DNA from: a virus
Taxonomy: Duplodnaviria; Heunggongvirae; Uroviricota; Caudoviricetes
Strand: one strand, 5' to 3'
DNA: 64,000 nt
Virus record (IMG/VR): IMGVR_UViG_2861084961_000001
In this document: positions 1 through 64,000 of the stretch, piece by piece
How positions within the stretch are numbered: the first letter of the stretch is position 1
How the letters are laid out: each line of letters starts with the position of its first letter
Translations under genes and position numbers: made by a program
Notes under the pieces: generated by a model
Seen by the model: only the letters and a program-made list of their open reading frames with translations
The model's database searches: none
What the model was told of the DNA's origin: nothing

Positions 1-130
1 GTTACGTCACTGGAACCCTATGGCTGTCAGCATAGACCCATCTAGTCAGATTCTCACCATCATCTCCAAAGAAGACCGCCACATTGAAGTGGGTGTTACA
101 ACATTTGATGCCAGGTCTACCAACCACTAA
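1..130 (+). CDS. 3' end of an unidentified gene (partial, open frame ending in TAA at 128-130)
   Basis: Open frame from window edge to stop at 128-130, followed by terminator hairpin. Confidence 0.3.
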   Translation, partial: LRHWNPMAVSIDPSSQILTIISKEDRHIEVGVTTFDARSTNH

Positions 131-138
131 TTCCTAAA

Positions 139-165
139 CCCGCTACGGCGGGTTTTTGTTATTAA
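139..165 (+). terminator. Rho-independent terminator hairpin (cccgctacggcggg + T-run)
   Basis: GC stem cccgc/gcggg with tacg loop followed by tttttgtt. Confidence 0.55.
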
Positions 166-291
166 GTCCTTACCAAATCTATGTACCTATCATTAAACCT
201 TTACACCACAGCCGTAGGCATTTAGGCTATATCACATATAAGAAAACAAGTTGTTTCAGACGATAATTATATACGCAAAGGGAACTCTCCA

Positions 292-960
292 ATGACCAAG
301 ATCTTTGTGGTTGGCGGCACAAAGGGCGGGCCTGGCAAATCCACCGTTGCCCAGCAAATTGCCGTTTGCCTGAAAGTCAAAAAGAAGAAGAAGGTTTATA
401 TCACTGATATAGATATTCAGCGCACGACAACAAGCTGGTGTGAAGACCGTCGACAGAACGAAGACCTTGAGCTGATTCCTTTTGCATACGTTCAGGATGA
501 CATCATTAAGCACCTAAAATCGCTTCAGGGTAGAGCTGAGTTTGTAGTGGTAGATGCTGGTGGCTTTGACTCCGAAATTCAGCGACAAGCGATGCTGATG
601 GCCGACGTTATCATTATCCCGCTTCGCCCTAAGCGTCGTGATTTGAAATCTCTGCGTGACATCGATCCTATTATCGACAATGTTCGCAATATAAACGACA
701 AAGTGAAGGTTCGCGCGGTCATGAACCAATGCCCGGCTTTGCCATCACAAGTGTCTCGCATTCTAGCGGCTAAAGAGATTGTCGAGACGTTTGGCATCGA
801 GTCTGCGCCTGTCAATCTATATAACCGCAACGTCTACGATGATGCGGAAGAGTCTGGTCGTTCTATCTTTGAAATGACCGGTAGCGAACGCGACAAAAAG
901 GCGGAAGCCGAGTTTGAAGAATTTGTAGATTATCTGTTGAGTCTGGAGGAAGAAGAATAA
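292..960 (+). CDS. parA: ParA/Soj-family partition ATPase
   Basis: N-terminal deviant Walker A VGGTKGGPGKST; 222 aa typical small ParA; followed by small overlapping partner gene. Confidence 0.85.
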   Translation: MTKIFVVGGTKGGPGKSTVAQQIAVCLKVKKKKKVYITDIDIQRTTTSWCEDRRQNEDLELIPFAYVQDDIIKHLKSLQGRAEFVVVDAGGFDSEIQRQAMLMADVIIIPLRPKRRDLKSLRDIDPIIDNVRNINDKVKVRAVMNQCPALPSQVSRILAAKEIVETFGIESAPVNLYNRNVYDDAEESGRSIFEMTGSERDKKAEAEFEEFVDYLLSLEEEE

Positions 961-1319
961 TGTCCATGAAAATGGGTGACCTAGCAAAGCGCAAAGATAC
1001 TGATGAACCGGCTAAGAATACAACTCCTTTGCGCCAACCACTCAGACCACAGGGACGCCCGACTCGTGGCAAAGAGAAAATTAAAAGCCGCACAATGTCA
1101 TTGGAAGACGAATACTTCGAACTGCTGGAGATGATGAAGTTCATCCCTCGCTTCGAGAAGTTCACTCGTTCTGACGTGATTCGAGCAGCCATTTTCCATC
1201 TGGCAGAGAAGTCACCGCAGGAAATCGAGGACATCGTGAAATTGAATGAGGCGATCACCGCTGCCGATGTCACGATGCGTACCGATGAAATCAAACGAGA
1301 GTTGATGAAGAAAGGTTAA
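960..1319 (+). CDS. Small partition partner protein (ParB/ParG-like centromere-binding candidate)
   Basis: 119 aa ORF start-overlapping parA stop (ATGA-type coupling); basic N-terminus; position typical of type Ib par operon. Confidence 0.45.
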   Translation: MSMKMGDLAKRKDTDEPAKNTTPLRQPLRPQGRPTRGKEKIKSRTMSLEDEYFELLEMMKFIPRFEKFTRSDVIRAAIFHLAEKSPQEIEDIVKLNEAITAADVTMRTDEIKRELMKKG

Positions 1320-1323
1320 AAAT

Positions 1324-1356
1324 CATGCATTGGCGCGTACATTGCGCCAATGCATG
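1324..1356. terminator. Perfect palindrome catgcattggcgc-gtacat-tgcgccaatgcatg, bidirectional terminator candidate between convergent genes
   Basis: 12-13 bp perfect inverted repeat between convergent parB-like (+) and GIY-YIG (-) genes. Confidence 0.5.
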
Positions 1357-1371
1357 AGTACAATGTCAGTT

Positions 1372-2139
1372 TTATGCCGCGCTAACACTATGTTCAGTCC
1401 TAACCACTCCAACCTTCACAAAAGGGCTACCGTAGCTTGGTGGCTTCTTGATTAATTTGCCTACATACAGTTTTCTAATATGCTCATCGGCTATTCTGCC
1501 AACAAATTCATAACGTTTTGTGTCGGGGCCAAGAGCTATATCCCTTGTAAAGTACTGCTGAGAACCGGCTTTGACCCAGCATTCAATCTGATAAACTTCC
1601 ATTATCAGCCCACCATATGTAGCGTAGGCATATTTGAGATTCTCGTCTCTTGGAACCTTTGCCCATACGCCACGCGTTGCTTCATATAATGCCAGAGCGG
1701 ACATTCCTGACTTGTAGGTGCTGTTTAGCAGGAAGGCAAGACCAGCGTGCTCAGGAGCAATTTCAGTTTCCTCTTGCAGCACTAAGTGATGGTAGGCGTC
1801 CAGTGATATTCTGCCCATCATGGAACCACTTCCTCGTACCTTATTCGTAAGCTCTCCGACCCCCATAAGGTCGATGCATGTCGCCTCAACAAGTTTGGCT
1901 GTGGTTTCATCCATACCATGACGAAGAATATCTATGCCTAATTTTTTATTAGCCAAAAGTTCTTTGATCCGCATGGATTTGGGAGAGTCATCGGGATACT
2001 TGATGTGATCGAGACAACGAGTCGATTTGCCTTTTCCTATGTAAAACGGTCTTTTCATCTTGTCTTCTGTATCATAGAGACAGTAAACATAGTATTTAGC
2101 CTTATCCAATGATCTCGCGTATACCGATAAATCGTCCAT
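1372..2139 (-). CDS. GIY-YIG domain protein (homing-endonuclease-like)
   Basis: N-terminal YVYCLYD...PFYIGKGKSTRCLDHIKY matches GIY-YIG nuclease motif; 255 aa; opposite strand to surrounding operons. Confidence 0.55.
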   Translation of the reverse strand: MDDLSVYARSLDKAKYYVYCLYDTEDKMKRPFYIGKGKSTRCLDHIKYPDDSPKSMRIKELLANKKLGIDILRHGMDETTAKLVEATCIDLMGVGELTNKVRGSGSMMGRISLDAYHHLVLQEETEIAPEHAGLAFLLNSTYKSGMSALALYEATRGVWAKVPRDENLKYAYATYGGLIMEVYQIECWVKAGSQQYFTRDIALGPDTKRYEFVGRIADEHIRKLYVGKLIKKPPSYGSPFVKVGVVRTEHSVSAA

Positions 2140-2248
2140 TATTGCATCTCTTAGCTACTGACTAATGCGTTCTATTTTACACATAAGTTTTTAATCAATT
2201 TAACAGGCTCAAAGTGTAGAGCTTCTGGGCGTCTAAGACGACAAGTTA

Positions 2249-2306
2249 TGCCTGCTTCTGTATATATAAATAATAAGTAACTTATTAAATATATACGGAA
2301 GCAGGT
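2249..2306. repeat. Large hairpin cctgcttctgtatat...atatacggaagcagg (15 bp stem, AT-rich loop); near-identical copy at 48859..48912
   Basis: Inverted repeat visible in sequence; second copy 46 kb away. Confidence 0.6.
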
Positions 2307-2412
2307 CTTTTAAAAGACACCACCAGAACAACTCCCTTCCGTTTCCACTTCCAAAAACTGCCACCAGTCGCTATCATCCGCTTATTGTGATAAGTAAGTA
2401 ACTACCTACCAG

Positions 2413-3162
2413 GTGAGCCACATGAGCCAAATCTTTTTCGACACCATCGACAACGACCAGTACGACTTCATGACAGAGTGGAATACCGCTGTTATGGATA
2501 AGTGGGTTGCTGAAAACATTGGTTTGTCGCGCTGCAAAGACGAGGCTGAACTTTTCGATACGAAGTGGTTTGATTACCGCGACATGCATCCTCTTATGGC
2601 CACCTGTCTATTTACGGAGGCATACAAACGTCAGTACTCAAATATCATGCTGACGCACGGTCGTGAACACTTTGAAACAGCTCCGTTCACCACCGGGTTA
2701 AAACGCCTGCCTTATCAGGAGTTGTCGACTGCCAATAAAACGTCGCTATGGAAAGCACGCCAGTTTGCTGACCGCTATTGCTGCTCATACGACTACTTTA
2801 TCTCCACTGTTCTTTCCGCAGCTGCACGACGTCTGTGGGACAAGCTGCCTCGCCCACAACATTTGTGGCAGCCAGAACTGATTGAGATATTTGAAGAGAA
2901 ATTAGCCAGACGCGCAACAACCCGTCTGGATGACTCTCTGGTTAGCTTTAAGCATATGGGAGACATGCAGTTCAACCCGATCCAGGAAAGCTATTTTGAG
3001 TGGATTCTGGAGCGTTTACGCACCATCCCCCGCAGCAAGCGCATACGCGCAATTTTCTCCGCTATCTGGCTAATGGAAATTGTTCCAGAGCGCCTTATTT
3101 CCGCCCACTTTCCAGAAGAACTGGAAGAAGCACGGCGGTTTATTGATCCCCTATCTAATTAA
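2413..3162 (+). CDS. Hypothetical protein (249 aa)
   Basis: Long ORF in operon context upstream of helicase; no recognisable motif. Confidence 0.45.
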   Translation: MSHMSQIFFDTIDNDQYDFMTEWNTAVMDKWVAENIGLSRCKDEAELFDTKWFDYRDMHPLMATCLFTEAYKRQYSNIMLTHGREHFETAPFTTGLKRLPYQELSTANKTSLWKARQFADRYCCSYDYFISTVLSAAARRLWDKLPRPQHLWQPELIEIFEEKLARRATTRLDDSLVSFKHMGDMQFNPIQESYFEWILERLRTIPRSKRIRAIFSAIWLMEIVPERLISAHFPEELEEARRFIDPLSN

Positions 3163-3205
3163 CTAATACTAGAAAACAATTTGTTTAAAAAACAAAGGAA
3201 AGCAC

Positions 3206-4546
3206 ATGACCGAACTTTGCCATACAGGACGCGGGCTGTCCGAAGAGTTTGATGAAGATTTCCAGAACAGACTGACGGCATATTTTTGTCGTGATCACGA
3301 GTTTCTTACTCGTGCGGGAGATCTGGTTGTGCCTAGCCAATTTGCCAATGCGGCCAATGCCATATTGGTTAATATGGTTTCGGGCTATTACCGTATGTAC
3401 AAGAGCGCGCCCTCTTCATCTGCAATTCTGGATATGCTTAAGCGTGCGAAACGCGATAAGACTATCCGTGAGGAACTATTCGCCGATGTTGTTGCTGCGT
3501 TTAAGCGCATCCTTGCAGAAAAATTGTCCGATACCTCGTACATGGTTGACCAGGTATCAACCTTCGCAAAAAGCGTAGCGTTTGATGATGCTCTGATTAA
3601 GGCTGCTGAACTGAAAGAGAAGGGCGACTTTCAGGGGGCGATGGCAATCATGGCCAAGGTTCAGCAGATTGGATCGAACGAAGCGACCGGAATCTATGAC
3701 TACTACACCTCCGCAAGTGAGCGATTGAAAGCGCGTGAATATGAGGCTTCAGAGGAGTATGTACCAAACAGTATTACAACTGGACTCCCTCTTCTCGATA
3801 GGTTGCTGTACCAAAAAGGCTGGGCAAAGCGCGAAATGGTGCTCTTCATGGGGTTCGCTAAATCCGGTAAATCGACCGCAATGGGTGAGTTTTCCATAAA
3901 CGCAACGCTTGCTGGCTACAATGTTCTGTATCTCTCGCTGGAGGTTCACACCAACATTTTGTCCGACCGCTTTGATGCAAGATTGTCGGAGACGGAAATG
4001 TCCAAGCTGGTGGAACGGCGCGATGAAGTTCATCGTAAGTTGGCAGAGTTGGGAGCCACGAAGGGGATTGGTAGTTTGTGGGTTGTTGAGCGTCCGTCAG
4101 GAAGTATGTCACCGGCAGATCTGGACCGTATGCTTAACAGCATGAAAGCCAATGGCATGGTGCCTGACATGGTTGTTGTCGACTACGCAGATTTGATGCG
4201 TGCCAGTTATGACCTTCGTGATGATCGCGCCAATATTCGTAGTATCTACACCGATTTACGTGCTCTTTATGACAAACATAACGTTGCTGGGATCACGGCA
4301 TCGCAGACAAACCGTGAAGGTGGCGCGTCAGAAGTTGCCACAATGATGCACGCTGCCGACAACATCGAAAAAGTACGTATTGCTGACCTGGTAATAACGA
4401 TCAACAAAACCGAAGAAGAAGAAGCGAAAGGAGAGGCTCGTCTCTACTTTGCTGGTTCGCGTAACCAGCAGGGAGGGATCAGCATTCGCGTTAAACAAAA
4501 TCTCGAACAAATGCGCTTCATTGAGCGAATCTTAGACGTTACCTAA
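3206..4546 (+). CDS. DnaB-like replicative DNA helicase
   Basis: RecA-fold C-terminal domain with Walker A GFAKSGKST and Walker B VVVDYADLM; conserved upstream AAAGGAAAGCACATG start context. Confidence 0.8.
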   Translation: MTELCHTGRGLSEEFDEDFQNRLTAYFCRDHEFLTRAGDLVVPSQFANAANAILVNMVSGYYRMYKSAPSSSAILDMLKRAKRDKTIREELFADVVAAFKRILAEKLSDTSYMVDQVSTFAKSVAFDDALIKAAELKEKGDFQGAMAIMAKVQQIGSNEATGIYDYYTSASERLKAREYEASEEYVPNSITTGLPLLDRLLYQKGWAKREMVLFMGFAKSGKSTAMGEFSINATLAGYNVLYLSLEVHTNILSDRFDARLSETEMSKLVERRDEVHRKLAELGATKGIGSLWVVERPSGSMSPADLDRMLNSMKANGMVPDMVVVDYADLMRASYDLRDDRANIRSIYTDLRALYDKHNVAGITASQTNREGGASEVATMMHAADNIEKVRIADLVITINKTEEEEAKGEARLYFAGSRNQQGGISIRVKQNLEQMRFIERILDVT

Positions 4547-4627
4547 AAAATAAGCGTGGAGAACACCTCCACGCTTGATTCATTGGTGAAACAACTTTTC
4601 TTTTGCCAAACCACAAAAGAAAAACAC

Positions 4628-5809
4628 ATGAGCCTTTATGTTATATCAACATTTAGGTTGGTCACAATATTGCCTGTTAAAAGTGGAATTATCGTGAGCG
4701 AGCTGAAAGAGCTAATTACCGAATTAGATTTTGAACAATGGTTGGATACTGAAGGTATCGTTTATCGACGTGGAGGCGTGAGTGCTCGCGGTCGTGAAGT
4801 GAATATCAAGGAGTGTCCGGTATGCGGCAGCTCCAACTGGAAGGTATATTTCAATCTGACCAGCGGCGTCGGTAAATGCTTCGCTGGTGATCATCCCGAA
4901 GAGATTCAGTTCAATAAGCTGGTCTTCCTCAAGCACTACAGCGGTAAATCACGACGACAGTTCGAGGAATATGTGCAGAACGCTCTTCTTTCCCAGGGGT
5001 GGGCACCAAAGAAAGAAGAGATAGTGCTTGCAAGCACAGTCGAGTTAGAGGGACCACTTGCACTCCCTCGTCATTACGAACTTCCTATAGATGGCCGTCT
5101 TCCAGACTATCTGGTTGAACGAAACATATCGCCTGAAATGGCAAAGTATTTTGACCTACGATACTGCGTCGAAGGCAAGCACGCTTATGTTGACCCGTAT
5201 ACAGATCAGGTTAAAGGACAGATATTCGATATGCGAATACTGATACCGGTTTACGATCTGGATGGGGTAATGAAGACATTTCAGGGGCGAGACATTACCG
5301 GTGCAGCAGAACGTCGCTACCTCTTTCCTATGCAGCTTCCAGCTTCAGGTAAGTTTCTCTACAACGGCCATAATGCGCTCGGCAAACAGACTGTAGTTGT
5401 CTGTGAGGGGGCGTTCGATGTTATGGGGGTTAAACGAGCTATTTTTGATGAAGAAACATTACGTGATTACGTGGAACCGATAGGAACGTTCGGGATGCAT
5501 CTATCTGGCAACACCACTCAAGATGCAGAAGATCAGTTGGGCGCGTTCCTGACGCTCAAGGCACGTGGATTACGTAATGTGATCATGATGTGGGATAGTG
5601 AAAAGCAAGCTATACGCAACACTATGGCCGCGGCCAGGCGACTGACCAGTATTGGTCTTAATGTCAAAGTAGCGTGTTTGGGCGAGGAAGGACTCGACCC
5701 CGGCGATGCAACGCCAGAACAAATTATCAAAGCCTATTATCGGGCAAAACCGTATACCAAACAGTTGGAGTTGCAAAGCAAGGTTTTAGGCATTAAGGCT
5801 CTATCGTAA
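4628..5809 (+). CDS. DNA primase (zinc-finger + TOPRIM)
   Basis: CPVCGSS...GKCFAGDH zinc-binding motif; TOPRIM-like VVVCEGAFDVM; start chosen at ATG 4628 preceded by conserved AAAGAAAAACACATG rather than the longer ORF start 4556. Confidence 0.75.
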   Translation: MSLYVISTFRLVTILPVKSGIIVSELKELITELDFEQWLDTEGIVYRRGGVSARGREVNIKECPVCGSSNWKVYFNLTSGVGKCFAGDHPEEIQFNKLVFLKHYSGKSRRQFEEYVQNALLSQGWAPKKEEIVLASTVELEGPLALPRHYELPIDGRLPDYLVERNISPEMAKYFDLRYCVEGKHAYVDPYTDQVKGQIFDMRILIPVYDLDGVMKTFQGRDITGAAERRYLFPMQLPASGKFLYNGHNALGKQTVVVCEGAFDVMGVKRAIFDEETLRDYVEPIGTFGMHLSGNTTQDAEDQLGAFLTLKARGLRNVIMMWDSEKQAIRNTMAAARRLTSIGLNVKVACLGEEGLDPGDATPEQIIKAYYRAKPYTKQLELQSKVLGIKALS

Positions 5810-5884
5810 CAAGTGCCGCTAAAATAAGTAGATGATTACTTATCTTTCTGTAAGAATACTTTCATCTGTTAGCTAGGAGTTGGT

Positions 5885-6667
5885 ATGAAAGACGAAATTC
5901 AGAAATTAGCCTGCGACATCATTGATAAAACTGGTTTAGAAATCAGCGAGAGCAATCGGCTAGACATCATTGAAAAAGCCGTAAAAACAGCAATGGATCA
6001 TATCGCCACTCGTTTGGTTGAGATCCCGCTACCAGGGCTACCTTATCTGAAGGTTAAGTTGTGCGTATGGGGCGAACCTGCACATGCACGACGTTCTGCA
6101 TTAGTTGTTTTTGTACGCAAAGAAAACTTACGTACTCTAAAAGTGCAGGTTGGGGCGTGGTTTGATGGCAGAGTCATCTATACAGATACCATTATCTGTC
6201 CTCCAGGTGACGAACATATTGAAGCCGTCATTCGAGAGTCAATTCGAGCTATGCGCAGTTTAGCTTTGCTGGAAGACAAGCAAAACTTTGAAGATTACTT
6301 GCTGTCGGTAAAAGCTGAACCAACATTGTCTCTAAAAGCCGATTTCGTCACCCCGACAAACCTATTGGAAGTCTTGCTTAATAAAGGGGCTAATGATGCC
6401 GTAAATGTAATCAGAGAGAGTGAGTATGCGTCTCTTTGCGACATGTGCAAAAGCCAGTTGGATCTGGTGCATATCGTTATTGATGCTGGGAAGGCATGTG
6501 ATGGCGTAATGGCGGAATTTGCTGGGAAGATGGTCAGGATTGCTAACGAATTACCGATGATAGAGCAAGAGGCTAAATCATACGCCACCAATCATGTCAC
6601 AGAGCTTCTTGTCCCCTATCGCTTAGAAAGCAATCAGCGCAAGATGATTAGCTGGGGAAGTTGGTAA
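5885..6667 (+). CDS. Hypothetical protein (260 aa)
   Basis: ORF in operon context. Confidence 0.45.
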   Translation: MKDEIQKLACDIIDKTGLEISESNRLDIIEKAVKTAMDHIATRLVEIPLPGLPYLKVKLCVWGEPAHARRSALVVFVRKENLRTLKVQVGAWFDGRVIYTDTIICPPGDEHIEAVIRESIRAMRSLALLEDKQNFEDYLLSVKAEPTLSLKADFVTPTNLLEVLLNKGANDAVNVIRESEYASLCDMCKSQLDLVHIVIDAGKACDGVMAEFAGKMVRIANELPMIEQEAKSYATNHVTELLVPYRLESNQRKMISWGSW

Positions 6668-6723
6668 TCTCTCCGCGCGTCGTTTTTTTACGCAAACAAT
6701 GATAGGTAAGTACAAGATTATCT

Positions 6724-7206
6724 ATGGTGATGGTTGTGAAAGCTGATTTGTCAAAAATCCCCTCTATTTCAGGAAATAATGGTTATTCACTTCGTTGTGA
6801 GGAAGTAAAGATAAACGGTGAGTCGGCATATTGCAGCTACTCCGTTTGCCAGCACACCATTCTTGCCTTCAAAGAAAACCGTCTTCCTCGAACTTCATTC
6901 CAGTCGTGCGCAACCGCTATCAAAGCAGGCAAATGCAAGGCGTTAAAAATGATGGTTGAAGAGATTCGTAAAGGAGAATCTCTGTATTTCGAAGATATGA
7001 CCGCGCTCATTAATGAGGTTGAAGAACGGAATAAACAAGCCAGAACTATAAAACGAAAACGTGACAGTGTAACGATTAATAGCATGGTTAAGAAGAGCGC
7101 CACATCACAAACAGCGATCACTGACGTGTATGCGGCGTTGCTTGAAGAAACAACAAAAGAAACACATGAGCAAATCGATCAACATATGGAGGCAAAACAA
7201 CAATGA
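6724..7206 (+). CDS. Hypothetical protein (160 aa)
   Basis: ORF; stop overlaps ligase start. Confidence 0.4.
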   Translation: MVMVVKADLSKIPSISGNNGYSLRCEEVKINGESAYCSYSVCQHTILAFKENRLPRTSFQSCATAIKAGKCKALKMMVEEIRKGESLYFEDMTALINEVEERNKQARTIKRKRDSVTINSMVKKSATSQTAITDVYAALLEETTKETHEQIDQHMEAKQQ

Positions 7207-8524
7207 AAAAGTTGATCGCACTTAAGCATAAGCTGGACGAAATGAAAGCTATGGGAACCAATGCAAAAAAAGAGGCATTGGCCAACATGGATGACTTCGA
7301 GCAAAGCATGGTTTCATTGATGCTCAACCCTTTCATCCGTTTTGGGGTAAAGAAATACAAAGTGGCAGAGCCGCTTAGTGAGTCCGTCCCAAGTGACGAA
7401 AAAGCCATTGATATACTGAATAAGCTGGCCTCTCGCGAGCTGACGGGGAACGCAGCAATAGCTGCTGTTGAGTCTATCGTGGCGTCAATGTGCGCCGATG
7501 GGCAGGACGTGTTCCGTCGTTTCCTCTTAAAAGACCCGAAAGCAGGTGTTGGGATTAGCCTATGCAACAAGGTTTTGAAAATCCCATTCCGAAATTCGAG
7601 GTGCAGCTGGCGTCACCGTATAAAGAAAAAGGCGACAAATACCCCTTCAAGCCAAATCCTAAAGCAAAATGGCCGATGATTGGCAGCCTTAAGCTCGATG
7701 GTTTGCGAGTAATTTGCGAGGTTATTGTTGACGAGGAAGAGGTGAACTTCCTTTCTCGTACTGGTAATCCAATCACGTCTCTCGATCACCTAAAGCCAGC
7801 CATGCTCGAATTAGGCAAACTTTCAGGCCACAAACACATCTTCTTCGATGGTGAAGGAACAGCCGGTTCATTTAACCAGTCCGTATCTGCATTGCGCAAA
7901 AAGAACGTGCAGGCAATTGGCGCTATTTATCATGTTTTCGACTTCTTCCTACCGGAATGGTGGGCACAGGCTAAATCCAAAGAGTATGCAAAGACAGGTA
8001 TGAAGCTGAAAGAGCGCCTGGCTATGCTCGTGGCGTTGTTCAAAAACGATCGCAGTGAAGACTATGCGCAAGACATTCACCTGCATCCGTTCTACATCAT
8101 CCATAGTCACGAAGACTTCATCGAACGCTTCATGAAACGCCTGGACGATAACGAAGAAGGGGAGATGGGCAAAGATCCGAACTCTGTTTACGAGTTTAAA
8201 CGTACCCGCAGCTGGTGGAAGTTAAAAGACGAAGATTCAGAAGATGGTGAAATTATCGACTTTGAGCCGGGTGACCCGGACTCTGGTTTTGCCAACACGC
8301 TTGGAAAAATTGTTATTCGCCTTGAAAACGGTGTGATTGTTCGTGCGAGCGGAATTAAGCATAAATATCTGGACGAGATCTGGAACAACAAAGAGAAGTA
8401 CCGTGGTCGTATTGTCGAGGTTCATTGTCACGAGAAAACGCCGGATGGCAGCTTACGCCACCCACGACTGAAATGGCCGCGTTGCTTACGCGATACAGAA
8501 GATCGAATCGGAGATAAAGAATGA
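7203..8524 (+). CDS. ATP-dependent DNA ligase (T4-type), reading frame broken at T-run 7573-7576
   Basis: N-terminal part LTGNAAIAAVE...GISLCNKV resembles T4 ligase N-domain; second frame carries adenylation motif SLKLDGLR (KxDG); inserting one T in the tttt run restores NKVFENPIPKF. Confidence 0.8.
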
Positions 8525-8700
8525 TGCTCGGCTGGATGATTGCATTTTTAGCAGTTGGTTTTTTTATCGGTATTGTGGTGATGTCCAGTTGCATTAATGA
8601 TTACATTAAAAACGGTGTTATAGAAAGACGCGGTCGTATTTATCGCATTGTAGAAATAACCAACACCGTGAAGGAGATTAAGGATGATCGTATTAAGTAA
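8521..8700 (+). CDS. Small single-pass membrane protein (59 aa), paralog of 8896..9048
   Basis: Hydrophobic N-terminus MMLGWMIAFLAVGFFIGIVV then RGRIYRIVEIT motif shared with next-but-one ORF. Confidence 0.4.
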   Translation: MMLGWMIAFLAVGFFIGIVVMSSCINDYIKNGVIERRGRIYRIVEITNTVKEIKDDRIK

Positions 8701-8899
8701 ACGGGAGAAGGAAACACTTCATGAAATCAGTAAGTGGCCGGAGTTCCCTGAGTACTGGAAGCCTAAAACGCGGGCTAAGTTAGAGCGGTTAGGGTTGGTT
8801 GCAAACGTTTCTGAAACGAAGTGTTCGGCCAACTACCAGTTAACTGATAAAGGGAAAGTATTGCTACAGCAATTAGTAGAATCAGGAGCGTTAAAATGA
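8684..8899 (+). CDS. Hypothetical small protein (71 aa)
   Basis: ORF with overlapping start/stop in small-gene cluster. Confidence 0.35.
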   Translation: MIVLSKREKETLHEISKWPEFPEYWKPKTRAKLERLGLVANVSETKCSANYQLTDKGKVLLQQLVESGALK

Positions 8900-9048
8900 T
8901 TCCATACATCTCATTAGCTTTTATGGGTGGCTTCCTTATCGGCTTCGGCATCTGTCGTGATTTAATTAAGCAGGAACTTAAAACCAAAACACTGTGCATC
9001 GGAAAGCGTGTGTATCGGGTAGTTCATGAAACAAAGGTTAGAAAATGA
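8896..9048 (+). CDS. Small single-pass membrane protein (50 aa), paralog of 8521..8700
   Basis: MIPYISLAFMGGFLIGFGIC then GKRVYRVVHET motif. Confidence 0.4.
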   Translation: MIPYISLAFMGGFLIGFGICRDLIKQELKTKTLCIGKRVYRVVHETKVRK

Positions 9049-9335
9049 GCAATTTAACTTCTTGGGACTGGTGGTTGGCCACCTATTTCTTAGCGGCCGG
9101 AGTCGCATTCGCCTTTTACGTAGGTCAGTTAGTCGTAAAACTGCTGCTGATTAAATTTGCCAGTCATAAACGTATCGATGATGGTCTGTGGCGTCTTGGC
9201 ACCCTGGTGGAAACTCGCTACGGGCAACTTAAGGAGAACGAAACCATTACTATCCAAGCGAAACGGTTCACTGCCACCATCACAAGAACACCTAGTCGTA
9301 GAGTGGCCTTGATCAAAAAAGTCACAACCGAATAA
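9045..9335 (+). CDS. Small membrane protein (96 aa)
   Basis: N-terminal hydrophobic segment WWLATYFLAAGVAFAFYVGQLVV. Confidence 0.4.
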   Translation: MSNLTSWDWWLATYFLAAGVAFAFYVGQLVVKLLLIKFASHKRIDDGLWRLGTLVETRYGQLKENETITIQAKRFTATITRTPSRRVALIKKVTTE

Positions 9336-10111
9336 AAATACAATAATAAGTATTTACTTACTTATCTTTTATGTATAAGATGACTTTGTTTTCGTTGAGA
9401 CGCGACTGTTTGAACTTAAATACAAGTGCAAACGAAGAAGTCTATCTGGCAGTAGCCTAATAAGCCAAACACCAGCGAGGTCAGTTTCCAGCCTCGTTAC
9501 CGAAATGGGACACACTGAGCGAGTGTGATTGCAGAACGCAGGAGGGAACATTCATGTTCCCTCCGATGAAGTAACAGAATGGGCGGTTGGTATATTTTCA
9601 ACTCCATATGACTCCCGGATTCTTAGCCACTGACCGCCCATCCTGTTACGTCATTTTGTTCAATTATGTCGTTTATACTGGGTTAAAAAGCGGCGACGTA
9701 GCCCGGCTGGTATGGTTAGCCAGCACACAACGTTGAGGCCATTACATTTTTATCAATTCTAAGGTTCTATTCACAGAGATACCGGCGAGCGTTGATATGT
9801 AACATGTTGGGCAAACATTCAATCGGAGTAGTGGCCTCAACGTTGTGAAGACAGGATTGTTGTGTAGGTTTAACCACTGTTGCCATTGGTGCCTGTTTTC
9901 ACAACAAATGATTCCATACATCACATTGTATAAATAACAAAGTAGGTGCTGTCCTCAGAAACATCATCTACTTAAAGATTTAGCCTTCTATTGAGCGAAG
10001 TCGAAAGCGTCTGGCACTAACGTAAAGTGCAAGTAGCGGTGCGTTTCCTGGCAGAAACTAACACCGCCGCGATTGGCACTGTTGAGTAATAAATACTGTC
10101 AGTGCTGAATT

Positions 10112-10186
10112 GATGGTGTAGCTCAGCGGTAGAGCAGTTGGCTGTTAACCAACTGGTCGGTGGTTCGAATCCACCCACCATCGCCA
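10112..10186 (+). tRNA. tRNA-Asn (anticodon GTT)
   Basis: Cloverleaf by eye: acceptor gatggtg/caccatc, anticodon loop ctGTTaa, T-loop ggttcgaat, CCA end. Confidence 0.8.
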
Positions 10187-10191
10187 ATTTA

Positions 10192-10278
10192 GGGGAGTTA
10201 GTCCGTAGAGGTAGCGGTGTAGACTGTAAATCTACTGTCATGGCGACTCGGGTGGTTCGACTCCATCACTCCCCACCA
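10192..10278 (+). tRNA. tRNA-Tyr (anticodon GTA), type II with long variable arm
   Basis: Acceptor ggggagt/actcccc, anticodon loop ctGTAaa, T-loop ggttcgact, CCA end. Confidence 0.75.
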
Positions 10279-10282
10279 AATT

Positions 10283-10358
10283 GCCGGTTTAGCTCAGTTG
10301 GTAGAGCGCCTGCCTTGTAAGCAGGATGTCAGCGGTTCGAGTCCGTTAACCGGCACCA
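10283..10358 (+). tRNA. tRNA-Thr (anticodon TGT)
   Basis: Acceptor gccggtt/aaccggc, D-arm agctcagttggtagagc, anticodon stem cctgc/gcagg with loop ctTGTaa, CCA end. Confidence 0.75.
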
Positions 10359-10582
10359 ATACAACGATAAGATCATTACGGTTAATCGTCGTTCATGTGC
10401 ACAATGACTGGTCGAAAGGTAGTGATCTTACCGTTGTGGTGGATTCGCAGACTGATGCGATAGCTTTCTTGGATGTTAGGGAAATGCGGCCGCAAATCTT
10501 CCCTTTCGCGAGCGGTGATCGTCCGTAGTCCTAATTGGCTGCACCGTATGCCGGAGATTCAGTACCGGCCACCACAACGGCC

Positions 10583-10669
10583 GGAGAGTAGGGAGCATGG
10601 TGCTCAAGCTGTCTTGAAAACCGCCCCATTGCGCAAGCGATGATGGTTCGATTCCATTACTCTCCGCCA
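10583..10669 (+). tRNA. Type II tRNA-like gene, anticodon TGA (Ser?), imperfect stems
   Basis: Acceptor ggagagt/actctcc, loop ctTGAaa, T-loop ggttcgatt, CCA; anticodon stem and variable arm pair poorly, may be non-canonical or pseudo. Confidence 0.5.
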
Positions 10670-10674
10670 GACAC

Positions 10675-10748
10675 AGCGTTGAGCGGTTTGGCCTTTTAAT
10701 CACCCAGATTAAGACTCCGCTAACATAAACCAGACCGCTCAACGCTGT
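10675..10748 (+). terminator. Long stem-loop (acagcgttgagcggtttgg ... ccagaccgctcaacgctgt) after tRNA cluster
   Basis: 19 bp inverted repeat directly after last tRNA. Confidence 0.45.
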
Positions 10749-10819
10749 GATAGACAATTACGGCAGACGTTCTTAACCATAGCTTGCTAACATCCTAGCA
10801 ACACTTTTTTCAGCGCAAA

Positions 10820-10845
10820 ATTCAAAGGGGCTTCGGCCCTTTTTG
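10820..10845. terminator. Bidirectional terminator hairpin aaaggggcttcggcccttttt
   Basis: GC stem gggc/gccc with ttcg loop flanked by A-run and T-run; lies just 3' of minus-strand gene 10846..11619. Confidence 0.65.
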
Positions 10846-11619
10846 TTAATGATTGCCTAGATATGATTTTAGTTCTTCTTTAATGATTAGTGAGTATTCT
10901 AAAATATCACTTAGTAAAAATTTTGCTCTGTTAAAATAACCACCAAAAGAACCAAAAATTTCAGATGGTCTTTCTAAGAGCATTACAATATCATCTTCTT
11001 GCACTTTAGCAATGTAACTTCTAACAGCTCTTTCTCCAATAACTCTTTTCTTACCGTTTATTTCAGATTCATCTAAAACCTTATTTATAAATTTTTCTGT
11101 ATCATTGAATCGTCCACTATTGTGTACTATTGTATGTCTTAGTAGTTCAATTAGCTTGATGTTAAAGCGATAGTTTTTACCAATCTTGTTGTTTATTTCT
11201 ATCTCTTTGAAGCCAGGTATTTTATTTCTGAAAATTTTAATTATTTTTTTCGATGGGTTACTTTTTGCTTTTAATAATTTGTAATAAACTTCCCCTTTCC
11301 CAATGTCATCATCTTCAACCTTACCAAAATAACTTGAGGACCAGAAATCATTTCGAACACATACAGTATAGACATATATTGCCTCAATATAGTCTTCCAG
11401 TAACTCATAGGCTTCAGTAATAACCCACTGATATTGTTTATTTTTCAAAACATTACACAATCTTATCTTTTCTTCTAAATCAATGGCGCTGTTACCTATC
11501 TCTAATGTTGAACCTGTATATGGGTTTGAACATAAATGGCGAGCTAACGTTGTGCCACACTTAATCTTAATAGTTTCATTAATATTAATAATAGTATCTG
11601 GATTCTGTGCATACTCCAC
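10846..11619 (-). CDS. AT-rich hypothetical protein (257 aa), possible HEPN/Abi-like
   Basis: Clean minus-strand ORF with GGAG RBS; markedly AT-rich compared with flanks; contains R-x4-H motif (LLRHTIVHNSGR). Confidence 0.5.
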   Translation of the reverse strand: MEYAQNPDTIININETIKIKCGTTLARHLCSNPYTGSTLEIGNSAIDLEEKIRLCNVLKNKQYQWVITEAYELLEDYIEAIYVYTVCVRNDFWSSSYFGKVEDDDIGKGEVYYKLLKAKSNPSKKIIKIFRNKIPGFKEIEINNKIGKNYRFNIKLIELLRHTIVHNSGRFNDTEKFINKVLDESEINGKKRVIGERAVRSYIAKVQEDDIVMLLERPSEIFGSFGGYFNRAKFLLSDILEYSLIIKEELKSYLGNH

Positions 11620-11925
11620 TTCTTTTAGAAGACGTTTATATTTTTCTTTGTTGTATCATTTATCTGATTTAAATAGTCAAAAAGTAAAGATATTTCTTCT
11701 CTAAATTCGTTGTATTTTTTTCAATCAAAGAATCAGACAACTTACCAATCATTAAAACCTCTATAAAATGTACATTTCAAGGCAATCCTTACTGTAATCT
11801 ATTGTCATAATCACTTCAATTGTTTACCAGTCAATCAATAAGTTACTACATACTTATCAAAAAAATCTGTTTGTAGTATAGTCTGATATGTTCGAATCAA
11901 TATTTATAAAGGTATTTGTTAGGTT

Positions 11926-12171
11926 ATGACGATCACTATCTACGGACGAGATAACTGCTCATACTGCAAACGTGCAGTCGAGCTGGCGAAGCAACTAAAG
12001 GGACATGGCTACGGTGATTATGAGTACATCGACATCACCACTGCCGGTATCGACAAGGAAAAACTAAGTGAAATTGTTGGTAAACCGGTAGAGACTATCC
12101 CCCAGGTGCTGATCGATGGCCAGCCGATTGGCGGATACACAGAACTGGCTGCATACGTCAGCACCCTCTGA
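11926..12171 (+). CDS. Glutaredoxin (Grx1/NrdC-like)
   Basis: 81 aa; CSYC active site near N-terminus; PVETIPQVLIDGQPIGGYTEL closely resembles E. coli glutaredoxin 1. Confidence 0.8.
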   Translation: MTITIYGRDNCSYCKRAVELAKQLKGHGYGDYEYIDITTAGIDKEKLSEIVGKPVETIPQVLIDGQPIGGYTELAAYVSTL

Positions 12172-12381
12172 TTTTAACGGCTCACAGGAGCCGTTTTTAT
12201 TCCCACCAAACTCACTCCTGTTTCCCTTAAAATTCAAAAAACGACGTCTAAATGATTCCATACCTACTATGTATGGAATCATTACTGAAAATGAGTTACT
12301 TTTACTCTTGATCCTATAAGAATCTATGCCTAATATACTGTTTACTTATACAGTGCATCGGCGTAACTCGGTGATTGTCAT

Positions 12382-13483
12382 ATGAAAAATAGCTTTGACA
12401 GAGCACGCGCTGCGGAGAACACCTCAAAAGAGGCGATTGAGTATCTCGAAAGAGCATCTCAAATGCAGGCCGTTATGATCTCCCAGGTCAGCAATGACAT
12501 GAGATTCTCGGACGCATTCATGTTATTCACTCGCTTATCTCTGCTGATAACCAGACGTCGGCCAGAGATCGCTGTTCATTGTATTTTGATACATGTTTTG
12601 CCGCACATTGCTGATGTAAAAGTAAGTGACATTAATAGGTTCATGGTGAACCAACTGGTCAACCCCCTAATACTGGATGGCAAAATTGTTATGGGCCGCC
12701 GCGTTTTCTCTCTGATGAAGCAGTTCCTTAGCTGGTGCGCCTTCCAGGGGATGATAGACGTGTCACCGTTAAACGATATGTCACTAAACAAAGTTGCCGG
12801 TGGCGCAAAGCCCACACCTCGCGAGCGTAAGCTGACCGACGCAGAGGTATGGGTGTTCTGGAATATATGGGACTACTTCAATGTGTGCGCTGGTACAAAA
12901 TGGGCGGCCAGGCTGTGTCTTGTATCAGCAAGACGACCTGACGAAGTACTGCGGGCTAAAAAAGTGAGTTCAATCTTAAGCGTGGAGTTTGGAATCAAGG
13001 CAAGAGAAACAAGTCAGCACGTGAGCATTCGCTGCCTTTAAGCACATTAATGCGCACATGCATTGAAGAGTTGTTCGAATACGGTAAAAACAGCCAGTGG
13101 CTCGTGCCTTCGAATAAAAAATCGGGAAAGACCTTCCTATGTCTAAAGTGGCAATAGCCCAGGCATTACGTCGTATTCTGGAACGACCAGAACTGATGGA
13201 GCTTGAGCCATTTACACCCCGAGATTTGCGCCGTACTGCGCGTAGTTACTTCCCAGCATTAGGCATAAGCCAGGAGGTATCACGCAAAATCATGAACCAC
13301 AGTCTTGAGGGGATAGATCGGGTCTACGACCGGCACGATTATATGGACGAGATGCGAGACGCCTTAGAAAGTTTCTCGACGTACATCGCATCAATCGTAG
13401 AGCAACCGGATTTAGACGAAATTGACCACAAATTCAAGGGAGATCGTCTATCAACAGAGCTTATTCGTGTAAATTTTTCATAG
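12382..13483 (+). CDS. Tyrosine recombinase/integrase (P4-like), frame broken twice (around 13041 and 13139)
   Basis: C-terminal HSLPLSTLMRT..., FTPRDLRRTARSY..., IMNHSLEGIDRVYDRHDY resemble integrase catalytic region (R..H..R..Y); three frames all shifting -1. Confidence 0.6.
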
Positions 13484-13864
13484 AGACTTTATGGCCTCAA
13501 CAACCTTTTGTGATGCGCCTTTCTCTTTACCGAATCGCTCGTTATATGCAGCAAGAACCTGTTTTTCGTCCTCGTTAAGAGGAGCGGTGCCTTCTTTGTA
13601 TAAAAATGCTGCGAGTTCAGGTTGGCGTTCTTCCAGCACCATCATCATAAGACGACTTGGCTCAATACCCAGCGCCAGCGCCAGCGGACGAACCTTATCG
13701 ATAGGCAAAGGAATTTTGCCACTTTTAATTAAAGAAAGGTTGTTGGCATTTTTATAACCAATAAGTCTGGCTATTTGGGCCTGACTCATAGGTGAGGATT
13801 CAATCAGCCCTGCGATAAAAGCAGCATAGCGACTTTCTATAAATTCAATCTTGTTGTCAGACAT
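13478..13864 (-). CDS. XRE-family HTH transcriptional regulator (CI/Cro-like repressor candidate)
   Basis: Helix-turn-helix SQAQIARLIGYKNANNLSLIKSGK; divergent from downstream operon; palindromic ggtaagtgcttacc in its upstream region. Confidence 0.7.
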   Translation of the reverse strand: MSDNKIEFIESRYAAFIAGLIESSPMSQAQIARLIGYKNANNLSLIKSGKIPLPIDKVRPLALALGIEPSRLMMMVLEERQPELAAFLYKEGTAPLNEDEKQVLAAYNERFGKEKGASQKVVEAIKSL

Positions 13865-13894
13865 TGTTACAACCTTTGCGCGTTTAATTCTCTC

Positions 13895-13908
13895 TGGTAA
13901 GTGCTTAC
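13895..13908. promoter_or_regulatory. Palindromic operator candidate GGTAAGTGCTTACC in the XRE regulator promoter region
   Basis: Perfect 14 bp palindrome; same half-site as dispersed intergenic motif. Confidence 0.5.
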
Positions 13909-14115
13909 CGATATTACATCAAAGGTTAGGGTTGTAAAGCTATTATCATTTTTTTCGGCAGGCACTTGTAAGACCGAGCAAAGGTCCATGCATGGAGAAA
14001 AACTAGCCCCAAATAGGTAAGAAAATTAACTTGCATCTGATATGGATGTATTCAGTATTGATACAAATTTTAGTAGTATTCCTTACCATAGTATAAGTTA
14101 GAATGGATTGATTGA

Positions 14116-14328
14116 ATGAAAACCACTATTTCCAGCCTAATCGCTCTTGAGATCGGACACGTACAGAAATTAGCTGATGAGTGTGTAGCTGACATCCTCA
14201 CCGATCTACCGAATGAGCAGATTCAGGTTGGTGTGAATGACACAACTGGCTTTATATTCGAACTTAACAACAAACGCTTCACACTTCTCAATACCGGCTC
14301 CGGGTCTTTAGCCATCAGAATCTGTTAA
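14116..14328 (+). CDS. Hypothetical small protein (70 aa)
   Basis: ORF only. Confidence 0.3.
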   Translation: MKTTISSLIALEIGHVQKLADECVADILTDLPNEQIQVGVNDTTGFIFELNNKRFTLLNTGSGSLAIRIC

Positions 14329-14426
14329 CCCCTCTTCTCCCTGCGCGAATGGCTTAGTTCCCTGTTCGCGCAGTGCTACATTAAACACACTAGTAAATAA
14401 TTTGTTTTCATAACAAAGGATTAGCC

Positions 14427-16534
14427 ATGTCTAAAAAACGTTCCATCAAAGAGGTTCAGGACTTCCGTGACAGTGTAAAACGAGTAGTCGCTCTCCTTTC
14501 AGGTAAAAACATCCCTGTTGCAGAACGAGGGGACGACGCTTATGTACGCTATAACGATGATGGAGAGCCAATTCTCGTAAACATCCCATCAATCCCGGAT
14601 AACGCAACACCGGCATTGATGAATGCTGTGCGCGGATTTCTCGATCATGAGGTTGCTCACATTTTGTTTACCGATATTCGTGTGTCCAACAAAATGAGAG
14701 AAAAAGGACGCGTTCCTTCCTGGTCACTATGGAATGCCTTAGAAGACGTGTTCATCGAGCGAAAAATGGGGCAGGTCTTTAACGGAACGAGACGTAATCT
14801 GATGGCAACTCAGCGCCTTATAATCGAAAAAGTCTTTAAACCAAAGGCTTCAGAGGCTATTGATTATTGTGGCAAAGATCAGCGCGCGCTTTTTCTAAAC
14901 TTCTTTCTCTGTCCGGTTGTAAGAGCCTGGGATGGCCAAGCACCGTTCGTAGATTTCATGGATGAATACTGGCCTGTCATTGAGAAACCAATTTCATTAT
15001 TAAAAGAACATGGTATCGATGTGGCCGTGCGTAACATGTCTTGCACCGAGGATTGTGTAAAGGTGGCTGCGACCATAGCTAAGATCCTCAAAGACACTGA
15101 AAGTGAAAGCAAAGGTAAGGAGTCAGCTCCGGGAAAAACTTCCGATCCTTCAGATACTGACCAAACGGATGCCTCTGGAGAAAACAATGAAGACAACGAA
15201 GATCATGAGACACCCTCAGCGTTAGATAATCACAAATCTATCGAATCAGAATCACACAGTAAGCACAAACATGATAATAACGACAGTGATGATTCAGATA
15301 ATTCTGAATCATCAGAAACAATATTCGATGATACAGAAAATGATAAAGAGGTATCAGATTCTGATGCTTCTGATAACGCGGCGTCAGAATCATTAACCGC
15401 TGACCACGAAAAAAGAAAAACGACAGAAGACGGCTCTTCAGATATTCCAACTCCGTCAAAAATGAGTCTGGAAGAGGCTTTAGAGGAGCTGGATAGCATA
15501 GAAGATGAAGTCGGAGGCATGACAGAAGATGCTCTATCCGAAACGATTAAAAGCGAGTTAACAGAAAGCTCGAAAGCGAATACAGGCCATACAATCGCTC
15601 ATACGACTTCATCGGCTCGATTGATCAGGCAGAAGCCCATATCAAACGGCTTATTAAAACATTCTCCGATATTGATTTAGGAGGATATCCAATCAGCCGC
15701 TATCGCATCGTTCCTGAAGGCAACCAGCTCTTCGACAAATATATTGAAAAGCATCTTTCGTCAGGTGTTTCGTCGACGCTGGCAAAAGACCTGGAGCGAG
15801 CAATAGCAAGCAGAAACAGAGTTCAGTTTATACCGGGCCAGCGTCGGGGGCGCATTCATGGTTCTAGTATCTACAGATTAGCAATGAATGATGATCGCGT
15901 GTTTCGTAAAAAAGAAGAATCTAAAGCCGTTAACGCCTGTGTTCAACAAGTGATTGATTTATCAGGTTCAATGAGTGGTATAACGATACAATTGGCTCTT
16001 GCAAGTGCATATACCATCGCCGATGCCCTTGATCGAATAAATGTTCCCAACATTATCACCGGCTTCACTACATTTGGTAGTCATATGGCGGCAGGAGAAC
16101 TTAAGGCTGTCAAGTATGAGTTCTCTCGCTTTGAATCTTTAATGCTACCTATCATCAAAAATTGGAATGAAAAGGCAAATTCTCGCGAAGTTCGCTCACG
16201 TATGGGGTGCGTAGGCTACACATTCCCACTTCTTAATAACGTGGATGGTGAAAGCATAGCCAGCCTTGCATCGTTATTTTCTGGTCGCATGGAGGACAAG
16301 AAGATCATGCTTGTTCTAAGCGATGGCGCGCCGTGGGCTGTTGGGAGAGGTTTTGACGCTCATTTGCGTTCGGTTGCGAAGCAAATTGAAACGCAGACTG
16401 ACATTGATTTGATGGCAATTGGCATCATGACTGACGCACCGGAGAGATTTTACGCAAACCATGCCCTGGTAACGAGCGTTGATAGTCTTGGTTCATCTGT
16501 AGTTACTGAACTATCTCGTATCATTTTGAAGTGA
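14427..16534 (+). CDS. CobT-like vWA-domain protein with acidic Ser/Asp-rich linker; frame broken near 15550-15600
   Basis: C-terminal vWA MIDAS motif VIDLSGSMSG; long D/E/S-rich low-complexity region; conserved AACAAAGGATTAGCCATG start context; second frame is open upstream of 15884. Confidence 0.6.
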
Positions 16535-16629
16535 TTAGAACAGCCTTAATGATAAGTAATCACTTACGTTATTTGATGGTATATTTATATAAGAAGTTGA
16601 AAGCTCATTAGAAAACAAAGGAAAAACGC

Positions 16630-16902
16630 ATGACTACTACTGCACTGCAAAATGAAAAAAATCCTTCTGATTACCTTGTTTGCAAGTGGTGCGGAAAATC
16701 ATTTCACTATTTTAAGTCCCATGTAGCCAATGGTAATTGCGAGGGCATTCCTGAGTCAGTAAAAGATGCCGATCCTGACACCGTACTGAAAATGTACACA
16801 ACGCAGTTTCCAGATGAGCCAACGCTATCGAAAAAGGCACTTGATGCAATTCAAGCTAAACGTGCCGAGCAAAAAGCGAAATGGCCAAATCATCTGGCGT
16901 GA
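16630..16902 (+). CDS. Small zinc-ribbon-like protein (90 aa)
   Basis: CKWCGKSFHYFKSH...CEG cysteine/histidine cluster; conserved start context. Confidence 0.4.
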   Translation: MTTTALQNEKNPSDYLVCKWCGKSFHYFKSHVANGNCEGIPESVKDADPDTVLKMYTTQFPDEPTLSKKALDAIQAKRAEQKAKWPNHLA

Positions 16903-17864
16903 CCAATAGCCCAGGCTATACAGGCACAGTTGAGTACAAGACAGATCTGGTCGCAGCTCACGAACTGCTAAATGTAACGGTGAAAGAACTCGGAACAAAA
17001 CGTGGGACGCCGCTCATGGTTAGCGTCAACGTCAATACGCCGTTTCCAGAGTTCGTTCCAGAAGTGAAGAAGGGATACGTATATGGCGACTTCGAACTGA
17101 TCAAAGACATTTTCATGATGCTTGAACTTGGCATACCAGGCTATTTGTGGGGTCATGCAGGAACAGGCAAATCTTCATTGCCTACACAACTATGTGCTTT
17201 GCTCAATCGTCCGTTAATCCGTGCCCAACATACAGCATCAATGGAAGAGGCTCATGTTACGGGACAAATTCTGGCGCGTGATGGCTCTACGTATTTCGAG
17301 CCTGGCTTGCTTGCGCTCGCAATGAAGCATGGCTGGGTTTACCTCGCGGATGAATACGACTTTGCGTTTCCACAGATTCTTGGCGTGTATCAGCCAGTGC
17401 TGGAAGGTGAAGCGTTGGTCATCAAAGAGGCGACTCCAGAATGGCGTCGCATTACTCCGCATGAACGGTTTGCTTTCATTGGCACTGGCAACACGAACGG
17501 ATCTGGTGATGAAACCGGCTTGTACCAGGGTACAAACATCCAGAACGCCGCTAACTTTTCGCGTTTTGGCATCGTTTCGAATGTGAAATACATGAGCAAA
17601 GAGGCAGAGATCAACATGTTGATAAATGCCGGCATCGTGGATGAATACGCTGAAAAGATGGTTAAGTTTGCCGGTATCGTTCGCGATGGATACGAAGAAC
17701 ACCTGATCAGTCAGCCGATTGGCCCTCGTGAACTTTTGTTGTCGGCCAAGATTGGAATGATGCGAGGCGACTTTGTGACAGGTATTGAGCGTTCTTTCAT
17801 TAACAAACTCCCTTCAGCTTCTGCGCAAGCGGCACGTGAAGTTGTTCAAAAAATATTTGGTTAA
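16881..17864 (+). CDS. MoxR/CobS-like AAA+ ATPase
   Basis: Walker A GHAGTGKSS, Walker B WVYLADEYD; size and pairing with vWA protein. Confidence 0.75.
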   Translation: MAKSSGVTNSPGYTGTVEYKTDLVAAHELLNVTVKELGTKRGTPLMVSVNVNTPFPEFVPEVKKGYVYGDFELIKDIFMMLELGIPGYLWGHAGTGKSSLPTQLCALLNRPLIRAQHTASMEEAHVTGQILARDGSTYFEPGLLALAMKHGWVYLADEYDFAFPQILGVYQPVLEGEALVIKEATPEWRRITPHERFAFIGTGNTNGSGDETGLYQGTNIQNAANFSRFGIVSNVKYMSKEAEINMLINAGIVDEYAEKMVKFAGIVRDGYEEHLISQPIGPRELLLSAKIGMMRGDFVTGIERSFINKLPSASAQAAREVVQKIFG

Positions 17865-18043
17865 TCGTGCGTAAAGGATGTTTCGGCTCTCTTATCGCTG
17901 CTTCTGAAACTGGCAAGGCTTGTCTGGTGTGTCCAGACAAGCCCGATTGTCACCAATCAGCAAAAGAAGTTGCGATTTCGATGTATGGGAAGTTCGTAGG
18001 CTTCCCCAATGACAAAATCAAAAAACCAGAAAGGTAAAAACAC

Positions 18044-21000
18044 ATGAAGGCTCTGATGGTTCGAACTGACTTCTCTCTTGGGGAGTCGGCTCTAAAAGCA
18101 GAAAACGCGGTGAAGATTGCCAGAGAAGCTGGCTACACCGCTGTAATTTCGGCAGATAGCATGAATATTGCGAGTGTTATTCCACTACAACGTGCCGCTG
18201 GTGACGACATGGCGGTTATTTGTGGTGTGAAACTAAACATTGTTGATGATCCCACATACGAGCACCGGGCTAAACTTGCTAAAGAGTCTATGGGATGTAT
18301 GGAATCATTAGAGCGTGGGCGGAACTACTCCTTTACCGCTCTAATTAAAAATGAGCAGGGATATCGAGACATCTGCGAACTAATGACGGCGGCCAACACA
18401 CGAGAACAGTTCTACTTTGTACCGCGTCTCTCGCTCGAACAGTTGGTTTCTACATATGCCAAAGGCAACATCATCCTGCTAACTTCCGACATCGGTAGCG
18501 TGTTCCAACGCAACGATTTTGCAAAAATCATAAGCTCACTGATTACAGCGGGTGGAAAAGACAACTTCTATAGTGTGGTTTATCCGCACCCTACCCATTC
18601 TACGACCAGATTAACGTCCGGGCGATGAAAGTCGCCAGCGCACTGAAAATAGAGCCAGTAGCGTTCTATCCCGCTTATTACGAATCGATCGACGATGCAG
18701 ACATTAAAGACATTGCGCACATGGTTACGAACAACATCAAAATCGACCAGCCGCATCGTCTGCGTATCCCCACCAGCGAGATAACGCCGTCAATTGTCGC
18801 CGCCATCTCCTTGAGGCGCTGAAAGCCTTCTCCGTTCGCATGGATGTGCCGGTAACAGCTGCAATGGCCTCAACAACGCAGGATACCATTATCGATGCCT
18901 GCACATGGCGCTGGCATGAATTGCCACCAGCACTGCCAAAGATGGCAGACGACGAGCCTGCAACTCTGATGAAACTGGCCGTTGCTGGGCTGCGTAAACG
19001 TCTTACCACAAAAGAGTTTGGCTACACACCACCGGCTTCTGAGAACAGGGTTTATGTTGAGCGACTTAAGTACGAAATGGATACGCTGACTCGCCTGGGA
19101 TTCTGTGGTTACTTCCTGATGGTGCGCGATCTGATGAATCATAGTCGTGAAACTGGCATTCCCGTTGGGCCTGGTCGTGGTTCCTCTGCTGGCTCTTTGG
19201 TGGCATGGTGCATAGGCATAACCAACGTCGACCCAATCCGTCACGGTCTTCTGTTTGAACGTTTCATCAACCCTGAGCGTCTCGACTTGCCGGATGCGGA
19301 TTTGGACTTCAGCCAGGCACGTCGCCATGAAGTGATCGAGTATCTGAATGAACGCTACGGCGAAGATTACGTTGCGGGTATTCCGAACTTCACATATCTG
19401 GGCGCAGCCTCTGCACTACGTGACACCGCTCGTATTTATGGTGTGGAGTCCGCAGATATGGCGGTATCAAAGAACTGAAGAACGTCGAGGATGATAGCCT
19501 TCCATTGGAAGAACTGCGCGAACAACTGGCAAGTCTCGACAAATACGCAACAAAATATCCTGATGCATTCAATGCAGCCTGCAAGTTACAAAGCCTTATG
19601 CGTGGCTTTGGTAGACATGCGGCAGGGATGATCGTAGCAGGTGTTCCTCTGACAGAACGTACACCGGTTGAACGACGTGGTGACGCGCGTTGTATCGCAT
19701 TTGACAAGCGTTACTGCGAGGCTATGGGCCTAATTAAGCTGGACGTGCTTGGCCTGGCAACTCTCGATTTGCTCGATAGTGCAAAACGCTACATAAAAGA
19801 GAACACAGGTGAAGATATCAATCTTGATGCCATTTCTCTTGAAGATCGCAAGGTGCTGGATGGTTTTGCTGCTGGGTACACTCAAGGTGTTTTCCAGCTT
19901 GAATCAGGCCCAATGCGCAAGCTGCTTAAAGATTTAGGTGGTGGAATTGAGCCAATGAGCTTTAAAACGGTCGTCGCTACGACTGCGCTCTTCCGGCCGG
20001 GGCCAATTCAGTCAGGCATGTTGGATGACTATGTTTCTGTAGCCAAAGGCTTTATGAAGCCGGAATCATTACACCCCGTTCTTGATGAACTTACCGCAGA
20101 AACAAATGGCGTGATTCTCTATCAGGAACAGACGATGAACGCGACTCGATTGCTTGCTGGCTTCACAATGGCTGAAGCTGACGGTGTTCGTAAAGCGATC
20201 GGCAAAAAGGACATGGAAAAATGAAGAGCATGGGCGAGAAGTTCATCGTTCAGGCTCAAGCTGGCTGGATAGACGTTGAGCTGGAAGATGGCACTACACA
20301 GCGCATTCACCGTGCGGAACATTTTAAATGCGAAGACGGAACTCTGAAAACTGTCGAAGAGGCACTTGAGTACGGCGCAAAACTACCTATAAACGCAGTA
20401 CGCGTTACAGCGTCACATCCAGGGCTATCAGAGATGAAAGCGAAGGAGATCTGGACCGCATTCGAAAAAAATGGAGCCTACCAGTTCAACAAATCACACT
20501 CTGTTGCTTACTCCTTAATCAGTTATCAATCTATGTGGTTGAAAACTCATTATCCCGCAGAGTTTTCGCTGCTGCTCTCACTATTCTTGGCGAAGATAAA
20601 CACCAGGGGCTGGTTAAAGATGCGCTGACCTATGGTATTCGCGTATTGCCACCAGACGTTAACGTGTCATCTAACCGAATCGAGATCCGCACGCTTGAAG
20701 ATGGCAGCCAGGTGCTGTATGCGCCCTTCTCTGCTGTGAAGGGGTGTTCTGAGAATGGCTGCCAGGCCATCATGAGAGCGCGAGAAAGGGTTGGCGGCAA
20801 ATTCGAGTCACTGGCGCAATTCGAAGAAGCTGTCGAGAAACGTGCCTGTAATAGTCGAGTGCGCGAATCACTGCAAAAAGTAGGTGCGTTTGCGTCCATA
20901 GAGCCAGGTAGTCTGCCAGCAACTGATCCAGAGCGTCTCCGCGACCAAGCAGAATTGATGGGAAACCTTGTCATAGATGCAGTTAAAGCCTCACGTCCGT

Positions 21001-21556
21001 TTGAGATGAACCCCAAACGTTCGGCTGAGATTAACGTGCTCATGACACGGATGGCGGCTGAAATGGGCTTAGGTGATGAACTAATCCGCCCAGCATTGGT
21101 ATTAAGCCGAAAATCATGATCATTCTGGACAATGCGAACGGCAATGATGCTCGAACCGGTTACTTCATGGAGAACGGATACGACGATTTTAAGGCCAAGC
21201 TATTGACGGCTGGAGATTTACGCATGGGCGATCTCTATGTCACAGGCGTTTGCAAAAAGGTGAAAGACAAAGAAAAGGACTACACCAAAGACGAGATCGG
21301 CCAGTTCACCGACTTTATGCGTGAAGAGATCAATCTGGTGCGTCCGACCTATGTGCTGACGTGTGGCAGCCGGGCAACGGCATTGTTTAACAACAAAAAC
21401 AAGCCATCCGATTTGGTCGGCAGGAAGGAGTATCTTCCAGACCTTGACGTTACTGTCTTTTACGGGTTTAACCCCAACATTCTTTACTTCAGACCTGAAG
21501 AGGGAGAACGACTAGAAGCGATATTAGCCGACGTAGCAGAAACTATTAAGACGTGA
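18044..21556 (+). CDS. dnaE: DNA polymerase III alpha-like (DnaE-type) replicative polymerase, split into 7 frames by -1 shifts
   Basis: PHP-like N-terminus, [42 protein letters not shown] polymerase core motif; summed length ~1170 aa matches DnaE; consecutive ORFs 18044,18625,18840,19505,20221,20535,21116 each shift frame by -1. Confidence 0.7.
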
Positions 21557-21659
21557 TCCAATAAACATGGCCATAAAGGCCATGTTTTCCCTTATCCCCT
21601 CACATCCCCCTATCTTCAAGCTCATTGCCTCATCATTACAATGATATAATCAATACAAA

Positions 21660-22115
21660 ATGATAAGTGATAAGGAAATGCGCATGATCGCCGATATTTA
21701 CGAGAAAATAATGTCTGATCTCGAGTTTGACCGAGACAATCTGGAAGAAGTCTGGCGTAGACAACCCCGCCTGTTGATGGAATATGGCTCAAAACTCGCT
21801 CATGCAGAAAAAAGTGTCGCAGAGGCAAAACTTAACCTTGAAGCTGTTGAAGCAAAGCTATACGACACAGAGCGTAAGAACTTGAGTATGAACGGCATTA
21901 AGTTCAACGAGTCTGTACTGGACGCTAAGGTTAAAACAAACCCACAGTATCTGTCTAAACGGCAGAAGTTGGATGAAGCACGGCACATCGCAGACATATA
22001 CAAACATGCTGTCGCCGCCTTTTCGCATCGCCGAGACATGATCGTTCAGGCGTCGAAGATGGCCATTGTTGAATTGGAGCGATTAGGCTCCGAACGCTTT
22101 ATTACTCCCCGTTGA
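21660..22115 (+). CDS. Hypothetical coiled-coil protein (151 aa), possible recombination mediator
   Basis: ORF between polymerase and SSB; helical/charged composition. Confidence 0.4.
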   Translation: MISDKEMRMIADIYEKIMSDLEFDRDNLEEVWRRQPRLLMEYGSKLAHAEKSVAEAKLNLEAVEAKLYDTERKNLSMNGIKFNESVLDAKVKTNPQYLSKRQKLDEARHIADIYKHAVAAFSHRRDMIVQASKMAIVELERLGSERFITPR

Positions 22116-22232
22116 TTTTTGATAGATAATAAGTAAGTACTGATCTATCATTGAGCAGCTCGAAAGAGCCACGAATGAACGAAAGCCCAACGCGCATAGC
22201 GCCATCGGCCAAATCACAACAAGGAGAAACAC

Positions 22233-23261
22233 ATGTCTAAGACATTACTTGATTTGCTTAACAAAACTCGTGAAGACATTGCCGCCAAACGTGGTAACAA
22301 CGTTGATCTGACTCGCTTAAAAGATGGCGTCAACTATATCCGTATCTTCCCGAATAAGGACGACCCAAACGGTAAGTTCTTCCAGACTTTCGGTATGCAC
22401 TACGTTAAGTATCAGAACGAGGACGGTAAAGAAGCAACCAACGCTTATATTTGTGAGCAACATACTCACGGTCGCGCTTGTCAGCTATGCGAAATGGTGA
22501 TGGAAGGTCGCGCTCGTCACAAGGGTAACAAAGCAATGGAAGAACGCATCGGTCAAATGCGTGCCACTCCTCGCTACCTGGTCAACGGCATTCTTTCAGC
22601 TCGTGAGGATTTCGCCGATGCAGAGAAATGCCAGTTAATCGAACTGCCTTCCACTGTATTCGATGATATCTGCAAAGCAATCACCGAAGACATCGCTGAT
22701 GATATCGGTAATCCACTGAGCAAAGAGGAAGGCTACGCATTCCTGATTAAACGTACTGGCTCTGGTCGCGATACCAAATATGACGTCTCGCCTAAGCGTA
22801 AAGTCTACAAAGGCGATATCGAAGATAAATTCTGGAATACCCAGCATGATCTGATCGCATACGCAAATCAGGCTGATGAAACTCGTCTTCTCTCGACAGT
22901 TCGCACTATGGGCCGTCTGATTGGCATCGCAGCACCAACTGCCTCTGCATCTGCACCAGCAATTTCCTCTACCGCGAAAACATCGGCCGCGGCACTGCCT
23001 GGATTTGGCTCTGTCACTGGTCATACGGAGGGTGCGACTGCTGTAGCAACCGCTCACACCCCAGCATCTGAACCAACCAGTCTGGTTGATGAAGAAATCC
23101 TCCGAGCCGTTGAAACTGAATTTAAACCAGAGGCAAGTTCCGCTGCCGTTGCCGTATCAGTCAAAGAGTCTGAAGCAGTCGCAGCGACATCTGTAGCAGC
23201 CGCATCTGCGACGGAAGATGAAGGTCTGGATGATCTACTGAGAGAGCTTGACTCTCTGTAA
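22233..23261 (+). CDS. gp32-like single-stranded DNA-binding protein
   Basis: IRIFPNKDDPNGKFF and Cys/His cluster CEQHTHGRACQLC resemble T4 gp32 zinc-binding core; acidic Ala/Ser-rich C-terminal tail. Confidence 0.7.
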   Translation: MSKTLLDLLNKTREDIAAKRGNNVDLTRLKDGVNYIRIFPNKDDPNGKFFQTFGMHYVKYQNEDGKEATNAYICEQHTHGRACQLCEMVMEGRARHKGNKAMEERIGQMRATPRYLVNGILSAREDFADAEKCQLIELPSTVFDDICKAITEDIADDIGNPLSKEEGYAFLIKRTGSGRDTKYDVSPKRKVYKGDIEDKFWNTQHDLIAYANQADETRLLSTVRTMGRLIGIAAPTASASAPAISSTAKTSAAALPGFGSVTGHTEGATAVATAHTPASEPTSLVDEEILRAVETEFKPEASSAAVAVSVKESEAVAATSVAAASATEDEGLDDLLRELDSL

Positions 23262-23277
23262 TCCCATTACGTGACCA

Positions 23278-23306
23278 GTAAGGCGTCTACGGACGCCTTA
23301 CTTTTT
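23278..23306 (+). terminator. Terminator hairpin gtaaggcgtctacggacgccttac + T-run
   Basis: Stem ggcgtc/gacgcc, tacg loop, ttttt. Confidence 0.7.
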
Positions 23307-23321
23307 GGAAGGAATGTACCG

Positions 23322-24266
23322 GTGAATTATCTCTTCGTAGATGGCAATAGCCTGGGTTATTACCACCAACAATCTGACAAATTGCACAACGGCGAAATGG
23401 AAGTACAGGCTGCTTTCGGCTTTGTTAAGAACGTCCGTCGTTATGCCTCCATCCTCCATGCCCGACCTATGATTCTTTGGGATGGATTTAGTGACAAGCG
23501 TCGCGACTTTTACCCGGACTACAAAGCAAATCGCGACGACGATCCTGATATGAAAAAGATGAAGGAAGGCTTTGCTATCCAGAAGCCATACATCCTCAAA
23601 ATGATGACCGCGCTTGGAGTTACCCAACTCATTGCAAAAGATGCAGAAGCGGATGATCTGGCCGGGCTGCTGGTATCCCGCATGGCACCGCAGCCAACCG
23701 TTGAACACATCTATCTGTTAACAGGCGATAGCGACTGGCTTCAGTTAGTTCGTGAAAACGTAAGCTGGGTAAGCCTGCGTGAAGACGCCAAAAACAAGCA
23801 GGTTAATTTTGAGCAATTTGCGAAGCTGACAGGATTCGCCACGCCTCGCGCATTTTTGGAAGCAAAAGCATTACAAGGCGATAACTCGGACAACATTAGC
23901 GGTGTTGGTGGCATTGGTGCTGGCGGTGCGAAAGAGCTGCTGCATGAATGGGGAAGTGTCGCAACGATGGTACGCGGCATCAACGACGGCTCAATCGTGG
24001 TTAATAAAGGGCGTCATAAGACCGCCTTCAACAAACTAGCGAAGAATGCCTTCAACGAGAAAACAGGCTGTCGAATGCTCGAAGCGTTCAAGAGAAACAT
24101 CACGCTAATGAACCTGATTGAGACGAAGTTTCCGCCTACCGAAATCGAAACAATCAAAGGCAATCGTGACGTGAAAGCATTCGAGCAACTGTGCTACGAG
24201 CTGAATTTCCGTTCGTTCCTTGAAGACCTTGAAGTGTTTGTTCTTCCATTCGAAAGGTATTGCTAA
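23322..24266 (+). CDS. 5'-3' exonuclease / flap endonuclease (phage RNase H-type)
   Basis: VNYLFVDGNSLGYY N-terminal FEN motif, YLLTGDSDWLQLV; start placed at GTG 23322 after terminator and GGAAGG RBS (longer ORF from 23271 would overlap the terminator). Confidence 0.75.
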   Translation: MNYLFVDGNSLGYYHQQSDKLHNGEMEVQAAFGFVKNVRRYASILHARPMILWDGFSDKRRDFYPDYKANRDDDPDMKKMKEGFAIQKPYILKMMTALGVTQLIAKDAEADDLAGLLVSRMAPQPTVEHIYLLTGDSDWLQLVRENVSWVSLREDAKNKQVNFEQFAKLTGFATPRAFLEAKALQGDNSDNISGVGGIGAGGAKELLHEWGSVATMVRGINDGSIVVNKGRHKTAFNKLAKNAFNEKTGCRMLEAFKRNITLMNLIETKFPPTEIETIKGNRDVKAFEQLCYELNFRSFLEDLEVFVLPFERYC

Positions 24267-24532
24267 TGCTTAAATCGATTATTAATGGCGCTACAACCAC
24301 CCCTGCCCAACTGGCAAAAGAGATTGTCTTTTATCACGGTGAGTACGCTGTCATCGCACTGCCGTCAATTCTAGGCACTGCCGGAATGAAAGCGACAGAT
24401 CGCGAGTTTGGATTAGTCAGCGAGCAGGTCGTAAAAATCCTCGCTCGTGTATCCAGACTCCTTAACCACGATGCGATTGTATTCGACGAATCCGCCGCTT
24501 TAAAACGAATCAACGAAACAAAAGGAGCCTGA
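24260..24532 (+). CDS. Hypothetical protein (90 aa)
   Basis: ORF start-overlapping upstream stop. Confidence 0.35.
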   Translation: MLMLKSIINGATTTPAQLAKEIVFYHGEYAVIALPSILGTAGMKATDREFGLVSEQVVKILARVSRLLNHDAIVFDESAALKRINETKGA

Positions 24533-24534
24533 TC

Positions 24535-25608
24535 ATGGCAAAAGGAAAATCCGCACTGGCACTTGCTCTGAAAAAGAAAATCGGTAGCAACGACGAAATT
24601 CAGAAAGTAACTCATTGGATTGACACAGGCTTTCCTCCGTTAAACAAAGCTATTTCCGGTCGTTACGATGGCGGTTTCCCATGTGGTCGTATCGTCGAAG
24701 TATTCGGGCCGCCAAGCGCGGGGAAAACTTTTTTGGCAACGGCAGCAATGATCTCCGCTCAGAAACAAGATGGCCTGGCGGTATTCCTCGATCATGAGAA
24801 CAGTTTTGACGTTGGCCTGGCTGTCGCCAATGGTCTGAACGCAGATGAGGATGACGGCCAGTGGGTATACAAGCAGCCTGATACCTTCGAAGACTCTGTA
24901 GAGTTGATCGGCACAATACTTAAATTGGTACGTGATGAAGAGCTTATCCCTGAATCAGCACCTATCTGTATCGTGGCTGACTCACTTGCGTCTATGGTTC
25001 CGAACTCCAAAGCCGAGAAGTTCGAAAAGATGGCTGAAGGCACTGCCAAAGACAAAGATCAGCTAAACATGAACGACAATACGGCGCTGGCTCGTGCAAC
25101 GAGTGCGAACTTCCCCACTCTGGCTTTGTGGGCACGCAAATACAACGCCTGCATCATCTTCTTGAATCAGGTTCGCACAAAAATCGGTGTAATGTTTGGC
25201 GACCCTACTACGTCACCAGGCGGCGATTCACCGAAGTTTTACGCTTCTGTGCGCATCCGTCTCGGTGCATCGGTGATGAAGGATGGTAAAGAGAAGATCG
25301 GTCAGGACGTAGGCGCAGAGTGCATCAAAAACAAAGTTGCACCACCGTATGGCAAATGCACCTGGAAATTCTACTTCGATCCTACTCGTGGCCTCGACGT
25401 TATCGAGTCGCTCGTCGAGTACATGCTGGAAGAAGGATACCTGCCAAAGAACGCCAGCGGTCGAGTAGAAATTGGTGACAAGAAATACACCAAATCACAG
25501 ATCGTCGAGATGTATCGGGAGAAGCCACTAGCTGAAATCATTGCAGCTTTACAGGCAATCGACGACCGGAGAGCAAAAGATACCCCCACCGAGTCAGTAG
25601 AAGGGTAA
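24535..25608 (+). CDS. RecA/UvsX-like recombinase
   Basis: GRIVEVFGPPSAGKTFLA Walker A in RecA core context; 357 aa. Confidence 0.85.
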   Translation: MAKGKSALALALKKKIGSNDEIQKVTHWIDTGFPPLNKAISGRYDGGFPCGRIVEVFGPPSAGKTFLATAAMISAQKQDGLAVFLDHENSFDVGLAVANGLNADEDDGQWVYKQPDTFEDSVELIGTILKLVRDEELIPESAPICIVADSLASMVPNSKAEKFEKMAEGTAKDKDQLNMNDNTALARATSANFPTLALWARKYNACIIFLNQVRTKIGVMFGDPTTSPGGDSPKFYASVRIRLGASVMKDGKEKIGQDVGAECIKNKVAPPYGKCTWKFYFDPTRGLDVIESLVEYMLEEGYLPKNASGRVEIGDKKYTKSQIVEMYREKPLAEIIAALQAIDDRRAKDTPTESVEG

Positions 25609-25613
25609 ACACA

Positions 25614-25636
25614 AGGCGTCCATAGGACGCCTTTTT
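25614..25636 (+). terminator. Terminator hairpin ggcgtccataggacgcc + T6
   Basis: Stem ggcgtcc/ggacgcc followed by tttttt. Confidence 0.75.
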
Positions 25637-25700
25637 TATCTCTTGAAAATATATAAGTACTTACTTATTATTTTCGCATAACAACCACATAGGAAAACAC

Positions 25701-25901
25701 ATGATCAAAATCTATCTATTGGCAGTAGCCACAGGCCTTTCTGTGGCTCTCATCTACGGATTACTGGTTCCGTCGCTGATTTCTGCAAAGAGTGATTTGG
25801 CCGTCATGCTTGGAGTTCTCGTTGGTTTTGGCACTCCTGTAATCGGTCTTATTGCTGGTCGTAAGTTTATTAACTCATTAATCAAAGCAAAGGGGAAATA
25901 A
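25701..25901 (+). CDS. Small two-helix membrane protein (66 aa), possible NfeD-like partner of SPFH protein
   Basis: Two hydrophobic segments; immediately upstream of SPFH gene; conserved GGAAAACACATG start context. Confidence 0.4.
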   Translation: MIKIYLLAVATGLSVALIYGLLVPSLISAKSDLAVMLGVLVGFGTPVIGLIAGRKFINSLIKAKGK

Positions 25902-25904
25902 GTA

Positions 25905-26734
25905 ATGAAGAAAGGTTTACTTGCAGTTGCTCTGGCGGCTATTTGCACAATGGGTCTTACTGGCTGTGATCGCGTGGAGCCTGGATACGTTGGCATCAAA
26001 GTAAACAAATTAGGTGAAGACAAAGGGATTGGTGAAGTGGTTGGCGTTGGTCGCCAATGGACAGGTCTTAACACCGAACTTTACGTATTCCCGACCTTCA
26101 AACAAATGAAGACCTACGACGAGCCGTTCACATTCCAGATGAGTGACGGTACTGCTATTGGTCATAAAATTGGCGTTGCGTATCTGGTTAATCGTGACAA
26201 GGTAACGACGGTGTTCCAGACCTATCGCAAAGGCGTAGACGATATCACCGAATCAGATCTGCGTCAGAAAATTGCCGACTCTCTAAACCGTTTGGCCAGC
26301 CGTATGACCACTGACTCATTTATCGACGGTGGTAAGGCGCAATTGCTGGACAACGCACTGAAAGATATTCAGAAAGAGATGTCTCCGGTTGGTATTGAGG
26401 TACTGAGCCTATCATGGGTTGGAAGCCTGATTACCCAAAAACCGTCATTGAATCTATCAACGCCAAAGTAACGGCTAACCAGCGTACTCTGCAACGTCAG
26501 CAGGAAGTCGAACAACGTAAAGCTGAGGCGAATATGCTGCGTGAACAGGCTAATGGTGAAGCTGATGCTATTCGTGCTCGTGCGCAAGCAGAAGCAGACG
26601 CTATTCGTCTGCGCGGTGAAGCTCTGCGTCAAAACCCGAACGTTATGGAACTGGAAGCCATCAATAAATGGAATGGCCAGTTACCGCAGTACATGACTCA
26701 AGGGGCTAACACTCCTTTCATTACAGTGAAATAA
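25905..26734 (+). CDS. SPFH/band-7 family lipoprotein; frame broken near 26400-26470
   Basis: Lipoprotein signal MKKGLLAVALAAICTMGLTGC; C-terminal coiled-coil with EAxA repeats; -1 frame relation between the two ORFs. Confidence 0.55.
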
Positions 26735-26753
26735 CTCTCTTTAAGAAGATCAG

Positions 26754-26778
26754 GCGTCCAGTTGGACGCCGTTTTATT
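26754..26778 (+). terminator. Terminator hairpin ggcgtccagttggacgcc + T-rich tail
   Basis: Same GGCGTCC stem family as terminators at 23278 and 25614. Confidence 0.65.
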
Positions 26779-26829
26779 CTCGTTATTATCACACACAAGA
26801 AAACAATTTGTTAAAAGGTTAAGTTAATT

Positions 26830-27654
26830 ATGCCCAACCACATTACAAACGAAATCCGAGTCATAGGTGGTACAAATAAACAACGCTTAGATTTCATACG
26901 TGCCATAACTAACAAAAAAGGTCTAATTGACTTTAATACCATTTGCAGACGTCCGAAAAGTATAGAAATGGAAGAAAACAATCATATCAGGCGCATGGCC
27001 TCTGCAATGGCGGGCGAAACAGTTTACGACTACATGTTCGGTGAATTAAAGACTCCAGAACAGGTCGAATTAGCTATGCGTGAATCTGGAATGACACGCA
27101 AGGAAATTCGCAAAATCAAAGAGCAGGCTCTTATGCGGCTTGAGAATTATCGTCGCTATGGCTATTACTCATGGTTTGACTGGTCGCGAGCTAATTGGGG
27201 AACAAAATGGAATGCCTACAACATCGAAATGCCCGTAAAACGTATCCCTACACGTATTAAGTACGGCCATAATTTCCGCCATACACACGTTCGAGCATAT
27301 GCAAAACGAATCTATAAAAAACGTCTTGCAAGACATGCCGCAACTGGTGGTGAGTTGGTGATTCGCTTTGAAACAGCCTGGTCTATGCCAAAACCAATTT
27401 ATCAAGCGATGGCTAGAAAGTTCCCGCACCTTGAATTTGTAATACGTTATGCAGACGAAGACTTCGGCAATAACTGCGGATTCATTTTACTTCGCAACGG
27501 CAAATGGGAATATGACTACATTGCACCGGCGAATAACGAACAATCGTCAGAAGAAAAAATCAAATGGCGCAAGTTCGCCTTTGAGTTATGTTGTCCTGGT
27601 ATTACTCCACAAGAATACGGTCTAAATGAAGAATACGAATACGCCGGATATTAA
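26830..27654 (+). CDS. Hypothetical protein (274 aa)
   Basis: ORF preceded by AGAAAACAATTTGTT motif; Trp-rich segment YSWFDWSRANWGTKWNAY. Confidence 0.45.
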   Translation: MPNHITNEIRVIGGTNKQRLDFIRAITNKKGLIDFNTICRRPKSIEMEENNHIRRMASAMAGETVYDYMFGELKTPEQVELAMRESGMTRKEIRKIKEQALMRLENYRRYGYYSWFDWSRANWGTKWNAYNIEMPVKRIPTRIKYGHNFRHTHVRAYAKRIYKKRLARHAATGGELVIRFETAWSMPKPIYQAMARKFPHLEFVIRYADEDFGNNCGFILLRNGKWEYDYIAPANNEQSSEEKIKWRKFAFELCCPGITPQEYGLNEEYEYAGY

Positions 27655-27779
27655 AAAATTGTCATTTAGCTTTACGCATGAAGCATAGAGGTTAATAAGA
27701 TGAAAAGAAAATTGAAGAACCAAAAACAACCCTTAATAAACATGGGGAAAAAATTCAAACACATCCAGCGTTCGGTCTT

Positions 27780-28439
27780 GTGAAAACAAGCCGTGTTAGC
27801 ACAACTGGCATTCGCCTATTTGATTCAGAACTGGAACATAGAGACTATATTGAAATAGGCGTTTACGAGGCAGAGCTGTCCTTAGACAATGAACGAACCC
27901 GGCCACAAAGAAGTAGCAATAGACGGCCTTTAGTTGAAATTAGACTTAGCCAGGCACAATGGGCTGCTATGGTTAGCAGTTTTGGTGTGGGCGAAGGTGT
28001 GCCATGCACTATTTCATATAAAACCATTGGCGACTCAATTAGAGTTCATGATATTGCCGAGCAAAAAAGTATTCGGCAAAAATTCAACGATCAAATAAAG
28101 GCAGCTACGAATAGTGAGATTGATCGACTTAATCAGCAAGTTTCAGAGCTAGGTGAGCTTGTGAAAAAAGGAAGAGCTGGAAAACGTGACCTTGAAGAAC
28201 TATATAGAAAACTTGCATCTGCTGTAGCTAACCTTCCTGAAAATCTGTGCTTTGCTACCGAATTAATGCAGGAGCAAATGGATGAAATTGTCTCATCTGG
28301 AAAGGCGGAGATTGAGGCGTATGTTGCAGGCACTGTTATGCGTAAAGGATTAGCAGCATTAGGTACAGAATCATGCATTAACGATGATCCTACAGTCTCT
28401 ATCACCAAAATGGAAAGCGGTAAAGAATTACTGCCATAA
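27780..28439 (+). CDS. Hypothetical coiled-coil protein (219 aa as given; may start upstream at ATG 27700 via a frame break)
   Basis: ORF; upstream in-frame continuation and ATG 27700 in -1 related frame near an A-run. Confidence 0.4.
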   Translation: MKTSRVSTTGIRLFDSELEHRDYIEIGVYEAELSLDNERTRPQRSSNRRPLVEIRLSQAQWAAMVSSFGVGEGVPCTISYKTIGDSIRVHDIAEQKSIRQKFNDQIKAATNSEIDRLNQQVSELGELVKKGRAGKRDLEELYRKLASAVANLPENLCFATELMQEQMDEIVSSGKAEIEAYVAGTVMRKGLAALGTESCINDDPTVSITKMESGKELLP

Positions 28440-28506
28440 ATGTATCTGAGGTACTGACAATGCTTTTAATTCAACCTGGGTTCGGTTTAAAGATAAAAAA
28501 GGACAT

Positions 28507-28848
28507 ATGTTTGGTGAGAGAGATTCCAAACGAAAAATTCTGTCTATTCGATTGCCATTTATCACCATTCATTGGTTAAACAGAGAGTCAACCGATTATT
28601 GGTATAAATGTGCAAGAGCAGCATTTAACGACCCTGACTGGTTTATAGAAAACCACCACGCGGTTCGTCAGGCAAAAAGAAAGGCAAATACGACATATAT
28701 GAAGGCATATCAGGATGCCTGGGAAGAACATCGTGGTCGATACCAAAAAAACATTGAAAAACTTGAATCTGAAAATATGGACCTAAGAAGAAAACTCGGT
28801 GAAGCACGGCGAGATATTGAAGCATATAAACGTCTTGTATCGGAGTGA
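28507..28848 (+). CDS. Hypothetical protein (113 aa)
   Basis: ORF in AT-rich block. Confidence 0.35.
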   Translation: MFGERDSKRKILSIRLPFITIHWLNRESTDYWYKCARAAFNDPDWFIENHHAVRQAKRKANTTYMKAYQDAWEEHRGRYQKNIEKLESENMDLRRKLGEARRDIEAYKRLVSE

Positions 28849-29010
28849 ATATGACTTTACATTGTTTTTCAAAGGGCATTGCTTTTCACTATACAGAAAC
28901 AGAAATAATAATGGGGCATTCTACATATGTAGTAAATGTGGCAGAACAAAATATCTTCCAGATGTCAAATTTGAAGGTCCTTAAATGTTTGCATTAAATG
29001 GGCAATACAG

Positions 29011-29427
29011 ATGATCGCAACAGACTTTTCTAAATTAAGTGATTTTGAAATTAACAGACGAGTATGTGAGGCTTTAGATATGGAGGAGTATTTCTTCATA
29101 CCTGATGACGAAGCAGATTTCGATTCGGAGATCCCCACTGATGAAAGAGGTCCTGTTTGGCAAACGTCAAAAAGGGATATTAATGGCTTCCGTGCTTCAA
29201 ACGGAAATTGCTTCAATCCTTGCAACAATCCGGCAGACGCAAAGCCTATTATCGTAGAGAATAGAATTGGCATCATTCCAGCGCCAGAAAATGGATTATG
29301 GAAGGCTGCGCATAGAAAGGTTGGTAACGATAATACTCCATACCATATGACTCAAAATGTAAATCCACTCCGCGCCGCTATGATTGTCTTTCTGATGATG
29401 AAAGAAAGTGAGAGTTGTACCGATTAA
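29011..29427 (+). CDS. Hypothetical protein (138 aa)
   Basis: ORF. Confidence 0.35.
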   Translation: MIATDFSKLSDFEINRRVCEALDMEEYFFIPDDEADFDSEIPTDERGPVWQTSKRDINGFRASNGNCFNPCNNPADAKPIIVENRIGIIPAPENGLWKAAHRKVGNDNTPYHMTQNVNPLRAAMIVFLMMKESESCTD

Positions 29428-29725
29428 TGAATATATACGATTTTTTAAAAAACCTAACACATGTGTCAGAAAAGGGTATAGACCGTCAGTCATCGATTGC
29501 TGGTCGCTATCAGCAAATAATCTCAACAATGTATTCAAAATGCATTGGGAGTTTCTTTGTGAAGCGCGCGGCGTTCTCGACATGACAGTCAGAGAAGCAA
29601 TTATCTGGATTCTTTGGTTTCCGGTAAGAACATTTATGACTCTGACGTACCCATTTACCTTCTGGATTTGGGGAACCGTCCTTTATTTCATATTAAAAGG
29701 AGAAGTAAAACATGGCAGCAATTAA
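29408..29725 (+). CDS. Hypothetical membrane protein (105 aa)
   Basis: Hydrophobic C-terminal half WILWFPVRTFMTLTYPFTFWIWGTVLYFIL. Confidence 0.35.
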   Translation: MRVVPINEYIRFFKKPNTCVRKGYRPSVIDCWSLSANNLNNVFKMHWEFLCEARGVLDMTVREAIIWILWFPVRTFMTLTYPFTFWIWGTVLYFILKGEVKHGSN

Positions 29726-30137
29726 GAAACTCTACGATGCCGCAAACGCGGCTCTGAATGTTATTGATGATGAAGTATCAAAAGGCTTTCCTGAACCTGA
29801 TTGGGCGCATCAGCTACGAAACGCTATCGCCGAAATGAAGCCACCAGCTCCGACCACCGACGAGACAGACTGGCAGCGATTTATCCGTATGTACGCTCAG
29901 GAAATAGGTCCAACGCCAACGGCAGAGCAAGCAATGCTGCTGAAATACTTCAAAGAGGCGGGAGAGGATTTACCAATTGATGACTCAGCATATTGGTTCC
30001 ACTGCGCATGGCGTAAATATGACGTGATATTCACACAAGGCATGGGGAGCAAAGATATGGTTGTGTGGCATCTACTCCATATAGACACAGCCGTTGACAG
30101 AGTTATTGAACAGTTTTTCCCTAAACAAGAAGATTGA
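29712..30137 (+). CDS. Hypothetical protein (141 aa)
   Basis: ORF overlapping neighbours in operon fashion. Confidence 0.4.
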   Translation: MAAIKKLYDAANAALNVIDDEVSKGFPEPDWAHQLRNAIAEMKPPAPTTDETDWQRFIRMYAQEIGPTPTAEQAMLLKYFKEAGEDLPIDDSAYWFHCAWRKYDVIFTQGMGSKDMVVWHLLHIDTAVDRVIEQFFPKQED

Positions 30138-30192
30138 TCGCCTATTCATAACTAACAAAATAAGTAAACACTAACCACAAAAGGAAAAACAC

Positions 30193-30468
30193 ATGAGAGT
30201 TTTAGTTCGAATCGTTACCAGCACTGTCTATGACGTGTTTCCGCTTTTTATGGTCAAAGCCGATGGCCTTAACGACGAAGAAACTGACGCACTGATCCAG
30301 CGTATTCTCGTTGAATATACAGGTCATGACGCTGATTCAGTGATGGTTGATGATGATGGTGTTTGTTGGCATAACGGCAACTGTTGGTACGTAGAAGAGA
30401 CTCAACAAATCAGTGATGAAGATGCCGCACATCTTGAGCGTATTCTAAGCATCAGCACTTTTGAGTGA
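30193..30468 (+). CDS. Hypothetical acidic protein (91 aa)
   Basis: Conserved AAAGGAAAAACACATG start context. Confidence 0.45.
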   Translation: MRVLVRIVTSTVYDVFPLFMVKADGLNDEETDALIQRILVEYTGHDADSVMVDDDGVCWHNGNCWYVEETQQISDEDAAHLERILSISTFE

Positions 30469-30682
30469 GTTTACAGTAAAATTTATATAAGTTAGTATCT
30501 ACCTATCATGAAGATTTTATTGAATACTTGTTGCTCATCGTGTCAATAGCTTTTGTCATCGACTGCATTTTCACTGGTGTCATTCGTAAAGTCTTTTCCC
30601 CGGTGAACGACGTAGTCATAAACGCTTTGGCTATCGTGCTCGTATTTAATTCAGCATTTGATGTAATCAAAGAGGTGGCAGC

Positions 30683-31018
30683 ATGAAGGCCATCCCATTC
30701 GCGCTGTTGTTCCTTTCTTCGATCGTTGTGGCCGACACCACTGTTTATCAGTGTGAAATGTCTGTAGCCGACGTTAAGAATGGCGCTCTTACCGACGTCA
30801 TAAAAGCACCATATGGAGCGATGGTCGTAGACAGCGGCGACCAGTTCTATGTTGTGCGTGACGATCGAGTATTGTCATCCCCATATCTCACAAACCGTAA
30901 TGGCAAATTAACCGGCGTCGGAGAAGACCACTTCGTATACAACAAATACAAGGGCTTCTATGGCGTTCACGCTTCTCAGCAAAGCTACCTTTTCGATGAC
31001 TGCAAGGAGGTTGGATAA
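30683..31018 (+). CDS. Secreted/periplasmic hypothetical protein (111 aa)
   Basis: N-terminal signal peptide MKAIPFALLFLSSIVVADTT. Confidence 0.45.
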   Translation: MKAIPFALLFLSSIVVADTTVYQCEMSVADVKNGALTDVIKAPYGAMVVDSGDQFYVVRDDRVLSSPYLTNRNGKLTGVGEDHFVYNKYKGFYGVHASQQSYLFDDCKEVG

Positions 31019-31230
31019 TGGCATTAACACTAGCAGGTCTGGAAATCGAGAAAACAAGCGGATACTGGCGTGCTAAGGGTTTCAAGCAGCCTGGCGTTCT
31101 TGAGCGTCTGGAGCGTGAAGATGGGTATATCGTCCACCAGCGGCGTGAATGGCGCATGTACGATCCAGAAACAGGAAAACTGACTACAAAAGCCGGAACA
31201 CTTTGGGGTCTGTTAAAGAAAATACACTAA
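31018..31230 (+). CDS. Hypothetical protein (70 aa)
   Basis: ORF start-overlapping upstream stop; followed by hairpin actgcggctcgttccgcagt. Confidence 0.35.
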   Translation: MALTLAGLEIEKTSGYWRAKGFKQPGVLERLEREDGYIVHQRREWRMYDPETGKLTTKAGTLWGLLKKIH

Positions 31231-31278
31231 ATGCAAACTGACTGCGGCTCGTTCCGCAGTCATATTTCATAGTCGTCA

Positions 31279-31809
31279 CCGCTGACAGCATACACAATCA
31301 ACTGCCGCTGATAGCATATCGAGAGTCTATCTCACCGCTCACAGCATACTTTACTCGATTTTTACCGCTGACAGCATACTTAAGGCATTGCATGAATAAT
31401 GTGTACCGGTATGGGTATAACCAGAACAAAATTACCGCTGGCAGCATACGAAGGTCTGACATATGCCATTAATTACCGCTGATAGCATATCCAAACAAAA
31501 TTCCTCAATAAAACACCGCTGACAGCATACGTTCTATCAGGGAGCAGCAGGCAATAAATGCCTTTCACTACAAGTAATCAGCGCAATGGCAATAGAATGT
31601 TAGTGAGCGCAAACCTATATGGAATGCACTCTTCGAGGTTAGTAACCACTGGGGAGGTATAAAAGAGCATTGAGTGGTGATAGATGATTTACCGCTCACG
31701 GCATACGTTCATCTCACTATACCGCTGGTAGCATATCTTTAACCGTTCACAGCATACTTTTCAGAAAAATAGCCGCTGATAGCATACATTTCACCGCTGA
31801 CAGCATATC
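31279..31809. repeat. Iteron array: 12 copies of ~15-19 bp repeat CCGCTGACAGCATAC (variants) in two groups (7 + 5), downstream of repA
   Basis: Counted by eye at approx 31279, 31305, 31335, 31366, 31435, 31474, 31516, 31691, 31722, 31742, 31773, 31793. Confidence 0.85.
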
Positions 31810-32901
31810 AAAGCAGTTTGAGACTATTGGAAAGGATCTCAATCATCTTGATATTTTCAGGCGTCAAATTCTGTGAAAGTTCGGTTATCTTATTGATAAT
31901 GTTCTGTTTGGCATCAATTTCCCCGGCTTTCTCATCTGGTTTTTTGGGTTCGATGTCTTCAGGTTTTGGCGGTGCGACTTTGAGTTTTGGATTGCGGCTG
32001 TGAATCTGGATATAGATCGACCGCCCTCGCTTAATCTCGCTGTATTCGAGATAACCCAAATCTTGGAGAGCTTTTAAGCCGTTACGTATAGTCTGATTCT
32101 GCGAGCTGACATTCCTGCTACTCAAATTGAGTCGCGCACGCAATCGAGCAAGCGATACCGGCGCAGGCTTGGTTGGAAGACTTTCGATGAAGGTGTACAG
32201 AGCCTGTGCTGTTTCTTTGCGTGGTAGCTTATTGATAACCTTTAACTGTAAAAGAACCTTATGGTCAAAGCGATATAGTTCGGCCAGCTTCGGTTCTGCA
32301 TAGAACACCACCGTATCTTTCTGCTCGTTGTAGTCCACGCTATTGATGAGGTGCACCATCAGAAGCGAGATCTTGTTAGAGCCGTCGACATTCTTTTCTT
32401 CATACGTTCTCTGGAAAGACAGAGTGGTACGCATAATCTTCAAAAGACTGTTTGTAAGCCGGTCGCGGAGTGTTTTGCGGATCTGTGACGATGGATAGCC
32501 ACAAAACTTCGCAAATTTCGTGATGCTTAACTCGACACGACCGTTAGGTTCGCCGTATTCTGCCAGCGAACGCACAACGCCCACCCACGTTTTGAAATCA
32601 TGATCCATGTCGAGACGAGGACCGGTTATCTTGATATCGGAATAGCCTTCAGAACGGGCTACTTCGAGCTGAACAAGCTCCTTTGAAGCATCGATCTCAT
32701 TTGGCTTGTTACGCTTGCTGTATTTTGTCCCTTGAGCGTTGGCACGAACAACCCCAGCCGCATCAACGCAATTGGTTGGACTGTATTGTTGCTATTAGGG
32801 ACAAGTTCCCCTGTGTACAATTCAAGGGAACCTTCTTCAAAGTTGTCGAGATTATCTTCTACTTCTTTGTTATTTTTACCTTTTTTATTTTTTGTGGACA
32901 T
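31808..32901 (-). CDS. repA: Replication initiator RepA (iteron-binding), probable frame break near 32650-32760
   Basis: Minus-strand ORF 31808..32608 flanked on both sides by iterons; N-terminal Lys-rich segment MSTKNKKGKNNK starting at 32901 is in -1-related frame; larger ORF start at 33021 lies inside iterons and is rejected. Confidence 0.7.
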
Positions 32902-32922
32902 GTGGACACCTTTGTCATTCAA

Positions 32923-33023
32923 CCGCTGACAGCATACTTGATTTGCCGCTGGCAGCATACCAAAAACAGTTGGCAGCATACGGCGAACCGTTGACAGACT
33001 ATCAATTACCGCTGGCAGCATAC
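32923..33023. repeat. Upstream iteron group (4-5 copies) overlapping repA promoter
   Basis: aaccgctgacagcatac, tgccgctggcagcatac, agttggcagcatac, ccgttgacagactat, ccgctggcagcatac. Confidence 0.8.
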
Positions 33024-33059
33024 ATGAACATGGCTTCAGACCAGTCGTGGCGCGGCTTA

Positions 33060-33140
33060 CAGCGATCGGGGATCTTATTTGATCTATACAAGGATCTATC
33101 TATGGATCTCTTTATTAGGATCTATCCTGTGGATATGTAA
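33060..33140. promoter_or_regulatory. Origin-like AT-rich segment with six GATC sites in ~60 bp and a DnaA-box-like TGTGGATAT
   Basis: GATC at ~33064, 33071, 33081, 33093, 33105, 33119; tgtggatat at 33129-33137 (8/9 match to reverse DnaA box). Confidence 0.6.
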
Positions 33141-33221
33141 TAATTAAAACAGGCATTTACTACCTTCGGCGCACCTGGTGGGTTATCGTTGCCTCGGCTA
33201 ACAATCACAGAAAAATGACAT

Positions 33222-33866
33222 ATGGATCTAAAACGCACGCGCTGGGTTCGTCGTCTTGAAGACGGCTCCTACACTATCGAATCAAATTCCAACCTGAATA
33301 AGCAGAAGCTGCTTTGTGACATCTGCGGTATAGCGGCGAAGTGCCCGATCTACGAAACCAGAATTAAACTTGATAAGGCTGGTGTGAATTTTCATTTAAA
33401 CAGTTGCATCAGGTACGTTCCATTGCTCGCATTTCGTAAACCGATCATCGGATTGGATGCCCCCTACTTCAACACACTCCGTTCAGGTGTGACGTGGCGA
33501 GATCGTTTATCACCAGACAAGCTGATTTGCCTTGTATCCGCAGACACAGGGAAAATCATCCGTTTTGGGAAAGTAGACAAGGTTTACTCAGGTCCAGTAG
33601 ACGAAATGTTGCGGAAACACAGCCGGTTTAATCATCTCTGTATGGGGGGTGAGAAAATCGAAAAGGTGGAAGAAGTGATCCGTAAATCCTACGGACACTT
33701 CCTGACCAAAGATAGCCTGCTCACCGCAATCTACATCAGACATGTAAAACGTGAGTTCGACCTCGAATACCACAGTGAAGAAGAGCTTAACCTTGTTGAC
33801 CCACGTCCAAAAGCTGGCGTCATAAGCATAAACGCAGCGCGTAAAAAGCCCACTGACGCGCTGTAA
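33222..33866 (+). CDS. Hypothetical protein (214 aa)
   Basis: ORF. Confidence 0.45.
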   Translation: MDLKRTRWVRRLEDGSYTIESNSNLNKQKLLCDICGIAAKCPIYETRIKLDKAGVNFHLNSCIRYVPLLAFRKPIIGLDAPYFNTLRSGVTWRDRLSPDKLICLVSADTGKIIRFGKVDKVYSGPVDEMLRKHSRFNHLCMGGEKIEKVEEVIRKSYGHFLTKDSLLTAIYIRHVKREFDLEYHSEEELNLVDPRPKAGVISINAARKKPTDAL

Positions 33867-34120
33867 CCCTCCAGATCGCATATTGGCGTAGATAGAATCT
33901 ACGCCCCCTCAAAATAGCTCTCATAGCGTTCTACAGTGATTCTGTCTTATTTTTAGTCATACAGACAAGCAAAGTTGCGCCACGATAAATAGGTATATAC
34001 TTACTTATAAATTTTGTATATTAAGACGCTCGTTTCATTCCTAACATACCGTTATGCATAGTTGTTTACCTTCTCATTGCTCTTAAAATTTGTATCAAAA
34101 TAACCACAAAGGAAAAACAC

Positions 34121-35436
34121 ATGACTTTGCCATACGGCGTCATTTCTGACTGCCACTACCACAAATGGGATGCGTTCTCCACGACGAACGCTGAGGGGCT
34201 TAACTCCAGACTTGAAATACAGTTGGAAGCAACGAAAGAAGCAGCCATCGCCATGAAGAAGGCCGGTTGTAAGTACATGTTGGTTGCCGGTGATACATTT
34301 CACGTCCGAGGAACTGTGTCCCCTTCTGTTTTGCATTACGTAACTGAAACGTACAAGTGGATTATCAACGAGCTTGATCTGACAGTAGTAATGCTGGCCG
34401 GTAATCACGATCTTGAAACCAACGATTCAGTATATAGCGCCAACGCAGCAGCATCGCTGAGTTCTATCGGCGTGGTAATCGTATGTGGCAAGCGCCCACA
34501 CTCAATAAAAATTGGTGATGTCACTGTCCACCTGATTAGCTGGCGTAACAATCATGCGGAGCTTATCAGCGATCTGAAAGCATTACGTAAGAGCGTAGAA
34601 GGTGATAATCATGACGTTGTTATCCATACATCCATTAACAAAGCCATTCCAACAATGCCTGACGTCGGTATCGATGCGCAGGAGTTAAAGGATATCGGCT
34701 TTCGTCTCGTGCTTAGTGGGCATTACCACAACCACAAAGAGGTCATTCCTGGAGTTATCAGTGTCGGTGCACTGACCATCAAAATTGGGGAGATGTTGGA
34801 TCTCTGGCTGGTTACATGATCGTAAACCCGGACGGCAGTTTCAGTCACTACGAAACCAGTGCGCCTAAATTCATTAACCTGGAAGATTATGTTGCCGATG
34901 ATCAAATTCGCGGCAACTACGTGCGTTTCCGCGCCGTAATGAGAACGATGAAGAAGGCATTAAGTACCAGAACATCCTCAAAACAATGGGTGCAAAGGTG
35001 TTGTGTGCAACTTCATCCGTAAGTCATCAATGATGGAAGGGACAGCAAGCACAACGGAAACCAGCAAAATCGATAGCCTGGGAGAGTCGGTATCTGCTTA
35101 TTGCAAGATTGTCCACGATACTGACGGCGGATTTGATCTGAGCAAGTTGGATATTTTGTGTCAGGAAATCCTCACCGAAGCGGAGAGTTCGGAGGCTGTG
35201 TGAGGCAAAGTCGTTATGGGAGCTTTCGAGACTTTGCCATCACGATGAAAAGACTTGAACGAGGCCAGACGGTGATGTTTCACAAGCCCTACCCGCCACA
35301 AGGAAATCCCGTAGCGTTTTATCTTGGAAGGTTAACCAGAAAAGGCGTATTGAGGCGCAGATCCTTCCCGGCGCATACGGAGTTCAGATTGAAAGAAGGT
35401 CAAAAGCTAACACACGGTATCAAAGGTGTTATATGA
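34121..35436 (+). CDS. SbcD/Mre11-like nuclease (calcineurin-like phosphoesterase), C-terminal part frame-broken
   Basis: Phosphoesterase motifs DCHYH, AGDTFH, GNHD, GHYH; conserved start context; C-terminal fragments 34816, 35003, 35158. Confidence 0.7.
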
Positions 35437-37346
35437 AGTTTTTAAAACTCCAGGTTGAGAATTTTATGGCTATCGCCAGCGCGGAGGTCGAGTTAGATCA
35501 GCGTGGTTTAGTGCTAATTCAGGGCATTAATAGTGATGATAGTTCCGCATCAAGTAATGGCTCTGGAAAGTCAACTCTAATGAATAGCCTGATGTGGTGT
35601 CTTTATGGCGAAACAGCTCATGGTGTGAAGGGTGACGATGTGTTGTCTACCGACCATGAAAAGAACTGTCGTGTTGCAGTAACCATCGAGGATGAAGGCA
35701 AGAGATATGCGATCATTCGTCACCGTAACACAAAGAGTTCAAAAATCGTCTTATCGTTCGTGGTGAAGATGGCGATATGACGAAAGGCAAAGATGCGCTG
35801 ACGCAGGAGTTCGTCGAGCGTCTGATCGGTGCATCTAAAGAGGTTTTCATGGCTTCCATCTATGCGAGCCAAGAAGCTATGCCAGATCTACCTGGAATGT
35901 CCGACAAAAACCTCAAAACCATCGTAGAAGAAGCCGCTGGCGTTGACAGACTGACACGCGCCTACGCTATTGCTCGTGAACGAGCTAACGCAGCTGCCGC
36001 ACGCATGGACGTGGTTAAAACCAAATTGGAGTCGACAATCTCGACCATTGAGGCAACACAGTCAGAAATTGAGTCCGCGAAAGCCTCCTCTGAATCATGG
36101 GAACAAGAGCGTTCTAAACGTTATGACGATGCCCTAGCTGGGCTGGCAAGTGCCGAAGTTGAGTTAACGGAAGTTGAACTTGAGATCCGCACTCTTCCCG
36201 AACAGATCCGTGATACCGAGAAGGCAATCGAAAGTGAGCGCAAAAAGTTAGCCTCAAAAGAAGAACATGATGCCAAGTTGCTCAAAGTGCGTGGTGCGAT
36301 AACTGATATTCGGGCAAGCATCAAAGCTACAGAAATAGTCAGGCTGATGCAATGAGCCGCGCGCGCAATTTTAAGACCAAAGCAGAAGAGGTTGGTACTA
36401 AAGTAGGATCACCATGCCCTACTTGTGGCAAAGCCTACTGCGAAGAAGATCTATCAACGGTGAAGGAGAATTTCATTGAACAAGCACGTCAGGAAATTGG
36501 TCAGGCGAAGACACTTGCAGAGGCAATGGCTAAACACAAAACGAATCTTGAGAAGGCGTTAAGCATTGAGTCTGCCCTTGTTAAAACGACACCTGATGTA
36601 ACGGCTATCATTGCCCGGATTGAAGAGCTTACTAAACAACTTTCATCTTTGCGTCATCGTGAGAAGGAGGTTGTTGCTATTGAGTCTCTTGTGACTCGTG
36701 CTCGTACTGAGGTCGATCGTATATCAAAAGAGATTAATCCGTTTATTGCTCTTATCGCCAGACACGAAGATAACCTGGTATCCAGTAAGTCTACCTTCAA
36801 GTCCTTAAAAGATGAGTTGAAGGCTATTCAGGAACAAACGTTGCTATTGGAAAAAGCTCGTCAGGTCTACTCTCCTGCCGGGGTGCGTTCTCATATTTTG
36901 ACGTCTGTTACGCCTTTCCTGAATACACGCACTGCCGAGTATCTCAATACGTTGTCTGACGGGAATATTACTGCTGAGTGGTCGACGATGGATGTCACTA
37001 AAAAGGTGAGTATCGCGACAAATTCAACATTAGTGTGCAGAAGAAAGGTTCAAGTAAGTCGTTCCAAACCCTCTCTGGTGGTGAGAAGCGGAAGGTTCGC
37101 ATTGCGTGTTCTTTGGCATTGCAGGATCTGGTTAGTAACCGGGCGAGTAAAAACATCGATTTGTTTATCGGCGACGAAATTGACGATGCACTCGATACAG
37201 CCGGTCTTGAACGCCTCATGGGTATTCTGGAGTCCAAAGCTCGCGAGCGAGGTACTGTGCTGATTATCTCCCATAAAGAGATGAAGTCATGGTTCCGGGA
37301 AACTATTACGCTGGAAGTTAAAGAGGGGCGCAGCTATGTCGTTTAA
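35433..37346 (+). CDS. SbcC/Rad50-like ATPase, split into 4 frames by -1 shifts
   Basis: Walker A GSGKST, coiled-coil, zinc-hook CPTCGK, ABC signature LSGGEKR, D-loop DLFIGDEIDDALD across ORFs 35433, 35777, 36352, 37035. Confidence 0.7.
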
Positions 37347-38078
37347 ATTAAGCCGCACGCAGTTTTTGCAGGTATTTGCAGTGATGCAGTCGATAAAACT
37401 GATCAATGGGCATACTTCCAATGGTGCGGCTCCACGTATTCTGTGGGGCAGCAACAATATTGACGGAGTACAATTCGCCGCGTTGCTTGGTCTAATATCC
37501 GAGACACCATTGATGCAAAGTTTGAAATCACTACCACCTGGATGTATTGCGCCGATCCTGATTAATCCTTTTGTTGAGGGGGATATCTTCCCAACGTCGG
37601 GCCTGGGTTTATTGCATCCCATGAAACTGAAGATCTTAACATTAATAGCGAAGGGTTCTTTGGGGGAATGGGTGCGCATCACTGTATGGCTTTCACGAAC
37701 CTTATTCGACTTGCCAATAAGCGGGTGGATAGTTTGGCATCTCCAGGTGATGCTTTTACTGATTTCCTTATCCAAAGGAGGGATAAAAAGTACAGTGCGG
37801 ACAAACTACAGTTTATTGGTAAGTATGGAGAAATGGTAGAAATCGAACTTCAGCTCCCTCATGTTTTAGCAAACGATAGTGCAGACAGTCGGAGGCTGTT
37901 GGGCATCATGCGTCATTTCATAGCAAGTGGCGTTAAACATGCCGTAGATAAACGTGTCACGCAGGAAAATGAGTATTCAGACTTTGCAAACTATCCCCAA
38001 CCAACGTTGCAAACGGCAATAATAGCCAATTCGTTGGAGGCGAGATTATTGGAAAACCCTATATGGGGAACATGGTAA
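37336..38078 (+). CDS. Hypothetical protein (two overlapping ORFs in -1 relation)
   Basis: ORFs 37336..37839 and 37668..38078; first frame looks partly non-protein-like, true frame path uncertain. Confidence 0.3.
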
Positions 38079-38124
38079 GGAGACTATATGAGTAAAAAAT
38101 CAGCGTAGTTGGTGTTGATCCTCA

Positions 38125-38654
38125 ATGAGTAACTTTGGGCTTGCTGTGGGCACTTTAGACCTTGAAACGGACGAACTTGAGATTCACGGCCTTACTCTTG
38201 TTGAGACTAAAGCGGGGAGTAACAAAAAGACAGTTCGTGTGAACAGCGACGATCTGCGCCGTGCCAGTGAAATATGGCGTGTTGCGAAGCCAATCATTGA
38301 TAAGGCAAATATGGTTTTTTGTGAGCTACCGGTTGGGAGCCAAACTCTCGTTCGCAGACGTCTTACGGAATTTGTATCGGTGTACTTGCGTGTGTGGATA
38401 AGCCATTGATCCAGGTTACTCCAAACGAAATTAAGCATTTTGTCGGCAATAAACTTACTACATCGAAAGAAGAGATTATCCAGTGGGCTACGAAAAAACA
38501 CCCTAAAGCACCGTGGCTGCGTCGTAAGCAATCTGGACAGGATGTTCTCGTGAACAAAAACGAACATTTGGCTGATGCGGTGGCTGCCATCCATACCGGT
38601 ATGCAAACGGATCAGTTCCGCCAGGTGCGCGATGTTCTTAAGTCTCTCATTTGA
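38125..38654 (+). CDS. RuvC-like Holliday junction resolvase candidate (frame break near 38400)
   Basis: C-terminal EHLADAVAAIHTG resembles RuvC D..DA.A.A..H motif; combined length ~176 aa. Confidence 0.45.
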
Positions 38655-38688
38655 TTTCATTGATAGGTAAGTGCTTATCTATTAACAT

Positions 38689-38720
38689 GGGCCACTATAT
38701 TTAGTGGCCCTCTTTATTTG
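38689..38720 (+). terminator. Terminator hairpin gggccactatatttagtggccc + T-rich
   Basis: 7 bp GC stem, followed by tctttattt. Confidence 0.6.
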
Positions 38721-38727
38721 GTGATAC

Positions 38728-41043
38728 ATGATAAGCATCGTAAAACGTAACGGCCAAACAGAGCCGTTATCCGAAGAAAAATACAACCGCGTCGTAATGT
38801 ATGGCGTAGAAGGCATTCGTGGTGTAAGCGCATCCGCTGTAGCAATGGGAGCTGCGGCCAGCATTTTTGATGGGATTACCACCAGCCAGTTGCATGAGGC
38901 TTTGGTTAAATCTGCCGCTGATTTGATCTCACCAGATGCACCAAATTACTCACAGGTGGCTGCCCGCCTGAACATTTTTAAAATCCGCAAAGATGCCTTC
39001 GGTCGTTACGACTATCCGAACTTCTACCAACACATTGTCAAGAACGTTAACAAGGGCGTTTATGACAAGGATTTGCTGACACATTATTCGTTTGAAGAGA
39101 TCGAAGAACTCGGCAATTACATTAAGCCTAAACGTGACGATCTTTTTGGCTATGCAGCTACGGTGCAATTGCAAAGCAAATACCTCGTTCAAAACCGTGT
39201 TACTGGTGAGATTCATGAGGGGCCGCAACATATCTATATGCTGGTAGGCATGTGTCTGTTCCAGAATTGGGAAGACGACTGCGCTGGCAAAACACGTATG
39301 GAGATGGTCAAAGGTTTCTATGACGTTACAAGTACGTTCAAACTGTCTCTGCCCACACCAATCATGGCCGGCGTCCGTACTCCAACCCGTCAGTTCTCCA
39401 GTTGTGTGCTGATTGAGTCTGGCGATAGTCTGAAAGGGATTAGCGCAGCTTCAGCCGCAATTATCGACTACGTTTCACGTCGTGCTGGAATTGGTATTGG
39501 TTTTGGCCGTATCCGTGCGCTGGGCAGTGAGATCCGCAATGGTGAAGCCACCCATACCGGAGTTATTCCATTCCTGAAGCATTTCCAGACGGCTGTTAAA
39601 TCTTGCTCGCAAGGTGGTGTCCGTGGTGGCGCAGCAACAGCGTTTTACCCGATTTGGCATCTTGAAGTTGAAAGTCTGCTGGTGGTGAAAAATAACCGTG
39701 GTATCGATGAAAACCGCGTTCGCCATCTTGATTACGGTGTCATGAGTAACCGTCTGATGTACCGTCGACTCGTCAGAAGCGAGAACATCACTCTGTTCAG
39801 CCCGCATGATGTGCCTGATATGTACGAAGCCTTCTTCACAGACCAGGATCTGTTTGAAAAGCTGTACCATAAATACGAAGCCGATGATTCAATTCGCAAG
39901 AAGTCAGTGCCTGCCATTGAGCTGTTCTCATCTCTGATGCAGGAACGAGCGTCCACGGGCCGAATTTATATTGCGAACGTCGATCATATTAACGAGCATG
40001 GCGCTTTCATTCCTGCTCTTGCACCTGTCCGCCAGTCAAACCTGTGTATGGAGATCACCCTACCCACCCGTCCACTGACATTTACCGACGACCCGAACGG
40101 TGAGATCGCGCTTTGCACTTTATCCGCTTTTAACCTCGGAGCCATCCGTTCACTGGAGTCTCTTAAAGAGGTGGCGTTCTATGCCGTCGCTGCACTGGAT
40201 TCGTTACTGGATTATCAAGACTATCCGATGGAGGCAGCCGAAGTGCCTGCCAAAGCTCGTCGTAGCCTGGGAATCGGTGTAACCAACTTTGCTTATTACC
40301 TGGCAAAGAATGGCGTTCGTTATTCTGATACCGCTGGCAATAAACTGGTGCATGAAACGTTCGAAGCTATCCAGTATTACCTTCTCGATGCCAGCTGCCA
40401 ACTTGCTGAAGCTAAAGGTGAGTGTGACTGGTTTGAGCAGACCAAATACGCAATTGGTCAGTTGCCGATCGACCATTACCGTTCTTCATTAGACGAAAGT
40501 GGTGAAACCAACTTTGAGTTAAAGATGCCGTGGGAAGAACTGCGTGAACGTATTGCAAAATTCGGTCTTCGCAACTCCACACTGACGGCACAAATGCCAT
40601 GCGAGACTTCCAGCCAGATCACTAATTCCACCAACGGCATCGAACCGCCTCGTGGACCGGTGTCGGTGAAATCTTCTAAGGACGGCATCGTTAAGATGGT
40701 CGTGCCTGAGTTTGAAAAACTGAAGGAACAGTATGAATACCTGTGGGATATGCCGGACAACCGCGGCTATCTGACAAAGGTGGCGATCATCCAGAAGTTC
40801 TTTGACCAGGCTATTTCAGCCAATACCAACTATGACCCTTCTCGCTTTGAAGGCGATAAAGTCCCAATGATGACGCTACTGTCAGATTTGCTTCTCGCCT
40901 ACAAGATGGGAGTTAAAACGCTTTACTACCACAACACCAGAGATGGGGCAGGAAAGCGTGATGACGACGAACCGCAGAATCCACTGACGCAAGCTGTAGC
41001 CGTCGAGCCAGAAGATGAGTGCGACGGAGCCTGCAAAATCTGA
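38728..41043 (+). CDS. nrdA: Ribonucleotide reductase class Ia large subunit NrdA (T4-like)
   Basis: 771 aa intact ORF; N-terminal ATP cone; TPIMAGVRTPTRQFSSCVLIESGDSLKGI and NLCMEI, CETSSQITNSTNGIEPPRGP active-site regions closely match T4/E. coli NrdA. Confidence 0.95.
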   Translation: MISIVKRNGQTEPLSEEKYNRVVMYGVEGIRGVSASAVAMGAAASIFDGITTSQLHEALVKSAADLISPDAPNYSQVAARLNIFKIRKDAFGRYDYPNFYQHIVKNVNKGVYDKDLLTHYSFEEIEELGNYIKPKRDDLFGYAATVQLQSKYLVQNRVTGEIHEGPQHIYMLVGMCLFQNWEDDCAGKTRMEMVKGFYDVTSTFKLSLPTPIMAGVRTPTRQFSSCVLIESGDSLKGISAASAAIIDYVSRRAGIGIGFGRIRALGSEIRNGEATHTGVIPFLKHFQTAVKSCSQGGVRGGAATAFYPIWHLEVESLLVVKNNRGIDENRVRHLDYGVMSNRLMYRRLVRSENITLFSPHDVPDMYEAFFTDQDLFEKLYHKYEADDSIRKKSVPAIELFSSLMQERASTGRIYIANVDHINEHGAFIPALAPVRQSNLCMEITLPTRPLTFTDDPNGEIALCTLSAFNLGAIRSLESLKEVAFYAVAALDSLLDYQDYPMEAAEVPAKARRSLGIGVTNFAYYLAKNGVRYSDTAGNKLVHETFEAIQYYLLDASCQLAEAKGECDWFEQTKYAIGQLPIDHYRSSLDESGETNFELKMPWEELRERIAKFGLRNSTLTAQMPCETSSQITNSTNGIEPPRGPVSVKSSKDGIVKMVVPEFEKLKEQYEYLWDMPDNRGYLTKVAIIQKFFDQAISANTNYDPSRFEGDKVPMMTLLSDLLLAYKMGVKTLYYHNTRDGAGKRDDDEPQNPLTQAVAVEPEDECDGACKI

Positions 41044-41147
41044 CATATGGTGGGGGGTATCCCACCTTCTCTTTGATTTGTAAGCCTTGTTTAAACAAAT
41101 AAGATAACAACTTGTTTAAACACATCAAAAAGCAAAAGGAAAAACAC

Positions 41148-42290
41148 ATGTCATATTCAACGTTCCGTTTGGGTGCTAATGATGCAACCAAAGAGCCTAT
41201 GTTCCTCGGACAATCTGTCAACGTGGCACGTTACGATCAGCAAAAATACCGTGATTTTGAAAAGTTGATTGAACGTCAATTGTCTTTCTTCTGGCGGCCG
41301 GAAGAAGTTGATATTTCGAGCGATCGTATCGACTTCAACACGAAGCTGCGGGACCACGAACGTCACATTTTTCTGAGCAATCTCCGTTATCAAACGTTAC
41401 TCGATTCAGTTCAGGGACGTAGCCCAAATGCAACGTTGCTGCCGCTTATCTCTATTCCTGAACTGGAAACGTGGGTTGAAACATGGTCTTTCTCTGAGAC
41501 TATCCATAGCCGCAGCTACACCCACATTATTCGTGGCATGGTGGACGATCCGAGCATTGTTTTTGACGGTATTGTTACGGATGAAGAAATCATCAACCGA
41601 GCGATCAGTATCTCTGCTGAATATGACAGGCTTTATGGGATGACCTGCGAGCGCCAGTCGTTAGGTGAGAAGGAGTTTGAACGTCTGTACGTAAATGAAT
41701 ATGGCTGGGAGCCATACCCTTTGCACCGTCAGCTTTTCCGCACGTTGGTGTCCATTAATGCGCTTGAGGCGATCCGTTTCTATGTAAGTTTTGCATGTAC
41801 GTTTGCCTTTGGCGAACGGAAGTTGCTTGAGGGTAACACCAAAATTATGCGCTTTATTGCCCGTGATGAAGCTCTGCATTGCGAAGGAACTGAACGCATG
41901 ATCCGCTTCATGCGTACCGGTCGCGAAGGTTTATTGTGGAAAGAGATTGCTGCTGATGAAGAAAATGTCATTTACGACACCATGAAATCAGTCGCCGAAC
42001 AAGAAATGAACTGGGCAGACTATCTCTTCAAAGACGGTTCGATGATTGGTTTAAACGCGGATATTCTGAAGACCTATGTAAAATACCGCACCAATCTGGC
42101 TATGAATCGTCTTGGCCTGAAGGCTTTATTTCCAGAGGTTACCACCGATCCGCTGATCTGGATGAACAAGTGGTTGTTAACCGACACACTGCAAATTGCA
42201 CCACAAGAGGCAGAGCAAAGCACATATCTGGTAGGTCAGATCGATTCTACCGTGGATAAGGCTTCTCTAAGCCAGTTTGCTGACCTGTAA
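41148..42290 (+). CDS. nrdB: Ribonucleotide reductase small subunit NrdB
   Basis: [22 protein letters not shown]-terminus like E. coli NrdB; di-iron motifs in EAIRFYVSF and RDEALHCEG; start at ATG 41148 after conserved AAAGGAAAAACACATG. Confidence 0.9.
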
Positions 42291-42367
42291 ACCGATACAA
42301 AGCATTATGTGGCCTGGCAACGCTGGGCCACAATGGATCACAAGAATTAAGAAGGAACAAAACTAGC

Positions 42368-43237
42368 ATGAACTTTACCAAACTGACTGACCACCTGAAA
42401 CTTGCCACCGATCGACTCATTGGATTTAAACCAGAACCATATGAGTTGCATGAAGGTCATGGTGTAGCTACTGAAAGTATTTACAAGATGGTCGATCAGT
42501 TTCATGAACTCTTCCAGCATCCGAGACGCGTTATGCCGACACCAGAGCTGCTTCGTCTCCGTGCAAGCCTGATTCATGAAGAAGCTGTAGTGGAAGGTAT
42601 TCCAGCCGCAATGAATGGGGATATTGAGCAACTGCTGGATGCAATGGCCGACTTTTTATACGTTGGTGTTGGTACGATGGTCGCCATCAAAGGTGGTATT
42701 TCTACCGGCATGACCTATTACACGCAGGAACAGAGCATTGATCGCTTTATGCAGACAATTTTTGTGCCTGGTAACACTGTTTTCGATGATATGGCAATGC
42801 CATTTCAGGAAGCTCGTGAGGCGTCATGTATGCTCGAAGAGCTGGCAGATAAACTTGAGAACAAGACTGTTAAGGATTCTGAGCTGATTCAGGAACTGCG
42901 CCGTGTCATGAACAAAATCTATGTGGCGTGCATGATGACCTATCGACTGGCTGATTTCCTCGGTATCAATGTCGTCGAGCTGGTTGGCGAAATTCATCGG
43001 TCCAACATGACAAAATTATGGCCTGCAGATGCCGAAGAGCGTCGCCATGCTGTGGCCAACTGCAAATACGACTCTTCTGACCTGGGATTTCGCCATGCTG
43101 ATGGCACCGATAAGATGATCGGTTTTCGAATTTCCGATGGAAAAATTCTGAAGTCTCCAACCTATAGTGATGTCGATTTATCCTCCTTTGTTGAGCAAGC
43201 TAAAGCCTCAGCAATGTACGGAATGATCAAAAAATAA
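42368..43237 (+). CDS. MazG-like all-alpha NTP pyrophosphohydrolase candidate (dCTPase/dUTPase-like)
   Basis: LIHEEAVVEGIPAAMNGDIEQLLDAMADFLYV resembles MazG EExxE...D motif; location inside nucleotide-metabolism block. Confidence 0.4.
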   Translation: MNFTKLTDHLKLATDRLIGFKPEPYELHEGHGVATESIYKMVDQFHELFQHPRRVMPTPELLRLRASLIHEEAVVEGIPAAMNGDIEQLLDAMADFLYVGVGTMVAIKGGISTGMTYYTQEQSIDRFMQTIFVPGNTVFDDMAMPFQEAREASCMLEELADKLENKTVKDSELIQELRRVMNKIYVACMMTYRLADFLGINVVELVGEIHRSNMTKLWPADAEERRHAVANCKYDSSDLGFRHADGTDKMIGFRISDGKILKSPTYSDVDLSSFVEQAKASAMYGMIKK

Positions 43238-43306
43238 TTGTAGGTAGTTATCTATCTATGTATATTGTGTCGGCGCGTTAAATTTCTGAAACAACTATCC
43301 GTTTTT

Positions 43307-43331
43307 GGTGGCCTATGGCCACCATTTTTTT
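43307..43331 (+). terminator. Terminator hairpin ggtggcctatggccacc + T7
   Basis: 7 bp GC stem, tat loop, tttttttt. Confidence 0.75.
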
Positions 43332-43408
43332 ATCTATCTGGTCTTGTTCTCTCAATAAATGTAAACTCACACGATGAATAAGTAATTACTTATCTCTGTG
43401 AGGTTTTT

Positions 43409-44511
43409 GTGTCACTCCTTTTGAATCGTGAGCATACGAACGGTCAGGTAACAAACGCATCGTATGCAAAAGTTATTGAGACGGTGCTTAAAGCGGCGTG
43501 CAGGCTGATGATCGCACAGGCACTGGTACTTTAAGCACCTGCTACGTTCCCTCTTACTACATGCTTACTGGTGGGACTGTGCCGCTTATTTCTGGAAAGG
43601 CGGTAAATCTTAAGCCACTACTTGTCGAACTTGAGTGGTATCTGAAAGGCACGGGTAACATCCAATTTCTCAAGGATAACGGCGTGAAGATTTGGGACGC
43701 ATGGGCCGATGAGAATGGTGATTTGGGGCCGGTTTACGGCAAGCAGTGGCGTCGCTGGGAAGATACCCGCATCGTGAGCCATAGTGAGTATCTGAGCAAG
43801 ATCGATACGTTCCGTGAACGCGGGTACAAAGTCGAGGGATACCTGGGTATCAGTGAAGATCGCGTAGTGCTGTCCCGTGAAATCGATCAGCTACAGCGTA
43901 TTGTCGATACACTGCGCACGAACCCTACCGATCGTCGCATCATGCTTAACGCATGGAACGTAGGCGAGCTTGAGGATATGAAACTGCCACCTTGCCACTT
44001 TGTCTTCTCTTTGTGGAGTCGTGAGCTTGATTTTGAAACCCGTTTAACGATGGCAACTGACATTGGTCTTCAACACAGTCGCCTCGGTTACGAGTCTATC
44101 TATACCAAGATGCTATACGATCTGGAGATGGTCGGCAGTGTTACTGAAACTGAACTGGATGAACTTGGAATCCCCAAACGCATCCTCAACTCCTGCCTCG
44201 TACAGCGTAGCGTAGACACTTTTGTTGGTATGCCATTCAATATTGCTGGTTATGGCATTCTCACTCATTTTCTCGCGAAGATTACGGGTCACATGGCCGG
44301 TGCCTTTGTGCATTTTGGCTTTGACGTGCATTTGTACAACAACCACATGGAAGGTGTGTGTGAGCTAATGAAACGACAGGCTCCAGAGCATTCAGATCCG
44401 GTCGTTATTTTCCCTCATGAATGGTCAGAGTTGGATGATTTCAAATGGGACGAGGTTCTAATTCTTGGCTATGCCCCTCTACCGTGGATCAAGGTTCCAG
44501 TGGCGGTGTGA
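43409..44511 (+). CDS. thyA: Thymidylate synthase (ThyA-type) with two internal insertions; N-terminal frame break at A-run 43490-43492, start uncertain
   Basis: DRTGTGTLS, WDAWADENGDLGPVYGKQWR, catalytic LPPCHF, PFNIAGY (Asn retained); adding one A at 43490-43492 joins VIETVLK to SGVQADDRTGTGT. Confidence 0.8.
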
Positions 44512-44512
44512 T

Positions 44513-44926
44513 ATGGCAAGAGGTATGTATGTCTTATGCGAAATTGAAGGTGTGCTGGCAAATACCAGCCATCGTAAATCTGTATCTGACGCGGATGCAG
44601 GCCAGCTCATTGCCGGTGATGAACTCATTTTCCCCACCAGCCGTATGTTGCGTGGTTTTGCTCGCTCAGGGGCTGAAGTGGTGCTTATCAGTAGCCGCTC
44701 TGAAACTCTTGAAGCGCCCACTAAACGATGGCTGAAAGATTTTGGTGTTGATTACGACTGGCTTCATCTCGTACCGAATGGCATCAGTTATGAGAAGCAT
44801 ATTAAGCGCACATTAGCGGAGCATAAAGGCGATCTGCTTATCGCTGCGCTGGTGCACGATCCTCGACTCCGTGCCGCTTTAGCTGACTCTCATCATAGAC
44901 CGGTCATCTATGAGGTGGGCAAATGA
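44513..44926 (+). CDS. HAD-like hydrolase fold protein (possible deoxyribonucleotidase) with E-for-D substitutions in motif I
   Basis: YVLCEIEGVLAN in place of canonical DxDGVL; VVLISSRSE motif II-like. Confidence 0.35.
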   Translation: MARGMYVLCEIEGVLANTSHRKSVSDADAGQLIAGDELIFPTSRMLRGFARSGAEVVLISSRSETLEAPTKRWLKDFGVDYDWLHLVPNGISYEKHIKRTLAEHKGDLLIAALVHDPRLRAALADSHHRPVIYEVGK

Positions 44927-45398
44927 AGATGATAGCTGCTGTTGGCCGTAACTATGAGATCGGCATAGCGAACGAACTGCCCTGGCGTTGTTCTACCGAT
45001 CTGAAGCTATTTAAGAGACTCACCAAAAACGCCACTGTCGTTATGGGCGTAAAACGATGGAAAGTCTCAAACGTCCTCTTCCAGAGCGTCATAACCTCGT
45101 TTTGACGCGCTCTCATGGCTTTGTACCAAATGGATTCTACCCTGCTGGTGTGGATGATGTGTTGCGATTACCAGAGCCTGTGTGGGTGATTGGCGGGGAA
45201 CAAATTTACTCGCTATTCATGCCGCATGTTGAAGAGATTTGGCTCTCCCACATCGGCGTTGATGTACCAAACGCTGATGCATTCTTCCCGGCAAGCATGA
45301 TGCGTAACTTAGGCTTTGTGCCTGTTGAAACAGCTTATACCCAACGAGCCAGCGAGGAAGAGCCTGGCTTTTCGCAGATCGTATACAGAAGGTCGTAA
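44923..45398 (+). CDS. folA: Dihydrofolate reductase, frame broken at A-run 45051-45054
   Basis: MIAAVGRNYEIGIANELPW and VMGVK...ESLKRPLPERHNLVLT, VWVIGGEQIY match DHFR; adding one A restores GVKTMESLKRPLPER. Confidence 0.8.
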
Positions 45399-46041
45399 TG
45401 GATTACCGGATTGGGATCACTGGTGCTCAGGGCAGTGGGAAAACAACCCTGGCTAAATATATCGACAAACATTACGGAATCCCTTACGTGGATGCTGGTG
45501 TCGGAAGTTTGATGAGCCGCCTCGGTGTTCGAGTAGGTGAGTCTATGCCTCTATATGAGCGGCTTCAGATTCAAATGGAAATAGCAAAGCATATAGAGCT
45601 ACTTACGCGTGGTGTTGAAGGCTTTGTTATCGATCGCACACCTGCTGATGTTATGGCCTACACGTTGGATTTGGTCGGTCATACCAATGAAGATCGGTGT
45701 ATTGAGTTAGCCCTCGATATCGAAAAGTTTTGCCACAAAACTGCTATTTCAAACTTTAACGCCATTGCTGGCCTACGCCCGGAGTCGCTCTCACAGAGCG
45801 AGATTACTTGCGATCACAACGAGCATCATTAGACCGTCTGTATGTTGCTCGTATTGATGCGTTGATGTGCGGGGAACTGACAAAAATTCACCTGCATCCG
45901 CAAAGGGGAGATCTGCAAACCTTCGTCGTTTCCAACCGATATCGCACGGTTGAAGCAAGAGCCAGATCAGTGATGAGAATGCTAGATAACGCTGTAGAAA
46001 AGATAGAAAACCGGTTCTGTGGCCGAGTGACCGTTCATTAG
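45398..46041 (+). CDS. P-loop kinase (dNMP kinase-like candidate), frame break near 45810
   Basis: Walker A GITGAQGSGKTTLA; two ORFs in -1 relation. Confidence 0.5.
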
Positions 46042-46102
46042 AAATTGTTCGCCTCTTCTACATTGCGACAATAAAACTCTCAAAATGGGTTAAGGATAAA
46101 AA

Positions 46103-46522
46103 ATGTTTAGTGAAATGTTGCTTGAAGATGAACTGGATCGGAAAACAACAGAGGCTTTGATTCGTGTAGCGGACGAACATTCCCGGTCGCTTATGACCGA
46201 TCGAGAGGCTCGTCTGGCTATTCGAGCCATATTCGAAACTGCGCAGGGGCTTGTTGGCGCACAAGTAGGTGAAGCCATTAACATCGCCATGTCTCAGTTC
46301 AGTGAAGGCAGTAAAAAGCCTCTGTTTCCTATGCATTTGATGCTGGCTGGTGGCACGGTGCTTTATATCTCTGTTTGTCTGGATAGCAACCAAATCAACA
46401 TTCTCAACACAGCATCAGGTAAGTGGAAAGATCCGATTGTCTGTGAAACCAGTGAAGAAACTTTGAAAAAAGCGGCTCAATTTGTACGTAGCGCACTACT
46501 TAAGGGCGCTAAGAAGTTGTAA
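46103..46522 (+). CDS. Hypothetical protein (139 aa)
   Basis: ORF with RBS-like AAGGATAAAAA upstream. Confidence 0.45.
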   Translation: MFSEMLLEDELDRKTTEALIRVADEHSRSLMTDREARLAIRAIFETAQGLVGAQVGEAINIAMSQFSEGSKKPLFPMHLMLAGGTVLYISVCLDSNQINILNTASGKWKDPIVCETSEETLKKAAQFVRSALLKGAKKL

Positions 46523-46531
46523 GGAGTTCTG

Positions 46532-47088
46532 ATGACAACGATTGTTGCAGGCATCGATATCGAGTCTACGGGACTGGATTTCCTTGCTGGTCATAAAATT
46601 ATTGAAATCGCAATTACCCGCTATGAACTGGAGACACAGAGACATATTGATAGTCTGGAGATGCGTTTTAACCCTCGCAGAAACATAGATCCGAAAGCTC
46701 AAGCCGTTCATGGCATTTCATTGGAACAGCTCGCAGCTGAACCTTTGTTGTCAAATCATGCCAGCGAAATTGGCGCTTATATGGGGGCATGTAGTGCGTG
46801 GATTGCTCATAACGGCGAAGCGTTTGATATACCATTTATTCGACACGAGTTTTCAGGGTATGGAGTAAGACTGCCAGACGTTCCTGTTATAGATACTATG
46901 TTATCGGGATTGTGGCCACAGAAGACGGTAAACGTCCCCGCCTTGAAGAGTTGGCCTTCTCTCTTGGCTTTATATACGATCATGCCAAAGCACATAGTGC
47001 CTTATATGACACAAACTTAATGATGCAATGCTTCTTTAAGGCACGTAATAAGTACGGATTTTTTAAATTACCCTCTGAAATTGTGTAA
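46532..47088 (+). CDS. DnaQ-like 3'-5' exonuclease (DEDDh), frame break near 46940-46960
   Basis: Exo I GIDIESTGLD, Exo II HNGEAFDIPFI, and Exo III HSALYDTNLM in the -1 frame downstream of a cccc run. Confidence 0.65.
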
Positions 47089-47248
47089 AGCAAAAGCCTA
47101 CTTTAAAGAGAGTTTAAAGTAGGCTTTCTTTTAAAGAACAGTCGCCTTTCAATCATTTCCTGCCTGTATTTAATACTTTTCCGCCTGATAGGTTTAGTCA
47201 AAATATAGCCATCGAAACGCAAATGTAACCAAACAGAAGGAGACTTAC

Positions 47249-48057
47249 ATGAGTTCGGTTGAAAATGTAATGACAAATGATGATCTGGACGAACTGACAG
47301 CTATGTTGCAATCACTTGATGAACCGGTAAAAAAAGCTGCACAGGTTGAGAATACTGATGATATTGACGATCTGCTTCTAGGCCTCGATGCTGGCGTAGC
47401 CATGAGTTCTGATGATGTTGCCGAAGAACTGTTCAATGAAGAAAAAGCAGGTGATTTTAGCTCCGCTTTAAATGAGTTGGAGTTAGCGCATGAGCCTATA
47501 AACGTAATTAACGCTGAAAGTGGTGAAGCTGCCGAAAATGAGCCAGAACAGTTGGGGATCATTGAGGTTGAAGAGTGTGTTGAGGTTAATGATGAATTAA
47601 AAGTTCAACAGTCAAATGATAGCAATACAAATAAAAAGCTCGTGCTGCAAGAGGTCCTCGTTTTACTTTAAGTGATAAAGATGATTCGTTTTTCAATAAA
47701 GCAGGCTTAGAAAAAGATATTTTCTTAGACGCTTATGAAAACGCGCCTGTCAAAGCGAAGGATAAGATATTAAACCTTCTTAATTGGTTTAGCGGAGGTC
47801 CAGATATTAGTGTTTACACGGTAATTTCCATGAGACACCTTCTCACAGAAAAGAAGGCTACAAGTAATAGTATTAAGATTGCTTTAATGAGCAATCCAGA
47901 AAAACCGTATCCGCTTAACACTGCGTCAACTCAGGCTGGGCAAATGATGGCTGTATTTCCAGCTACAGGAATTGCCGTTAGAGACGGTGGAAATCTAACA
48001 TTGAACGAAGAATCACCGATCGTTAAGAAGTTTGTCGCGGAGTACACTATTGGATGA
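47249..48057 (+). CDS. Highly acidic N-terminal protein (DNA-mimic-like anti-restriction candidate), frame break near 47650
   Basis: N-terminal 130 aa rich in D/E; C-terminal part continues in -1 frame; sits immediately upstream of orphan methyltransferase. Confidence 0.4.
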
Positions 48058-48227
48058 CGTTCCCCTACTGAAAATAAAGCCCATAGAGAGCTTTATAGTG
48101 CTGGGTAAGCTAACCCATACCCAGCACCACAAAAACGCGCCAGAGAGCTTCTTGTTCGCATTTCTGGCGCGTTTTATTTGATTGCCATACATAAAATCAA
48201 ATGCAAAAATAGGTAATCACTTACCTA

Positions 48228-48833
48228 TTGAGAAAGAAGATGATTGCAGCCGAAAAAATCAAACAGCGAAAGCGCGACAACTCTCTTCGTGACCTCTGGA
48301 GAACACCTGATTGGCTGTTTTCTGCCATTCAACGTTATCTTGGGGTGACATTTGATGTTGACGTTGCCTGCAACAAGGACAATGCAAAGCTGCCTAATTT
48401 CATAGGCGTTGAGCGTGATGCTTTGAAATCTGAATGGGGACAGCCAGGTACAATTGCCTTCCTCAATCCACCCTACTCCAAAATCTCCCCCTGGATTGAT
48501 GCTGCTATACGTGAGCAGGCTCGCGGAGTTACAACAGTGATGCTAATTCCTCAATCCCTCGATACAAAGTGGTATGAGCGTGCAACAGAGTATGCGAATG
48601 AGACGATTATTCTGTCTGGTGGCCGCGTAGCGTTTGTCGAGCCTGACGTCAATTTGGGTCAGGTAGAAGTAAACATCAACCCCGGTGGCAGTATGCTCGT
48701 TGTTTTTCGAGGATTCTGTCAGGACGCTGGGCACTCTATAAGCAAGATCCCTTTGGACGTAATGAAAAGTCTGGGAGGGTATGATCCTGCGAATGTGGTC
48801 AGGAAAAAAAGACCATCAAAGAAGGCTGCTTAG
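48228..48833 (+). CDS. Phage-type DNA N6-adenine methyltransferase (orphan)
   Basis: Catalytic motif FLNPPYS; ~200 aa; no adjacent restriction endonuclease. Confidence 0.7.
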   Translation: MRKKMIAAEKIKQRKRDNSLRDLWRTPDWLFSAIQRYLGVTFDVDVACNKDNAKLPNFIGVERDALKSEWGQPGTIAFLNPPYSKISPWIDAAIREQARGVTTVMLIPQSLDTKWYERATEYANETIILSGGRVAFVEPDVNLGQVEVNINPGGSMLVVFRGFCQDAGHSISKIPLDVMKSLGGYDPANVVRKKRPSKKAA

Positions 48834-48858
48834 TTTGTTCTGGCGAGTGTAATTAACC

Positions 48859-48912
48859 TGCTTCTGTATATAAATAACTACATATTAATTATTAATATAC
48901 GGAAGCAGGCTG
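48859..48912. repeat. Large hairpin cctgcttctgtatat...atatacggaagcagg, second copy of element at 2249..2306
   Basis: Near-identical stems in both copies. Confidence 0.6.
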
Positions 48913-49018
48913 TTTTGTATCAGAGACTCCCAGACCTGAACACCACTACAGAATCCACTAGAACCCCTTCTCAGACGCTTTAAAATCGATTTTATGAACC
49001 ACTTTAAGGAAAACTAAC

Positions 49019-49249
49019 ATGTCATACCCGACCAATGTTGTTGCGCTCGTAGAGAGCGATTTTCTGGCTAAGGCTCGTGAAATGATGAAAGATCGCGAGC
49101 AGGCTTTCAACTTGTACGAATGGGCAATTAAGTGCTTGCATCTTGGGGAGCATCGCGAACTTGTTGAACAGCTTTTAGGTGAGTTGATCAACGAGGTGTT
49201 TGCCTTGAATGTTCAACTACATGGTCGAGAAAATAACCAATCGAAATGA
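49019..49249 (+). CDS. Hypothetical protein (76 aa)
   Basis: ORF with RBS AAGGAAAACTAACATG. Confidence 0.4.
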   Translation: MSYPTNVVALVESDFLAKAREMMKDREQAFNLYEWAIKCLHLGEHRELVEQLLGELINEVFALNVQLHGRENNQSK

Positions 49250-49830
49250 TAGATAAGTACAAACTATTCATAAGATGGATTGTAAGTGCTAAGATCTGAT
49301 AGTTTCCAGTCGTAGACTGGAGACTCGACCTGATGGGTGGGGGTAAGCGTCACTGGCGTCAGGTTTAAAAAAGCTCACTACCAGCGTAGAACCGGTGCCG
49401 TTTAGGTGTCGGGGAAGGGGGAACCAAAGTGAGCGGAGACAAGGGTCACTTTATGATTGTCGAGTCTGGGATGTTTCGAGAGGTTGAATCCAGTACTCCC
49501 CTTCATAAAGTGTGGGAAGATCTCGGTTCTGGGGTGCTGTCATCCATAACTTCCCAAGTCTAAGCTGGCAGTAGACTTAGACCATAGCTTTTCAGGTTAT
49601 GAAACGACCAGGTTGGTGAGGAATTTTATACTCACCTCCCTGGGAGAGTATTACCTGAAAAGACAACCTCTCACTTCGTTCGAGGTGAACTTCACTCACT
49701 TCGTTCGTTCAGTTCAGGTTTATAAAAACCTGTACTGGGAAGTAATTTGTTTATTTTAATAATTATTACACGCACGCGTGTGCGCACGCGCGAGGAAAAA
49801 ATCGGCGCGGCGCTTGATTCAGGAGTTTAT

Positions 49831-50421
49831 ATGACGTCGAAGACACCAGCCCGGTCGCAAGCAAAAACTCGCAAAAAAGACAAAAACAAAAATTCTCCCC
49901 GCACCAATCCCACAACGCCTGTCGTAGAGTTCAATCCCCAGCTTAAAACCGTGAAAATCTTCAGTGATGGCTCTTGCCTTAAAAATCCGGGTGGCCCGGG
50001 CGGTTACGGTATAGTTCTCCAGTATCGTGGTGAGGAACGCGAGTTCTCAGATGGTTTTCATAGCACCACCAATAACCGCATGGAGATGATGGGGGCACTT
50101 ATCGGGCTGGAGCGTTTGAAATATCCATGCAACGTTATTTTGCACTCTGATAGCCAGTATCTGAAAAACGGCATGACACAGTGGATGAAATGGTGGAAAC
50201 GCAATGGATGGATGACTTCTGACAAAAAACCGGTAAAGAATGTTGATCTGTGGAAGCGTCTGGATGAGGCCGCAAGTCGACATAATGTTCGCTGGAAGTG
50301 GGTTAAAGGTCACGCCGGGCATCGTGAAAATGAAATATGTGATCGACTCGCGAAGATCGCAGCTTTTTCCGCAGCAGATATGCCTCACAAGAAAGATATT
50401 GGTTTTGTTTATAACAAGTAG
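49831..50421 (+). CDS. rnhA: Ribonuclease HI with short basic N-terminal extension
   Basis: [62 protein letters not shown] closely match E. coli RNase HI; start at ATG 49831 rather than ORF start 49747. Confidence 0.85.
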
Positions 50422-50569
50422 TAAGTAAGTGTTTACCTATCATTTTAAATCATGTATCTTATCGGCGTCAGGATGACAATGTGTCGGTAAGACACAGTTC
50501 CAGGATGGAACGAGAAAGGCGGCTGGCAATCGCCAGCCGCAACTCTTTCTGACACTGGATGGAGTCCAC

Positions 50570-51064
50570 ATGGCACGTCAAACCTATTTCACTTCTGCAA
50601 CTAAACGTCCTCGTTCTTTACGTCAAATTTTGGCCGAATTATTTAGCGGTCGTGTTATGTCACGTCTTGATGAACTAGAGACTACCGTTCGGTTGCTGAA
50701 TGAACGTTTAGATAATCAAGCGTCAGTTGTTGCGAACGTGGGGGCGATTGTTGCCTCTGGTTCTTCACGCGAAGCGAAAAGTACACGGCCTTTAGTGAAG
50801 GAGAAAAACAACAAGGACAGTTCGAATGGAAAATTTTCAAAGAAAGAGGCTGAAACCAATGGCCTACGTTCTCATTATAGTTTCACTGGCGACGGTAGCC
50901 GTTCCAGCCGGCCAGAGCCTTTTGATGCCGGATTCATCCATCACCACACCTTCGTCGACGACAATTACCACCACTCCAGTGGAGCGTCCTGTCACTCTGG
51001 ATGGGATGGCGGTGGATGCGATACCTCAAGTTCATCCAGTTACTCAGGATCATGCTGTGACTAA
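50570..51064 (+). CDS. Hypothetical Ser/His/Cys-rich protein (164 aa)
   Basis: ORF. Confidence 0.4.
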   Translation: MARQTYFTSATKRPRSLRQILAELFSGRVMSRLDELETTVRLLNERLDNQASVVANVGAIVASGSSREAKSTRPLVKEKNNKDSSNGKFSKKEAETNGLRSHYSFTGDGSRSSRPEPFDAGFIHHHTFVDDNYHHSSGASCHSGWDGGGCDTSSSSSYSGSCCD

Positions 51065-51073
51065 GGCGGTTGT

Positions 51074-51262
51074 ATGAACTGGTTTTCAAATCACTTTGGA
51101 AAAATTTGGCTGGCAATTCTTGCCCTCATGGCCGCCGGTTGGGTATCGAACATTATAAAACTTGTTTGCTCTGGCGATCTCCAGTTTCAGGCTGGCATGA
51201 CCTTGGCTCGTGTAGTTGGGATTTTTGTTTTTCCAGTTGGTTCGGTACTTGGTTATTTCTGA
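51074..51262 (+). CDS. Small membrane protein (62 aa)
   Basis: Two hydrophobic segments. Confidence 0.35.
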   Translation: MNWFSNHFGKIWLAILALMAAGWVSNIIKLVCSGDLQFQAGMTLARVVGIFVFPVGSVLGYF

Positions 51263-51355
51263 CGGCTGTTAGTGCATATGCATTGACCATCTCTGCGTAA
51301 GCAATTTATGTAATTAGAAAACAACTTGTTTTGACAAATAATAAAAGGAAAACAC

Positions 51356-51780
51356 ATGTTAGGTTTCTTCAAAAAGAAAACTCGTAAAGCTGTTATCGAA
51401 GTCAAAAAATGGAGAACCGTGATGCGGTTGAGGCCACCGTGTGGGGCGCGTACATGATCTCCTATGCCGACGGCACATGTGACGCAAAAGAAATTGCCAT
51501 TCTTGAGAAGACAATTGCAGCTCTGCCTGCGTTTTCTCCGTTTGCTGGTGAAATTGCCCAAATGAGCGCCAATATCCGTGCTCGTTACGAAGCGTCCCCT
51601 CGTTCTGCTAATGCACAGGCTATTCGTGAGCTGTCTGATATTGCGGGTACTCCAGAGGCGGTCGATGTTCTGTGTCTGTGCCTTGATATTGCCGATCAGG
51701 ACGGCATTGGTGAACAAGAAGAGCAGGCACTGAAAAAGATCGCCCAGGCGCTTCAGTTGTCACTGGATGCTTATCTCTAA
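51356..51780 (+). CDS. TerB-like domain protein, frame broken at A-run 51404-51409
   Basis: ATVWGAYMISYADGTCDAKEIAILEK...DQDGIGEQEEQALKKIAQAL resembles TerB; ATG 51356 follows conserved AAAAGGAAAACACATG. Confidence 0.5.
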
Positions 51781-52076
51781 TGCTTGAGAGATTCCGGCTT
51801 GTGATCGTCATTGCTCTTCTGGTGATGGCGGTGTTGGTGGATTTACGGGAAAGATGATGTCTGTCATTTCTGATGGCGTCCTCATTGGTTTGGCGATCTA
51901 CTTCGCTTATCCGTTAGTTCGTAAAGCAAAGTGTTAATGACAAGGGCCAAATGGCCCTTGTGTTTCGTTGACCGAAATAGAGAGTTTGCACCTTTACGTT
52001 TAGCTTGCTCCCCTTTTATGCCACATCACAATAAAGCCAATAAGAAAACAACTTGTTTAAGCATTAGGAAAAACAC

Positions 52077-52643
52077 ATGTGCAAGAAATGCAAAGCGATA
52101 GCTGATGAACAAAACGCCTTATTCGAAGAAATGGATGCTAATGAACTGGTCAAAATGTTAGCCATTCTTCGAGGAATAGAAGACGTTTCCATATTTGAGA
52201 GAGTGGTTACAGCACTTAATTTTGAGTCCACCTTTGAAGAGCCAACTCAGGTTGTAGCTTTAGCACATCATTTCGGTGTTCATTATCTTGCTGAAAAAGA
52301 GAGAGCTGATAAGTTGCAAGCGACTTTGGATATGGTGAGCGAGACTCAAGGAACTCATGACGGTAACAAAAGTGAGACGATTATTGCCAGCAAAGATCGT
52401 GAAATTGCCGGGCTTAAATCCTCTCTAACGATGTTGATGTCTGCAATTAACCTTATGTCTTCTAAAGCAGGTTATAAAATGCCATCACTAAACAGCGACG
52501 ATCCGATGGCCGTTCGCCAGCTTTTAGGTGCAATGGCCGACCAGCTCGACGACACAAAGAGTCGCCTTGAAGACATGATGCGGGAGCTCACGCATCGCCA
52601 TGACTTGAATAAGCAGCCACACAAAACGCAATACGCACTCTAA
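52077..52643 (+). CDS. Hypothetical coiled-coil protein (188 aa)
   Basis: Conserved start context. Confidence 0.45.
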   Translation: MCKKCKAIADEQNALFEEMDANELVKMLAILRGIEDVSIFERVVTALNFESTFEEPTQVVALAHHFGVHYLAEKERADKLQATLDMVSETQGTHDGNKSETIIASKDREIAGLKSSLTMLMSAINLMSSKAGYKMPSLNSDDPMAVRQLLGAMADQLDDTKSRLEDMMRELTHRHDLNKQPHKTQYAL

Positions 52644-52784
52644 TACTGCACCAGTCGACAGGGGGCGAAAGCCCCCATTTTTACGCCTTAAATCTGCTGT
52701 AACGCCTATGAATGCAGCTTTTATGCCTTTTCAAGTTTGCGATAATTACACCAATAAGAAAACAAATTATTTAATGGTGTAATT

Positions 52785-54470
52785 ATGAATACAGCCCTTT
52801 CCATCATCGACGATGCCAGCTCAAACACGGCTATCGACTATCGTCAGGAAATGAATGTCATCCACGAAATCGTGGACGAGTGCGAGAAAGAGATCGCCTT
52901 CATGTATCAGGTACACGACTTCGTTTATGGCGACGAACGCCACAACATGATTAATCGCCTGCTGAGACTAAACCATCGACCAGATGAAGATCGCTCGCGT
53001 TTAAATCGAGGTTGGTTGGATAAAGTTGATCTGGAATGGGTGAAACAGAATATTTGGGCCGAGTACTGGAGGAAGGTCACGGACATGACTAACGTTTTGC
53101 TGATCATGCCAGCTTCCCGTCGAGATGAGTGGCGCGAGCAGTTTATAGAGGGCAAACAGGAAGTCATCAAAACTGACAGAACCGGCTACCAGATGAAGGT
53201 TAAAGAGTTCGTTGGTGTACCGGAGTTCAAAGCAGAAACGGTCATACCCACGATGCTTAATTTGCTGAATGACAGGCACAAATATCTCTCTGAGCGCGTG
53301 TATGGCTTGTTTAAGGCGCTGAGTCCTGCGCACAAGACAAATAAGACAAACGGTTTCAGCGAGCGTCTGATAATCGCTGACTGCATTTCTGATTTCTGGC
53401 GGGACAGCGTTAGCGTGAACTATCGCAAAGAGGACTACATCGACGATCTGCGTGTCTTGCTTCATTTCTTCGCGCACAAAGAATTTATTACCATCAACCG
53501 CACTGCTGAGGTGCTATCAGCTGCGTATCGGGCAAACGACTGCCAGACCGGTGACTGGATGAACGTCGATGGAAATCTGATGCGCGTGAAGATGTTCAAG
53601 AACGGCAACGTTCACTTTGAAATACATCCTGACGTGGCCTGGAAGTTGAATGAGGTGCTGGCTTACAGTATGCCTGCTGCAATCCCCGCGCCATGCCGAA
53701 CTGCGCCAAAAACACGGGCACCAAAGCAGTTCGGTTTAATCCAGAAGACGATCTCCGTGCCGGTTCGCACTGCGCTTCGTGACGGGCGATTGAGCAAAGA
53801 CAAAGGCGTATGGTACTTCTCTGATTCAGCTCTCCAGAAGTCGCAGGTGGAAGAGCTTGAGCGCACACTGAGCTTCATTGGCGGCGTGCAGGAGAAAAAG
53901 CACTGGCAGTTCCCGTATGACATCGGCCATACGCTAAATACGATTGTGGCTACCGGTTTAATACCGGATACAAAATCACACCAGTTCTACCCTACCCCAC
54001 GCTTGATTGCTGAGTACGTTGCCAGAGCCACTGAATTGAAGCCTGGTGAGAAGCTGCTTGAGCCTCACGCCGGACGTGGGGATCTTCTGGCCTATATTAA
54101 CGCCGATCTGGAAGATGTTACCTGCATAGAAATCGCACCTCTCTTCGCTGATATCCTGCGTGGAAAAGGGTATACGAACACGATTTGCTGCGACTTCATA
54201 AAGTGGTCTGAGGACAACGCAGGTTATCAGTTCGACAAAATCGTTATGAACCCGCCGTACTCGCTTGGTCGTCATAGGGAGCACACGATGGCTGCGCTGG
54301 GGCATCTGAAAGTCGGCGGGCGTCTTGTAGCAGTATTGCCGGGCACTGCGCCAATACTGGACTGGATGACGATGGATAATTACGTTTATGCCAGAGGGAA
54401 GTCGTTTACCAACGAGTTTGAAGACACAGGGATCACAGTCAGCGTATACGTTTTCAAACGCGTTAAATGA
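52785..54470 (+). CDS. Large protein with C-terminal N6-adenine DNA methyltransferase domain and ~400 aa N-terminal domain of unknown function
   Basis: FYPTP, LLEPHAGRGDLLAYI (SAM-binding) and VMNPPYS (catalytic) in C-terminal third; 561 aa intact ORF. Confidence 0.7.
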   Translation: MNTALSIIDDASSNTAIDYRQEMNVIHEIVDECEKEIAFMYQVHDFVYGDERHNMINRLLRLNHRPDEDRSRLNRGWLDKVDLEWVKQNIWAEYWRKVTDMTNVLLIMPASRRDEWREQFIEGKQEVIKTDRTGYQMKVKEFVGVPEFKAETVIPTMLNLLNDRHKYLSERVYGLFKALSPAHKTNKTNGFSERLIIADCISDFWRDSVSVNYRKEDYIDDLRVLLHFFAHKEFITINRTAEVLSAAYRANDCQTGDWMNVDGNLMRVKMFKNGNVHFEIHPDVAWKLNEVLAYSMPAAIPAPCRTAPKTRAPKQFGLIQKTISVPVRTALRDGRLSKDKGVWYFSDSALQKSQVEELERTLSFIGGVQEKKHWQFPYDIGHTLNTIVATGLIPDTKSHQFYPTPRLIAEYVARATELKPGEKLLEPHAGRGDLLAYINADLEDVTCIEIAPLFADILRGKGYTNTICCDFIKWSEDNAGYQFDKIVMNPPYSLGRHREHTMAALGHLKVGGRLVAVLPGTAPILDWMTMDNYVYARGKSFTNEFEDTGITVSVYVFKRVK

Positions 54471-54531
54471 TAGGTAAATACTTACTTAATTTATGTAAGA
54501 ATGTAGTAACTAAACGATAAGAGAAAAACAC

Positions 54532-55236
54532 ATGAGCAACCTCCAGTTAGAGCATTTTAACGTCACAGGCCATTCCGATTTTCCTTTCAAGTTTACATTG
54601 AAAGGTTATGCGGAGGATGCGGTAGGCCAGATCATTATTGATAAAGGTATCGTTAAGTTTGAGGGGAATTTTGATGAATCCGCGAAAACATTCATAGACT
54701 TCGTTGCCAAACGTTGGAGCGAGCAATGGAAAGACCTGGAAAAGCGCGCCAATGAGTTTGATCGGTTCATGGATGCAATGGATACAGCAAAAGAGGCTCT
54801 GGCTGCCGGGACTCCGTTAGATCTGGAGTCACTTTTCAACGGCACAATGGCCTCTGCGATGTTCGCCACCATGTTCGCGGGTGAGTTCGTCCGCAGCGGT
54901 GCCAAAAACTACCTTGAGCTGGATTACAACGTCCCTGAAATTGGCGATTTCGTCGTTACCATCCAACGAAAAGAAGGTAAGACGCCAGGTGAACGCGTCG
55001 CAGAACTTGAGGCCGTTGTGGAGCAGCGTAACGGCGAGTGCGTTCGTTTGATCAACGAACGTAATGCTCTTCGTGAAGAAAAAATATGCACAGGTAGCAA
55101 TACACGTAATGCAGCGGATATCTACTTCCAGTTAGTTGAGGAATGCCAGATTCCACCAGGTGGCTCTCTTGTCGATTACGTCAGACATTTAATGGCGGAA
55201 GTTAACTCCAGCCATAAAGATGGTGAGGTGCGCTGA
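54532..55236 (+). CDS. Hypothetical protein (234 aa)
   Basis: Conserved start context AGAAAAACACATG. Confidence 0.45.
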   Translation: MSNLQLEHFNVTGHSDFPFKFTLKGYAEDAVGQIIIDKGIVKFEGNFDESAKTFIDFVAKRWSEQWKDLEKRANEFDRFMDAMDTAKEALAAGTPLDLESLFNGTMASAMFATMFAGEFVRSGAKNYLELDYNVPEIGDFVVTIQRKEGKTPGERVAELEAVVEQRNGECVRLINERNALREEKICTGSNTRNAADIYFQLVEECQIPPGGSLVDYVRHLMAEVNSSHKDGEVR

Positions 55237-55616
55237 TGTTTGGCATTGATGCACAGCGTATAGCAGCTTTTGCAAAAAGCCCTCTTGATAATCCCTTGTC
55301 TCGTAGTGAGCAAATGGAGCTGGCAAGGCTTTTTCTTCACATTCAAAAACAGGCAGACGTTTTCAATAACATGCCTGATCAACCTATTCTGGATGGTCAC
55401 ATCCAGATGGTCATTAACAGTCATGAGAAAGGCTGGGCTGCAATCGTCCCCTGCACAATTACATACAAGTTGGCGAAAGAGGTTCAAGAGTTTCGAAAAG
55501 CCAGTGTCGAATCGGAGTCTACCAAAGCCGCAATAAACACTCTTATTCGCATGGGGTTCACATGGGACGGTGGAGTTTACTGGCAAGCACCTCAACCCAT
55601 TTTATCCGGCAATTAG
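55236..55616 (+). CDS. Hypothetical protein (126 aa)
   Basis: Start-overlaps upstream stop. Confidence 0.4.
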   Translation: MFGIDAQRIAAFAKSPLDNPLSRSEQMELARLFLHIQKQADVFNNMPDQPILDGHIQMVINSHEKGWAAIVPCTITYKLAKEVQEFRKASVESESTKAAINTLIRMGFTWDGGVYWQAPQPILSGN

Positions 55617-55735
55617 GCGCTACAAATCCTTCTGCATGAATAAATAAAGGCCATAACTTATGGCCTTAAATAAATTGTTTTCTACCTTTTCTTATTTGTG
55701 AAAATAACCACAACTAGAAAACAACGGAGTTAAGA

Positions 55736-56377
55736 ATGTCTAGTATTTCCGAAGCTCATATGTTCGCCGCTGGCGCTCATGGTGGCGTTGGTCAGAAAAG
55801 AAAATATACCGGCGAAGACTACATCAACCACCCGGTTGCTGTACGAGAGATTGTTGCATTGCATGACGGAACCGTGGATATGCAAATCGCGGCGCTTCTG
55901 CATGATGTGGTCGAAGACACCCATGTAACCATAGAGATGGTTCGTGATCACTTCGGTGAGCGCGTAGCTGAAATGGTTCAGGCTCTGACCAACATTGCAA
56001 GGCCAGAAGACGGCAATCGAATACAGCGTTTCATCATCAATGTCCGGGAGCTGGAGCAAAATCTCGACATGCAGACGCGCATGATCAAGCTGGCTGACCT
56101 GCTCGACAATACCTCTTCTATCGTGAGTCGCGATCCTGAGTTTTCAGCTATCTACCTTGCAGAGAAAGAGCTGATGCTGGACGTACTTTTTAACGGGAAG
56201 GAGATTGGTGCCAACGCTGATGTTGTCGAGTACATGGAGAGGATAGGTATAGAACACCCGTTGCTATTAAGCGCAATGGCGAAAGTCACTGAAGGTATTG
56301 CGCTTCTGAAACCGGAACACATCAAACGTTATGAAAAACACAAATCGCTGATCTGGAGCGCGTGGGAGGCTGCATGA
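55736..56377 (+). CDS. HD-domain hydrolase resembling RelA/SpoT-type (p)ppGpp hydrolase (small alarmone hydrolase candidate)
   Basis: INHPVAVREIV...AALLHDVVEDT HD motif and downstream ADLLDN; ~213 aa, no synthetase domain. Confidence 0.65.
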   Translation: MSSISEAHMFAAGAHGGVGQKRKYTGEDYINHPVAVREIVALHDGTVDMQIAALLHDVVEDTHVTIEMVRDHFGERVAEMVQALTNIARPEDGNRIQRFIINVRELEQNLDMQTRMIKLADLLDNTSSIVSRDPEFSAIYLAEKELMLDVLFNGKEIGANADVVEYMERIGIEHPLLLSAMAKVTEGIALLKPEHIKRYEKHKSLIWSAWEAA

Positions 56378-56520
56378 AGGTAGAAAAAATAGATGTTCTT
56401 TCCTTTGTGCTGACGGATCTGGAACGTCTCGATCCGGTTCGAGTGATGATTGAAAACTACGAACCTGGTAAGGGAAGAATCACCATCACCTGCTACGGAA
56501 AAGCGTGGACTGCGGCTTAG
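56374..56520 (+). CDS. Small hypothetical protein (48 aa)
   Basis: ATGA start-stop overlap with upstream gene. Confidence 0.3.
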   Translation: MKVEKIDVLSFVLTDLERLDPVRVMIENYEPGKGRITITCYGKAWTAA

Positions 56521-56526
56521 TTTGCT

Positions 56527-56916
56527 ATGGGCGGTGATGATGTGCAGACGTTCATCAAGCGAGTTAGCAACGACTATCTAATCGACAATTTCGACCCTCA
56601 ACTGCTAAGCACGGTCGACGATGACAACGATGCAAATCTGCTTTTCGTGAAGTCAGAAATCATAAAGTTACGAAGAGAGAGAGAAATCGACGCCGTACTA
56701 GCTCGTGAAATGTGGGACGAGGCGGAAAACGCCGATGACGTAAAAGAAAGCTGCTGTTGTTTCGGCGTCGGTAACAAACTGTTGAATCTCTTTGGTGATG
56801 ATCCGTGGTATGCCGACTGGCCAACTGTACCAAACCCGAAATACCAGTATCTGGAACGCATTGTGAACGCGGTACGTGAAGGGCTGAAAGAGTTAGACAA
56901 GTTAGAGGCATCGTAA
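56527..56916 (+). CDS. Hypothetical protein (129 aa)
   Basis: ORF in tightly coupled operon. Confidence 0.4.
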   Translation: MGGDDVQTFIKRVSNDYLIDNFDPQLLSTVDDDNDANLLFVKSEIIKLRREREIDAVLAREMWDEAENADDVKESCCCFGVGNKLLNLFGDDPWYADWPTVPNPKYQYLERIVNAVREGLKELDKLEAS

Positions 56917-57371
56917 TGAGAGAGAAAATCAAGAACCCGGTCGTCGTATTGTATAAACGGGAAACCAGCGATTCTTATGCGGTATCCATCACTGATGGAA
57001 GCCAGAACATGCACGATGGTCTGCTAATGGCCGCCGTATCTCCTGATGATTCGGACTACCCTTTCGCCACTTTCGCTATGGTTGGTTACTACATGGCTGC
57101 CGAAATTGAGAAGTTGCGGGCGCAGAGAGACGCATTAGCGGCGGAGAATGCAGCCCTGAAAGAATCTGAGCGAGCATTCGATGCGATGTGTGCCGAGGAA
57201 CACGGAGATAATTGGGTTAGCGAATTAACGGAGACTCCAGCCACCGATGCTTTTCTGGCTGAAGTACGTGCGCAGGGCGTGGAGATGTTTGCGGAGTGTG
57301 CATACACACTTGAACATCATGATCACGCAGTAGCTTTTGCCGCCGAGCTACGTAAAGGAGATAGACAGTGA
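56916..57371 (+). CDS. Hypothetical protein (151 aa)
   Basis: ORF; start overlaps upstream stop. Confidence 0.4.
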   Translation: MREKIKNPVVVLYKRETSDSYAVSITDGSQNMHDGLLMAAVSPDDSDYPFATFAMVGYYMAAEIEKLRAQRDALAAENAALKESERAFDAMCAEEHGDNWVSELTETPATDAFLAEVRAQGVEMFAECAYTLEHHDHAVAFAAELRKGDRQ

Positions 57372-57841
57372 GTGAGATTAACTACCTGGCGTTACGTGAG
57401 CGTTATTCACCAAAACCAGCGCCTAGATGCTCTGTTTGTGGCGAGGAAATGTCAATACAGCGCATATCTGGAGCACATGTCGTTTATGCCTGCTCCGGTG
57501 AGGGTGATGACGGATATTTTAAGATAGGACGTACTTTTGCAGACGAACATTATGAAAAATCACGCGTAACAGTAGTTGATGATAGTGATCCCGATGTGAT
57601 TGCACTGCTGGAAGAACTGGATAAAAGACGACATTACATCGGACGTCTTGAGCAGGAGAACGTAGAGATGGCCCTAACGCTTGAGAAGCTGCGTGTTGAG
57701 ATGAAGGCAGCCAAATCAAAACTCAACGAGCAGCGTGAGTATTACGAAGGTGTTATCTCGGATGGAAGCAAGCGCATAGCCGCTCTTCTTTGCAAGGACA
57801 ATCTTGTCAGCACCACGAACATTGAAGGTGAAAGAAGATGA
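57368..57841 (+). CDS. Hypothetical protein with CxxC pair and coiled-coil (157 aa)
   Basis: ORF; start overlaps upstream stop. Confidence 0.4.
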
Positions 57842-58161
57842 CCACATCGCATTCTGCTATTACCCAGGAAAAAGCCTTCAACATACTCGAACGACTAGAG
57901 ACGCTCGCTACGGAGGAGGAGATATCCCTGGAGAAACTGGTTGAGTTCAGCCGTGTGATATTGCGTCGCAAGAACGATATGGAGCGGCTGACATCTGGCG
58001 CTCCATCCTTATCAGCCAGGCGAACACTTTGTTGCAGCTTCTGCAACAAATCCCAGTACGCCGTCAAAAAGTTAATTGCTGGGGACGCCGTTTTCATCTG
58101 CGACGAGTGTGTGGATGTGTGCAACAGAATTATCCGGGGAGAGAAAGAGGGATCAGCATGA
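57838..58161 (+). CDS. ClpX N-terminal zinc-binding-domain-like protein (stand-alone, 107 aa)
   Basis: [38 protein letters not shown] closely parallels E. coli ClpX ZBD ([37 protein letters not shown]); no AAA+ module follows. Confidence 0.65.
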
Positions 58162-58709
58162 AATTTTCCAAATTTTCTGAGTCGGTGAATCGTATTTTGT
58201 CCAACAACCACAGCCATCGTCGCGATATGGATGTAACGATCGTTGTTCATTCGCCTGGTCGCATCGGTTCAACACCATCAGTTGAGGTTCAGTCAATTCA
58301 GGCGGGTTTTGATTGGGATGCCGGGCAAGTGATGATTTTTCCAGCACAGCCACTGACCACGCTAACACCGGAGCAGGTTGCTGATATTACTGAAAGTGTG
58401 CACAAAGGCCAGTCATGGCACGCGTATCAGGAATACAAGAAGCATAAAGAGCAGTTGGAAAAATTGTCGATGGAGTTGGAAGCCGCTAAACAGAGGGAAA
58501 AAGATCTGTTTATGGAAAATGTTCGACTTAAGTCAGGTATAGCCGGTCTGATACACCTCGGTATTCGATATGCGGATGTCGAGGTCATGAAAATAGCTGG
58601 AGATGCCCAGCTTTCTACTCCCTGTACTGACAGCATCATAAACAGTATTGCATCAGGCGTTTTCACCAAAGAGGGTCAGCATGATGAGAACAGTAGAAGT
58701 TCGCGCTGA
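58158..58709 (+). CDS. Hypothetical protein (183 aa)
   Basis: ATG 58158 overlapping upstream stop; longer ORF start 58029 rejected. Confidence 0.4.
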
Positions 58710-58869
58710 AGATGTAACCCCAGGCGATGTGGTCATAACATCTAAAGGCAAACGATGTGCGGTTAAATCTTTCTGGATGAACGGTGAAAAAGTGACTCTG
58801 TTCGGTACGGATGGTTCCGAAACTGATTATGACTACGACGAATTGCTTGTTGTTGAGAGAGCTACCTAA
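58681..58869 (+). CDS. Small hypothetical protein (62 aa)
   Basis: ORF; internal ATG chosen. Confidence 0.3.
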   Translation: MMRTVEVRAEDVTPGDVVITSKGKRCAVKSFWMNGEKVTLFGTDGSETDYDYDELLVVERAT

Positions 58870-59405
58870 TGACCACCTTTACCAAAGAACAGTTAATCTC
58901 CCATGCACGCGAAAGCGTTAGTTATCTGGAAGACTTGAAAGGACGTGTTAGTAAAGAAGGAGCGGACTGCAAAGTTGTTCATGAGATGGTTGAACGAGAT
59001 CTAAAACTGGCTCGAATTGCGCTGACCTCACTGGAGGCAGAGCCAGTGGCGTGGCAGGTAACACTCACAAAAAACGATCAGGAATCAGTCTCTATTATTT
59101 ACCGTGACTGTGCAGAGAAAGATACATGGGTTCGGATATATGAGTCACTCGGTTCTGTCGCACATGTTGCCCCGCTTTACATGGCGCAGCCAGAACCGTC
59201 GAAGGAGGAGAAAGGACGTTCAGTCATCCAGGGTAAAGCCGATAATTCACCATTGCCGCGCTACCAGGTTATCGAATTAACAATGCTGGTTAAACAATTG
59301 GTCAGCCAACTGAAAAAAGCAAAACCTGATTGCAAATTACCGGATAGGGCGATGGATTATCTTTTGCGGAACGGACTGCTAAGTGTGGAGGATGCCTTAC
59401 GATGA
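58869..59405 (+). CDS. Hypothetical protein (178 aa)
   Basis: ORF. Confidence 0.4.
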   Translation: MTTFTKEQLISHARESVSYLEDLKGRVSKEGADCKVVHEMVERDLKLARIALTSLEAEPVAWQVTLTKNDQESVSIIYRDCAEKDTWVRIYESLGSVAHVAPLYMAQPEPSKEEKGRSVIQGKADNSPLPRYQVIELTMLVKQLVSQLKKAKPDCKLPDRAMDYLLRNGLLSVEDALR

Positions 59406-59680
59406 TTGAAATGACAAAAGAAGAACTAACACAGGCAACAAAGGATTACGGAAAAATGCACATCGCACATCGTATGGCGAATGTGTTACTGGCCTTGTCT
59501 GAACAAAAGCCATCTGCGTTTGTAATGAAAGATGATTTGGCCGATCCGGCAATTGTTTCGACTCCGGCATATTTAGATATTGAGGATGCGGAACAAAAAA
59601 CGATTGGGATATTGTCGCGCTTTATGCCGATCCCTTTCCTGTCATCGGCGACACTACTGCTCTTGTGGACGATATTTTAA
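59402..59680 (+). CDS. Hypothetical protein (92 aa)
   Basis: ORF; start-stop overlap. Confidence 0.35.
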   Translation: MIEMTKEELTQATKDYGKMHIAHRMANVLLALSEQKPSAFVMKDDLADPAIVSTPAYLDIEDAEQKTIGILSRFMPIPFLSSATLLLLWTIF

Positions 59681-59988
59681 ACATTCTCGCGCTTCTTGAG
59701 GCTGGCGATTGGTCAGAACATTGCACTAAAACGGAGTTAGGCGGTCGGCTTGAAAGAGAGATTACACAACTTATTGGTGATGCCCAAAATGATTTGTCAC
59801 CTGAGCATCTCCCCTGCGATGTAGTCCTTGTGCCAGGGATGAGGATACACGAAGGCGTCAGAACGAAAACATTATTAACCGCATTACAGAGAAGAGCCGA
59901 ACTAAGCTCGCGGATAAAGTTGATGCCATCCAAAATATTTGATGTCGTCAAATTTACGCCATCGCAACATACTGAGAGAGATAAATGA
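59665..59988 (+). CDS. Hypothetical protein (107 aa)
   Basis: ORF. Confidence 0.35.
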   Translation: MDDILNILALLEAGDWSEHCTKTELGGRLEREITQLIGDAQNDLSPEHLPCDVVLVPGMRIHEGVRTKTLLTALQRRAELSSRIKLMPSKIFDVVKFTPSQHTERDK

Positions 59989-60611
59989 GCACGGTAGCGA
60001 AAGATCTCACAGAAGATATTCTCAATGAAATTATTGTTGGTGCAAATACCTCGCTTGAGCAACTTCTTGCGTTAGCACTGAGAGCCGAACGTCGAGACAG
60101 AAATCGTTTTTATGAGCGATTACCTGGGAAACGACCAGATAGATCAGATGAAGAAGGTTGCGATATAGACTACATGGAGCCTTCAGAGATTTATCAACTT
60201 GGTAAAGATGACGGCTGGAACGCTTATCACGATGCTGTGATGAAGTTGGATGAAAAAGTTAAACCTCTTTCTCGAACGGTAGATCACGGTTTCCGCGATA
60301 ACTGCGAATGCTCTAGTTGCCAGACCACGGCCCGTATTTGTTCCGAATTGACAGATAAATCCAGCCTAATCTACGAAGTTAATGTAGGCGGTAATACATG
60401 GGTCGAATGCACAAGAGCTGCATACGTAAGAGCAAAAGACAAGGGTGAATTAACCAGAGTTGTTGCCCATCACCCAAATAATGAGCTTAAAGATCACCAA
60501 ATTCGAGAACTGGTGAACGAGTTGAGGGATATTGCGGTTCAGTACCACGGAACGCAGCAATTGCGGGAGAAGATTGCCAGAGCAGTGAACAACTCAGTCC
60601 GTAAAAAATAA
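59985..60611 (+). CDS. Hypothetical protein with Cys cluster (208 aa)
   Basis: ORF; CECSSCQ motif; last gene before noncoding junction. Confidence 0.4.
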   Translation: MSTVAKDLTEDILNEIIVGANTSLEQLLALALRAERRDRNRFYERLPGKRPDRSDEEGCDIDYMEPSEIYQLGKDDGWNAYHDAVMKLDEKVKPLSRTVDHGFRDNCECSSCQTTARICSELTDKSSLIYEVNVGGNTWVECTRAAYVRAKDKGELTRVVAHHPNNELKDHQIRELVNELRDIAVQYHGTQQLREKIARAVNNSVRKK

Positions 60612-60720
60612 GCAATAGTACGATAAAGAGGCCCCATGCTCTTGATGGGGCCTGTAGCAACTAGCGTTATGGACGCTGGTTTACGTACTCAATGATCGCT
60701 TTGATAATCGCGAACATCGG

Positions 60721-61024
60721 CGGCACGATTTTGAACAGTAAGTTAACCATAACAGGCCTCACTTAGTTTTATCGCGCCTAGCTGCAAATACCTTTGGGCT
60801 TGCCTTTGCAGTTGCAATATCTGTAGTCGCCAGATACTTACGGCACGATTTCGAGTTAAGGTAAGGTTTTAGAGTCACCAAAAACCTGGACTTAAATCTT
60901 CTTTGAGAACAACGATGTTTAGTAAATGGTCATTATTACCTGGTATGACCACTCAACGTTTCTTGATGAATCCAGTACATTCGGTTAATCTTAATTCAGT
61001 CGCCAGATACTTATGGCTCAGGAA
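60721..61024. repeat. Interleaved direct repeats: composite agtcgccagatacttacggcacgattt (60825-60851) with its right half repeated at 60721-60731 and left half at 61008-61023
   Basis: Exact 11 bp and 16 bp matches read from sequence. Confidence 0.6.
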
Positions 61025-61049
61025 CAGAGCCGCAAACTCTGTTTCCTTT

Positions 61050-61082
61050 TAAAAAGCCCAGCCTAGTCAACTGGGCTTTTTA
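61050..61082. terminator. Hairpin aaaaagcccagcctagtcaactgggcttttt (bidirectional terminator candidate), preceded by second hairpin ggaacagag...ctctgtttcc
   Basis: GC stem flanked by A-run and T-run. Confidence 0.6.
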
Positions 61083-61379
61083 ATGTCTATTTTTAACCCA
61101 ATGAACCTTCAATACCGCAACATCAGTGTCTTGCGAATTAAGATAGTGTGTATAGGTTATACATGCAAGTGCATAACTCTGTGGATAACTCAGGAAGGAA
61201 AAAGTAGCTTCCGCGCAATTTAGGCCAGACAAGGCTTTCGCAAAAATCAACGGAGAGAAAAAAATTTGTTAAAAATAACGTTTGTTGGAATTGTATATAT
61301 TTATGCCTTTCAATAGTTAGCATCTTATTAACATCTTTTTTAAGAGATAGAGTTCAAAAATATATAGCTTCAACATATA

Positions 61380-61395
61380 CTGTATGCATATACAG
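61380..61395. promoter_or_regulatory. LexA (SOS) box CTGTATGCATATACAG upstream of UmuD'-like gene
   Basis: Perfect CTGT-N8-ACAG palindrome 19 bp upstream of ATG 61414. Confidence 0.8.
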
Positions 61396-61413
61396 TATTA
61401 AGAGGCGAGTATT

Positions 61414-61803
61414 ATGGGCTTCCCTTCTCCTGCGGCGGATTATGCTGAGAGCCGTATTTCTCTTGATCAGCAGATAATTAGACATCCTTCAGCGACCTAC
61501 TTCTTGAGGGCAGCTGATAGCCATCATCGTGAGGGAATATTGCAGGGTGCATTGCTGGTGGTCGATTCCTCACTCACTCCTGTTGATGGATCTCTTCTTG
61601 TATGTGCTCTGGATGGGGAATATCGCGTAAAAAGATACCGGAAGTATCCACGTCAGCATCTGGAGGATTTAAGAACTGGTAAGAAGGAAGCATTGCCAAA
61701 GGATGATGATGGATGCACGGGCAGCAATGCCGTGTTTGGTGTGATCACTCACATTATCAACGACGCAAGAAGTGGCGAGTTTGATGATTGTCCTGTGATG
61801 TAG
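61414..61803 (+). CDS. UmuD'-like protein (HumD-like; starts at the position corresponding to the UmuD self-cleavage site)
   Basis: MGFPSPAADYAESRISLDQQIIRHPSATYF matches UmuD residues ~25 onward; Ser-containing ADS motif; no umuC-like gene follows. Confidence 0.7.
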   Translation: MGFPSPAADYAESRISLDQQIIRHPSATYFLRAADSHHREGILQGALLVVDSSLTPVDGSLLVCALDGEYRVKRYRKYPRQHLEDLRTGKKEALPKDDDGCTGSNAVFGVITHIINDARSGEFDDCPVM

Positions 61804-61815
61804 GAGAACTGTTTA

Positions 61816-61839
61816 GGTGGTGCATTGCACCACCTTTTT
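61816..61839. terminator. Bidirectional terminator hairpin ggtggtgcattgcaccacc + T-run between convergent umuD'-like and mrp
   Basis: 9 bp stem with T-run on plus strand and A-run equivalent on minus strand. Confidence 0.65.
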
Positions 61840-61840
61840 A

Positions 61841-62941
61841 TCACACTGCGCGGAATGCGATTTCGCCAGGTATTACTTCACCTTGCCAATACATTTGGGC
61901 AGCAACGCGATCTGCGAGGTCACGATAAATAGCCGTAAATTCGCTATCTGGACGACTAATAACGGTTGGTGTTCCGTTATCCAGATCCTCACGAAGAGAG
62001 ATATGAAGTGGCATTTGGCCTAACAACTGCGTGTTGTATTTCTCGGCCAGTTTCTGTGCGCCACCGGTGCCAAAAATTGGCTCGTGATGACCGCAGTTAC
62101 TGCAAATATGCACACTCATGTTTTCGACGATACCTAGTACCGGCACTTCGACTTTTTCGAACATCACAATGCCTTTCTTCGCATCGATCAGCGCGATGTC
62201 TTGCGGCGTAGTTACCACAACCGCACCAGTTACAGGAATGTTCTGCGCCAGCGTCAATTGAATATCACCAGTGCCCGGCGGCATATCGAGAACGAGATAG
62301 TCCAGATCAGGCCACAGTGTTTCCTGCAACATCTGCATCAGCGCCTTGCTGGCCATCGGTCCACGCCACACCATTGCATTGTCGTCGGTGACCAGATAAC
62401 CAATAGAGTTGGTTGCCAGGCCATGAGACATGATAGGTGCCATGTGAGTACCGTCCGGTGAGGTTGGACGTTGGTTTTCCGCACCCAGCATGGTTGGAAT
62501 TGATGGACCGTAGATATCGGCATCCAAAATACCAACTTTCGCACCTTCAGCAGCCAACGCCAGTGCCAAGTTTACTGCTGTGGACGATTTGCCTACACCG
62601 CCCTTGCCTGAGCTGACGGCGATGATGTTCTTAACGCCATTAATGCCTGGTTGGTTTTTGACGCGCTTAAGCGTGGCAATGTTGTACGACAGCTTCCAGT
62701 CGATAGCCTTTGCGCCAGTGATACGGAGCAGATCACCACTACATTGCTCTTTCAGGTCTTCAAAAGGCTTATTCCACACGAAAGGCATGATTAGTTCGAC
62801 ATGCAGTGTGTCATCCATCAACGCAACATGGTGTAACGCTTTAAGCGTAGTCAGGTTGTGCTTCAGGGTTGGGTGCTGAAAATTAGCCAGCGTACCGGCT
62901 ACCATTGCTCTCAGGGCATCCGGCGATTTGGACTCGCTCAT
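61841..62941 (-). CDS. apbC: Fe-S cluster carrier ATPase ApbC/Mrp
   Basis: 366 aa; P-loop GKGGVGKS, CxxC; chromosomal gene divergent from metG as in E. coli. Confidence 0.9.
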   Translation of the reverse strand: MSESKSPDALRAMVAGTLANFQHPTLKHNLTTLKALHHVALMDDTLHVELIMPFVWNKPFEDLKEQCSGDLLRITGAKAIDWKLSYNIATLKRVKNQPGINGVKNIIAVSSGKGGVGKSSTAVNLALALAAEGAKVGILDADIYGPSIPTMLGAENQRPTSPDGTHMAPIMSHGLATNSIGYLVTDDNAMVWRGPMASKALMQMLQETLWPDLDYLVLDMPPGTGDIQLTLAQNIPVTGAVVVTTPQDIALIDAKKGIVMFEKVEVPVLGIVENMSVHICSNCGHHEPIFGTGGAQKLAEKYNTQLLGQMPLHISLREDLDNGTPTVISRPDSEFTAIYRDLADRVAAQMYWQGEVIPGEIAFRAV

Positions 62942-63098
62942 CCCGTCTCCTTTATTTTAATTTGCGCAATTGTCGCCTTGTAGTGTACTCCAGCTACGAC
63001 ATTTAATCATTTATGAGAAATGCTGTTATCACATGGCAGACATAAGGCCATTTTGTTACTATCAAGCCCCTTTTCACTACAAAGAAGTAATGCCTACT

Positions 63099-64000
63099 AT
63101 GACCCAAGTCGCGAAGAAAATTCTGGTGACGTGCGCGCTGCCGTACGCTAACGGCTCAATCCACCTCGGCCATATGCTGGAGCACATCCAGGCTGATGTC
63201 TGGGTTCGTTACCAGCGAATGCGCGGCCACGAGGTTAATTTCATCTGTGCCGACGATGCCCACGGTACGCCGATCATGCTGAAAGCACAGCAGCTTGGTA
63301 TCACACCGGAACAGATGATTGGCGAAATGAGCCAGGAACACCAGACTGATTTCGCAGGCTTTAACATCAGCTATGACAACTATCACTCGACGCACAGCGA
63401 AGAGAACCGCCAGCTGTCTGAGCTTATCTATACTCGCCTGAAAGAGAACGGTTTTATTAAAAACCGCACTATCTCTCAGTTGTACGACCCGGAAAAAGGC
63501 ATGTTCCTGCCGGATCGTTTTGTGAAAGGCACCTGTCCGAAATGTAAAGCGCCAGATCAATACGGCGATAACTGTGAAGTTTGCGGCGCGACCTACAGCC
63601 CGACTGAACTGATTGAGCCGAAATCGGTAGTTTCTGGCGCTACGCCGGTAATGCGTGATTCTGAACACTTCTTCTTTGATCTGCCCTCTTTCAGCGAAAT
63701 GTTGCAGGCATGGACCCGCAGCGGTGCGTTGCAGGAGCAGGTGGCAAACAAAATGCAGGAGTGGTTTGAATCTGGTCTGCAACAGTGGGATATCTCCCGC
63801 GACGCACCTTACTTCGGTTTTGAAATTCCGAACGCGCCGGGTAAATATTTCTACGTCTGGCTGGACGCACCGATTGGCTACATGGGTTCCTTCAAGAATC
63901 TGTGCGACAAGCGCGGCGACACTACCAGCTTCGATGAATACTGGAAGAAAGACTCCACCGCCGAGCTGTACCACTTCATCGGTAAAGATATCGTTTACTT
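63099..64000 (+). CDS. metG: Methionyl-tRNA synthetase (5' portion, continues beyond window)
   Basis: [43 protein letters not shown] with HLGH motif and zinc knuckles CPKC...CEVC; essentially identical to E. coli MetG as recalled. Confidence 0.95.

Follow-up and report, generated by a model that had tools for sequence, protein, structure and literature searches.

A conserved DNA-precursor module of SSU5-type phage-plasmids includes a thymidylate synthase with two insertions

The window, by which we mean the whole 64,000-nucleotide stretch of viral DNA that was analysed, carries seven contiguous genes for nucleotide metabolism, all on the + strand. An earlier note had described this block from the letters, and we found the same genes at the same coordinates:

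38728-41043, + strand: nrdA, class Ia ribonucleotide reductase large subunit, 771 aa, with an ATP-cone
41148-42290, + strand: nrdB, ribonucleotide reductase small subunit, 380 aa
42368-43237, + strand: MazG-like gene, all-alpha NTP pyrophosphohydrolase, 289 aa
43409-44511, + strand: thyA (GTG start), thymidylate synthase (TS), 367 aa after one-base repair
44513-44926, + strand: HAD-like gene, PNKP 3'-phosphatase fold, 137 aa
44923-45398, + strand: DHFR gene, DfrA51 type, 158 aa after one-base repair
45398-46041, + strand: P-loop kinase gene, AAA_28 family, 214 aa after one-base repair

The nrdA product matched Pfam Ribonuc_red_lgC (437 bits) together with Ribonuc_red_lgN and ATP-cone, and is annotated as a class Ia large subunit in Cyrano and SSU5 too. 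The nrdB product matched Ribonuc_red_sm (157.8 bits), its start position being adopted from the Cyrano and SSU5 annotation. The window DNA is 98% identical to the Escherichia phage-plasmid Cyrano (pLF82), in which the order and orientation of the seven genes match, and also 98% identical to each of CMS-2020a and PhiR41_1. In Salmonella phage SSU5, which is 77% identical to the window DNA, the seven genes are annotated in matching order and orientation. Divergent relatives keep the identical gene order though their HAD-like proteins are only about 26-35% identical to that of the window. Furthermore, all seven genes are under purifying selection (pN 0.02-0.13 versus saturated pS 0.5-0.85). The block is a conserved, already annotated DNA-precursor module of SSU5-type E. 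coli phage-plasmids, largely ordinary and already present in databases. Two labels differ: ThyA is annotated as 'ThyX' in Cyrano and the kinase there as 'ABC transporter ATP-binding protein', whereas our analysis assigned them to PF00303 and AAA_28.

Unlike the Cyrano and SSU5 blocks, the window copy has its thyA, DHFR and kinase genes each split by a one-base homopolymer deletion, after 43489, 45044 and 45780, respectively; intact relatives do not have these deletions. Repair needs one A in thyA and one G in each of the other two genes at these positions. The earlier gene reading had the coordinates right and overlooked the frameshifts; because of the first, the open reading frame listed for ThyA (GTG at 43498) is N-terminally short by 30 codons. 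If the frameshifts were true, this copy would be without ThyA, DHFR and kinase, the three genes being pseudogenes in a module decaying during plasmid-like carriage. The genes are indeed interrupted as read, and host enzymes could make them dispensable in lysogeny. However, the identical type of deletion also occurs three times in sbcC and affects the genes for the RuvC-like protein and the epsilon-like exonuclease as well as intergenic DNA. Against Cyrano we found 15 one-base indels over 35000-48000, 14 of which are deletions in the window inside runs of at least three identical bases and are absent from Cyrano. Similar indels occur across the remainder of the window, and a count over 15.3 kb gave 20 one-base deletions versus Cyrano, 16 of them in runs of at least three. 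Long-read or flow-based sequencing that has not been corrected usually leaves this pattern, and the substitutions in thyA, DHFR and kinase show strong purifying selection. Decay of the module is therefore unlikely. Since the deletions sit in homopolymers, the relatives are intact and similar indels occur elsewhere, the three frameshifts are probably homopolymer errors of assembly.

The HAD-like protein is the gene product for which the earlier description of atypical accessory enzymes is fair, as the comparative data point to a degenerate phosphatase. Its motif I reads E-I-E-G-V, and profile alignment sets CEIEGVL on the PNKP-type DxDGT, bearing out the observation that Glu stands in place of both motif I Asp residues. 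Compared with the 3'-phosphatase domains of T4 Pnkp and Capnocytophaga Pnkp1, the nucleophile Asp is replaced by Glu, the second Asp by Glu or Asp and the Thr by Val, and the DD of motif IV is lost. Unlike those proteins, it is a stand-alone chain of 137 aa that has no fused kinase domain. The nucleophile position is Glu in the window, and syntenic relatives have Ala, Thr or Gly there; the protein therefore probably lacks phosphatase activity. If Glu10 did serve as nucleophile, the protein could be an active phosphatase or nucleotidase that tunes the pool, acting for instance on dNMPs or 3'-phosphates. This reading would account for the PNKP 3'-phosphatase fold, for the invariance of Glu10 within the subfamily that was aligned (E. 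coli, Salmonella and Klebsiella-type), for the retention of the family-wide residues T42, S43, R44, S61, R62, Y81 and D82, and for the purifying selection on the gene. We nevertheless regard such activity as improbable; with its nucleophile Asp and the acidic residues of motif IV lost, the HAD-like protein most likely acts without catalysis, as a binding or adaptor subunit.

For the repaired ThyA, the NCBIfam equivalog TIGR03284 gave 217.6 bits against a cutoff of 108.35. Identity to E. coli ThyA was 45% over aligned columns (118 of 261, in three collinear blocks), and the window enzyme has an extra 15-residue N-terminal extension. Its AF2 model (pLDDT 94.7) matched E. coli ThyA (EC 2.1.1.45) in Foldseek with a target-normalised TM-score of 0.94. 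The catalytic Cys (C196) and the Asn of PFNIAGY (N278) are retained, as had been claimed. In the E. coli comparison, every catalytic, dUMP-binding, folate and hydride-transfer residue checked is kept: R21, K48, E58, I79, W80, W83, Y94, D110, R126, R127, L143, C146, H147, Q165, R166, S167, D169, F176, N177, H207, Y209 and the C-terminal PVAV. The earlier note had proposed aligning ThyA with hydroxymethylases as well. Identity was only 19% to SPO1 gp29 (E 0.02) and 25% over 103 aa to T4 gp42, and wherever both hydroxymethylases depart (W83, L143, H147, Q165, F176 and the C-terminal PVA[IV]), ThyA has the TS state.

These results bear on a caveat raised earlier, that the block might encode a dUMP hydroxymethylase with a kinase. 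In that reading ThyA would be the hydroxymethylase and the P-loop kinase would phosphorylate 5-hmdU in DNA, so that thymidine hypermodification starts here. The Pfam family of ThyA, PF00303, also contains the hydroxymethylases, which retain the Cys and, when they act on dUMP, the Asn as well; SPO1 gp29, at 383 aa, is another long protein. In phages that hypermodify their DNA, 5-HMUDK is associated with a dUMP hydroxymethyltransferase of the TS superfamily (PMC5889632). However, gp29 owes its extra length to a C-terminal extension outside both insertion sites of ThyA, and an adjacent DHFR is needed only when DHF is produced. A tblastn search with the kinase detected no relative in 5-HMUDK-encoding phages (PhiW-14, SP10, ViI-like and M6-like), and the annotation of the matching 65 kb in Cyrano lists no glycosylase-like, PLP or radical-SAM partner. 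Because of the TS model and identity, the TS-state residues and the result of the kinase search, we set the caveat aside. The hypermodification reading of the block is disfavoured and we hold it to be very improbable; by profile and residue evidence, the repaired ThyA is a genuine thymidylate synthase and not a base-modifying enzyme.

The adjacent DHFR, which had been cited as context for a genuine thymidylate synthase cycle, supports that cycle and is also more than context. After repair it matched NCBIfam NF047324, the DfrA51 model (338.2 bits versus a cutoff of 322), and it is 91% identical to SSU5 DfrA51 over all 158 residues, with 15 substitutions. The two genes have matching genomic positions, that of the window being frameshifted as read. 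DfrA51 of SSU5 is an experimentally characterised trimethoprim-resistant DHFR (Wang et al. 2025, PMC12217456), and by its similarity the window DHFR belongs to this known resistance type. The kinase matched Pfam AAA_28 (38.3 bits versus a cutoff of 27) and phrog_2107, 'thymidylate kinase' (2.3e-10). Its invariants are GxQGxGKTT, DRTP, R139, R142 and D146, and solved kinases match it around the P-loop region only.

ThyA departs from the E. coli enzyme by two insertions, estimated earlier at about 40 and 50 aa. Both are real, with measured lengths of 37 and 57 aa:

43762-43872, + strand: ThyA insertion 1, residues 119-155, 37 aa, replacing E. coli residues 103-105
44017-44187, + strand: ThyA insertion 2, residues 204-260, 57 aa, replacing E. 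coli residues 154-159

In the AF2 model, insertion 1 consists of a beta-hairpin stalk, two short helices and a third strand, and insertion 2, sited at the tip of the beta-hairpin C-terminal to the catalytic Cys, consists of three helices. Together they are predicted to form an extra surface module, far in sequence from the catalytic residues. None of the solved TS structures covers them (best query-normalised TM-score in Foldseek, 0.68-0.71). We take the site of insertion 1 to be the position of the 8-residue insert of eukaryotic TS, and presumably neither site is that of the L. casei small-domain insert. Long TS forms also occur in jumbo phages such as Pseudomonas phage 201phi2-1 and Erwinia phage vB_EamM_Caitlin (341-471 aa, 26-37% identical to the window ThyA). 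For 201phi2-1 the likeness is structural, with predicted structures covering most of the window ThyA including the extra module (TMq 0.83-0.87). The Caitlin enzyme is 37% identical and 343 aa long; its thyA neighbourhood differs, and the gene directly downstream is unrelated to the HAD-like family. In metagenomic long TS forms (200-350 kb contigs), alignment places insertions at both window sites.

The insertions are large and at loop positions, and inteins are present at other sites in relatives, as in Cyrano RecA, but the idea that they are mobile, intein-like elements or annotation or assembly artefacts outside the enzyme proper is so improbable that it can practically be dismissed: both are in frame, have no intein motifs and occur in every clade member down to about 36% identity, jumbo-phage enzymes included; their block-mean pLDDT is 94-98 within one fold; and purifying selection acts on both (versus SSU5, pN of 0.023 for insertion 1 and 0.065 for the ThyA core; pN 0.125 and pS 0.85 for insertion 2). 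The insertions are real, well folded as modelled and under purifying selection, and are a lineage trait common to jumbo-phage enzymes.

The MazG-like protein matched Pfam PRA-PH (35.6 bits versus a cutoff of 21.3) and, with its family profile, DR2231 of Deinococcus radiodurans (E 3.8e-6), which is reported to cleave dUTP (PMC5122711). The similarity is remote (E about 1e-6 with the profile). It spans the entire DR2231 domain in three collinear segments that contain the EE, DxxxD-LYV, H-SN-K and DGK-LK motifs. At 289 aa the protein is longer than the DR2231 type (about 140-154 aa): its domain is interrupted by an insert of about 90 aa, and there is a shorter second insert. The metal ligand E79 of DR2231 aligns with an invariant Ala adjoining an invariant Asp.

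Very probably, the region is a conserved deoxynucleotide-supply module of an SSU5-type phage-plasmid. By homology and residue checks, NrdAB is a class Ia ribonucleotide reductase that would make dNDPs, ThyA is a true thymidylate synthase that would convert dUMP and CH2-THF to dTMP and DHF, and the DHFR is of the DfrA51 type and would regenerate THF. Weaker similarity and gene context suggest that the MazG-like protein converts dUTP (or dCTP) to the monophosphate and that the P-loop protein phosphorylates nucleoside monophosphates, with dTMP to dTDP as the most plausible reaction; the substrates of both are guesses. Such hydrolysis by the MazG-like protein would supply ThyA and prevent uracil from entering DNA. 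The module probably raises the supply of dNTPs, chiefly dTTP, for replication of the element itself.

Candidate control sites lie upstream of nrdA and of thyA:

38660-38710, + strand: putative promoter-like site TTGATA-17-TAACAT upstream of nrdA
43306-43331, + strand: terminator-like hairpin, 8-bp stem with 6 GC pairs and a T7 run, a consensus match only
43379-43392, no strand assigned: perfect palindrome TAAGTAATTACTTA, 16 nt upstream of the thyA start

The promoter-like site has an imperfect palindrome between its hexamers, followed by a GC-rich hairpin or NrdR-box-like palindrome at 38689-38710. Its -35 to -10 stretch is kept in Cyrano and SSU5, and partly in two divergent loci (L008 and L013). 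The terminator-like hairpin, between the MazG-like gene and thyA, divides the thyA-to-kinase genes from nrdAB and the MazG-like gene. The thyA, HAD-like, DHFR and kinase genes are 1 nt apart or overlapping, which suggests that they are translationally coupled. The window has five TAAGT-N(1-4)-ACTTA sites, where 0.26 would be expected; the palindrome TAAGTAATTACTTA is among them and is also found in the matching intergenic region of Cyrano and SSU5.

We compared the block at 38728-46041 with related genomes and found that it matched Escherichia phage Cyrano (the pLF82 phage-plasmid), CMS-2020a and PhiR41_1 over its full length at 98% identity, and Salmonella phage SSU5 at 77%. An ORF listing combined with a Pfam search of the window identified NrdA, NrdB, ThyA, a PRA-PH/MazG-like protein and a weak HAD_PNKP match, and found both DHFR and an AAA_28 P-loop protein split into two pieces. 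This confirmed the contiguous nucleotide-metabolism block described in the earlier note, with gene models corrected. The Cyrano, CMS-2020a/PhiR41_1 and SSU5 records annotate these seven genes in identical order, as two RNR subunits, nucleotide pyrophosphohydrolase, thymidylate synthase, a small hypothetical protein or 'polynucleotide kinase', dihydrofolate reductase and an AAA/P-loop protein. By its domains NrdAB belongs to class Ia, the large subunit having an ATP-cone, an all-alpha and a barrel domain and the small subunit being ferritin-like. The annotated surroundings in Cyrano (helicase, primase, ligase, Pol III alpha, SSB, RecA, UvsY, SbcCD and glutaredoxin) form a replication and recombination set that is self-sufficient. 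This block is an already annotated module within a phage-plasmid family that is itself known, and its DfrA51 member has already been characterised.

Two labels in the Cyrano record OV696614 (locus L001) differ from our assignments. The ThyA-family gene at 8683-9786 is labelled 'ThyX Thymidylate synthase' and was assigned here to ThyA (PF00303), and the kinase-like gene at 10674-11318 is labelled 'ABC transporter ATP-binding protein' and was assigned here to AAA_28. Downstream of the block, synteny across 46103-48833 was kept in all relatives examined:

46103-46522, conserved 139-aa protein without a Pfam match
46532-47088, DnaQ/RNase_T-type exonuclease, frameshifted after 46913
48228-48833, Dam-type methyltransferase

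When 35000-48000 was aligned to Cyrano, 15 one-base indels were found, of which 14 were deletions in the window, all in homopolymers of three or more bases. One-base homopolymer deletions relative to Cyrano and PhiR41_1 were found at these positions and elsewhere:

35728, 36335, 37004, 37582, 38099, 38121, 38344, 41060, 41126, 43489, 45044, 45780, 46913, 47632

Within the block the frame is lost in thyA after 43489, in the DHFR gene after 45044 and in the kinase gene after 45780. Other genes hit in this way are sbcC, which is read as three ORFs, and those of a RuvC-like protein and an epsilon-like exonuclease; indels of this kind are also present in other parts of the window. Putting one base back per site gave full-length proteins collinear with those of Cyrano and SSU5. 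Because the homopolymer deletions recur across the window and one-base repair restores collinear full-length proteins, the frameshifts are probably assembly errors; their pattern resembles gene decay less than it does the errors of uncorrected long-read or flow-based sequencing. The proteins analysed below are the repaired versions or P0001, a database representative with 98% identity.

The earlier note had favoured a genuine thymidylate synthase (TS) cycle with the adjacent DHFR, and had left a dUMP hydroxymethylase acting with a kinase as the alternative. The truncated ThyA ORF scored 249 bits against PF00303, above the curated cutoff, and the repaired 367-aa protein scored 217.6 bits against the NCBIfam equivalog TIGR03284 (cutoff 108.35). 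It aligned with E. coli ThyA in three collinear blocks (18-118 with 3-102, 156-203 with 106-153 and 261-367 with 160-264 of the E. coli enzyme), with identities at 118 of the 261 aligned positions (E 5e-63). In a residue table of 22 homologues together with T4 gp42 and SPO1 gp29, the catalytic Cys and the Asn of dUMP specificity recognised earlier were C196 (E. coli Cys146) and N278. The dUMP phosphate cage was kept as R36, R176, R177, R267 and S268 (E. coli R21, R126', R127', R166 and S167), and the uracil/deoxyribose residues as N278, H308 and Y310 (N177, H207 and Y209). In alignments of 24 and 60 sequences the catalytic Cys and both of these groups were invariant or nearly so. The folate and hydride-transfer set was also complete, with E74, I95, W96, W99, Y110, H197, Q266, D270, F277 and the tail PVAV367 corresponding to E58, I79, W80, W83, Y94, H147, Q165, D169, F176 and the C-terminal P-V-A-[IV] of E. 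coli, and K48, D110 and L143 (E. coli numbering) were likewise kept.

The two hydroxymethylases depart from this set at W83, L143, H147, Q165 and F176 and lack the C-terminal tail, whereas ThyA has the TS state throughout; the proposed comparison of hydride-transfer residues thus gave TS residues at all discriminating positions. Pairwise identity was 19% with SPO1 gp29 (E 0.02) and 25% over 103 residues with T4 gp42 (E 5e-5), and the extra length of gp29 is C-terminal, away from the ThyA insertion sites. A hydroxymethylase of the gp29/gp42 type was rejected on pairwise identity and residue states. The companion genes of such a pathway are 5-HMUDK, which defines the PhiW-14, SP10, ViI-like and M6-like phage groups, and a glycosylase-fold aGPT-Pplase (PMC5889632). 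A tblastn search with our kinase against 50,697 phage records returned 37 matches at E <= 0.01, none of them in PhiW-14, SP10, ViI-like or M6-like phages, and a 5-HMUDK identity was rejected at BLAST sensitivity. No genes typical of DNA hypermodification are annotated in the corresponding Cyrano regions. Because of the ThyA homology and residues, the kinase search and the adjacent DHFR, the hydroxymethylase reading is excluded for practical purposes. These comparisons strongly support ThyA as a thymidylate synthase (EC 2.1.1.45), a result that upholds the TS cycle and removes the speculative base-modification reading.

The two insertions relative to E. coli ThyA, noticed earlier as about 40 and about 50 aa, were placed as follows:

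Residues 119-155, window 43762-43872, plus strand, insertion 1
Residues 204-260, window 44017-44187, plus strand, insertion 2

Both occur at the same sites across a clade of 350-378-aa enzymes encoded on contigs of about 100-120 kb from Escherichia, Salmonella, Klebsiella, Enterobacter, Raoultella, Providencia, Morganella and Xenorhabdus, and in shorter or longer form in 36-41%-identical enzymes from contigs of 200-350 kb. The TS of the Erwinia jumbo phage Caitlin, for comparison, is 37% identical to ThyA and 343 aa long. An AlphaFold2 model built from 60 sequences (mean pLDDT 94.7) folded both insertions confidently, insertion 1 as strands 117-124, 141-146 and 152-159 with two short helices and insertion 2 as three helices. 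Although the model superposed on the solved E. coli TS with a target-normalised TM of 0.94, a Foldseek search of the PDB found no solved TS that covers the insertions (query-normalised TM <=0.71). Predicted viral structures do span them, with TMq of 0.87 for a 471-aa protein and 0.83 for the TS of Pseudomonas phage 201phi2-1.

Between the window and SSU5, non-synonymous change was 0.065 for the ThyA core, 0.023 for insertion 1 and 0.125 for insertion 2; synonymous sites are saturated at this distance, hence pN and pS are given here instead of dN/dS. Both insertions thus count as functional parts of the ThyA protein. In the Caitlin thyA neighbourhood, searched with Pfam, no relation was found between the gene immediately downstream and the HAD-like family (hhalign) or between the annotated pyrophosphatase and the MazG-like protein (BLASTP), and a literature search on phage TS insertions or pHCM2-type modules returned nothing specific. 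Conservation of this extra module of phage-type TS extends from SSU5-like elements to jumbo phages, no solved structure contains it, and its role is a cheaply testable question.

The DHFR of the block carries a more practical implication. The repaired 158-aa protein scored 338.2 bits against NF047324, the NCBIfam model for DfrA51 (cutoff 322), and 143 of its 158 residues (91%) were identical to SSU5 AFL47010.1. Judged by this match, it is the recently named trimethoprim-resistance type DfrA51. The cloned SSU5 DfrA51 raised the trimethoprim MIC to 256-512 mg/L, a figure that belongs to the SSU5 allele only, and its binding of trimethoprim was about ten times weaker than that of E. coli DHFR (PMC12217456). 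As read, the gene (44923-45398) is split at 45044, where one G is missing from a G run, and it is intact in Cyrano, PhiR41_1 and SSU5; the frameshift is likely a sequencing error. Since the gene is frameshifted as read, screens that require an intact ORF could miss it. All assemblies of this phage-plasmid family can be expected to contain a DfrA51-type DHFR within a nucleotide-metabolism operon of ordinary appearance, and homopolymer errors in such assemblies can conceal it from resistance-gene screens.

Next to the DHFR gene lies that of the 137-aa HAD-like protein, a member of phrog_5387, to which no function is assigned. A profile of 18 relatives aligned with the phosphatase domain of Pnkp1 (4XRP) at E 6.8e-6, with VLCEI[DE]GVL placed on VICDLDGTL, and the protein has the Rossmannoid HAD fold. 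Its motif I reads E10-I-E12-G-V instead of DxDx(T/V), without the Asp nucleophile and the Asp general acid; the profile alignment bears out the earlier observation that Glu replaces both motif I Asp residues. An exhaustive profile search collected 267 relatives. Among the 181 that were aligned, the two motif I positions were D,D in 122, E,E in 29 and E,D in 11, and A,D, T,D and G,T in three others; the E,E and E,D sequences form an SSU5-type subfamily. Of these last three (P0163, P0164 and P0168), P0163 and P0164 were looked up and have the gene in the same place. Motif IV is H115-D116 in the window rather than the Mg2+-binding DD, and the subfamily reads CS, RT, TT, RS or AS there, indicating that the site is unconserved. 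Its gene is invariably flanked by thyA and the DHFR gene, with 1 nt between neighbours or an overlap, even in relatives with about 26-35% identity, and it is under purifying selection (pN 0.083, pS 0.63 between the window and SSU5). The best reading is that the protein would be a conserved non-catalytic derivative of a 3'-phosphatase. Why a degenerate PNKP-fold protein is kept under purifying selection between thyA and the DHFR gene is another question that is cheap to test.

The MazG-like protein (42368-43237, plus strand) scored 35.6 bits against PRA-PH (cutoff 21.3). A five-sequence family profile matched DR2231 (E 3.8e-6), the alignment falling into three collinear segments with inserts between them. 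Of the acidic metal-binding pattern EExxE ... ExxD, the candidate residues E71, E72, E76, D91 and D95 were invariant, but an invariant Ala, A92, stands opposite E79 of DR2231. Compared with the DR2231-type domain of about 140 aa, the protein is interrupted by an insert of about 90 aa and a second, shorter one, both kept in divergent relatives; as with ThyA, it is a decorated version of its own family. DR2231 is cited as being MazG-like and capable of dUTP cleavage (PMC5122711). From its context, the MazG-like protein may be a dUTP or dCTP pyrophosphatase feeding ThyA. The P-loop kinase scored 38.3 bits against AAA_28 (cutoff 27) and matched a phrog labelled 'thymidylate kinase' at 2.3e-10. Its invariants are GxQGxGKTT, DRTP, R139, R142 and D146, and its likeness to solved kinases (adenylate and dephospho-CoA) is confined to the surroundings of the P-loop. 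A role as dNMP (dTMP) kinase is a guess from context.

It is conceivable, and in our estimation improbable, that the ThyA module of about 95 aa, the MazG-like insert and the dead PNKP-fold protein are docking parts of one dTMP/dNTP-synthesising complex, with the pseudo-phosphatase as its adaptor or nucleotide-sensing subunit. By analogy, such a phage-plasmid complex would resemble the T4 dNTP synthetase complex or a fused DHFR-TS. Beyond the already annotated module and DfrA51, the questions left are the extra TS module and the degenerate PNKP-fold protein, neither of which is likely to surprise a specialist greatly.

The thyA, HAD-like, DHFR and kinase genes are 1 nt apart or overlap (44511/44513, 44923-44926 and 45398), and one feature lies between the MazG-like end of the nrdA-nrdB-MazG group and the thyA group:

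43306-43331, terminator-like hairpin with a T7 tail

Upstream of nrdA, a GC-clamped palindrome, GGGCCACTATATTTAGTGGCCC (38689-38710), lies between a promoter-like site and the nrdA start. Cyrano and SSU5 conserve it, and the divergent loci L008 and L013 do not. It contains an NrdR-box-like core, a single site with 3 mismatches to the NrdR box consensus; 58 of 100 shuffled sequences had at least one such match. This candidate NrdR box is statistically weak on its own and is only a lead.

The RecA-like gene at 24535-25608 (357 aa) is without the intein of about 423 aa that is present in Cyrano RecA (L006, 26066-28405), and therefore the window holds an intein-free allele. The Cyrano intein sits within the P-loop (GPPSAGK|C...SHN|TFLAT) and contains a LAGLIDADG-like motif (LMGYLIADGY).

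Another palindrome, TAAGTAATTACTTA, lies 16 nt 5' of thyA. It has the form TAAGT-N(1-4)-ACTTA, which occurs five times in the window, compared with 0.26 expected by chance:

2274-2284, TAAGT-type palindrome
9347-9360, TAAGT-type palindrome
16553-16566, TAAGT-type palindrome
25654-25667, TAAGT-type palindrome, 3' of a hairpin and T-run
43379-43392, TAAGT-type palindrome, TAAGTAATTACTTA

Several of these have AT-rich surroundings with promoter-like hexamers close by. The promoter-like site of nrdA holds a related imperfect palindrome (38666-38682), placed between its -35 and -10 hexamers. The TAAGT-type palindromes may be operators of a common phage-plasmid regulator.

What the first reader, a model, noticed from the sequence alone, without database searches (positions are those of the whole stretch)
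47249..48833. Candidate anti-restriction pair: highly acidic protein followed by an orphan Dam-type N6-adenine methyltransferase
The first about 130 residues of the 47249 gene are dominated by Asp and Glu, as in DNA-mimic anti-restriction proteins. The next gene is a small NPPY methyltransferase with no cognate endonuclease. Together they would protect incoming DNA from host restriction by mimicry and by methylation.
Basis: inference. Interest (0 to 1): 0.6.

Follow-up and report, generated by a model that had tools for sequence, protein, structure and literature searches.

The report
Broken acidic winged-helix gene plus Dam methylase
The "acidic protein" is the front half of an ordinary 269-residue phage-plasmid gene, split here by a one-base sequencing-type error, and its neighbour is a common, already annotated phage Dam-type methylase; nothing indicates that the two act together against restriction.

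Summary
The window is an SSU5/pHCM2-type E. coli phage-plasmid of about 110 kb. The acidic stretch is real: 35 Asp/Glu against 6 Lys/Arg in 130 residues. The 140-aa ORF is not a gene. Relatives carry one 269-aa ORF; the window has A5 instead of A6 at 47633-47637. That is one of about 24 one-base deletions, mostly at short base runs, in 23 kb.

Its conserved neighbour is the upstream DnaQ-like exonuclease (50 of 59 diverse loci). The methylase is downstream in only 8 of 59. Hairpins followed by U-rich sequence bracket each gene.

The methylase (48240-48833) is a bona fide PF05869/TIGR01712 enzyme with NPPY and no nuclease partner. Its exact sequence sits on about 997 public contigs under that name. 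Protection from restriction by this enzyme alone is plausible. The DNA-mimic and "pair" readings are not supported. Interest is low.

The parts
47093..47127 (+). Hairpin (15-bp stem, 5-nt loop) followed by a U-run, after the upstream DnaQ-like exonuclease gene. It is a likely intrinsic terminator that isolates the acidic gene from the exonuclease transcript.
   Evidence: MFE -19.2 kcal/mol, z = -4.2, 0 of 200 shuffles fold as well.
47249..47637 (+). N-terminal acidic half of the 269-aa gene, as far as it reads in the original frame. It has a conserved amphipathic motif (DDLDELTAMLQSLD, residues 11-24), followed by a variable poly-acidic linker.
   Evidence: Residues 1-135 have 35 D/E, 8 K/R and 2 aromatic residues. 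AF2 pLDDT is 52-67 and the chain is mostly coil. Identity is 42-55% in pairs where the C-terminal half is 74-80% identical.
47633..47637 (+). A5 homopolymer where all relatives have A6. This one-base deletion creates the false stop at 47669-47671.
   Evidence: alignment. Searches show the same type of deletion at many other short base runs in the window.
47638..48057 (+). C-terminal half of the same gene in the -1 frame (139 codons plus stop). It holds a basic linker (ARAARGPRF) and the conserved winged-helix domain.
48132..48175 (+). Strong hairpin followed by a U-run, between the winged-helix gene and the methylase. It is a likely intrinsic terminator.
   Evidence: MFE -25.8 kcal/mol, z = -5.0, 0 of 200 shuffles fold as well.
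48182..48210 (+). Sigma-70-like promoter match (TTGCCA, 17-nt spacer, AAAAAT, with TG before the second hexamer) upstream of the methylase.
   Evidence: This is a consensus match only; the number of such matches in the region is no higher than in shuffles.
48240..48833 (+). Orphan phage N6-adenine DNA methyltransferase of 197 aa (T1 Dam / PF05869 / TIGR01712 family). NPPY lies at 48465-48476 (residues 76-79).
   Evidence: PF05869, E = 2.2e-38, 132 bits against a cut-off of 28.1. TIGR01712, 113.9 bits against 97.05; phrog_111. PADLOC orphan MTase models; the exact sequence is on about 997 contigs under this name.
48857..48909 (+). Long hairpin followed by U-rich sequence, after the methylase gene.
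   Evidence: MFE -28.2 kcal/mol, z = -4.2.

Best explanation
The region holds two independent, ordinary genes of an SSU5/pHCM2-type phage-plasmid.

Gene 1 (47249-48057)
- It is a single 269-aa gene. In this window it is split by a one-base under-call in an A6 run, which is most likely an assembly or sequencing error.
- Its product has a C-terminal winged-helix domain that is nearly invariant across the family.
- Its N-terminal tail of about 130 residues is poly-acidic and predicted to be disordered. The tail begins with a short conserved amphipathic helix.
- Inferred mechanism: the winged helix binds double-stranded DNA. The acidic tail acts as a flexible partner-recruiting arm, an auto-inhibitory DNA-like arm, or both. 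The tails of T7 gp2.5 and T4 gp32 are the analogy (from my own knowledge, not tested here).
- Inferred setting: the protein works within the early replication and nucleotide-metabolism module, next to the DnaQ-like exonuclease that is its conserved neighbour.

Gene 2 (48240-48833)
- It is a T1-Dam-type orphan N6-adenine methyltransferase.
- It appears to be its own transcription unit and is found at this position only in the SSU5 lineage.
- Inferred mechanism: it methylates the element's DNA, probably at GATC or a related site. This would give protection from methylation-sensitive restriction or keep Dam-dependent functions working during rapid replication.

Shown here: the gene structure, the fold, the family memberships and the synteny statistics.
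Inferred: DNA binding, the role of the tail, the methylase target site and the biological roles.
For: Identity of the element:
- 207 E. coli plasmid records of about 110 kb match, as do phages Cyrano, PhiR41_1 and SSU5.

Single 269-aa gene:
- Searches show one ORF in annotated relatives. 76 of 79 IMG/VR loci are intact.
- Error signature: about 24 one-base deletions, mostly at short base runs, in 23 kb and 6 in 7.7 kb. The same pattern appears to split the DHFR, AAA ATPase and exonuclease reading frames in the window.
- The 140-aa product is absent from public proteins.

Fold:
- AF2 gives the C-terminal domain pLDDT 96-98 and the N-terminal half 52-67, mostly coil.

Family:
- PHROG 5235, E = 2.4e-149, and PHROG 3932.
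- 637 cluster representatives share the architecture. Their N-termini are 17-34% D/E in most cases, with a recurring (D/E)LDxL(L/F)xxL(D/E)-like motif.

Synteny:
- The exonuclease lies upstream on the same strand in 50 of 59 diverse loci, and in nickie, B1VFA, BUCTxx99, L088 and L089.
- The methylase lies downstream in 8 of 59 loci.

Transcription signals:
- Hairpins followed by U-rich sequence lie on both sides of each gene.

Methylase:
- Family scores are (1556 phage records).
- M.EcoT1Dam modifies GATC, and a 35%-identical relative modifies GATC with off-target activity (PMC4996451).
Against: - No experiment or characterised homologue fixes the function of gene 1. There is no Pfam, NCBIfam, PADLOC or PDB sequence match.
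- The winged-helix domain is about charge-neutral (14 D/E, 16 K/R). Its putative recognition helix is nearly invariant across distant phages. This could equally mean protein binding rather than sequence-specific DNA binding.
- The frameshift could be a genuine mutation in this isolate rather than an error. Sequence alone cannot distinguish the two.
- Within the SSU5 lineage the methylase is always next door, so a lineage-specific functional link cannot be excluded.
- The methylase target site was not determined. That T1 Dam belongs to PF05869 is my own knowledge; the 'phages' hits do include T1-like phages.
Confidence: 0.75

Rival explanations
1. The acidic protein is a DNA-mimic anti-restriction protein of the Ocr or ArdA kind. 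Together with the orphan methylase it forms a two-part anti-restriction module.
For: - The composition is as acidic as known mimics: 27% D/E and net -29 over 130 residues.
- The methylase is immediately downstream throughout the SSU5 lineage.
- Both genes lie in an early-type gene block.
- An acidic tail tethered to a DNA-binding domain could in principle compete for DNA-binding enzymes.
Against: - There is no Pfam hit of any kind, even at E <= 1.
- The tail is predicted to be disordered, has 2 aromatic residues in 135, varies in length from 101 to 187 residues and is poorly conserved. The known mimics are, as far as I know, compact folded proteins.
- The tail is always fused to a winged-helix domain, which is the conserved part.
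- Family-wide, the conserved neighbour is the exonuclease and not the methylase.
- A hairpin followed by a U-run separates the two genes.
Confidence: 0.07
2. Gene 1 is a transcription factor. For example, it could activate middle or late phage genes or repress host genes. The winged helix would recognise a conserved promoter element and the acidic N-terminus would contact RNA polymerase.
For: - The best structural matches are ArsR, MarR, PadR and Fur transcription regulators.
- The conserved N-terminal amphipathic acidic helix resembles an activation or contact peptide.
- The gene appears to be its own transcription unit.
Against: - No target motif was sought or found.
- The conserved linkage is to an exonuclease and nucleotide-metabolism block.
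Confidence: 0.25
3. The A5 run is real and biologically meaningful. Either the gene is a pseudogene in this isolate, or the A-run is a programmed -1 frameshift site that yields both a 140-aa acidic protein and a 269-aa fusion.
For: - The break lies in AAT AAA AAG. A-rich runs can be slippery, and a -1 shift there restores the full reading frame.
Against: - All relatives examined have A6 and a single ORF, so no frameshifting is needed.
- The window shows the same one-base loss at about 24 other positions, mostly short base runs, including inside conserved enzyme genes.
- The truncated product is unique to this window.
Confidence: 0.08

Closest known systems
Phage T1 Dam-type N6-adenine methyltransferases (Pfam PF05869 'Dam', TIGR01712 phage_N6A_met; M.EcoT1Dam)
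   Same: - It scores above both curated cut-offs.
- It has the NPPY catalytic motif and is small (197 aa).
- It is phage-borne and has no nuclease partner.
- The identical protein is already named this way on about 997 contigs.
   Different: Nothing structural differs. The target sequence of this particular enzyme is untested. Relatives range from GATC-specific to GATC with off-target activity (PMC4996451).
PHROG 5235 / PHROG 3932 (phage protein families of unknown function; SSU5_087, Cyrano CYRAN_78, nickie gp063)
   Same: - The repaired gene matches PHROG 5235 over its full length (E = 2.4e-149).
- All 100 diverse relatives tested match both PHROGs.
- The architecture and the position after the DnaQ-like exonuclease are the same.
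   Different: The window copy is split by a one-base deletion. No member of either family has a known function.
Winged-helix DNA-binding proteins (ArsR/SmtB, MarR, PadR, Fur; linker histone globular domain)
   Different: - There is no sequence similarity (6-17% identity) and no Pfam match.
- An extra loop (SNPEKPYP) precedes the putative recognition helix.
- The domain carries a 130-residue acidic tail, which those regulators lack.
- No dimerisation element is evident.
DNA-mimic anti-restriction proteins Ocr (T7 gp0.3) and ArdA
   Same: They share only the high density of Asp and Glu.
   Different: - There is no homology.
- The stretch is not a stand-alone protein.
- It is predicted to be disordered rather than a compact fold with charges arranged like DNA.
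- The acidic region is the least conserved part of the protein.
Acidic tails of phage DNA-binding proteins (T7 gp2.5, T4 gp32, bacterial SSB). This is an analogy from my own knowledge.
   Same: A DNA-binding domain is joined to a disordered acidic tail. In those proteins the tail both competes with DNA and recruits replisome partners. The gene also lies in a replication and nucleotide-metabolism block.
   Different: - Here the tail is N-terminal and about 130 residues long, far longer than in those proteins.
- The DNA-binding fold is a winged helix, not an OB fold.
- No partner is known.

Membership tests
PF05869 / TIGR01712 phage N6-adenine methyltransferase (T1 Dam type) | Profile score above the curated cut-off over most of the model | tested here: met
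   PF05869: 132 bits against 28.1, profile positions 5-160 of 169. TIGR01712 equivalog: 113.9 bits against 97.05.
PF05869 / TIGR01712 phage N6-adenine methyltransferase (T1 Dam type) | Catalytic motif IV, (D/N)PPY | tested here: met
   FLNPPYS, residues 74-80. NPPY lies at 48465-48476.
PF05869 / TIGR01712 phage N6-adenine methyltransferase (T1 Dam type) | Orphan status: no cognate restriction endonuclease next to it | tested here: met
   Pfam identifies the neighbours as a DnaQ-like RNase_T exonuclease, the 269-aa winged-helix protein, a 76-aa protein of unknown function, RNase HI, a TerB-like protein and a DUF4942 protein. None has a restriction-endonuclease domain. PADLOC's best hits are its 'orphan methyltransferase' models.
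PF05869 / TIGR01712 phage N6-adenine methyltransferase (T1 Dam type) | m6A formation at GATC or a related site | not testable with these tools
   This needs methylome sequencing or a digestion assay. The only basis is the literature on relatives (PMC4996451).
DNA-mimic anti-restriction proteins (Ocr, ArdA) | Sequence membership in the Pfam families for Ocr or ArdA | tested here: not met
   Neither the 140-aa ORF nor the 269-aa protein gives any such hit at E <= 1. Only noise hits below cut-off appear. That Pfam-A contains Ocr and ArdA models is from my own knowledge.
DNA-mimic anti-restriction proteins (Ocr, ArdA) | Small stand-alone protein with a compact fold that displays DNA-like charge | tested here: not met
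   The acidic stretch is the tail of a 269-aa protein in all relatives. Its AF2 pLDDT is 52-67 and it is mostly coil even with a 100-sequence alignment. It has 2 aromatic residues in 135 and varies in length from 101 to 187.
DNA-mimic anti-restriction proteins (Ocr, ArdA) | Binds and inhibits type I restriction enzymes | not testable with these tools
   This needs plating-efficiency or binding assays.
Winged-helix DNA-binding domain | Helix-turn-helix followed by a beta-hairpin wing, with structural similarity to known members | tested here: met
Winged-helix DNA-binding domain | Actual DNA binding | not testable with these tools
   Inference from the fold only. The domain is about charge-neutral.
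Two-gene functional module (acidic protein plus methylase) | Adjacency conserved across the family of the acidic protein | tested here: not met
   The methylase lies within 5 kb downstream in 8 of 59 diverse loci. It is absent in nickie, B1VFA, BUCTxx99 and L089. The exonuclease lies upstream in 50 of 59.
Two-gene functional module (acidic protein plus methylase) | Co-transcription | tested here: inconclusive
   A strong hairpin followed by a U-run (z = -5.0) and a promoter-like site lie between the genes. Read-through cannot be excluded without RNA data.

The most novel reading that the evidence does not exclude
The 269-aa family (PHROG 5235/3932) may be an unrecognised functional class. The evidence has these elements:
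- The family has at least 637 clusters at 50% identity.
- It appears to be a regular gene of siphophages and phage-plasmids of about 105-122 kb across Proteobacteria.
- A nearly invariant winged helix is tethered to a long poly-acidic disordered tail with a conserved N-terminal peptide.
- The gene is linked to a stand-alone DnaQ-like exonuclease.

Possible roles are a replisome or nucleoid factor that targets or regulates the exonuclease, or a DNA-anchored electrostatic decoy that shields phage DNA from host DNA-binding defence proteins.
Probability: 0.15. Interest if true: 0.5.

Novelty: already known. Interest (0 to 1): 0.15.

Why it matters
It matters little as an anti-restriction finding:
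- The methylase is a textbook orphan phage Dam that is already annotated in hundreds of identical copies.
- The "acidic protein" results from a broken reading frame.

Two points are useful.
- The window carries systematic one-base deletions, mostly at short base runs. Any short or odd ORF in it should be checked against relatives before it is interpreted.
- The repaired gene belongs to a large, entirely uncharacterised phage family. Its architecture is striking and conserved: an acidic disordered tail, a winged helix, and a position just downstream of a DnaQ-like exonuclease. It is a reasonable, though not urgent, target for functional work on SSU5-type phage-plasmids, which are common in clinical Enterobacteriaceae.

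Tried and rejected
- Programmed -1 frameshift at AAT AAA AAG. I rejected it because relatives have A6 and one ORF, and the window has about 24 similar deletions elsewhere.
- My recollection that the non-specific methylase Hia5 belongs to this family. I checked the paper: Hia5 has FxGxG followed by DPPY at residue 194, a different layout. I dropped the idea (PMC3299994).
- Sequence searches against PDB with the full-length profile and the C-terminal profile. Only noise came back. The methylase also has no PDB relative by sequence.
- Foldseek against PDB and BFVD gave only weak or unnamed hits. The AFDB50 library was unavailable.
- Pfam scan of 100 diverse family members found no domain. NCBIfam and PADLOC found nothing for gene 1.
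- The search for related loci failed with a 71-sequence alignment and with three single distant proteins. A small 8-sequence alignment worked.
- GATC frequency in the window is 271 sites, observed/expected 0.84. This is uninformative about the methylase target.
- Literature searches on SSU5 and phage-plasmids found no statement about either gene.

Full report
**What the window is**

The 2-kb region is 97-98% identical to Escherichia phages PhiR41_1, Cyrano and CMS-2020a. It is 97-99.9% identical to about 176 PLSDB plasmids and 207 RefSeq E. coli replicons of about 106-115 kb. These include pG749_2 and p1 of strain C6. Salmonella phage SSU5 carries the same genes at 79-86% protein identity. The window is therefore an SSU5/pHCM2-type phage-plasmid.

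Taking gene names from the annotated relative L003, the local gene order is:
- nrdA, nrdB, a MazG-like gene and thymidylate synthase;
- a small ORF, DHFR (dfrA51 in RefSeq) and an AAA ATPase;
- a 139-aa unknown and a DnaQ-like 3'-5' exonuclease;
- the gene at issue, the methylase, a 76-aa unknown and RNase HI.

**Checking the observation**

The acidic stretch is real. Residues 1-130 of the ORF at 47249 hold 35 Asp/Glu and 6 Lys/Arg. Among all 130-residue stretches in six frames, net -29 is the second most acidic in the window. The mean is 0.65 and the sd 6.9. The most acidic stretch is a CobT-like gene at 14427-15680.

The 140-aa ORF (47249-47671) is not the gene.
- In Cyrano, PhiR41_1, strain C6 plasmid p1 and pG749_2 the gene is 810 nt, or 269 aa.
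- In 76 of 79 IMG/VR loci it is one ORF of 263-318 aa.
- The alignment shows A5 in the window where relatives have A6, at 47633-47637.
- After this deletion the remaining 139 codons continue in the -1 frame to the stop at 48055-48057.

The deletion is one of many. Against the closest relative the window has about 24 one-base gaps in 23 kb. Nearly all are deletions in the window and most lie at short base runs. Against pG749_2 there are 6 in 7.7 kb. The same pattern appears to split the DHFR, AAA ATPase and exonuclease reading frames. The exact 140-aa product is not among 15 billion public proteins. This is the signature of uncorrected long-read assembly error. A real mutation cannot be formally excluded.

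**The methylase**

- From the ATG at 48240 it is 197 aa, as annotated in relatives.
- It scores 132 bits on PF05869 'Dam' (cut-off 28.1) and 113.9 bits on TIGR01712 (cut-off 97.05).
- NPPY is at residues 76-79.
- PADLOC's best hits are its orphan-methyltransferase models.
- None of the neighbours has a restriction-endonuclease domain.
- Relatives occur in 1556 phage records, including T1-like and Stx phages.
- The identical protein sits on about 997 contigs, already named 'phage N-6-adenine-methyltransferase'.
- M.EcoT1Dam methylates GATC. A 35%-identical relative methylates GATC with off-target activity (PMC4996451).

**What gene 1 is**

The repaired protein matches PHROG 5235 end to end (E = 2.4e-149). 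Its C-terminal part matches PHROG 3932. Both have unknown function. It has no Pfam, NCBIfam, PADLOC or PDB sequence match.

AlphaFold2 with 36 and then 100 homologues gives two very different halves.
- The C-terminal domain (about residues 140-269) has pLDDT 96-98.
- Residues 1-135 have pLDDT 52-67, with only two short helices (10-23 and 71-79).

Within the SSU5 group the N-terminal half behaves like a disordered tail.
- It is 42-55% identical in pairs where the C-terminal half is 74-80% identical.
- Its length varies from 101 to 187 residues.
- It has 2 aromatic residues in 135.

The only well-conserved N-terminal element is an amphipathic acidic helix, DDLDELTAMLQSLD.

**The wider family**

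A profile of the C-terminal domain finds 637 cluster representatives at 50% identity with E <= 0.001.
- Almost all are 220-340 aa with the domain at the C-terminus.
- In 44 of the 46 I tabulated, the N-terminal part is net acidic (14-34% D/E, net -5 to -47).
- It usually begins with a similar (D/E)LDxL(L/F)xxL(D/E) motif.

The acidic tail is therefore a conserved property, but as composition and not as a fold. Named phage hosts include Pseudomonas (nickie), Rhizobium (B1VFA, RHEph10) and Stenotrophomonas (BUCTxx99). All have genomes of about 105-122 kb.

**Is it a pair with the methylase?**

Within the SSU5 lineage the methylase is always downstream. Outside it the picture differs.
- Nickie, B1VFA and BUCTxx99 have no methylase homologue within 5-7 kb.
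- A Raoultella-type phage-plasmid with a 38%-identical homologue also has none.
- In 59 further diverse IMG/VR loci, a PF05869-type methylase lies downstream in 8, all close to SSU5.
- In the same 59 loci, a DnaQ-like exonuclease lies upstream on the same strand in 50, usually directly adjacent.

In the window, strong hairpins followed by U-rich sequence lie in three places:
- after the exonuclease (47093-47127, z = -4.2);
- between gene 1 and the methylase (48132-48175, z = -5.0);
- after the methylase (48857-48909, z = -4.2).

A promoter-like site precedes the methylase. The methylase thus looks like a separately transcribed accessory gene that occupies this slot in one lineage. The conserved partner of gene 1 is the exonuclease and nucleotide-metabolism block.

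**How it most likely works**

Shown here: one 269-aa gene, a disordered acidic tail plus a winged helix, linkage to the exonuclease, and a bona fide orphan Dam-type methylase.

Inferred for gene 1:
- It is an early DNA-binding protein that acts in replication, nucleotide salvage or transcription.
- Its tail recruits a partner, tempers DNA binding, or both, in the manner of the acidic tails of T7 gp2.5 and T4 gp32 (analogy from my own knowledge).

Inferred for the methylase: it modifies the element's own DNA, probably at GATC or a related site. That would protect it from methylation-sensitive restriction or sustain Dam-dependent processes.

The DNA-mimic reading keeps a small probability (about 0.07). 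The acidic region is unfolded, variable, fused to a DNA-binding domain and unrelated to known mimic families. A transcription-factor reading (about 0.25) is a sub-case that I cannot separate from the replication-associated one.

**Verdict**

The composition and the methylase are right; the gene model is wrong.
- Both genes are already present and annotated in hundreds of public replicons, so novelty is nil for the finding as stated.
- The one item of modest interest is that PHROG 5235/3932 is a large, conserved and wholly uncharacterised family with an unusual architecture.

Noticed in passing
window 24335-52625 (examples: 45044, 45780, 46913, 47632, 51403, 51841): There are about 24 one-base deletions against the nearest relatives, mostly at short base runs. 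They appear to split several conserved genes into two ORFs: DHFR at 44923-45398, the AAA ATPase at 45398-46041, and the DnaQ-like exonuclease at 46532-47088. Any unusual short ORF in this window should be checked against relatives first.
   Followed up: yes
window 14427-15680 (+), continuing at 15884-16534 and 16881-17864: The most acidic stretch in the window (net -35 over 130 aa) lies in a long ORF. By eye it resembles a CobT-like protein, followed by vWA-like and CobS/MoxR-like AAA genes. It also appears interrupted. It shows that acidity alone does not mark anti-restriction proteins here.
   Followed up: partly
window about 52784-54469 (+), equivalent to L003 26508-28193: A second candidate DNA methyltransferase lies 4 kb downstream. 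It is a 561-aa DUF4942 protein (PF13708, E = 1.8e-20), annotated 'DNA methyltransferase' in SSU5 (SSU5_095). No nuclease domain was found in its neighbours.
   Followed up: partly
window 44923-45398 (+): RefSeq names the DHFR gene of this phage-plasmid dfrA51, 'trimethoprim-resistant dihydrofolate reductase', in the closest relatives. It sits in the phage nucleotide-metabolism block. It may be a phage housekeeping gene that resistance annotation has picked up.
   Followed up: no
window 47093-47127, 48132-48175, 48857-48909: Three consecutive genes (exonuclease, winged-helix gene, methylase) are each followed by a strong hairpin and U-rich sequence. In two hairpins, A-runs pair with the U-runs, which would allow termination in both directions. 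The block looks like a string of single-gene transcription units.
   Followed up: partly
window 49747-50421 (+); L003 22578-23226; L087 5578-6223: RefSeq flags the RNase HI gene downstream as frameshifted or incomplete in the two closest complete plasmids. SSU5 and Cyrano carry intact versions. The N-terminal extension of the window ORF (a Lys/Arg/Thr-rich leader) is unusual.
   Followed up: no
P0056-P0198 (family of gene 1); window 47279-47320: A short acidic amphipathic motif recurs near the N-terminus of most family members, from Rhizobium to E. coli phages, although the rest of the tail diverges. Examples are DLDELTAMLQSLD, ELDAMFDDLE and DLDALLADVE. It looks like a partner-binding peptide, but the partner is unknown.
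   Followed up: partly
L003 34377-37668 (window about 60-64 kb): The phage-plasmid carries host-like apbC (an iron-sulfur carrier) and a full-length metG (methionyl-tRNA synthetase). These are unusual cargo for a phage.
   Followed up: no

Follow-up and report, generated by a model that had tools for sequence, protein, structure and literature searches.

Only a small number of large RNAs without an assigned function have been described in bacteria and phages. Among the large structured noncoding RNAs known there are GOLLD and ROOL, which are carried by phages and prophages; GOLLD rises during lysis. Other RNAs of plasmids, phages and organelles serve as primers for replication, the precedents being RNA II of ColE1/pMB1, the oriF and oriG transcripts of phage T4, and the mitochondrial LSP transcript. 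A third group, the c4 RNA of P1/P7, the CA RNA of N15 and the CI RNA of P4, consists of short immunity RNAs of about 70-90 nt that pair within their own transcript. Here we examine a locus that invites comparison with each of these systems. It lies in an SSU5/pHCM2-like phage-plasmid of E. coli, of which we analysed a stretch of 64 kb (the window) that matches E. coli plasmid pG749_2 at 100% identity; the whole element is about 110 kb long and its genes lie nearly all on one strand. Phage-plasmids of this kind are frequent among clinical Enterobacteriaceae and bring resistance and virulence cargo with them, yet the annotation of one of their best-conserved segments is either missing or limited to a spurious small ORF. 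We propose, with a probability that we put at roughly 0.55, that this segment is a self-contained + strand gene for a highly folded noncoding RNA of about 455 nt that matches no described family. We refer to it as the type-A RNA.

The gap upstream of rnhA and its proposed RNA

By direct reading of the sequence, the gap measures 581 nt between the stop codon of a 76-aa ORF (49247-49249) and the ATG of rnhA (49831), and it is the largest of the 13-kb neighbourhood as annotated in relatives (Table 1). The initial annotation had described it as unusual in a genome where most gaps are under 100 bp, which is only roughly true, since gaps of 350-390 bp occur elsewhere in the element. Pfam and PHROG searches assigned no function to the 76-aa ORF. 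The RNase HI encoded downstream has at its N terminus a basic extension of about 40 aa, and its gene is preceded by the ribosome-binding site AGGAG at 49821-49825. Elsewhere, the element encodes T4-like replication and recombination proteins, namely a gp32-like SSB, a RecA-like and a DnaB-like protein.

Table 1. Coordinates of the features in and around the gap (window positions).
Feature	Coordinates	Strand	Remarks
76-aa ORF, phrog_5343	49019..49249	+	upstream neighbour of the RNA
Degenerate palindrome copy, GATAAGTACAAACT	49252..49265		from alignment; perfect copy in SSU5-type relatives
Putative RNA promoter	49267..49295	+	weak -35 TTCATA 49267-49272, 17-nt spacer, TG 49287-49288, -10 TAAGAT 49290-49295
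5' terminal hairpin	49301..49325	+	sequence differs among sublineages, pairing kept
Proposed type-A ncRNA	49302..49757	+	about 455 nt; both ends putative, to within a few bases
Conserved RNA core	49324..49746	+	88-99% identical across relatives from six genera
Spurious 44-aa ORF	49429..49563	+	annotated as CYRAN_81 in phage Cyrano
13-mer CTCACTTCGTTCG, copy 1	49670..49682		flanks CCTC/GAGG
13-mer, copy 2	49695..49707		
Putative terminator-like 3' region	49715..49759	+	hairpin CAGGTTTATAAAAACCTG at 49715-49732, closing-helix strand CTGGGAAGT, U-rich tail AAUUUGUUUAUUUUA
AT-rich spacer	49746..49766		differs in sequence and in length from relative to relative
Perfect alternating purine/pyrimidine tract, (CG/CA)-type	49767..49792		26 nt, TACACGCACGCGTGTGCGCACGCGCG
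A-run	49796..49801		6 nt here, 4-9 nt in relatives
rnhA, canonical RNase HI	49831..50421	+	Pfam RNase_H E = 1e-44 over residues 40-178; PHROG Rnase H

The earlier statement that 49250-49830 contains no convincing ORF is borne out: only short ORFs of at most 48 aa are present, none of them conserved and none hydrophobic. In 15 of 41 relatives the 44-aa ORF is disrupted by in-frame stops or by indels of 1 or 2 nt, and it is therefore not a conserved coding sequence; its name, CYRAN_81, is useful only as the label under which RNA-seq counts appear. One might nonetheless suppose that the gap encodes this small protein, or a type I toxin with a folded mRNA of the hok/sok kind, as the ORF is annotated and expressed in Cyrano and hok-type mRNAs are textbook cases of highly folded, abundant transcripts of about 400 nt. 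Given the frameshifts and stops, the lack of any other conserved or any hydrophobic ORF, and a consensus scan that showed no antisense promoter across the 5' region, we consider this highly improbable.

Conservation is greater within the proposed RNA than around it. In bins of 50 nt, identity is 0.88-0.99 in the core versus 0.79-0.86 in the flanking coding sequence, with about 94-99% across genera at 49499-49697 and a fall after 49746; overall, the genes on either side are about 80-85% identical among relatives. A noncoding query matches relatives in Klebsiella, Salmonella, Enterobacter, Citrobacter and Cronobacter at 88-92% identity, against 78-82% in the same relatives over 1451 bp including the flanking genes. 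The type-A RNA was matched in 686 plasmids of PLSDB. Of 5426 complete E. coli genomes, 232 (4.3%) have it, with no annotation under the match, and we detected no similarity between it and the E. coli chromosome. It is kept where betT or other genes replace rnhA. The replicons that it accompanies include IncFIB, rep_cluster_488 and rep_cluster_763, and the type of RNA does not track the type of replicon. We searched for distant homologues with exact and gapped patterns in IMG/VR, in GTDB genomes, in metagenomes, by tblastn with the upstream ORF and with an nhmmer profile, and every true homologue found was at least 86% identical; 13 metagenome matches proved to be chance matches located in coding DNA. 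At gathering thresholds, Rfam 15, whose families include GOLLD, ROOL, group I and II introns, RNase P, tmRNA, 6S, riboswitches and leaders, returned three tRNAs for the whole window and no family for the RNA, and at E values up to 10 it gave weak chance matches of miRNA type for 48800-50000. In the literature on SSU5, phage-plasmids and ncRNA we found no description of the type-A RNA; a preprint on phage-plasmid copy number turned out to concern a different family.

The + strand of the gap folds at -173 kcal/mol (z = -5.8), and the predicted fold comprises about 19 helices with 128 pairs, in which 99.7% of cells are paired. Canonical pairing reaches 99.6% on the + strand, with 604 G-U cells, versus 88.6% on the - strand. 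Compensatory changes affect 11 pairs (102 cells), versus 1-4 pairs (4-10 cells) when the partners are slid. None of 500 shuffles reached the observed covariation score, a test that kinship can inflate, as the relatives are all at least 86% identical and their covariation stems from few independent events. The covariation is confined to six helices, five of them in the 5' two-thirds and the sixth being the 3' hairpin; in helix 1, the 5' hairpin, both sides have changed in three of six pairs. The most conserved 250 nt are invariant across about 120 sequences, and the addition of 54 metagenome copies brought no new covariation.

The constraint on these invariant 250 nt could act at the level of DNA. 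On a rival reading the whole region is a DNA element only: its conservation would come from protein-binding sites, from an origin, or from a site of packaging or recombination, the alternating tract would be a Z-DNA or supercoil-sensitive switch, and the transcript would be incidental. The absence of covariation from the best-conserved part favors such an element, but the compensatory changes in six helices do not, nor does G-U pairing on the + strand only, which a double-stranded DNA site would not give. The conserved -10, the covarying 5' hairpin and the discrete expression peak described below also argue against it, and we regard it as very unlikely.

Transcription, 3' end and a possible link to RNase HI

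The sequence upstream of the RNA contains what may be an extended -10 promoter (Table 1). Its -10 is conserved in all relatives as TAAGAT, TAAAAT, TACAAT or TAGAAT, and its TGn in most. A simple consensus scan listed neither this promoter nor a terminator for the RNA; the sole - strand promoter-like site in that scan (49308-49279) points away from the RNA. In the reading that we prefer, a folded noncoding RNA, transcription would start at about 49302 from this promoter with its weak -35, and the RNA would open with a protective 5' hairpin and fold into its predicted helices, six of which the covariation covers. Its 3' end would fall near 49746-49760, at a closing helix with a U-rich tail behind it. 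The 3' region is formed by helices 17 and 19, with one compensatory pair in the hairpin at 49715-49732; the U-rich tail lies 3 nt past the closing helix in three of four subtypes and is weak in the Klebsiella subtype.

Expression data exist for phage Cyrano, which is 97% identical. By RNA-seq, the segment is at 117 fpkm, the upstream ORF at 9.5 and rnhA at 8.4, counts that may not be strand-specific; the strands are plotted separately in the paper (PMC9928086). In Table 1 and a supplementary table of PMC9928086, the value of the segment in lysogens is given as 12-fold above the background of the prophage, and by these counts the segment exceeds both of its neighbours about 12-14 times, rnhA by 14-fold. 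In the lysogenic or plasmid state most transcripts would stop at the 3' end of the RNA, so that the RNA accumulates with little transcription into rnhA; we infer that termination causes the difference in expression between the two. The initial annotation had suggested a structured ncRNA in the upstream 450 bp or so, and this suggestion now finds support in a core that is better conserved than the flanking genes, a strand-specific covarying fold, and independent expression. The checks proposed along with it yielded no Rfam match, an expression peak in Cyrano and compensatory pairs, and on the two points by which the idea was to stand or fall, the region is both transcribed (Cyrano RNA-seq) and conserved in relatives.

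A second lineage offers a view of the same locus with a different occupant. Sister phage-plasmids of Klebsiella have, at the same position before RNase H, an unrelated covarying RNA of about 450 nt, which we call type B, and the 76-aa ORF adjoins the RNA in both lineages. Type B ends in an intrinsic terminator (a 7-bp stem followed by T7-8) that abuts the RNase H start codon, and it is kept where RNase H is replaced. Neither blastn nor nhmmer detected homology between types A and B. The two 9-mers that they share lack colinearity, and by our own estimate chance would account for them. That RNase H comes after a large RNA twice, with RNAs of unrelated type, is a hint of a functional connection, of which our preferred explanation makes no use.

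Could the RNA instead serve rnhA in cis? As a leader or attenuator it would sense a signal and gate the polymerase into the gene, and the abundant RNA would be the terminated by-product. The RNA lies on the same strand as, and directly upstream of, the RNase H gene in both lineages, the type-B terminator touches the start codon, and expression drops 14-fold across the RNA/rnhA junction. In addition, the palindrome GGTAAGTACTTACC, found throughout the element ahead of many transcription units and 13 times in the window versus 1.27 expected, is present before the RNA and after rnhA and absent between them, and the consensus scan listed no + strand promoter between the RNA and the gene. But a length of about 450 nt far exceeds known leaders of such a sort, no riboswitch or leader family matches, and the RNA is far better conserved than rnhA and stays unchanged before unrelated cargo (betT, hypothetical genes). 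We consider a leader function unlikely; it can coexist with, and in part belongs to, the explanation that we prefer.

The main rival to a free noncoding RNA is a primer for a replication origin, in which the folded transcript would form a persistent RNA-DNA hybrid at the AT-rich and alternating region and be cut by RNase HI to leave a 3'-OH for the leading strand. In its favor, two unrelated large structured RNAs directly precede RNase HI at one locus, and a size of about 450 nt together with constitutive expression in the plasmid state resembles RNA II. The T4-like replication proteins of the element, the G-runs in the first 150 nt of the RNA, and the AT-rich stretch and structure-prone tract that follow its 3' end also fit, as do the 13-mers discussed below, whose - strand can fold into compact hairpins of a shape that single-strand priming signals are known to have. 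On the other hand, the type-B terminator and the type-A U-rich tail suggest that the RNA is released rather than held in a hybrid, the RNA is retained without rnhA, rnhA is expressed 14-fold below the RNA in lysogens, and the RNA type is independent of the plasmid replicon type. The consensus scan showed no RNA I-like antisense promoter inside the 5' region, and GC skew does not turn at 49.8 kb, a weak point as the genes lie nearly all on one strand. On balance, a primer role seems rather unlikely to us.

A blastn-short search of the whole 110-kb element, which covered extended Watson-Crick complementarity, gave best matches to the RNA of 11-16 nt, below the best of 40 shuffled queries, and the predicted loops are also invariant. 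By exclusion, we infer from these two observations that the RNA would act in trans by its shape, binding a protein or other partner, and not as an antisense regulator.

The 13-mer module and the cargo-exchange spacer

The 3' part of the RNA contains a pair of 13-mers (Table 1), besides which we found no direct repeats or iterons in the gap. The motif reads C-GA-AC-GAA-GT-GA-G on the - strand, and the RNA sense strand has the pyrimidine version. The second copy with its flanks (49688-49714) is identical to a module of unrelated marine T4-like phage contigs. The 13-mer is found in the DNA of unrelated genomes in both orientations, and in variants elsewhere the inner pair is retained along with a loop of GNA or AAA. 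More broadly, a motif that may form hairpins capped by C-GA-xC-GNA-Gy-GA-G recurs both in marine phages of the T4-like kind and, as tandem arrays, in genomes of bacteria and archaea; this motif is absent from Rfam and we did not find it in the literature, where searches for the 13-mer and for its common flanks gave primers only. Rfam scans of the sister-lineage loci and of the unrelated 13-mer loci returned only tRNAs. The 13-mer is predicted to form better structures on the - strand than on the + strand, and nearest-neighbour models give its hairpins modest energies only. Both its strand preference and its presence in unrelated genomes in either orientation are what a DNA-level element might display, but the locus has no iteron-like repeats beyond this one pair. 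Two resemblances were set aside. The motif matches the anticodon arm of E. coli tRNA-Pro(CGG) in 11 of 12 bases, but the similarity ends there and the fold is unlike a tRNA arm, and we treat the likeness as a coincidence; and a match of the 13-mer loop to what we take to be a conserved 23S segment (9 of 11 bases, chance expectation about 0.5) was dropped.

A wider and tentative reading, which we hold to be less likely than not, is that the SSU5-supergroup phage-plasmids have a new class of large structured RNA, about 450 nt long and represented at one locus by two or more unrelated "alleles", that is functionally coupled to RNase HI and whose type-A form has an unlisted hairpin motif in its 3' module. 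Such coupling could mean, for example, that RNase H processes them into primer or R-loop RNAs for a second (lytic) origin, or that they form a new RNA-based determinant of specificity or immunity.

Beyond the RNA lies the alternating tract that had first drawn attention to the locus. The run is real, and its extent, given earlier as 25 nt at 49768-49792, is in fact one base longer (Table 1); it ends 38 nt before the ATG, in agreement with the estimate of about 40 bp. It is the longest alternation in the 64-kb window, the next being 14 nt, and none of 300 first-order Markov simulations reached 26 nt (mean maximum 16.3, largest 24). This statistical exception could be taken as a further argument for a DNA-level switch. 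Among relatives the tract occurs in 17 sequence variants of 14-29 nt, with alternation kept in 60 of 60, and in the sister lineage with the same gene order it is absent. The kept alternation fits a proneness to Z-DNA, but judged from sequence it is equally expected from two-base slippage and transitions. We read the tract as a probable hypermutable simple repeat that is, in principle, Z-DNA-prone.

Of the two structures ascribed to the tract in the initial annotation, the Z-DNA-prone one agrees with the sequence (26 nt of perfect alternation, rich in CG/CA). The cruciform-prone one does not: the palindromes CACGCGTG (49773-49780) and GTGCGCAC (49780-49787) overlap and are not conserved among the 17 variants, and at 8 bp in total, with no spacer, they fall short of the arms of roughly 10 bp or more that a plausible cruciform would take. 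Nor does the tract form the end of one functional element, as had been supposed, for it lies in a poorly conserved spacer (identity about 0.64) past the likely 3' end of the RNA. Cargo replacement in relatives starts right after AAAAATCG (about 49806). The tract, the AT-rich spacer and the A-run together are an unstable simple-sequence spacer outside the conserved RNA, and the site of cargo-swapping recombination. As a cargo-exchange junction, this spacer bears on how SSU5/pHCM2-like elements acquire genes.

Comparison with known systems

An RNA that is as conserved as ribosomal RNA, made in lysogeny, and swapped in a sister lineage for an unrelated RNA of the same size is likely central to maintenance, replication or protection of the element. 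The region merits annotation as an ncRNA rather than status as a protein-coding "moron", and the type-A RNA adds a genetically tractable enterobacterial case to the few large bacterial and phage RNAs that have no assigned function.

Set beside the (CG)n/(CA)n tracts known to form Z-DNA, the alternating tract is similar in its perfect 26-nt alternation, its richness in CG/CA and its persistence in relatives, which would suit such a structure; it differs in that its length varies from 14 to 29 nt and that the sister lineage lacks it. The 13-mer resembles the GNA-triloop mini-hairpins of the d(GCGAAGC) type, which are extra-stable DNA hairpins: its - strand is predicted to form a triloop, C(GAA)G, that sits on a stem of 2 bp and is bracketed by tandem G.A. 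Unlike those hairpins, its modelled energies are modest. Hok/sok-type systems share little with the gap, which offers neither a conserved hydrophobic ORF nor, by the consensus scan, an antisense promoter over its 5' region.

Like RNA II of ColE1/pMB1 (about 450-550 nt), the type-A RNA is constitutive, highly folded and located on a plasmid-form replicon, with a genetic link to RNase H, G-runs, and a downstream A-run and GC-rich segment. Unlike RNA II, it has no homology to that family (no Rfam match), no antisense promoter of the RNA I type was seen, its terminator-like 3' end precedes the proposed hybrid site, and SSU5-type elements also have replicons of the iteron/RepA type. With GOLLD and ROOL it shares a length of several hundred nucleotides, many helices, a noncoding nature and a function that is not obvious from context, as well as a temperate phage-like carrier with tRNA genes elsewhere in the genome. 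It differs from both in matching neither Rfam family in sequence or structure and in having hosts among the Enterobacteriaceae only, and from GOLLD in being expressed in lysogeny. Compared with the c4, CA and CI immunity RNAs, it is far longer, at about 455 nt, and we found no complementary site for it in the element. But as with c4 of P1/P7, CA of N15 and CI of P4, lysogeny is accompanied by an RNA that comes from the 5' part of a transcription unit, the downstream genes of which are kept low, and sister lineages have different RNAs at one locus, as specificity determinants do.

The non-coding gap upstream of rnhA

By sequence, the window is a member of the SSU5/pHCM2 phage-plasmid group: the 1451 bp around the gap match E. 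coli plasmid pG749_2 (NZ_CP014490.1) at 100% identity, three Escherichia phages (PhiR41_1, Cyrano, CMS-2020a) at 97-98%, and at 78-82% Salmonella phage SSU5, S. Typhi pHCM2 and many ~110 kb plasmids of Klebsiella, Enterobacter, Citrobacter and Cronobacter. The gap lies in a DNA-metabolism module whose gene order is thymidylate synthase, DHFR, DnaQ-like exonuclease, Dam-type methylase, 76-aa ORF, gap and RNase HI (rnhA); a ribonucleotide reductase, a gp32-like SSB, a RecA-like protein and a DnaB-like helicase are encoded elsewhere in the window. The initial annotation had singled out an unusually long non-coding region before rnhA, and we find the same: between the upstream stop at 49249 and the rnhA ATG at 49831 lie 581 nt holding only short ORFs. 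In 15 of 41 relatives, 1-2-nt indels or stops disrupt the one that is annotated in Cyrano, CYRAN_81.

Several other features of the element deserve mention. A long hairpin behind the methylase gene is probably a bidirectional terminator. The palindrome GGTAAGTACTTACC has 13 sites in the window with at most 3 mismatches, where 1.27 would be expected, and is probably an operator or promoter element for an element-encoded regulator; a degenerate copy lies upstream of the putative RNA promoter described below, and SSU5 has a perfect one. The canonical RNase HI domain is preceded by a basic extension that may be a nucleic-acid-binding tail. Of the four tRNAs in the cluster, the Rfam gathering threshold reports only three, and metG is annotated in the same phage-plasmid.

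Features of the locus and of compared loci (window coordinates unless an accession or an L-handle, denoting another retrieved locus or contig, is given)
Feature	Location	Remarks
Type A, proposed + strand RNA	49302-49757	~455 nt; conserved core 49324-49746
-10 hexamer	49290-49295	TAAGAT, TAAAAT, TACAAT or TAGAAT
CYRAN_81 ORF	49429-49563	inside conserved block
13-mer CTCACTTCGTTCG	49670-49682; 49695-49707	invariant 3' part of type A
Alternating tract	49767-49792	26 nt
A-run	49796-49801	between tract and rnhA RBS
Type-A cargo junction	~49806	directly after AAAAATCG
Cargo-exchange junctions, type A	L008:1935-2265; L009:1991-2126; L069; L080; L081	after tract and A-run
Cargo-exchange junction, type B	L230:917-984	after terminator
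Type B RNA	L226:2726-3220; L227:2726-3225; L230-L232	~450 nt, covarying
Marine/viral 13-mer loci	L090:9032-9245; L095:103-137; L098:1103-1137; L097:288-323	
Second segment, marine T4-like contigs	L090:9250-9400; L095:140-290; L099; L100; L103	compensatory changes between contigs
AT-rich perfect hairpin	48853-48911	CCTGCTTCTGTATATAAATAAC...GTATATACGGAAGCAGG; directly after methylase gene
GGTAAGTACTTACC sites	13896; 38666; 48212; 50424; 54473; eight more	starts of intergenic regions
RNase HI N-terminal extension	49831-49950	~40 aa, Lys/Arg/Thr/Pro-rich
tRNA cluster	10112-10669	Asn-GTT, Tyr-GTA, Thr-TGT, Ser-TGA
metG	L229:45045-45910 (pG749_2 52295-54328)	methionine-tRNA ligase

Evidence for a proposed structured RNA

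A 586-nt non-coding query matches 686 plasmids and 12 phage records, and among complete E. coli genomes the segment is present in 232 of 5426, nearly always on a plasmid and with no annotated feature under it. From 49324 on, identity is 88-92% even in other genera, against 78-82% for the same relatives when the flanking genes are included. Mean pairwise identity in 50-nt bins is 0.79-0.86 in both flanking coding sequences, rises from 0.72 to 0.88-0.92 across 49300-49498, reaches 0.94-0.99 across 49499-49697 and drops to 0.64-0.67 between 49747 and the rnhA start, so that at the sequence level the core of the gap is better conserved than the adjoining genes. A set of 67 metagenome loci contributed 54 further close relatives and none that were distant, and over ~120 copies the 3' half of the RNA is essentially invariant.

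The initial annotation had suggested a structured non-coding RNA here, and such an RNA is indeed probable, as covariation, conservation and expression agree. Because the -10 hexamer keeps its position in all sublineages, with TGn ahead of it in most and a weak -35 at 17 nt upstream, we place the putative transcription start near 49302. A hairpin takes up the first 25 nt of the proposed RNA, its pairing kept while its sequence is completely different between sublineages. The 3' end has a closing helix and a small covarying hairpin, then 3 nt and, in 3 of 4 subtypes, a U-rich tail, where conservation ends. The gap region folds at -173 kcal/mol on the + strand (z = -5.8) and -143.6 kcal/mol on the - strand (z = -4.9). 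RNAalifold predicted 132 pairs from 41 distinct sequences, or 128 after removal of one 4-pair hairpin in the spacer, and these 128 are standard in 99.7% of cells. Covariation, the check proposed at the outset, was found in 11 pairs changed on both sides (102 cells), compared with 1-4 pairs (4-10 cells) when partners were slid by 1-3 columns, and none of 500 shuffles reached the observed score. It is confined to six helices, five in the 5' two-thirds plus the 3' hairpin; the remaining helices are invariant and are neither supported nor contradicted by it. Read on the + strand, the predicted pairs are 99.6% canonical and include 604 G-U cells; read on the - strand, they are 88.6% canonical. This asymmetry fixes the RNA strand as + and speaks against a constraint acting on double-stranded DNA alone. 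Type A matches no known family in Rfam scans and appears to be a new one.

More distant phage-plasmids were reached by tblastn with the 76-aa ORF (45-51% identity). Among them, 30 Klebsiella plasmids (e.g. pCAV1099-111) keep the order of methylase, small ORF, ~500-650-nt gap and RNase H, yet their gap (type B) has no detectable similarity to type A and no Rfam match. It exceeds its flanks in conservation (0.80-0.90 vs 0.67-0.85), starts with a covarying 5' hairpin, has 136 predicted pairs of which 15 are compensatory in only five sequences, and ends in a clear stem and T7-8 terminator right before the RNase H start. Type B carries no alternating tract and is kept in one member where RNase H is replaced; the RNase H of this lineage also has a basic extension, but a different one. 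Judged by sequence, the locus holds at least two non-homologous RNA versions, and both precede RNase H, so that in the wider group a large structured RNA goes with this position.

The invariant 3' part of type A contains two copies of a 13-mer, which may act in RNA or in DNA. Fifteen unrelated IMG/VR contigs, marine T4-like phages among them, also carry a pair of copies 10-40 nt apart; there the second copy and its flanks show 26 nt of full identity, and the stem about the first covaries. A reversed-sequence control pair had no viral matches. The 13-mer is also present at more than 120 loci in genomes of bacteria and archaea (L106-L225), mostly in tandem arrays and at times beside tRNA genes. 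It usually caps a hairpin of variable stem, sitting flush in the loop of a stem of at least 4 bp in 22% of 255 contexts vs 0.7% of controls. Type A has the pyrimidine version on its sense strand; the complement reads C-GA-AC-GAA-GT-GA-G, in which tandem G.A flanks a short stem topped by a C(GAA)G triloop. Its general form is C-GA-xC-GNA-Gy-GA-G, and the commonest genome variants (GAGCGAAGCGA, GAACAAAGTGA, GAGCGGAGCGA and GAGCGCAGCGA) retain the inner pair together with a loop of GNA or AAA. Nearest-neighbour models give this - strand fold as expected, at only modest energies. We found the 13-mer neither in Rfam nor in the literature, and its likeness to tRNA-Pro(CGG), at 11 of 12 bases, looks coincidental. 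In the marine T4-like contigs another conserved segment (AGAGACAGG...CCTGTTTGCCACTGG...TCTCT) comes after the pair, within a 600-900-nt non-coding region running from gp55 to a UvsW-like helicase gene; this segment may be a further phage RNA that lacks annotation.

The alternating tract and the cargo junction

The purine-pyrimidine run counted at first as 25 nt does alternate perfectly and contains both palindromes named in it, while its length is one more, 26 nt; the next longest in the window is 14 nt, and none of 300 Markov simulations gave a run of 26. Low identity from 49747 on places the tract outside the conserved block, as a separate feature and not the business end of the element. A cruciform also fails, the 8-bp palindromes varying between relatives and being too short to form one. 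Alternation is perfect in 60 of 60 distinct relatives, over 14-29 nt and 17 sequence variants, but two-base steps and transitions keep it automatically, and it is therefore weak evidence of selection. The neighbouring A-run is a second hypermutable simple repeat, 4-9 nt long and varying even between nearly identical E. coli copies. These sequence comparisons suggest that the tract is an unstable simple repeat within the spacer that separates two modules. It may be prone to form Z-DNA and may be a hotspot of recombination, and an influence on rnhA is possible. Overall, the initial observation is confirmed and its interpretation half right.

In several relatives rnhA is swapped for betT or hypothetical genes, with the RNA block, tract and A-run all kept, and the breakpoint after the RNA unit is a cargo-exchange junction. 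Replacement cargo can also be a gene on the opposite strand.

Expression and possible function

In Cyrano, a phage of E. coli LF82 that is 97% identical here, the supplementary table gives CYRAN_81 117 fpkm, while the upstream ORF has 9.5 and rnhA 8.4, in counts that are possibly not strand-specific (the plots separate by strand), and values reach 2^10.3 under other conditions (PMC9928086). The putative repressor is expressed at a similar level. The RNA appears to behave as a unit of its own and not as part of the rnhA message. Neither lack of transcription nor lack of conservation, the outcomes named as telling against an RNA, was found, given this RNA-seq signal and a core above its flanking genes in identity.

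What might such an RNA do? An antisense immunity RNA of the c4 or CI type is disfavoured because no other part of the 110-kb element is significantly complementary to type A, and a type I toxin mRNA because there is no conserved small ORF. By exclusion, and because even the predicted loops are invariant, we favour a stable trans-acting RNA that would be made in lysogeny and act through its shape, its putative terminator also holding rnhA low. The main rival is a primer RNA processed by RNase H at an R-loop origin: a large RNA is repeatedly paired with RNase H and the element has T4-like replication proteins; we found no iterons and no GC-skew turn, and RNA type is independent of plasmid replicon type. 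It could also be a long attenuating leader of rnhA, which overlaps with the shape-dependent RNA that we favour. The proposed type A RNA is large, extremely conserved and expressed; it is frequent among isolates from the clinic, has so far no annotation and lends itself to experiment.

What the first reader, a model, noticed from the sequence alone, without database searches (positions are those of the whole stretch)
51356..51780. TerB-like domain protein
The protein resembles the TerB domain found in tellurite-resistance and stress or defence-associated operons, and it is preceded by a small membrane protein (51074-51262). TerB-like proteins in mobile elements are poorly understood.
Basis: partly seen in the sequence, partly recalled or inferred. 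Interest (0 to 1): 0.4.

Follow-up and report, generated by a model that had tools for sequence, protein, structure and literature searches.

The report
Phage P1-type tciA/tciB cassette, frameshifted
This is a copy of the already annotated phage P1-type gene pair tciA (a TerB-family protein) and tciB (a tiny membrane protein), carried by an SSU5-like phage-plasmid of E. coli; its broken reading frames are almost certainly sequencing errors, so the finding is ordinary, although nobody has yet tested what the pair does.

Summary

The frameshift is almost certainly an assembly artefact. The window has 30 one-base homopolymer deletions and 1 insertion against its nearest relative, and these break 14 of 49 genes, including repB and dnaE.

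The conserved partner is not the upstream 62-aa membrane protein. This pairing recurs in P1, P7, D6, lambdoid prophages, N4-like phages and jumbo phages.

In phage SSU5 itself an anti-repressor gene occupies this slot, so tciAB is swappable cargo. No terC or terD is present, so tellurite resistance is unlikely. The pair probably acts at the inner membrane, but this has never been tested.

The parts
51315..51342 (+). Candidate sigma-70 promoter (TAGAAA-16-AATAAT) in the 93-nt spacer upstream of tciA
   Evidence: Consensus scan, 9 of 12 matches. The evidence is weak, because promoter-like sites are not enriched over shuffled sequence in this region. DNA similarity to the Klebsiella SSU5-like elements begins at about 51317, which fits a cassette that carries its own promoter.
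51356..51780 (+). tciA: TerB-family protein, 141 aa when intact. In the window it is split by a 1-nt deletion into a 33-aa ORF and a 123-aa ORF.
   Evidence: The repaired protein is identical to WP_000900261.1 and 78.7% identical to P1 TciA.
51404..51409 (+). A6 homopolymer, the site of the tciA frameshift (A7 in relatives)
   Evidence: Alignment. The A6 allele has 0 exact matches in IMG/VR and the A7 allele has 21.
51780..51937 (+). tciB: DUF3927 two-segment membrane hairpin, 52 aa when intact. Its ATG overlaps the tciA stop (TAATG). In the window it is frameshifted by T4 to T3 at 51842-51844.
   Evidence: Pfam DUF3927 E=3.4e-12; phrog_1470 'TciB-like' E=1.4e-21. The repaired protein is 100% identical to P0271, which was seen on at least 1000 contigs.
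51940..51961 (+). Intrinsic terminator-like hairpin (9 bp, 6 G-C pairs, followed by GTTTCGTT) that closes the cassette
   Evidence: Similarity to the SSU5 backbone resumes at 51991.
51074..51262 (+). Adjacent 62-aa small membrane protein named in the finding; judged to be backbone, not part of the tciAB module
   Evidence: phrog_6006. Homologues occur without tciA in phage SSU5 and in Vibrio and Aeromonas phages.

Best explanation
SHOWN. The locus is the P1-type tciA-tciB cassette carried as cargo by an SSU5-like phage-plasmid of E. coli.
- tciA encodes a 141-aa, all-helical TerB-family protein with two 'A-D-G ... E' acidic loop motifs (A38-D39-G40...E46 and A113-D114-x-D116-G117...E122) and a conserved basic/aromatic N-terminus (MLGFFKKK).
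- tciB starts on the stop codon of tciA (TAATG). It encodes a 52-aa hairpin of two hydrophobic segments with basic termini.
- A terminator follows, and there is no tciC.
- Both genes carry one-base homopolymer deletions in this window. These are best read as assembly errors, so the real element most likely expresses both proteins.

INFERRED. The two genes are co-transcribed and translationally coupled. TciB inserts into the inner membrane with both ends in the cytoplasm (positive-inside rule). TciA, like ter-operon TerB, docks at the cytoplasmic face of the membrane, probably on TciB, and binds a divalent cation or small ligand through its acidic loops. The pair changes an inner-membrane property in a way that benefits the phage during both lysogeny and lytic growth. 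The most likely effect is exclusion of superinfecting phages and/or pore-forming colicins, matching the Phi and PacB phenotypes of ter operons. Tellurite resistance is the less likely effect, because TerC and TerD are absent.
For: Identity:
- Pfam TerB is matched above its cut-off.
- PHROG 632 E=4.8e-63 and PHROG 1470 E=1.4e-21.
- 78.7% identity to P1 TciA over 141 aa.
- The family profile matches 2JXU TerB at E=2.7e-28, covering profile positions 5-143 and chain residues 11-150.
- G40, E46, A113, G117 and E122 are nearly invariant across 104 sequences.

Pairing:
- A DUF3927/TciB-like hairpin gene lies -8 to +3 nt from the tciA stop in 10 of 15 sampled phages, which range from 26 to 79% TciA identity. 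These include P1, P7, D6, Evi, N4-like Pollock, FSL SP-058 and UTK0002, Pantoea Nafs113, Pseudomonas ZY21 and Erwinia jumbo phage Asesino.
- The same pair sits in E. coli lambdoid prophages between Q/tRNAs and the holins.
- One gene call fuses the two (P0101).

Cargo status:
- Phage SSU5 has ant in this slot, between the same flanking genes.
- In the Klebsiella SSU5-like phages nucleotide similarity to the 2.2-kb query is confined to window ~51317-51903, and in P1 to 51369-51785.

Artefact:
- 30 one-base homopolymer deletions against 1 insertion relative to pEC881_2. The control pair Cyrano/pEC881_2 has none.
- 14 of 49 CDS are frameshifted, including dnaE, repB, thyX and DHFR.
- All top relatives are 2 nt longer over this 2.2 kb.
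- The A6 allele is absent from IMG/VR and the A7 allele is present 21 times.

Membrane role of TerB, from the literature:
- TerB is membrane-associated (Alekhina 2011, as cited in 10.1101/2022.05.11.491447).
- A TerC-TerB complex has been reported (PMC12054061).
- Iyer and colleagues propose that phage-borne Ter genes serve in competition with superinfecting phages (PMC7824862).
Against: - No experiment has tested any TciA or TciB. The P1 annotation is 'by homology', and CRISPRi scores tciA, tciB and tciC as non-essential in P1 (PMC10695390).
- No PADLOC defence model matches either protein.
- 4 of the 15 sampled phages have a TciA-like gene with no small membrane gene after it, and one has an unrelated single-TM ORF. 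TciB is therefore not obligatory.
- Membrane topology, the TciA-TciB contact and metal binding are inferred only.
- The promoter call is weak.
- The pair also occurs in strictly lytic phages (N4-like and jumbo), so a role purely in lysogenic conversion cannot be the whole story.
- Without the reads, I cannot fully exclude that the deletions are real.
Confidence: 0.55

Rival explanations
1. It is a genuine tellurite-resistance determinant, as the database name 'tellurite/colicin resistance protein' implies.
For: It is homologous over its full length to ter-operon TerB. The name is propagated in RefSeq, PHROGs and the P1 annotation.
Against: No terZ, terA, terC, terD, terE or terF is annotated anywhere in the closest complete relative. 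The window is collinear with that relative, and the unmatched segments are at most about 1.1 kb and hold no TerC- or TerD-like ORFs. TerC-TerD is reported as the minimal functional unit (PMC12054061). The authors of phage PMBT3 reached the same conclusion for a lone phage terB (PMC8421299).
Confidence: 0.05
2. The frameshifts are real, and tciA and tciB are decaying pseudogenes in this particular element.
For: The sequence as given carries both deletions. Nearly half of P1 subgroup 1 phage-plasmids have lost tciABC (PMC9603915), so loss is tolerated.
Against: The same kind of one-base homopolymer deletion hits 14 of 49 genes, including the replication initiator and the DNA polymerase. The bias is 30 deletions to 1 insertion, and a control pair shows none. 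The A6 allele is found nowhere in IMG/VR. Outside the two deletions the tciA-tciB stretch (window 51356-51937) differs from pEC881_2 at a single base, near the end of tciB.
Confidence: 0.07
3. TciA/TciB is a minimal defence or counter-defence module. A TerB sensor would control a small membrane effector that depolarises or permeabilises the membrane, as an abortive-infection or exclusion device. Alternatively, it would act as a decoy against host TerB-based systems such as Bunzi, Shango or Dionysus.
For: TerB-domain proteins are components of the validated defence systems Bunzi and Shango and Dionysus, in which a TerB-like protein works with a multi-TM pore-forming protein. The tight tciA-tciB coupling and conserved acidic residues in the TciB hairpin fit this idea. 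The pair also occurs in lytic phages.
Against: No PADLOC hit. There is no helicase, ATPase or MAEBL partner. TciB is much smaller than known pore-forming effectors. No toxicity or defence data exist.
Confidence: 0.15
4. The pair modulates lysis timing as a holin or antiholin accessory.
For: In E. coli lambdoid prophages and in phage Evi, tciA-tciB lies between Q (plus tRNAs) and the holin/endolysin genes. TciB is a small two-segment membrane protein, like class II holins.
Against: In the window, and in P1, P7, D6, N4-like phages and jumbo phages, the pair is not next to lysis genes. The Q-to-S interval is a general cargo slot. Knock-down in P1 has no plating defect.
Confidence: 0.08

Closest known systems
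Phage P1 TciA/TciB (tciABC genes of the ban operon region)
   Same: TciA is 78.7% identical over all 141 aa. The same DUF3927 gene follows with an overlapping stop and start. Both elements are phage-plasmids of E. coli.
   Different: There is no tciC; a terminator follows tciB. The genomic setting is different: the cassette sits between the rnhA/orf164/orf62 genes and orf188/DUF4942-methyltransferase of an SSU5-like siphovirus, with no adjacent tRNAs and no ban. Nucleotide similarity to P1 is limited to tciA.
TerB of the terZABCDEF operon (Klebsiella TerB, PDB 2JXU; Pfam PF05099)
   Same: Same family, length and helical fold. The family profile matches at E=2.7e-28 over the full length, and the duplicated acidic D-G...E motifs are present.
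   Different: It stands alone, with no TerC, TerD, TerZ, TerA or TerE. It is paired with a 52-aa hairpin protein rather than followed by the multi-TM TerC. The family is small: 188 representatives at 50% clustering with E<=1e-3 among 1.84 billion proteins.
TerB-domain anti-phage systems Bunzi, Shango and Dionysus
   Same: They contain a TerB-type domain working with membrane components, and 'membrane surveillance' has been proposed for them.
   Different: No PADLOC model matches. The partner genes are different, and this module is encoded by phages, including lytic ones, rather than by host defence islands.
Identical annotated genes in E. coli SSU5-like plasmids (e.g. pEC881_2 WP_000900261.1 / WP_000893470.1; phage Cyrano 'P1 TciA-like' / 'P1 TciB-like')
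   Same: 99.5% nucleotide identity over 2.2 kb. The repaired proteins are identical to those of pEC881_2. The region occurs in 229 of 5426 complete E. coli genomes, almost always on plasmids.
   Different: Only the two one-base homopolymer deletions in the window.

Membership tests
TerB family (Pfam PF05099) | Match to the family HMM above the curated gathering score | tested here: met
   27.5 bits for the uncorrected ORF and 31.5 bits for the repaired protein, against a cut-off of 24.4. All 104 aligned relatives match TerB.
TerB family (Pfam PF05099) | Full-length homology to an experimentally solved ter-operon TerB | tested here: met
   Profile A2 matches 2JXU_A at E=2.7e-28, profile positions 5-143 against chain residues 11-150. 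A single-sequence search found nothing.
TerB family (Pfam PF05099) | All-alpha TerB fold | tested here: met
TerB family (Pfam PF05099) | Duplicated acidic loop motif (A-D-G ... E), thought to bind a metal or ligand | tested here: met
   G40, E46, A113, G117 and E122 are conserved in at least 90% of 104 sequences. D39, G40, E46 and E122 are invariant in the 10-sequence set. Binding itself cannot be tested here.
Phage P1 Tci module (tciA-tciB-tciC) | TciA orthologue | tested here: met
   78.7% identity, 100% coverage, E=1e-69.
Phage P1 Tci module (tciA-tciB-tciC) | DUF3927 (TciB) gene immediately downstream and translationally coupled | tested here: met
   TAATG overlap at 51778-51782. Pfam DUF3927 E=3.4e-12 and phrog_1470 E=1.4e-21 after repair of the T-run.
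Phage P1 Tci module (tciA-tciB-tciC) | Third small gene, tciC (35-aa single-TM protein) | tested here: not met
   A terminator lies at 51940-51961. The only ORF of at least 30 aa that starts between the tciB stop and 52077 (51931-52101, 56 aa) is not hydrophobic. P1, P7 and D6 do have tciC.
Phage P1 Tci module (tciA-tciB-tciC) | Intact reading frames | tested here: not met
   Both genes carry a 1-nt homopolymer deletion in the window as given. This is judged an assembly artefact.
ter operon tellurite-resistance determinant (terZABCDEF) | Presence of terC and terD (the reported minimal functional unit) next to terB | tested here: not met
   No such genes flank the locus or occur anywhere in the collinear complete relative.
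ter operon tellurite-resistance determinant (terZABCDEF) | Tellurite resistance, phage inhibition or colicin resistance phenotype | not testable with these tools
   No experimental report for any TciA was found.
TerB-containing defence systems (Bunzi, Shango, Dionysus) | Match to the system's protein models and presence of its partner genes | tested here: not met
   No PADLOC hit for TciA, TciB or their neighbours at E<=0.1, apart from two sub-threshold chance-level hits on orf188. The neighbours are backbone phage genes. Dionysus post-dates the PADLOC version used, so it was compared by architecture only.

The most novel reading that the evidence does not exclude
TciA-TciB may be a self-contained two-protein phage module that moves as a cassette between very different phages: P1-, D6- and SSU5-like phage-plasmids, lambdoid prophages, N4-like podophages and Erwinia jumbo phages. 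A TerB-fold ligand or cation sensor would be translationally coupled to a DUF3927 membrane hairpin. The module would act during infection, either to exclude competing phages and colicins or to neutralise host membrane-based (TerB-type) defences. That would make it a minimal, phage-encoded counterpart of the TerB defence systems.
Probability: 0.25. Interest if true: 0.5.

Novelty: already known. Interest (0 to 1): 0.15.

Why it matters
For this window it matters mainly as quality control. The apparent pseudogene is one symptom of systematic homopolymer under-calling that breaks about a third of the genes in the aligned 40 kb.

Biologically, TciA/TciB is a widespread phage cargo pair. It is present in about 4% of complete E. 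coli genomes through SSU5-like plasmids alone. Its name, 'tellurite/colicin resistance', has never been tested and is probably misleading. A simple expression experiment could settle whether it is an exclusion or defence function. That question gains some relevance now that TerB domains appear in validated anti-phage systems.

Tried and rejected
- Single-sequence phmmer against PDB found only chance hits. The TerB link needed a family profile.
- NCBIfam and PADLOC gave no usable hits.
I sampled 15 phage loci by hand instead.
- The search for homologous proteins with the 52-aa TciB returned only near-identical proteins. The reciprocal question, whether DUF3927 ever occurs without TerB, was therefore not answered.
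- The literature search for 'TciA' as a whole word was swamped by The Cancer Imaging Archive.
- Anantharaman et al. 2012 (PMC4104200) and the P1 genome paper (PMC523184) are not held. Statements about them rest on citations in other papers and on my own knowledge.
- I rejected programmed frameshifting or transcriptional slippage at the A-run. Relatives are in frame with A7, the A6 form is unique to this window, and identical errors are scattered over the window.
- I rejected the upstream 62-aa protein as a functional partner.
- I ran no further search on the TciA-TciB fusion call P0101, because the tool reports no inter-domain confidence.

Full report
**1. What is at the coordinates**

On the + strand an AAGGA ribosome-binding site (51345-49) precedes an ATG at 51356, and a TAA stop ends at 51780. 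That is 425 nt, which is not a multiple of three. The ORF listing accordingly shows a 33-aa ORF (51356-51457) and, in another frame, a 123-aa ORF (51409-51780).

Aligning 51300-51960 with the two best-annotated relatives, E. coli plasmid pEC881_2 and phage Cyrano, shows exactly two differences in length. An A7 run is A6 in the window (51404-51409), and a T4 run is T3 (51842-51844). Restoring the A gives a 141-aa protein identical to the pEC881_2 product WP_000900261.1, 'tellurite/colicin resistance protein'.

**2. Is it TerB?**

Yes, on four lines of evidence.
- The uncorrected ORF scores 27.5 bits on Pfam TerB (cut-off 24.4). The repaired protein scores 31.5 bits.
- PHROG 632 'tellurite resistance' matches end to end at E=4.8e-63.
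- An exhaustive HMMER search of 1.84 billion representatives found a small family: 188 proteins at E<=1e-3, nearly all stand-alone and 140-150 aa long. All 104 aligned members match Pfam TerB. The family profile matches the NMR structure of Klebsiella ter-operon TerB (2JXU) at E=2.7e-28 over essentially the full length.

Conserved positions form two A-D-G...E loop motifs between helices 1 and 2 and between helices 5 and 6. A conserved M-[LF]-G-x-F-x-K-K N-terminus is also present.

**3. More precisely, it is P1 TciA**

tblastn against phage genomes gives 78.7% identity over all 141 residues to phage P1 TciA. More distant homologues (26-63% identity) occur in P7, D6, N4-like podophages, Pseudomonas, Pantoea and Vibrio phages and Erwinia jumbo phages. 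The P1 record states that the function is assigned 'by homology'.

**4. The real partner is downstream**

The tciA stop overlaps an ATG (TAATG, 51778-82). After repair of the T-run, that ATG opens a 52-aa protein that matches:
- Pfam DUF3927 (E=3.4e-12);
- PHROG 1470 'TciB-like' (E=1.4e-21);
- a protein seen on at least 1000 contigs, at 100% identity.

The protein has two hydrophobic segments and basic ends. A terminator-like hairpin follows at 51940-61, and there is no tciC.

I sampled 15 phage loci spanning 26-79% TciA identity.
- Ten carry a TciB-like hairpin gene starting -8 to +3 nt from the tciA stop. This set includes the lytic N4-like phages and the jumbo phage Asesino.
- One carries an unrelated single-TM ORF.
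- Four carry nothing comparable.

E. coli lambdoid prophages carry the same pair between Q/tRNAs and the holins. One gene call even fuses the two proteins.

**5. The upstream small membrane protein is backbone**

ORF 51074-51262 is real: 62 aa, two hydrophobic stretches, phrog_6006. Homologues occur without any tciA in phage SSU5 and in Vibrio and Aeromonas phages.

In SSU5 the gene order is RNase H, orf164, orf62, ant, orf190, methyltransferase. An anti-repressor gene therefore sits where this element has tciAB. DNA similarity to SSU5 resumes at 51991, after weak similarity that ends at 51082. In the Klebsiella SSU5-like phages found, nucleotide similarity is confined to about 51317-51903. 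So tciAB, with its own spacer and terminator, is a swappable cargo cassette.

**6. The frameshifts**

Over 41.6 kb aligned to pEC881_2, the window has 30 one-base deletions in homopolymers of at least 3 bases and a single such insertion. A more divergent control pair (Cyrano against pEC881_2) has none.

The deletions put net frameshifts into 14 of 49 annotated genes, including dnaE, repB, thyX, DHFR and an exonuclease. They put three separated deletions into each of three further genes. All ten listed relatives are longer than the window over 30000-54000, eight of them by 19-40 nt. All twelve listed E. coli records are 2 nt longer over this 2.2 kb. The A6 allele has 0 exact matches in IMG/VR and the A7 allele has 21.

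This is the signature of homopolymer under-calling in the assembly. It does not look like gene decay or programmed frameshifting.

**7. Context**

The window is collinear with a 109-kb non-mobilizable phage-plasmid that carries siphovirus structural genes and a large replication and nucleotide-metabolism block. No terC, terD, terZ, terA, terE, terF or telA is annotated in that relative. The few unmatched window segments are at most about 1.1 kb and contain nothing resembling them. About 4% of complete E. coli genomes (229 of 5426) carry this region, almost always on plasmids.

**8. Mechanism**

Shown:
- the TerB fold and its motifs;
- the translationally coupled hairpin partner;
- cassette mobility across temperate and lytic phages;
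- the absence of other ter genes.

Taken from the literature:
- ter-operon TerB is membrane-associated and complexes with TerC;
- ter operons give tellurite resistance, phage inhibition and colicin resistance;
- TerC-TerD is reported as the minimal unit for tellurite resistance;
- lone phage terB genes are considered unlikely to confer tellurite resistance;
- phage Ter genes have been proposed to act against superinfecting phages;
- TerB domains occur in the validated defence systems Bunzi, Shango and Dionysus.

My inference is that TciB anchors or receives TciA at the cytoplasmic face of the inner membrane. TciA would sense or bind a cation or ligand, and the pair would alter a membrane property so as to exclude competing phages and colicins. 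I put identity at about 0.95 and this mechanism at about 0.35.

P1 tciA, tciB and tciC are non-essential for plaque formation, and nearly half of P1 subgroup 1 phage-plasmids lack the operon. Both facts fit an accessory role.

**9. Novelty and score**

The gene pair is already annotated under these names in P1 (YP_006540 and YP_006541), phage Cyrano, RefSeq plasmids and PHROGs. The window adds no new variant beyond likely sequencing errors. I rate it 'already known' and of low interest (0.15).

Some curiosity remains because the function is experimentally untested. The cassette's spread across unrelated phage lifestyles hints at a general infection-related role at the membrane.

Noticed in passing
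window 19188-59036 (for example 32728, 43489, 45044, 46913, 51404, 51842, 58672): The window has systematic one-base deletions in homopolymer runs relative to its closest relative: 30 deletions against 1 insertion. They frameshift 14 of 49 genes, including dnaE, repB, thyX, DHFR, an SPFH-domain gene and a 3'-5' exonuclease.
   Followed up: yes
window ~51263-51990; L043 (phage SSU5) 1990-2930: This is a variable cargo slot in SSU5-like phage-plasmids. SSU5 carries an anti-repressor (ant) gene exactly where this element carries tciA-tciB, between the conserved orf62 and orf188.
   Followed up: partly
L004 (P1), L010 (P7), L038 (D6), L046 (lambdoid prophage), L035 (Evi), L006 (Asesino), L008 (ZY21); window 10112-10669: In seven unrelated phage contexts, tciA-tciB cassettes lie within about 0.1-0.7 kb of phage tRNA genes. 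In this window the tRNA cluster (Asn, Tyr, Thr, Ser) is 41 kb away. Both may simply be cargo at the same hot spots.
   Followed up: partly
L046-L048 4001-5705 (E. coli chromosomal prophages): An 83%-identical TciA plus DUF3927 sits between antiterminator Q (plus four tRNAs) and the two holins and endolysin. This is the same slot that Stx toxin genes occupy in Stx phages.
   Followed up: partly
L009 1-1923 (Vibrio phage PhiImVa-1): An N4-like Vibrio phage carries TerB, TerC and a TciA-like TerB in a row, followed by a non-membrane 84-aa ORF instead of DUF3927. This hints that TerC can take the place of the small hairpin partner.
   Followed up: no
window 50570-51064: A 164-aa backbone protein (phrog_10411, unknown function) has a coiled-coil-like N-terminal half and a His/Cys/Ser/Gly-rich C-terminal tail (...HHHTFVDDNYHHSSGASCHSGWDGGGCDTSSSSSYSGSCCD). 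The tail could be a metal-binding or low-complexity region. The protein is conserved in SSU5.
   Followed up: no
L005 4001-4591 (P1-like contig from SRR28117464): A single gene call fuses TciA and TciB into one 196-aa protein (TerB + DUF3927). It could be a real fusion or an assembly error at the overlapping stop and start.
   Followed up: partly
window 50519-50540: A perfect 9-bp G+C-rich hairpin is flanked by T-rich tails on both strands. It looks like a bidirectional terminator, and it separates rnhA from the orf164-orf62 genes.
   Followed up: no
window 52785-54470: A 561-aa protein combines an N-terminal DUF4942 domain (E=1.7e-20) with a C-terminal region that gives only sub-threshold methyltransferase-like matches. 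The SSU5 homologue is annotated as a DNA methyltransferase.
   Followed up: no
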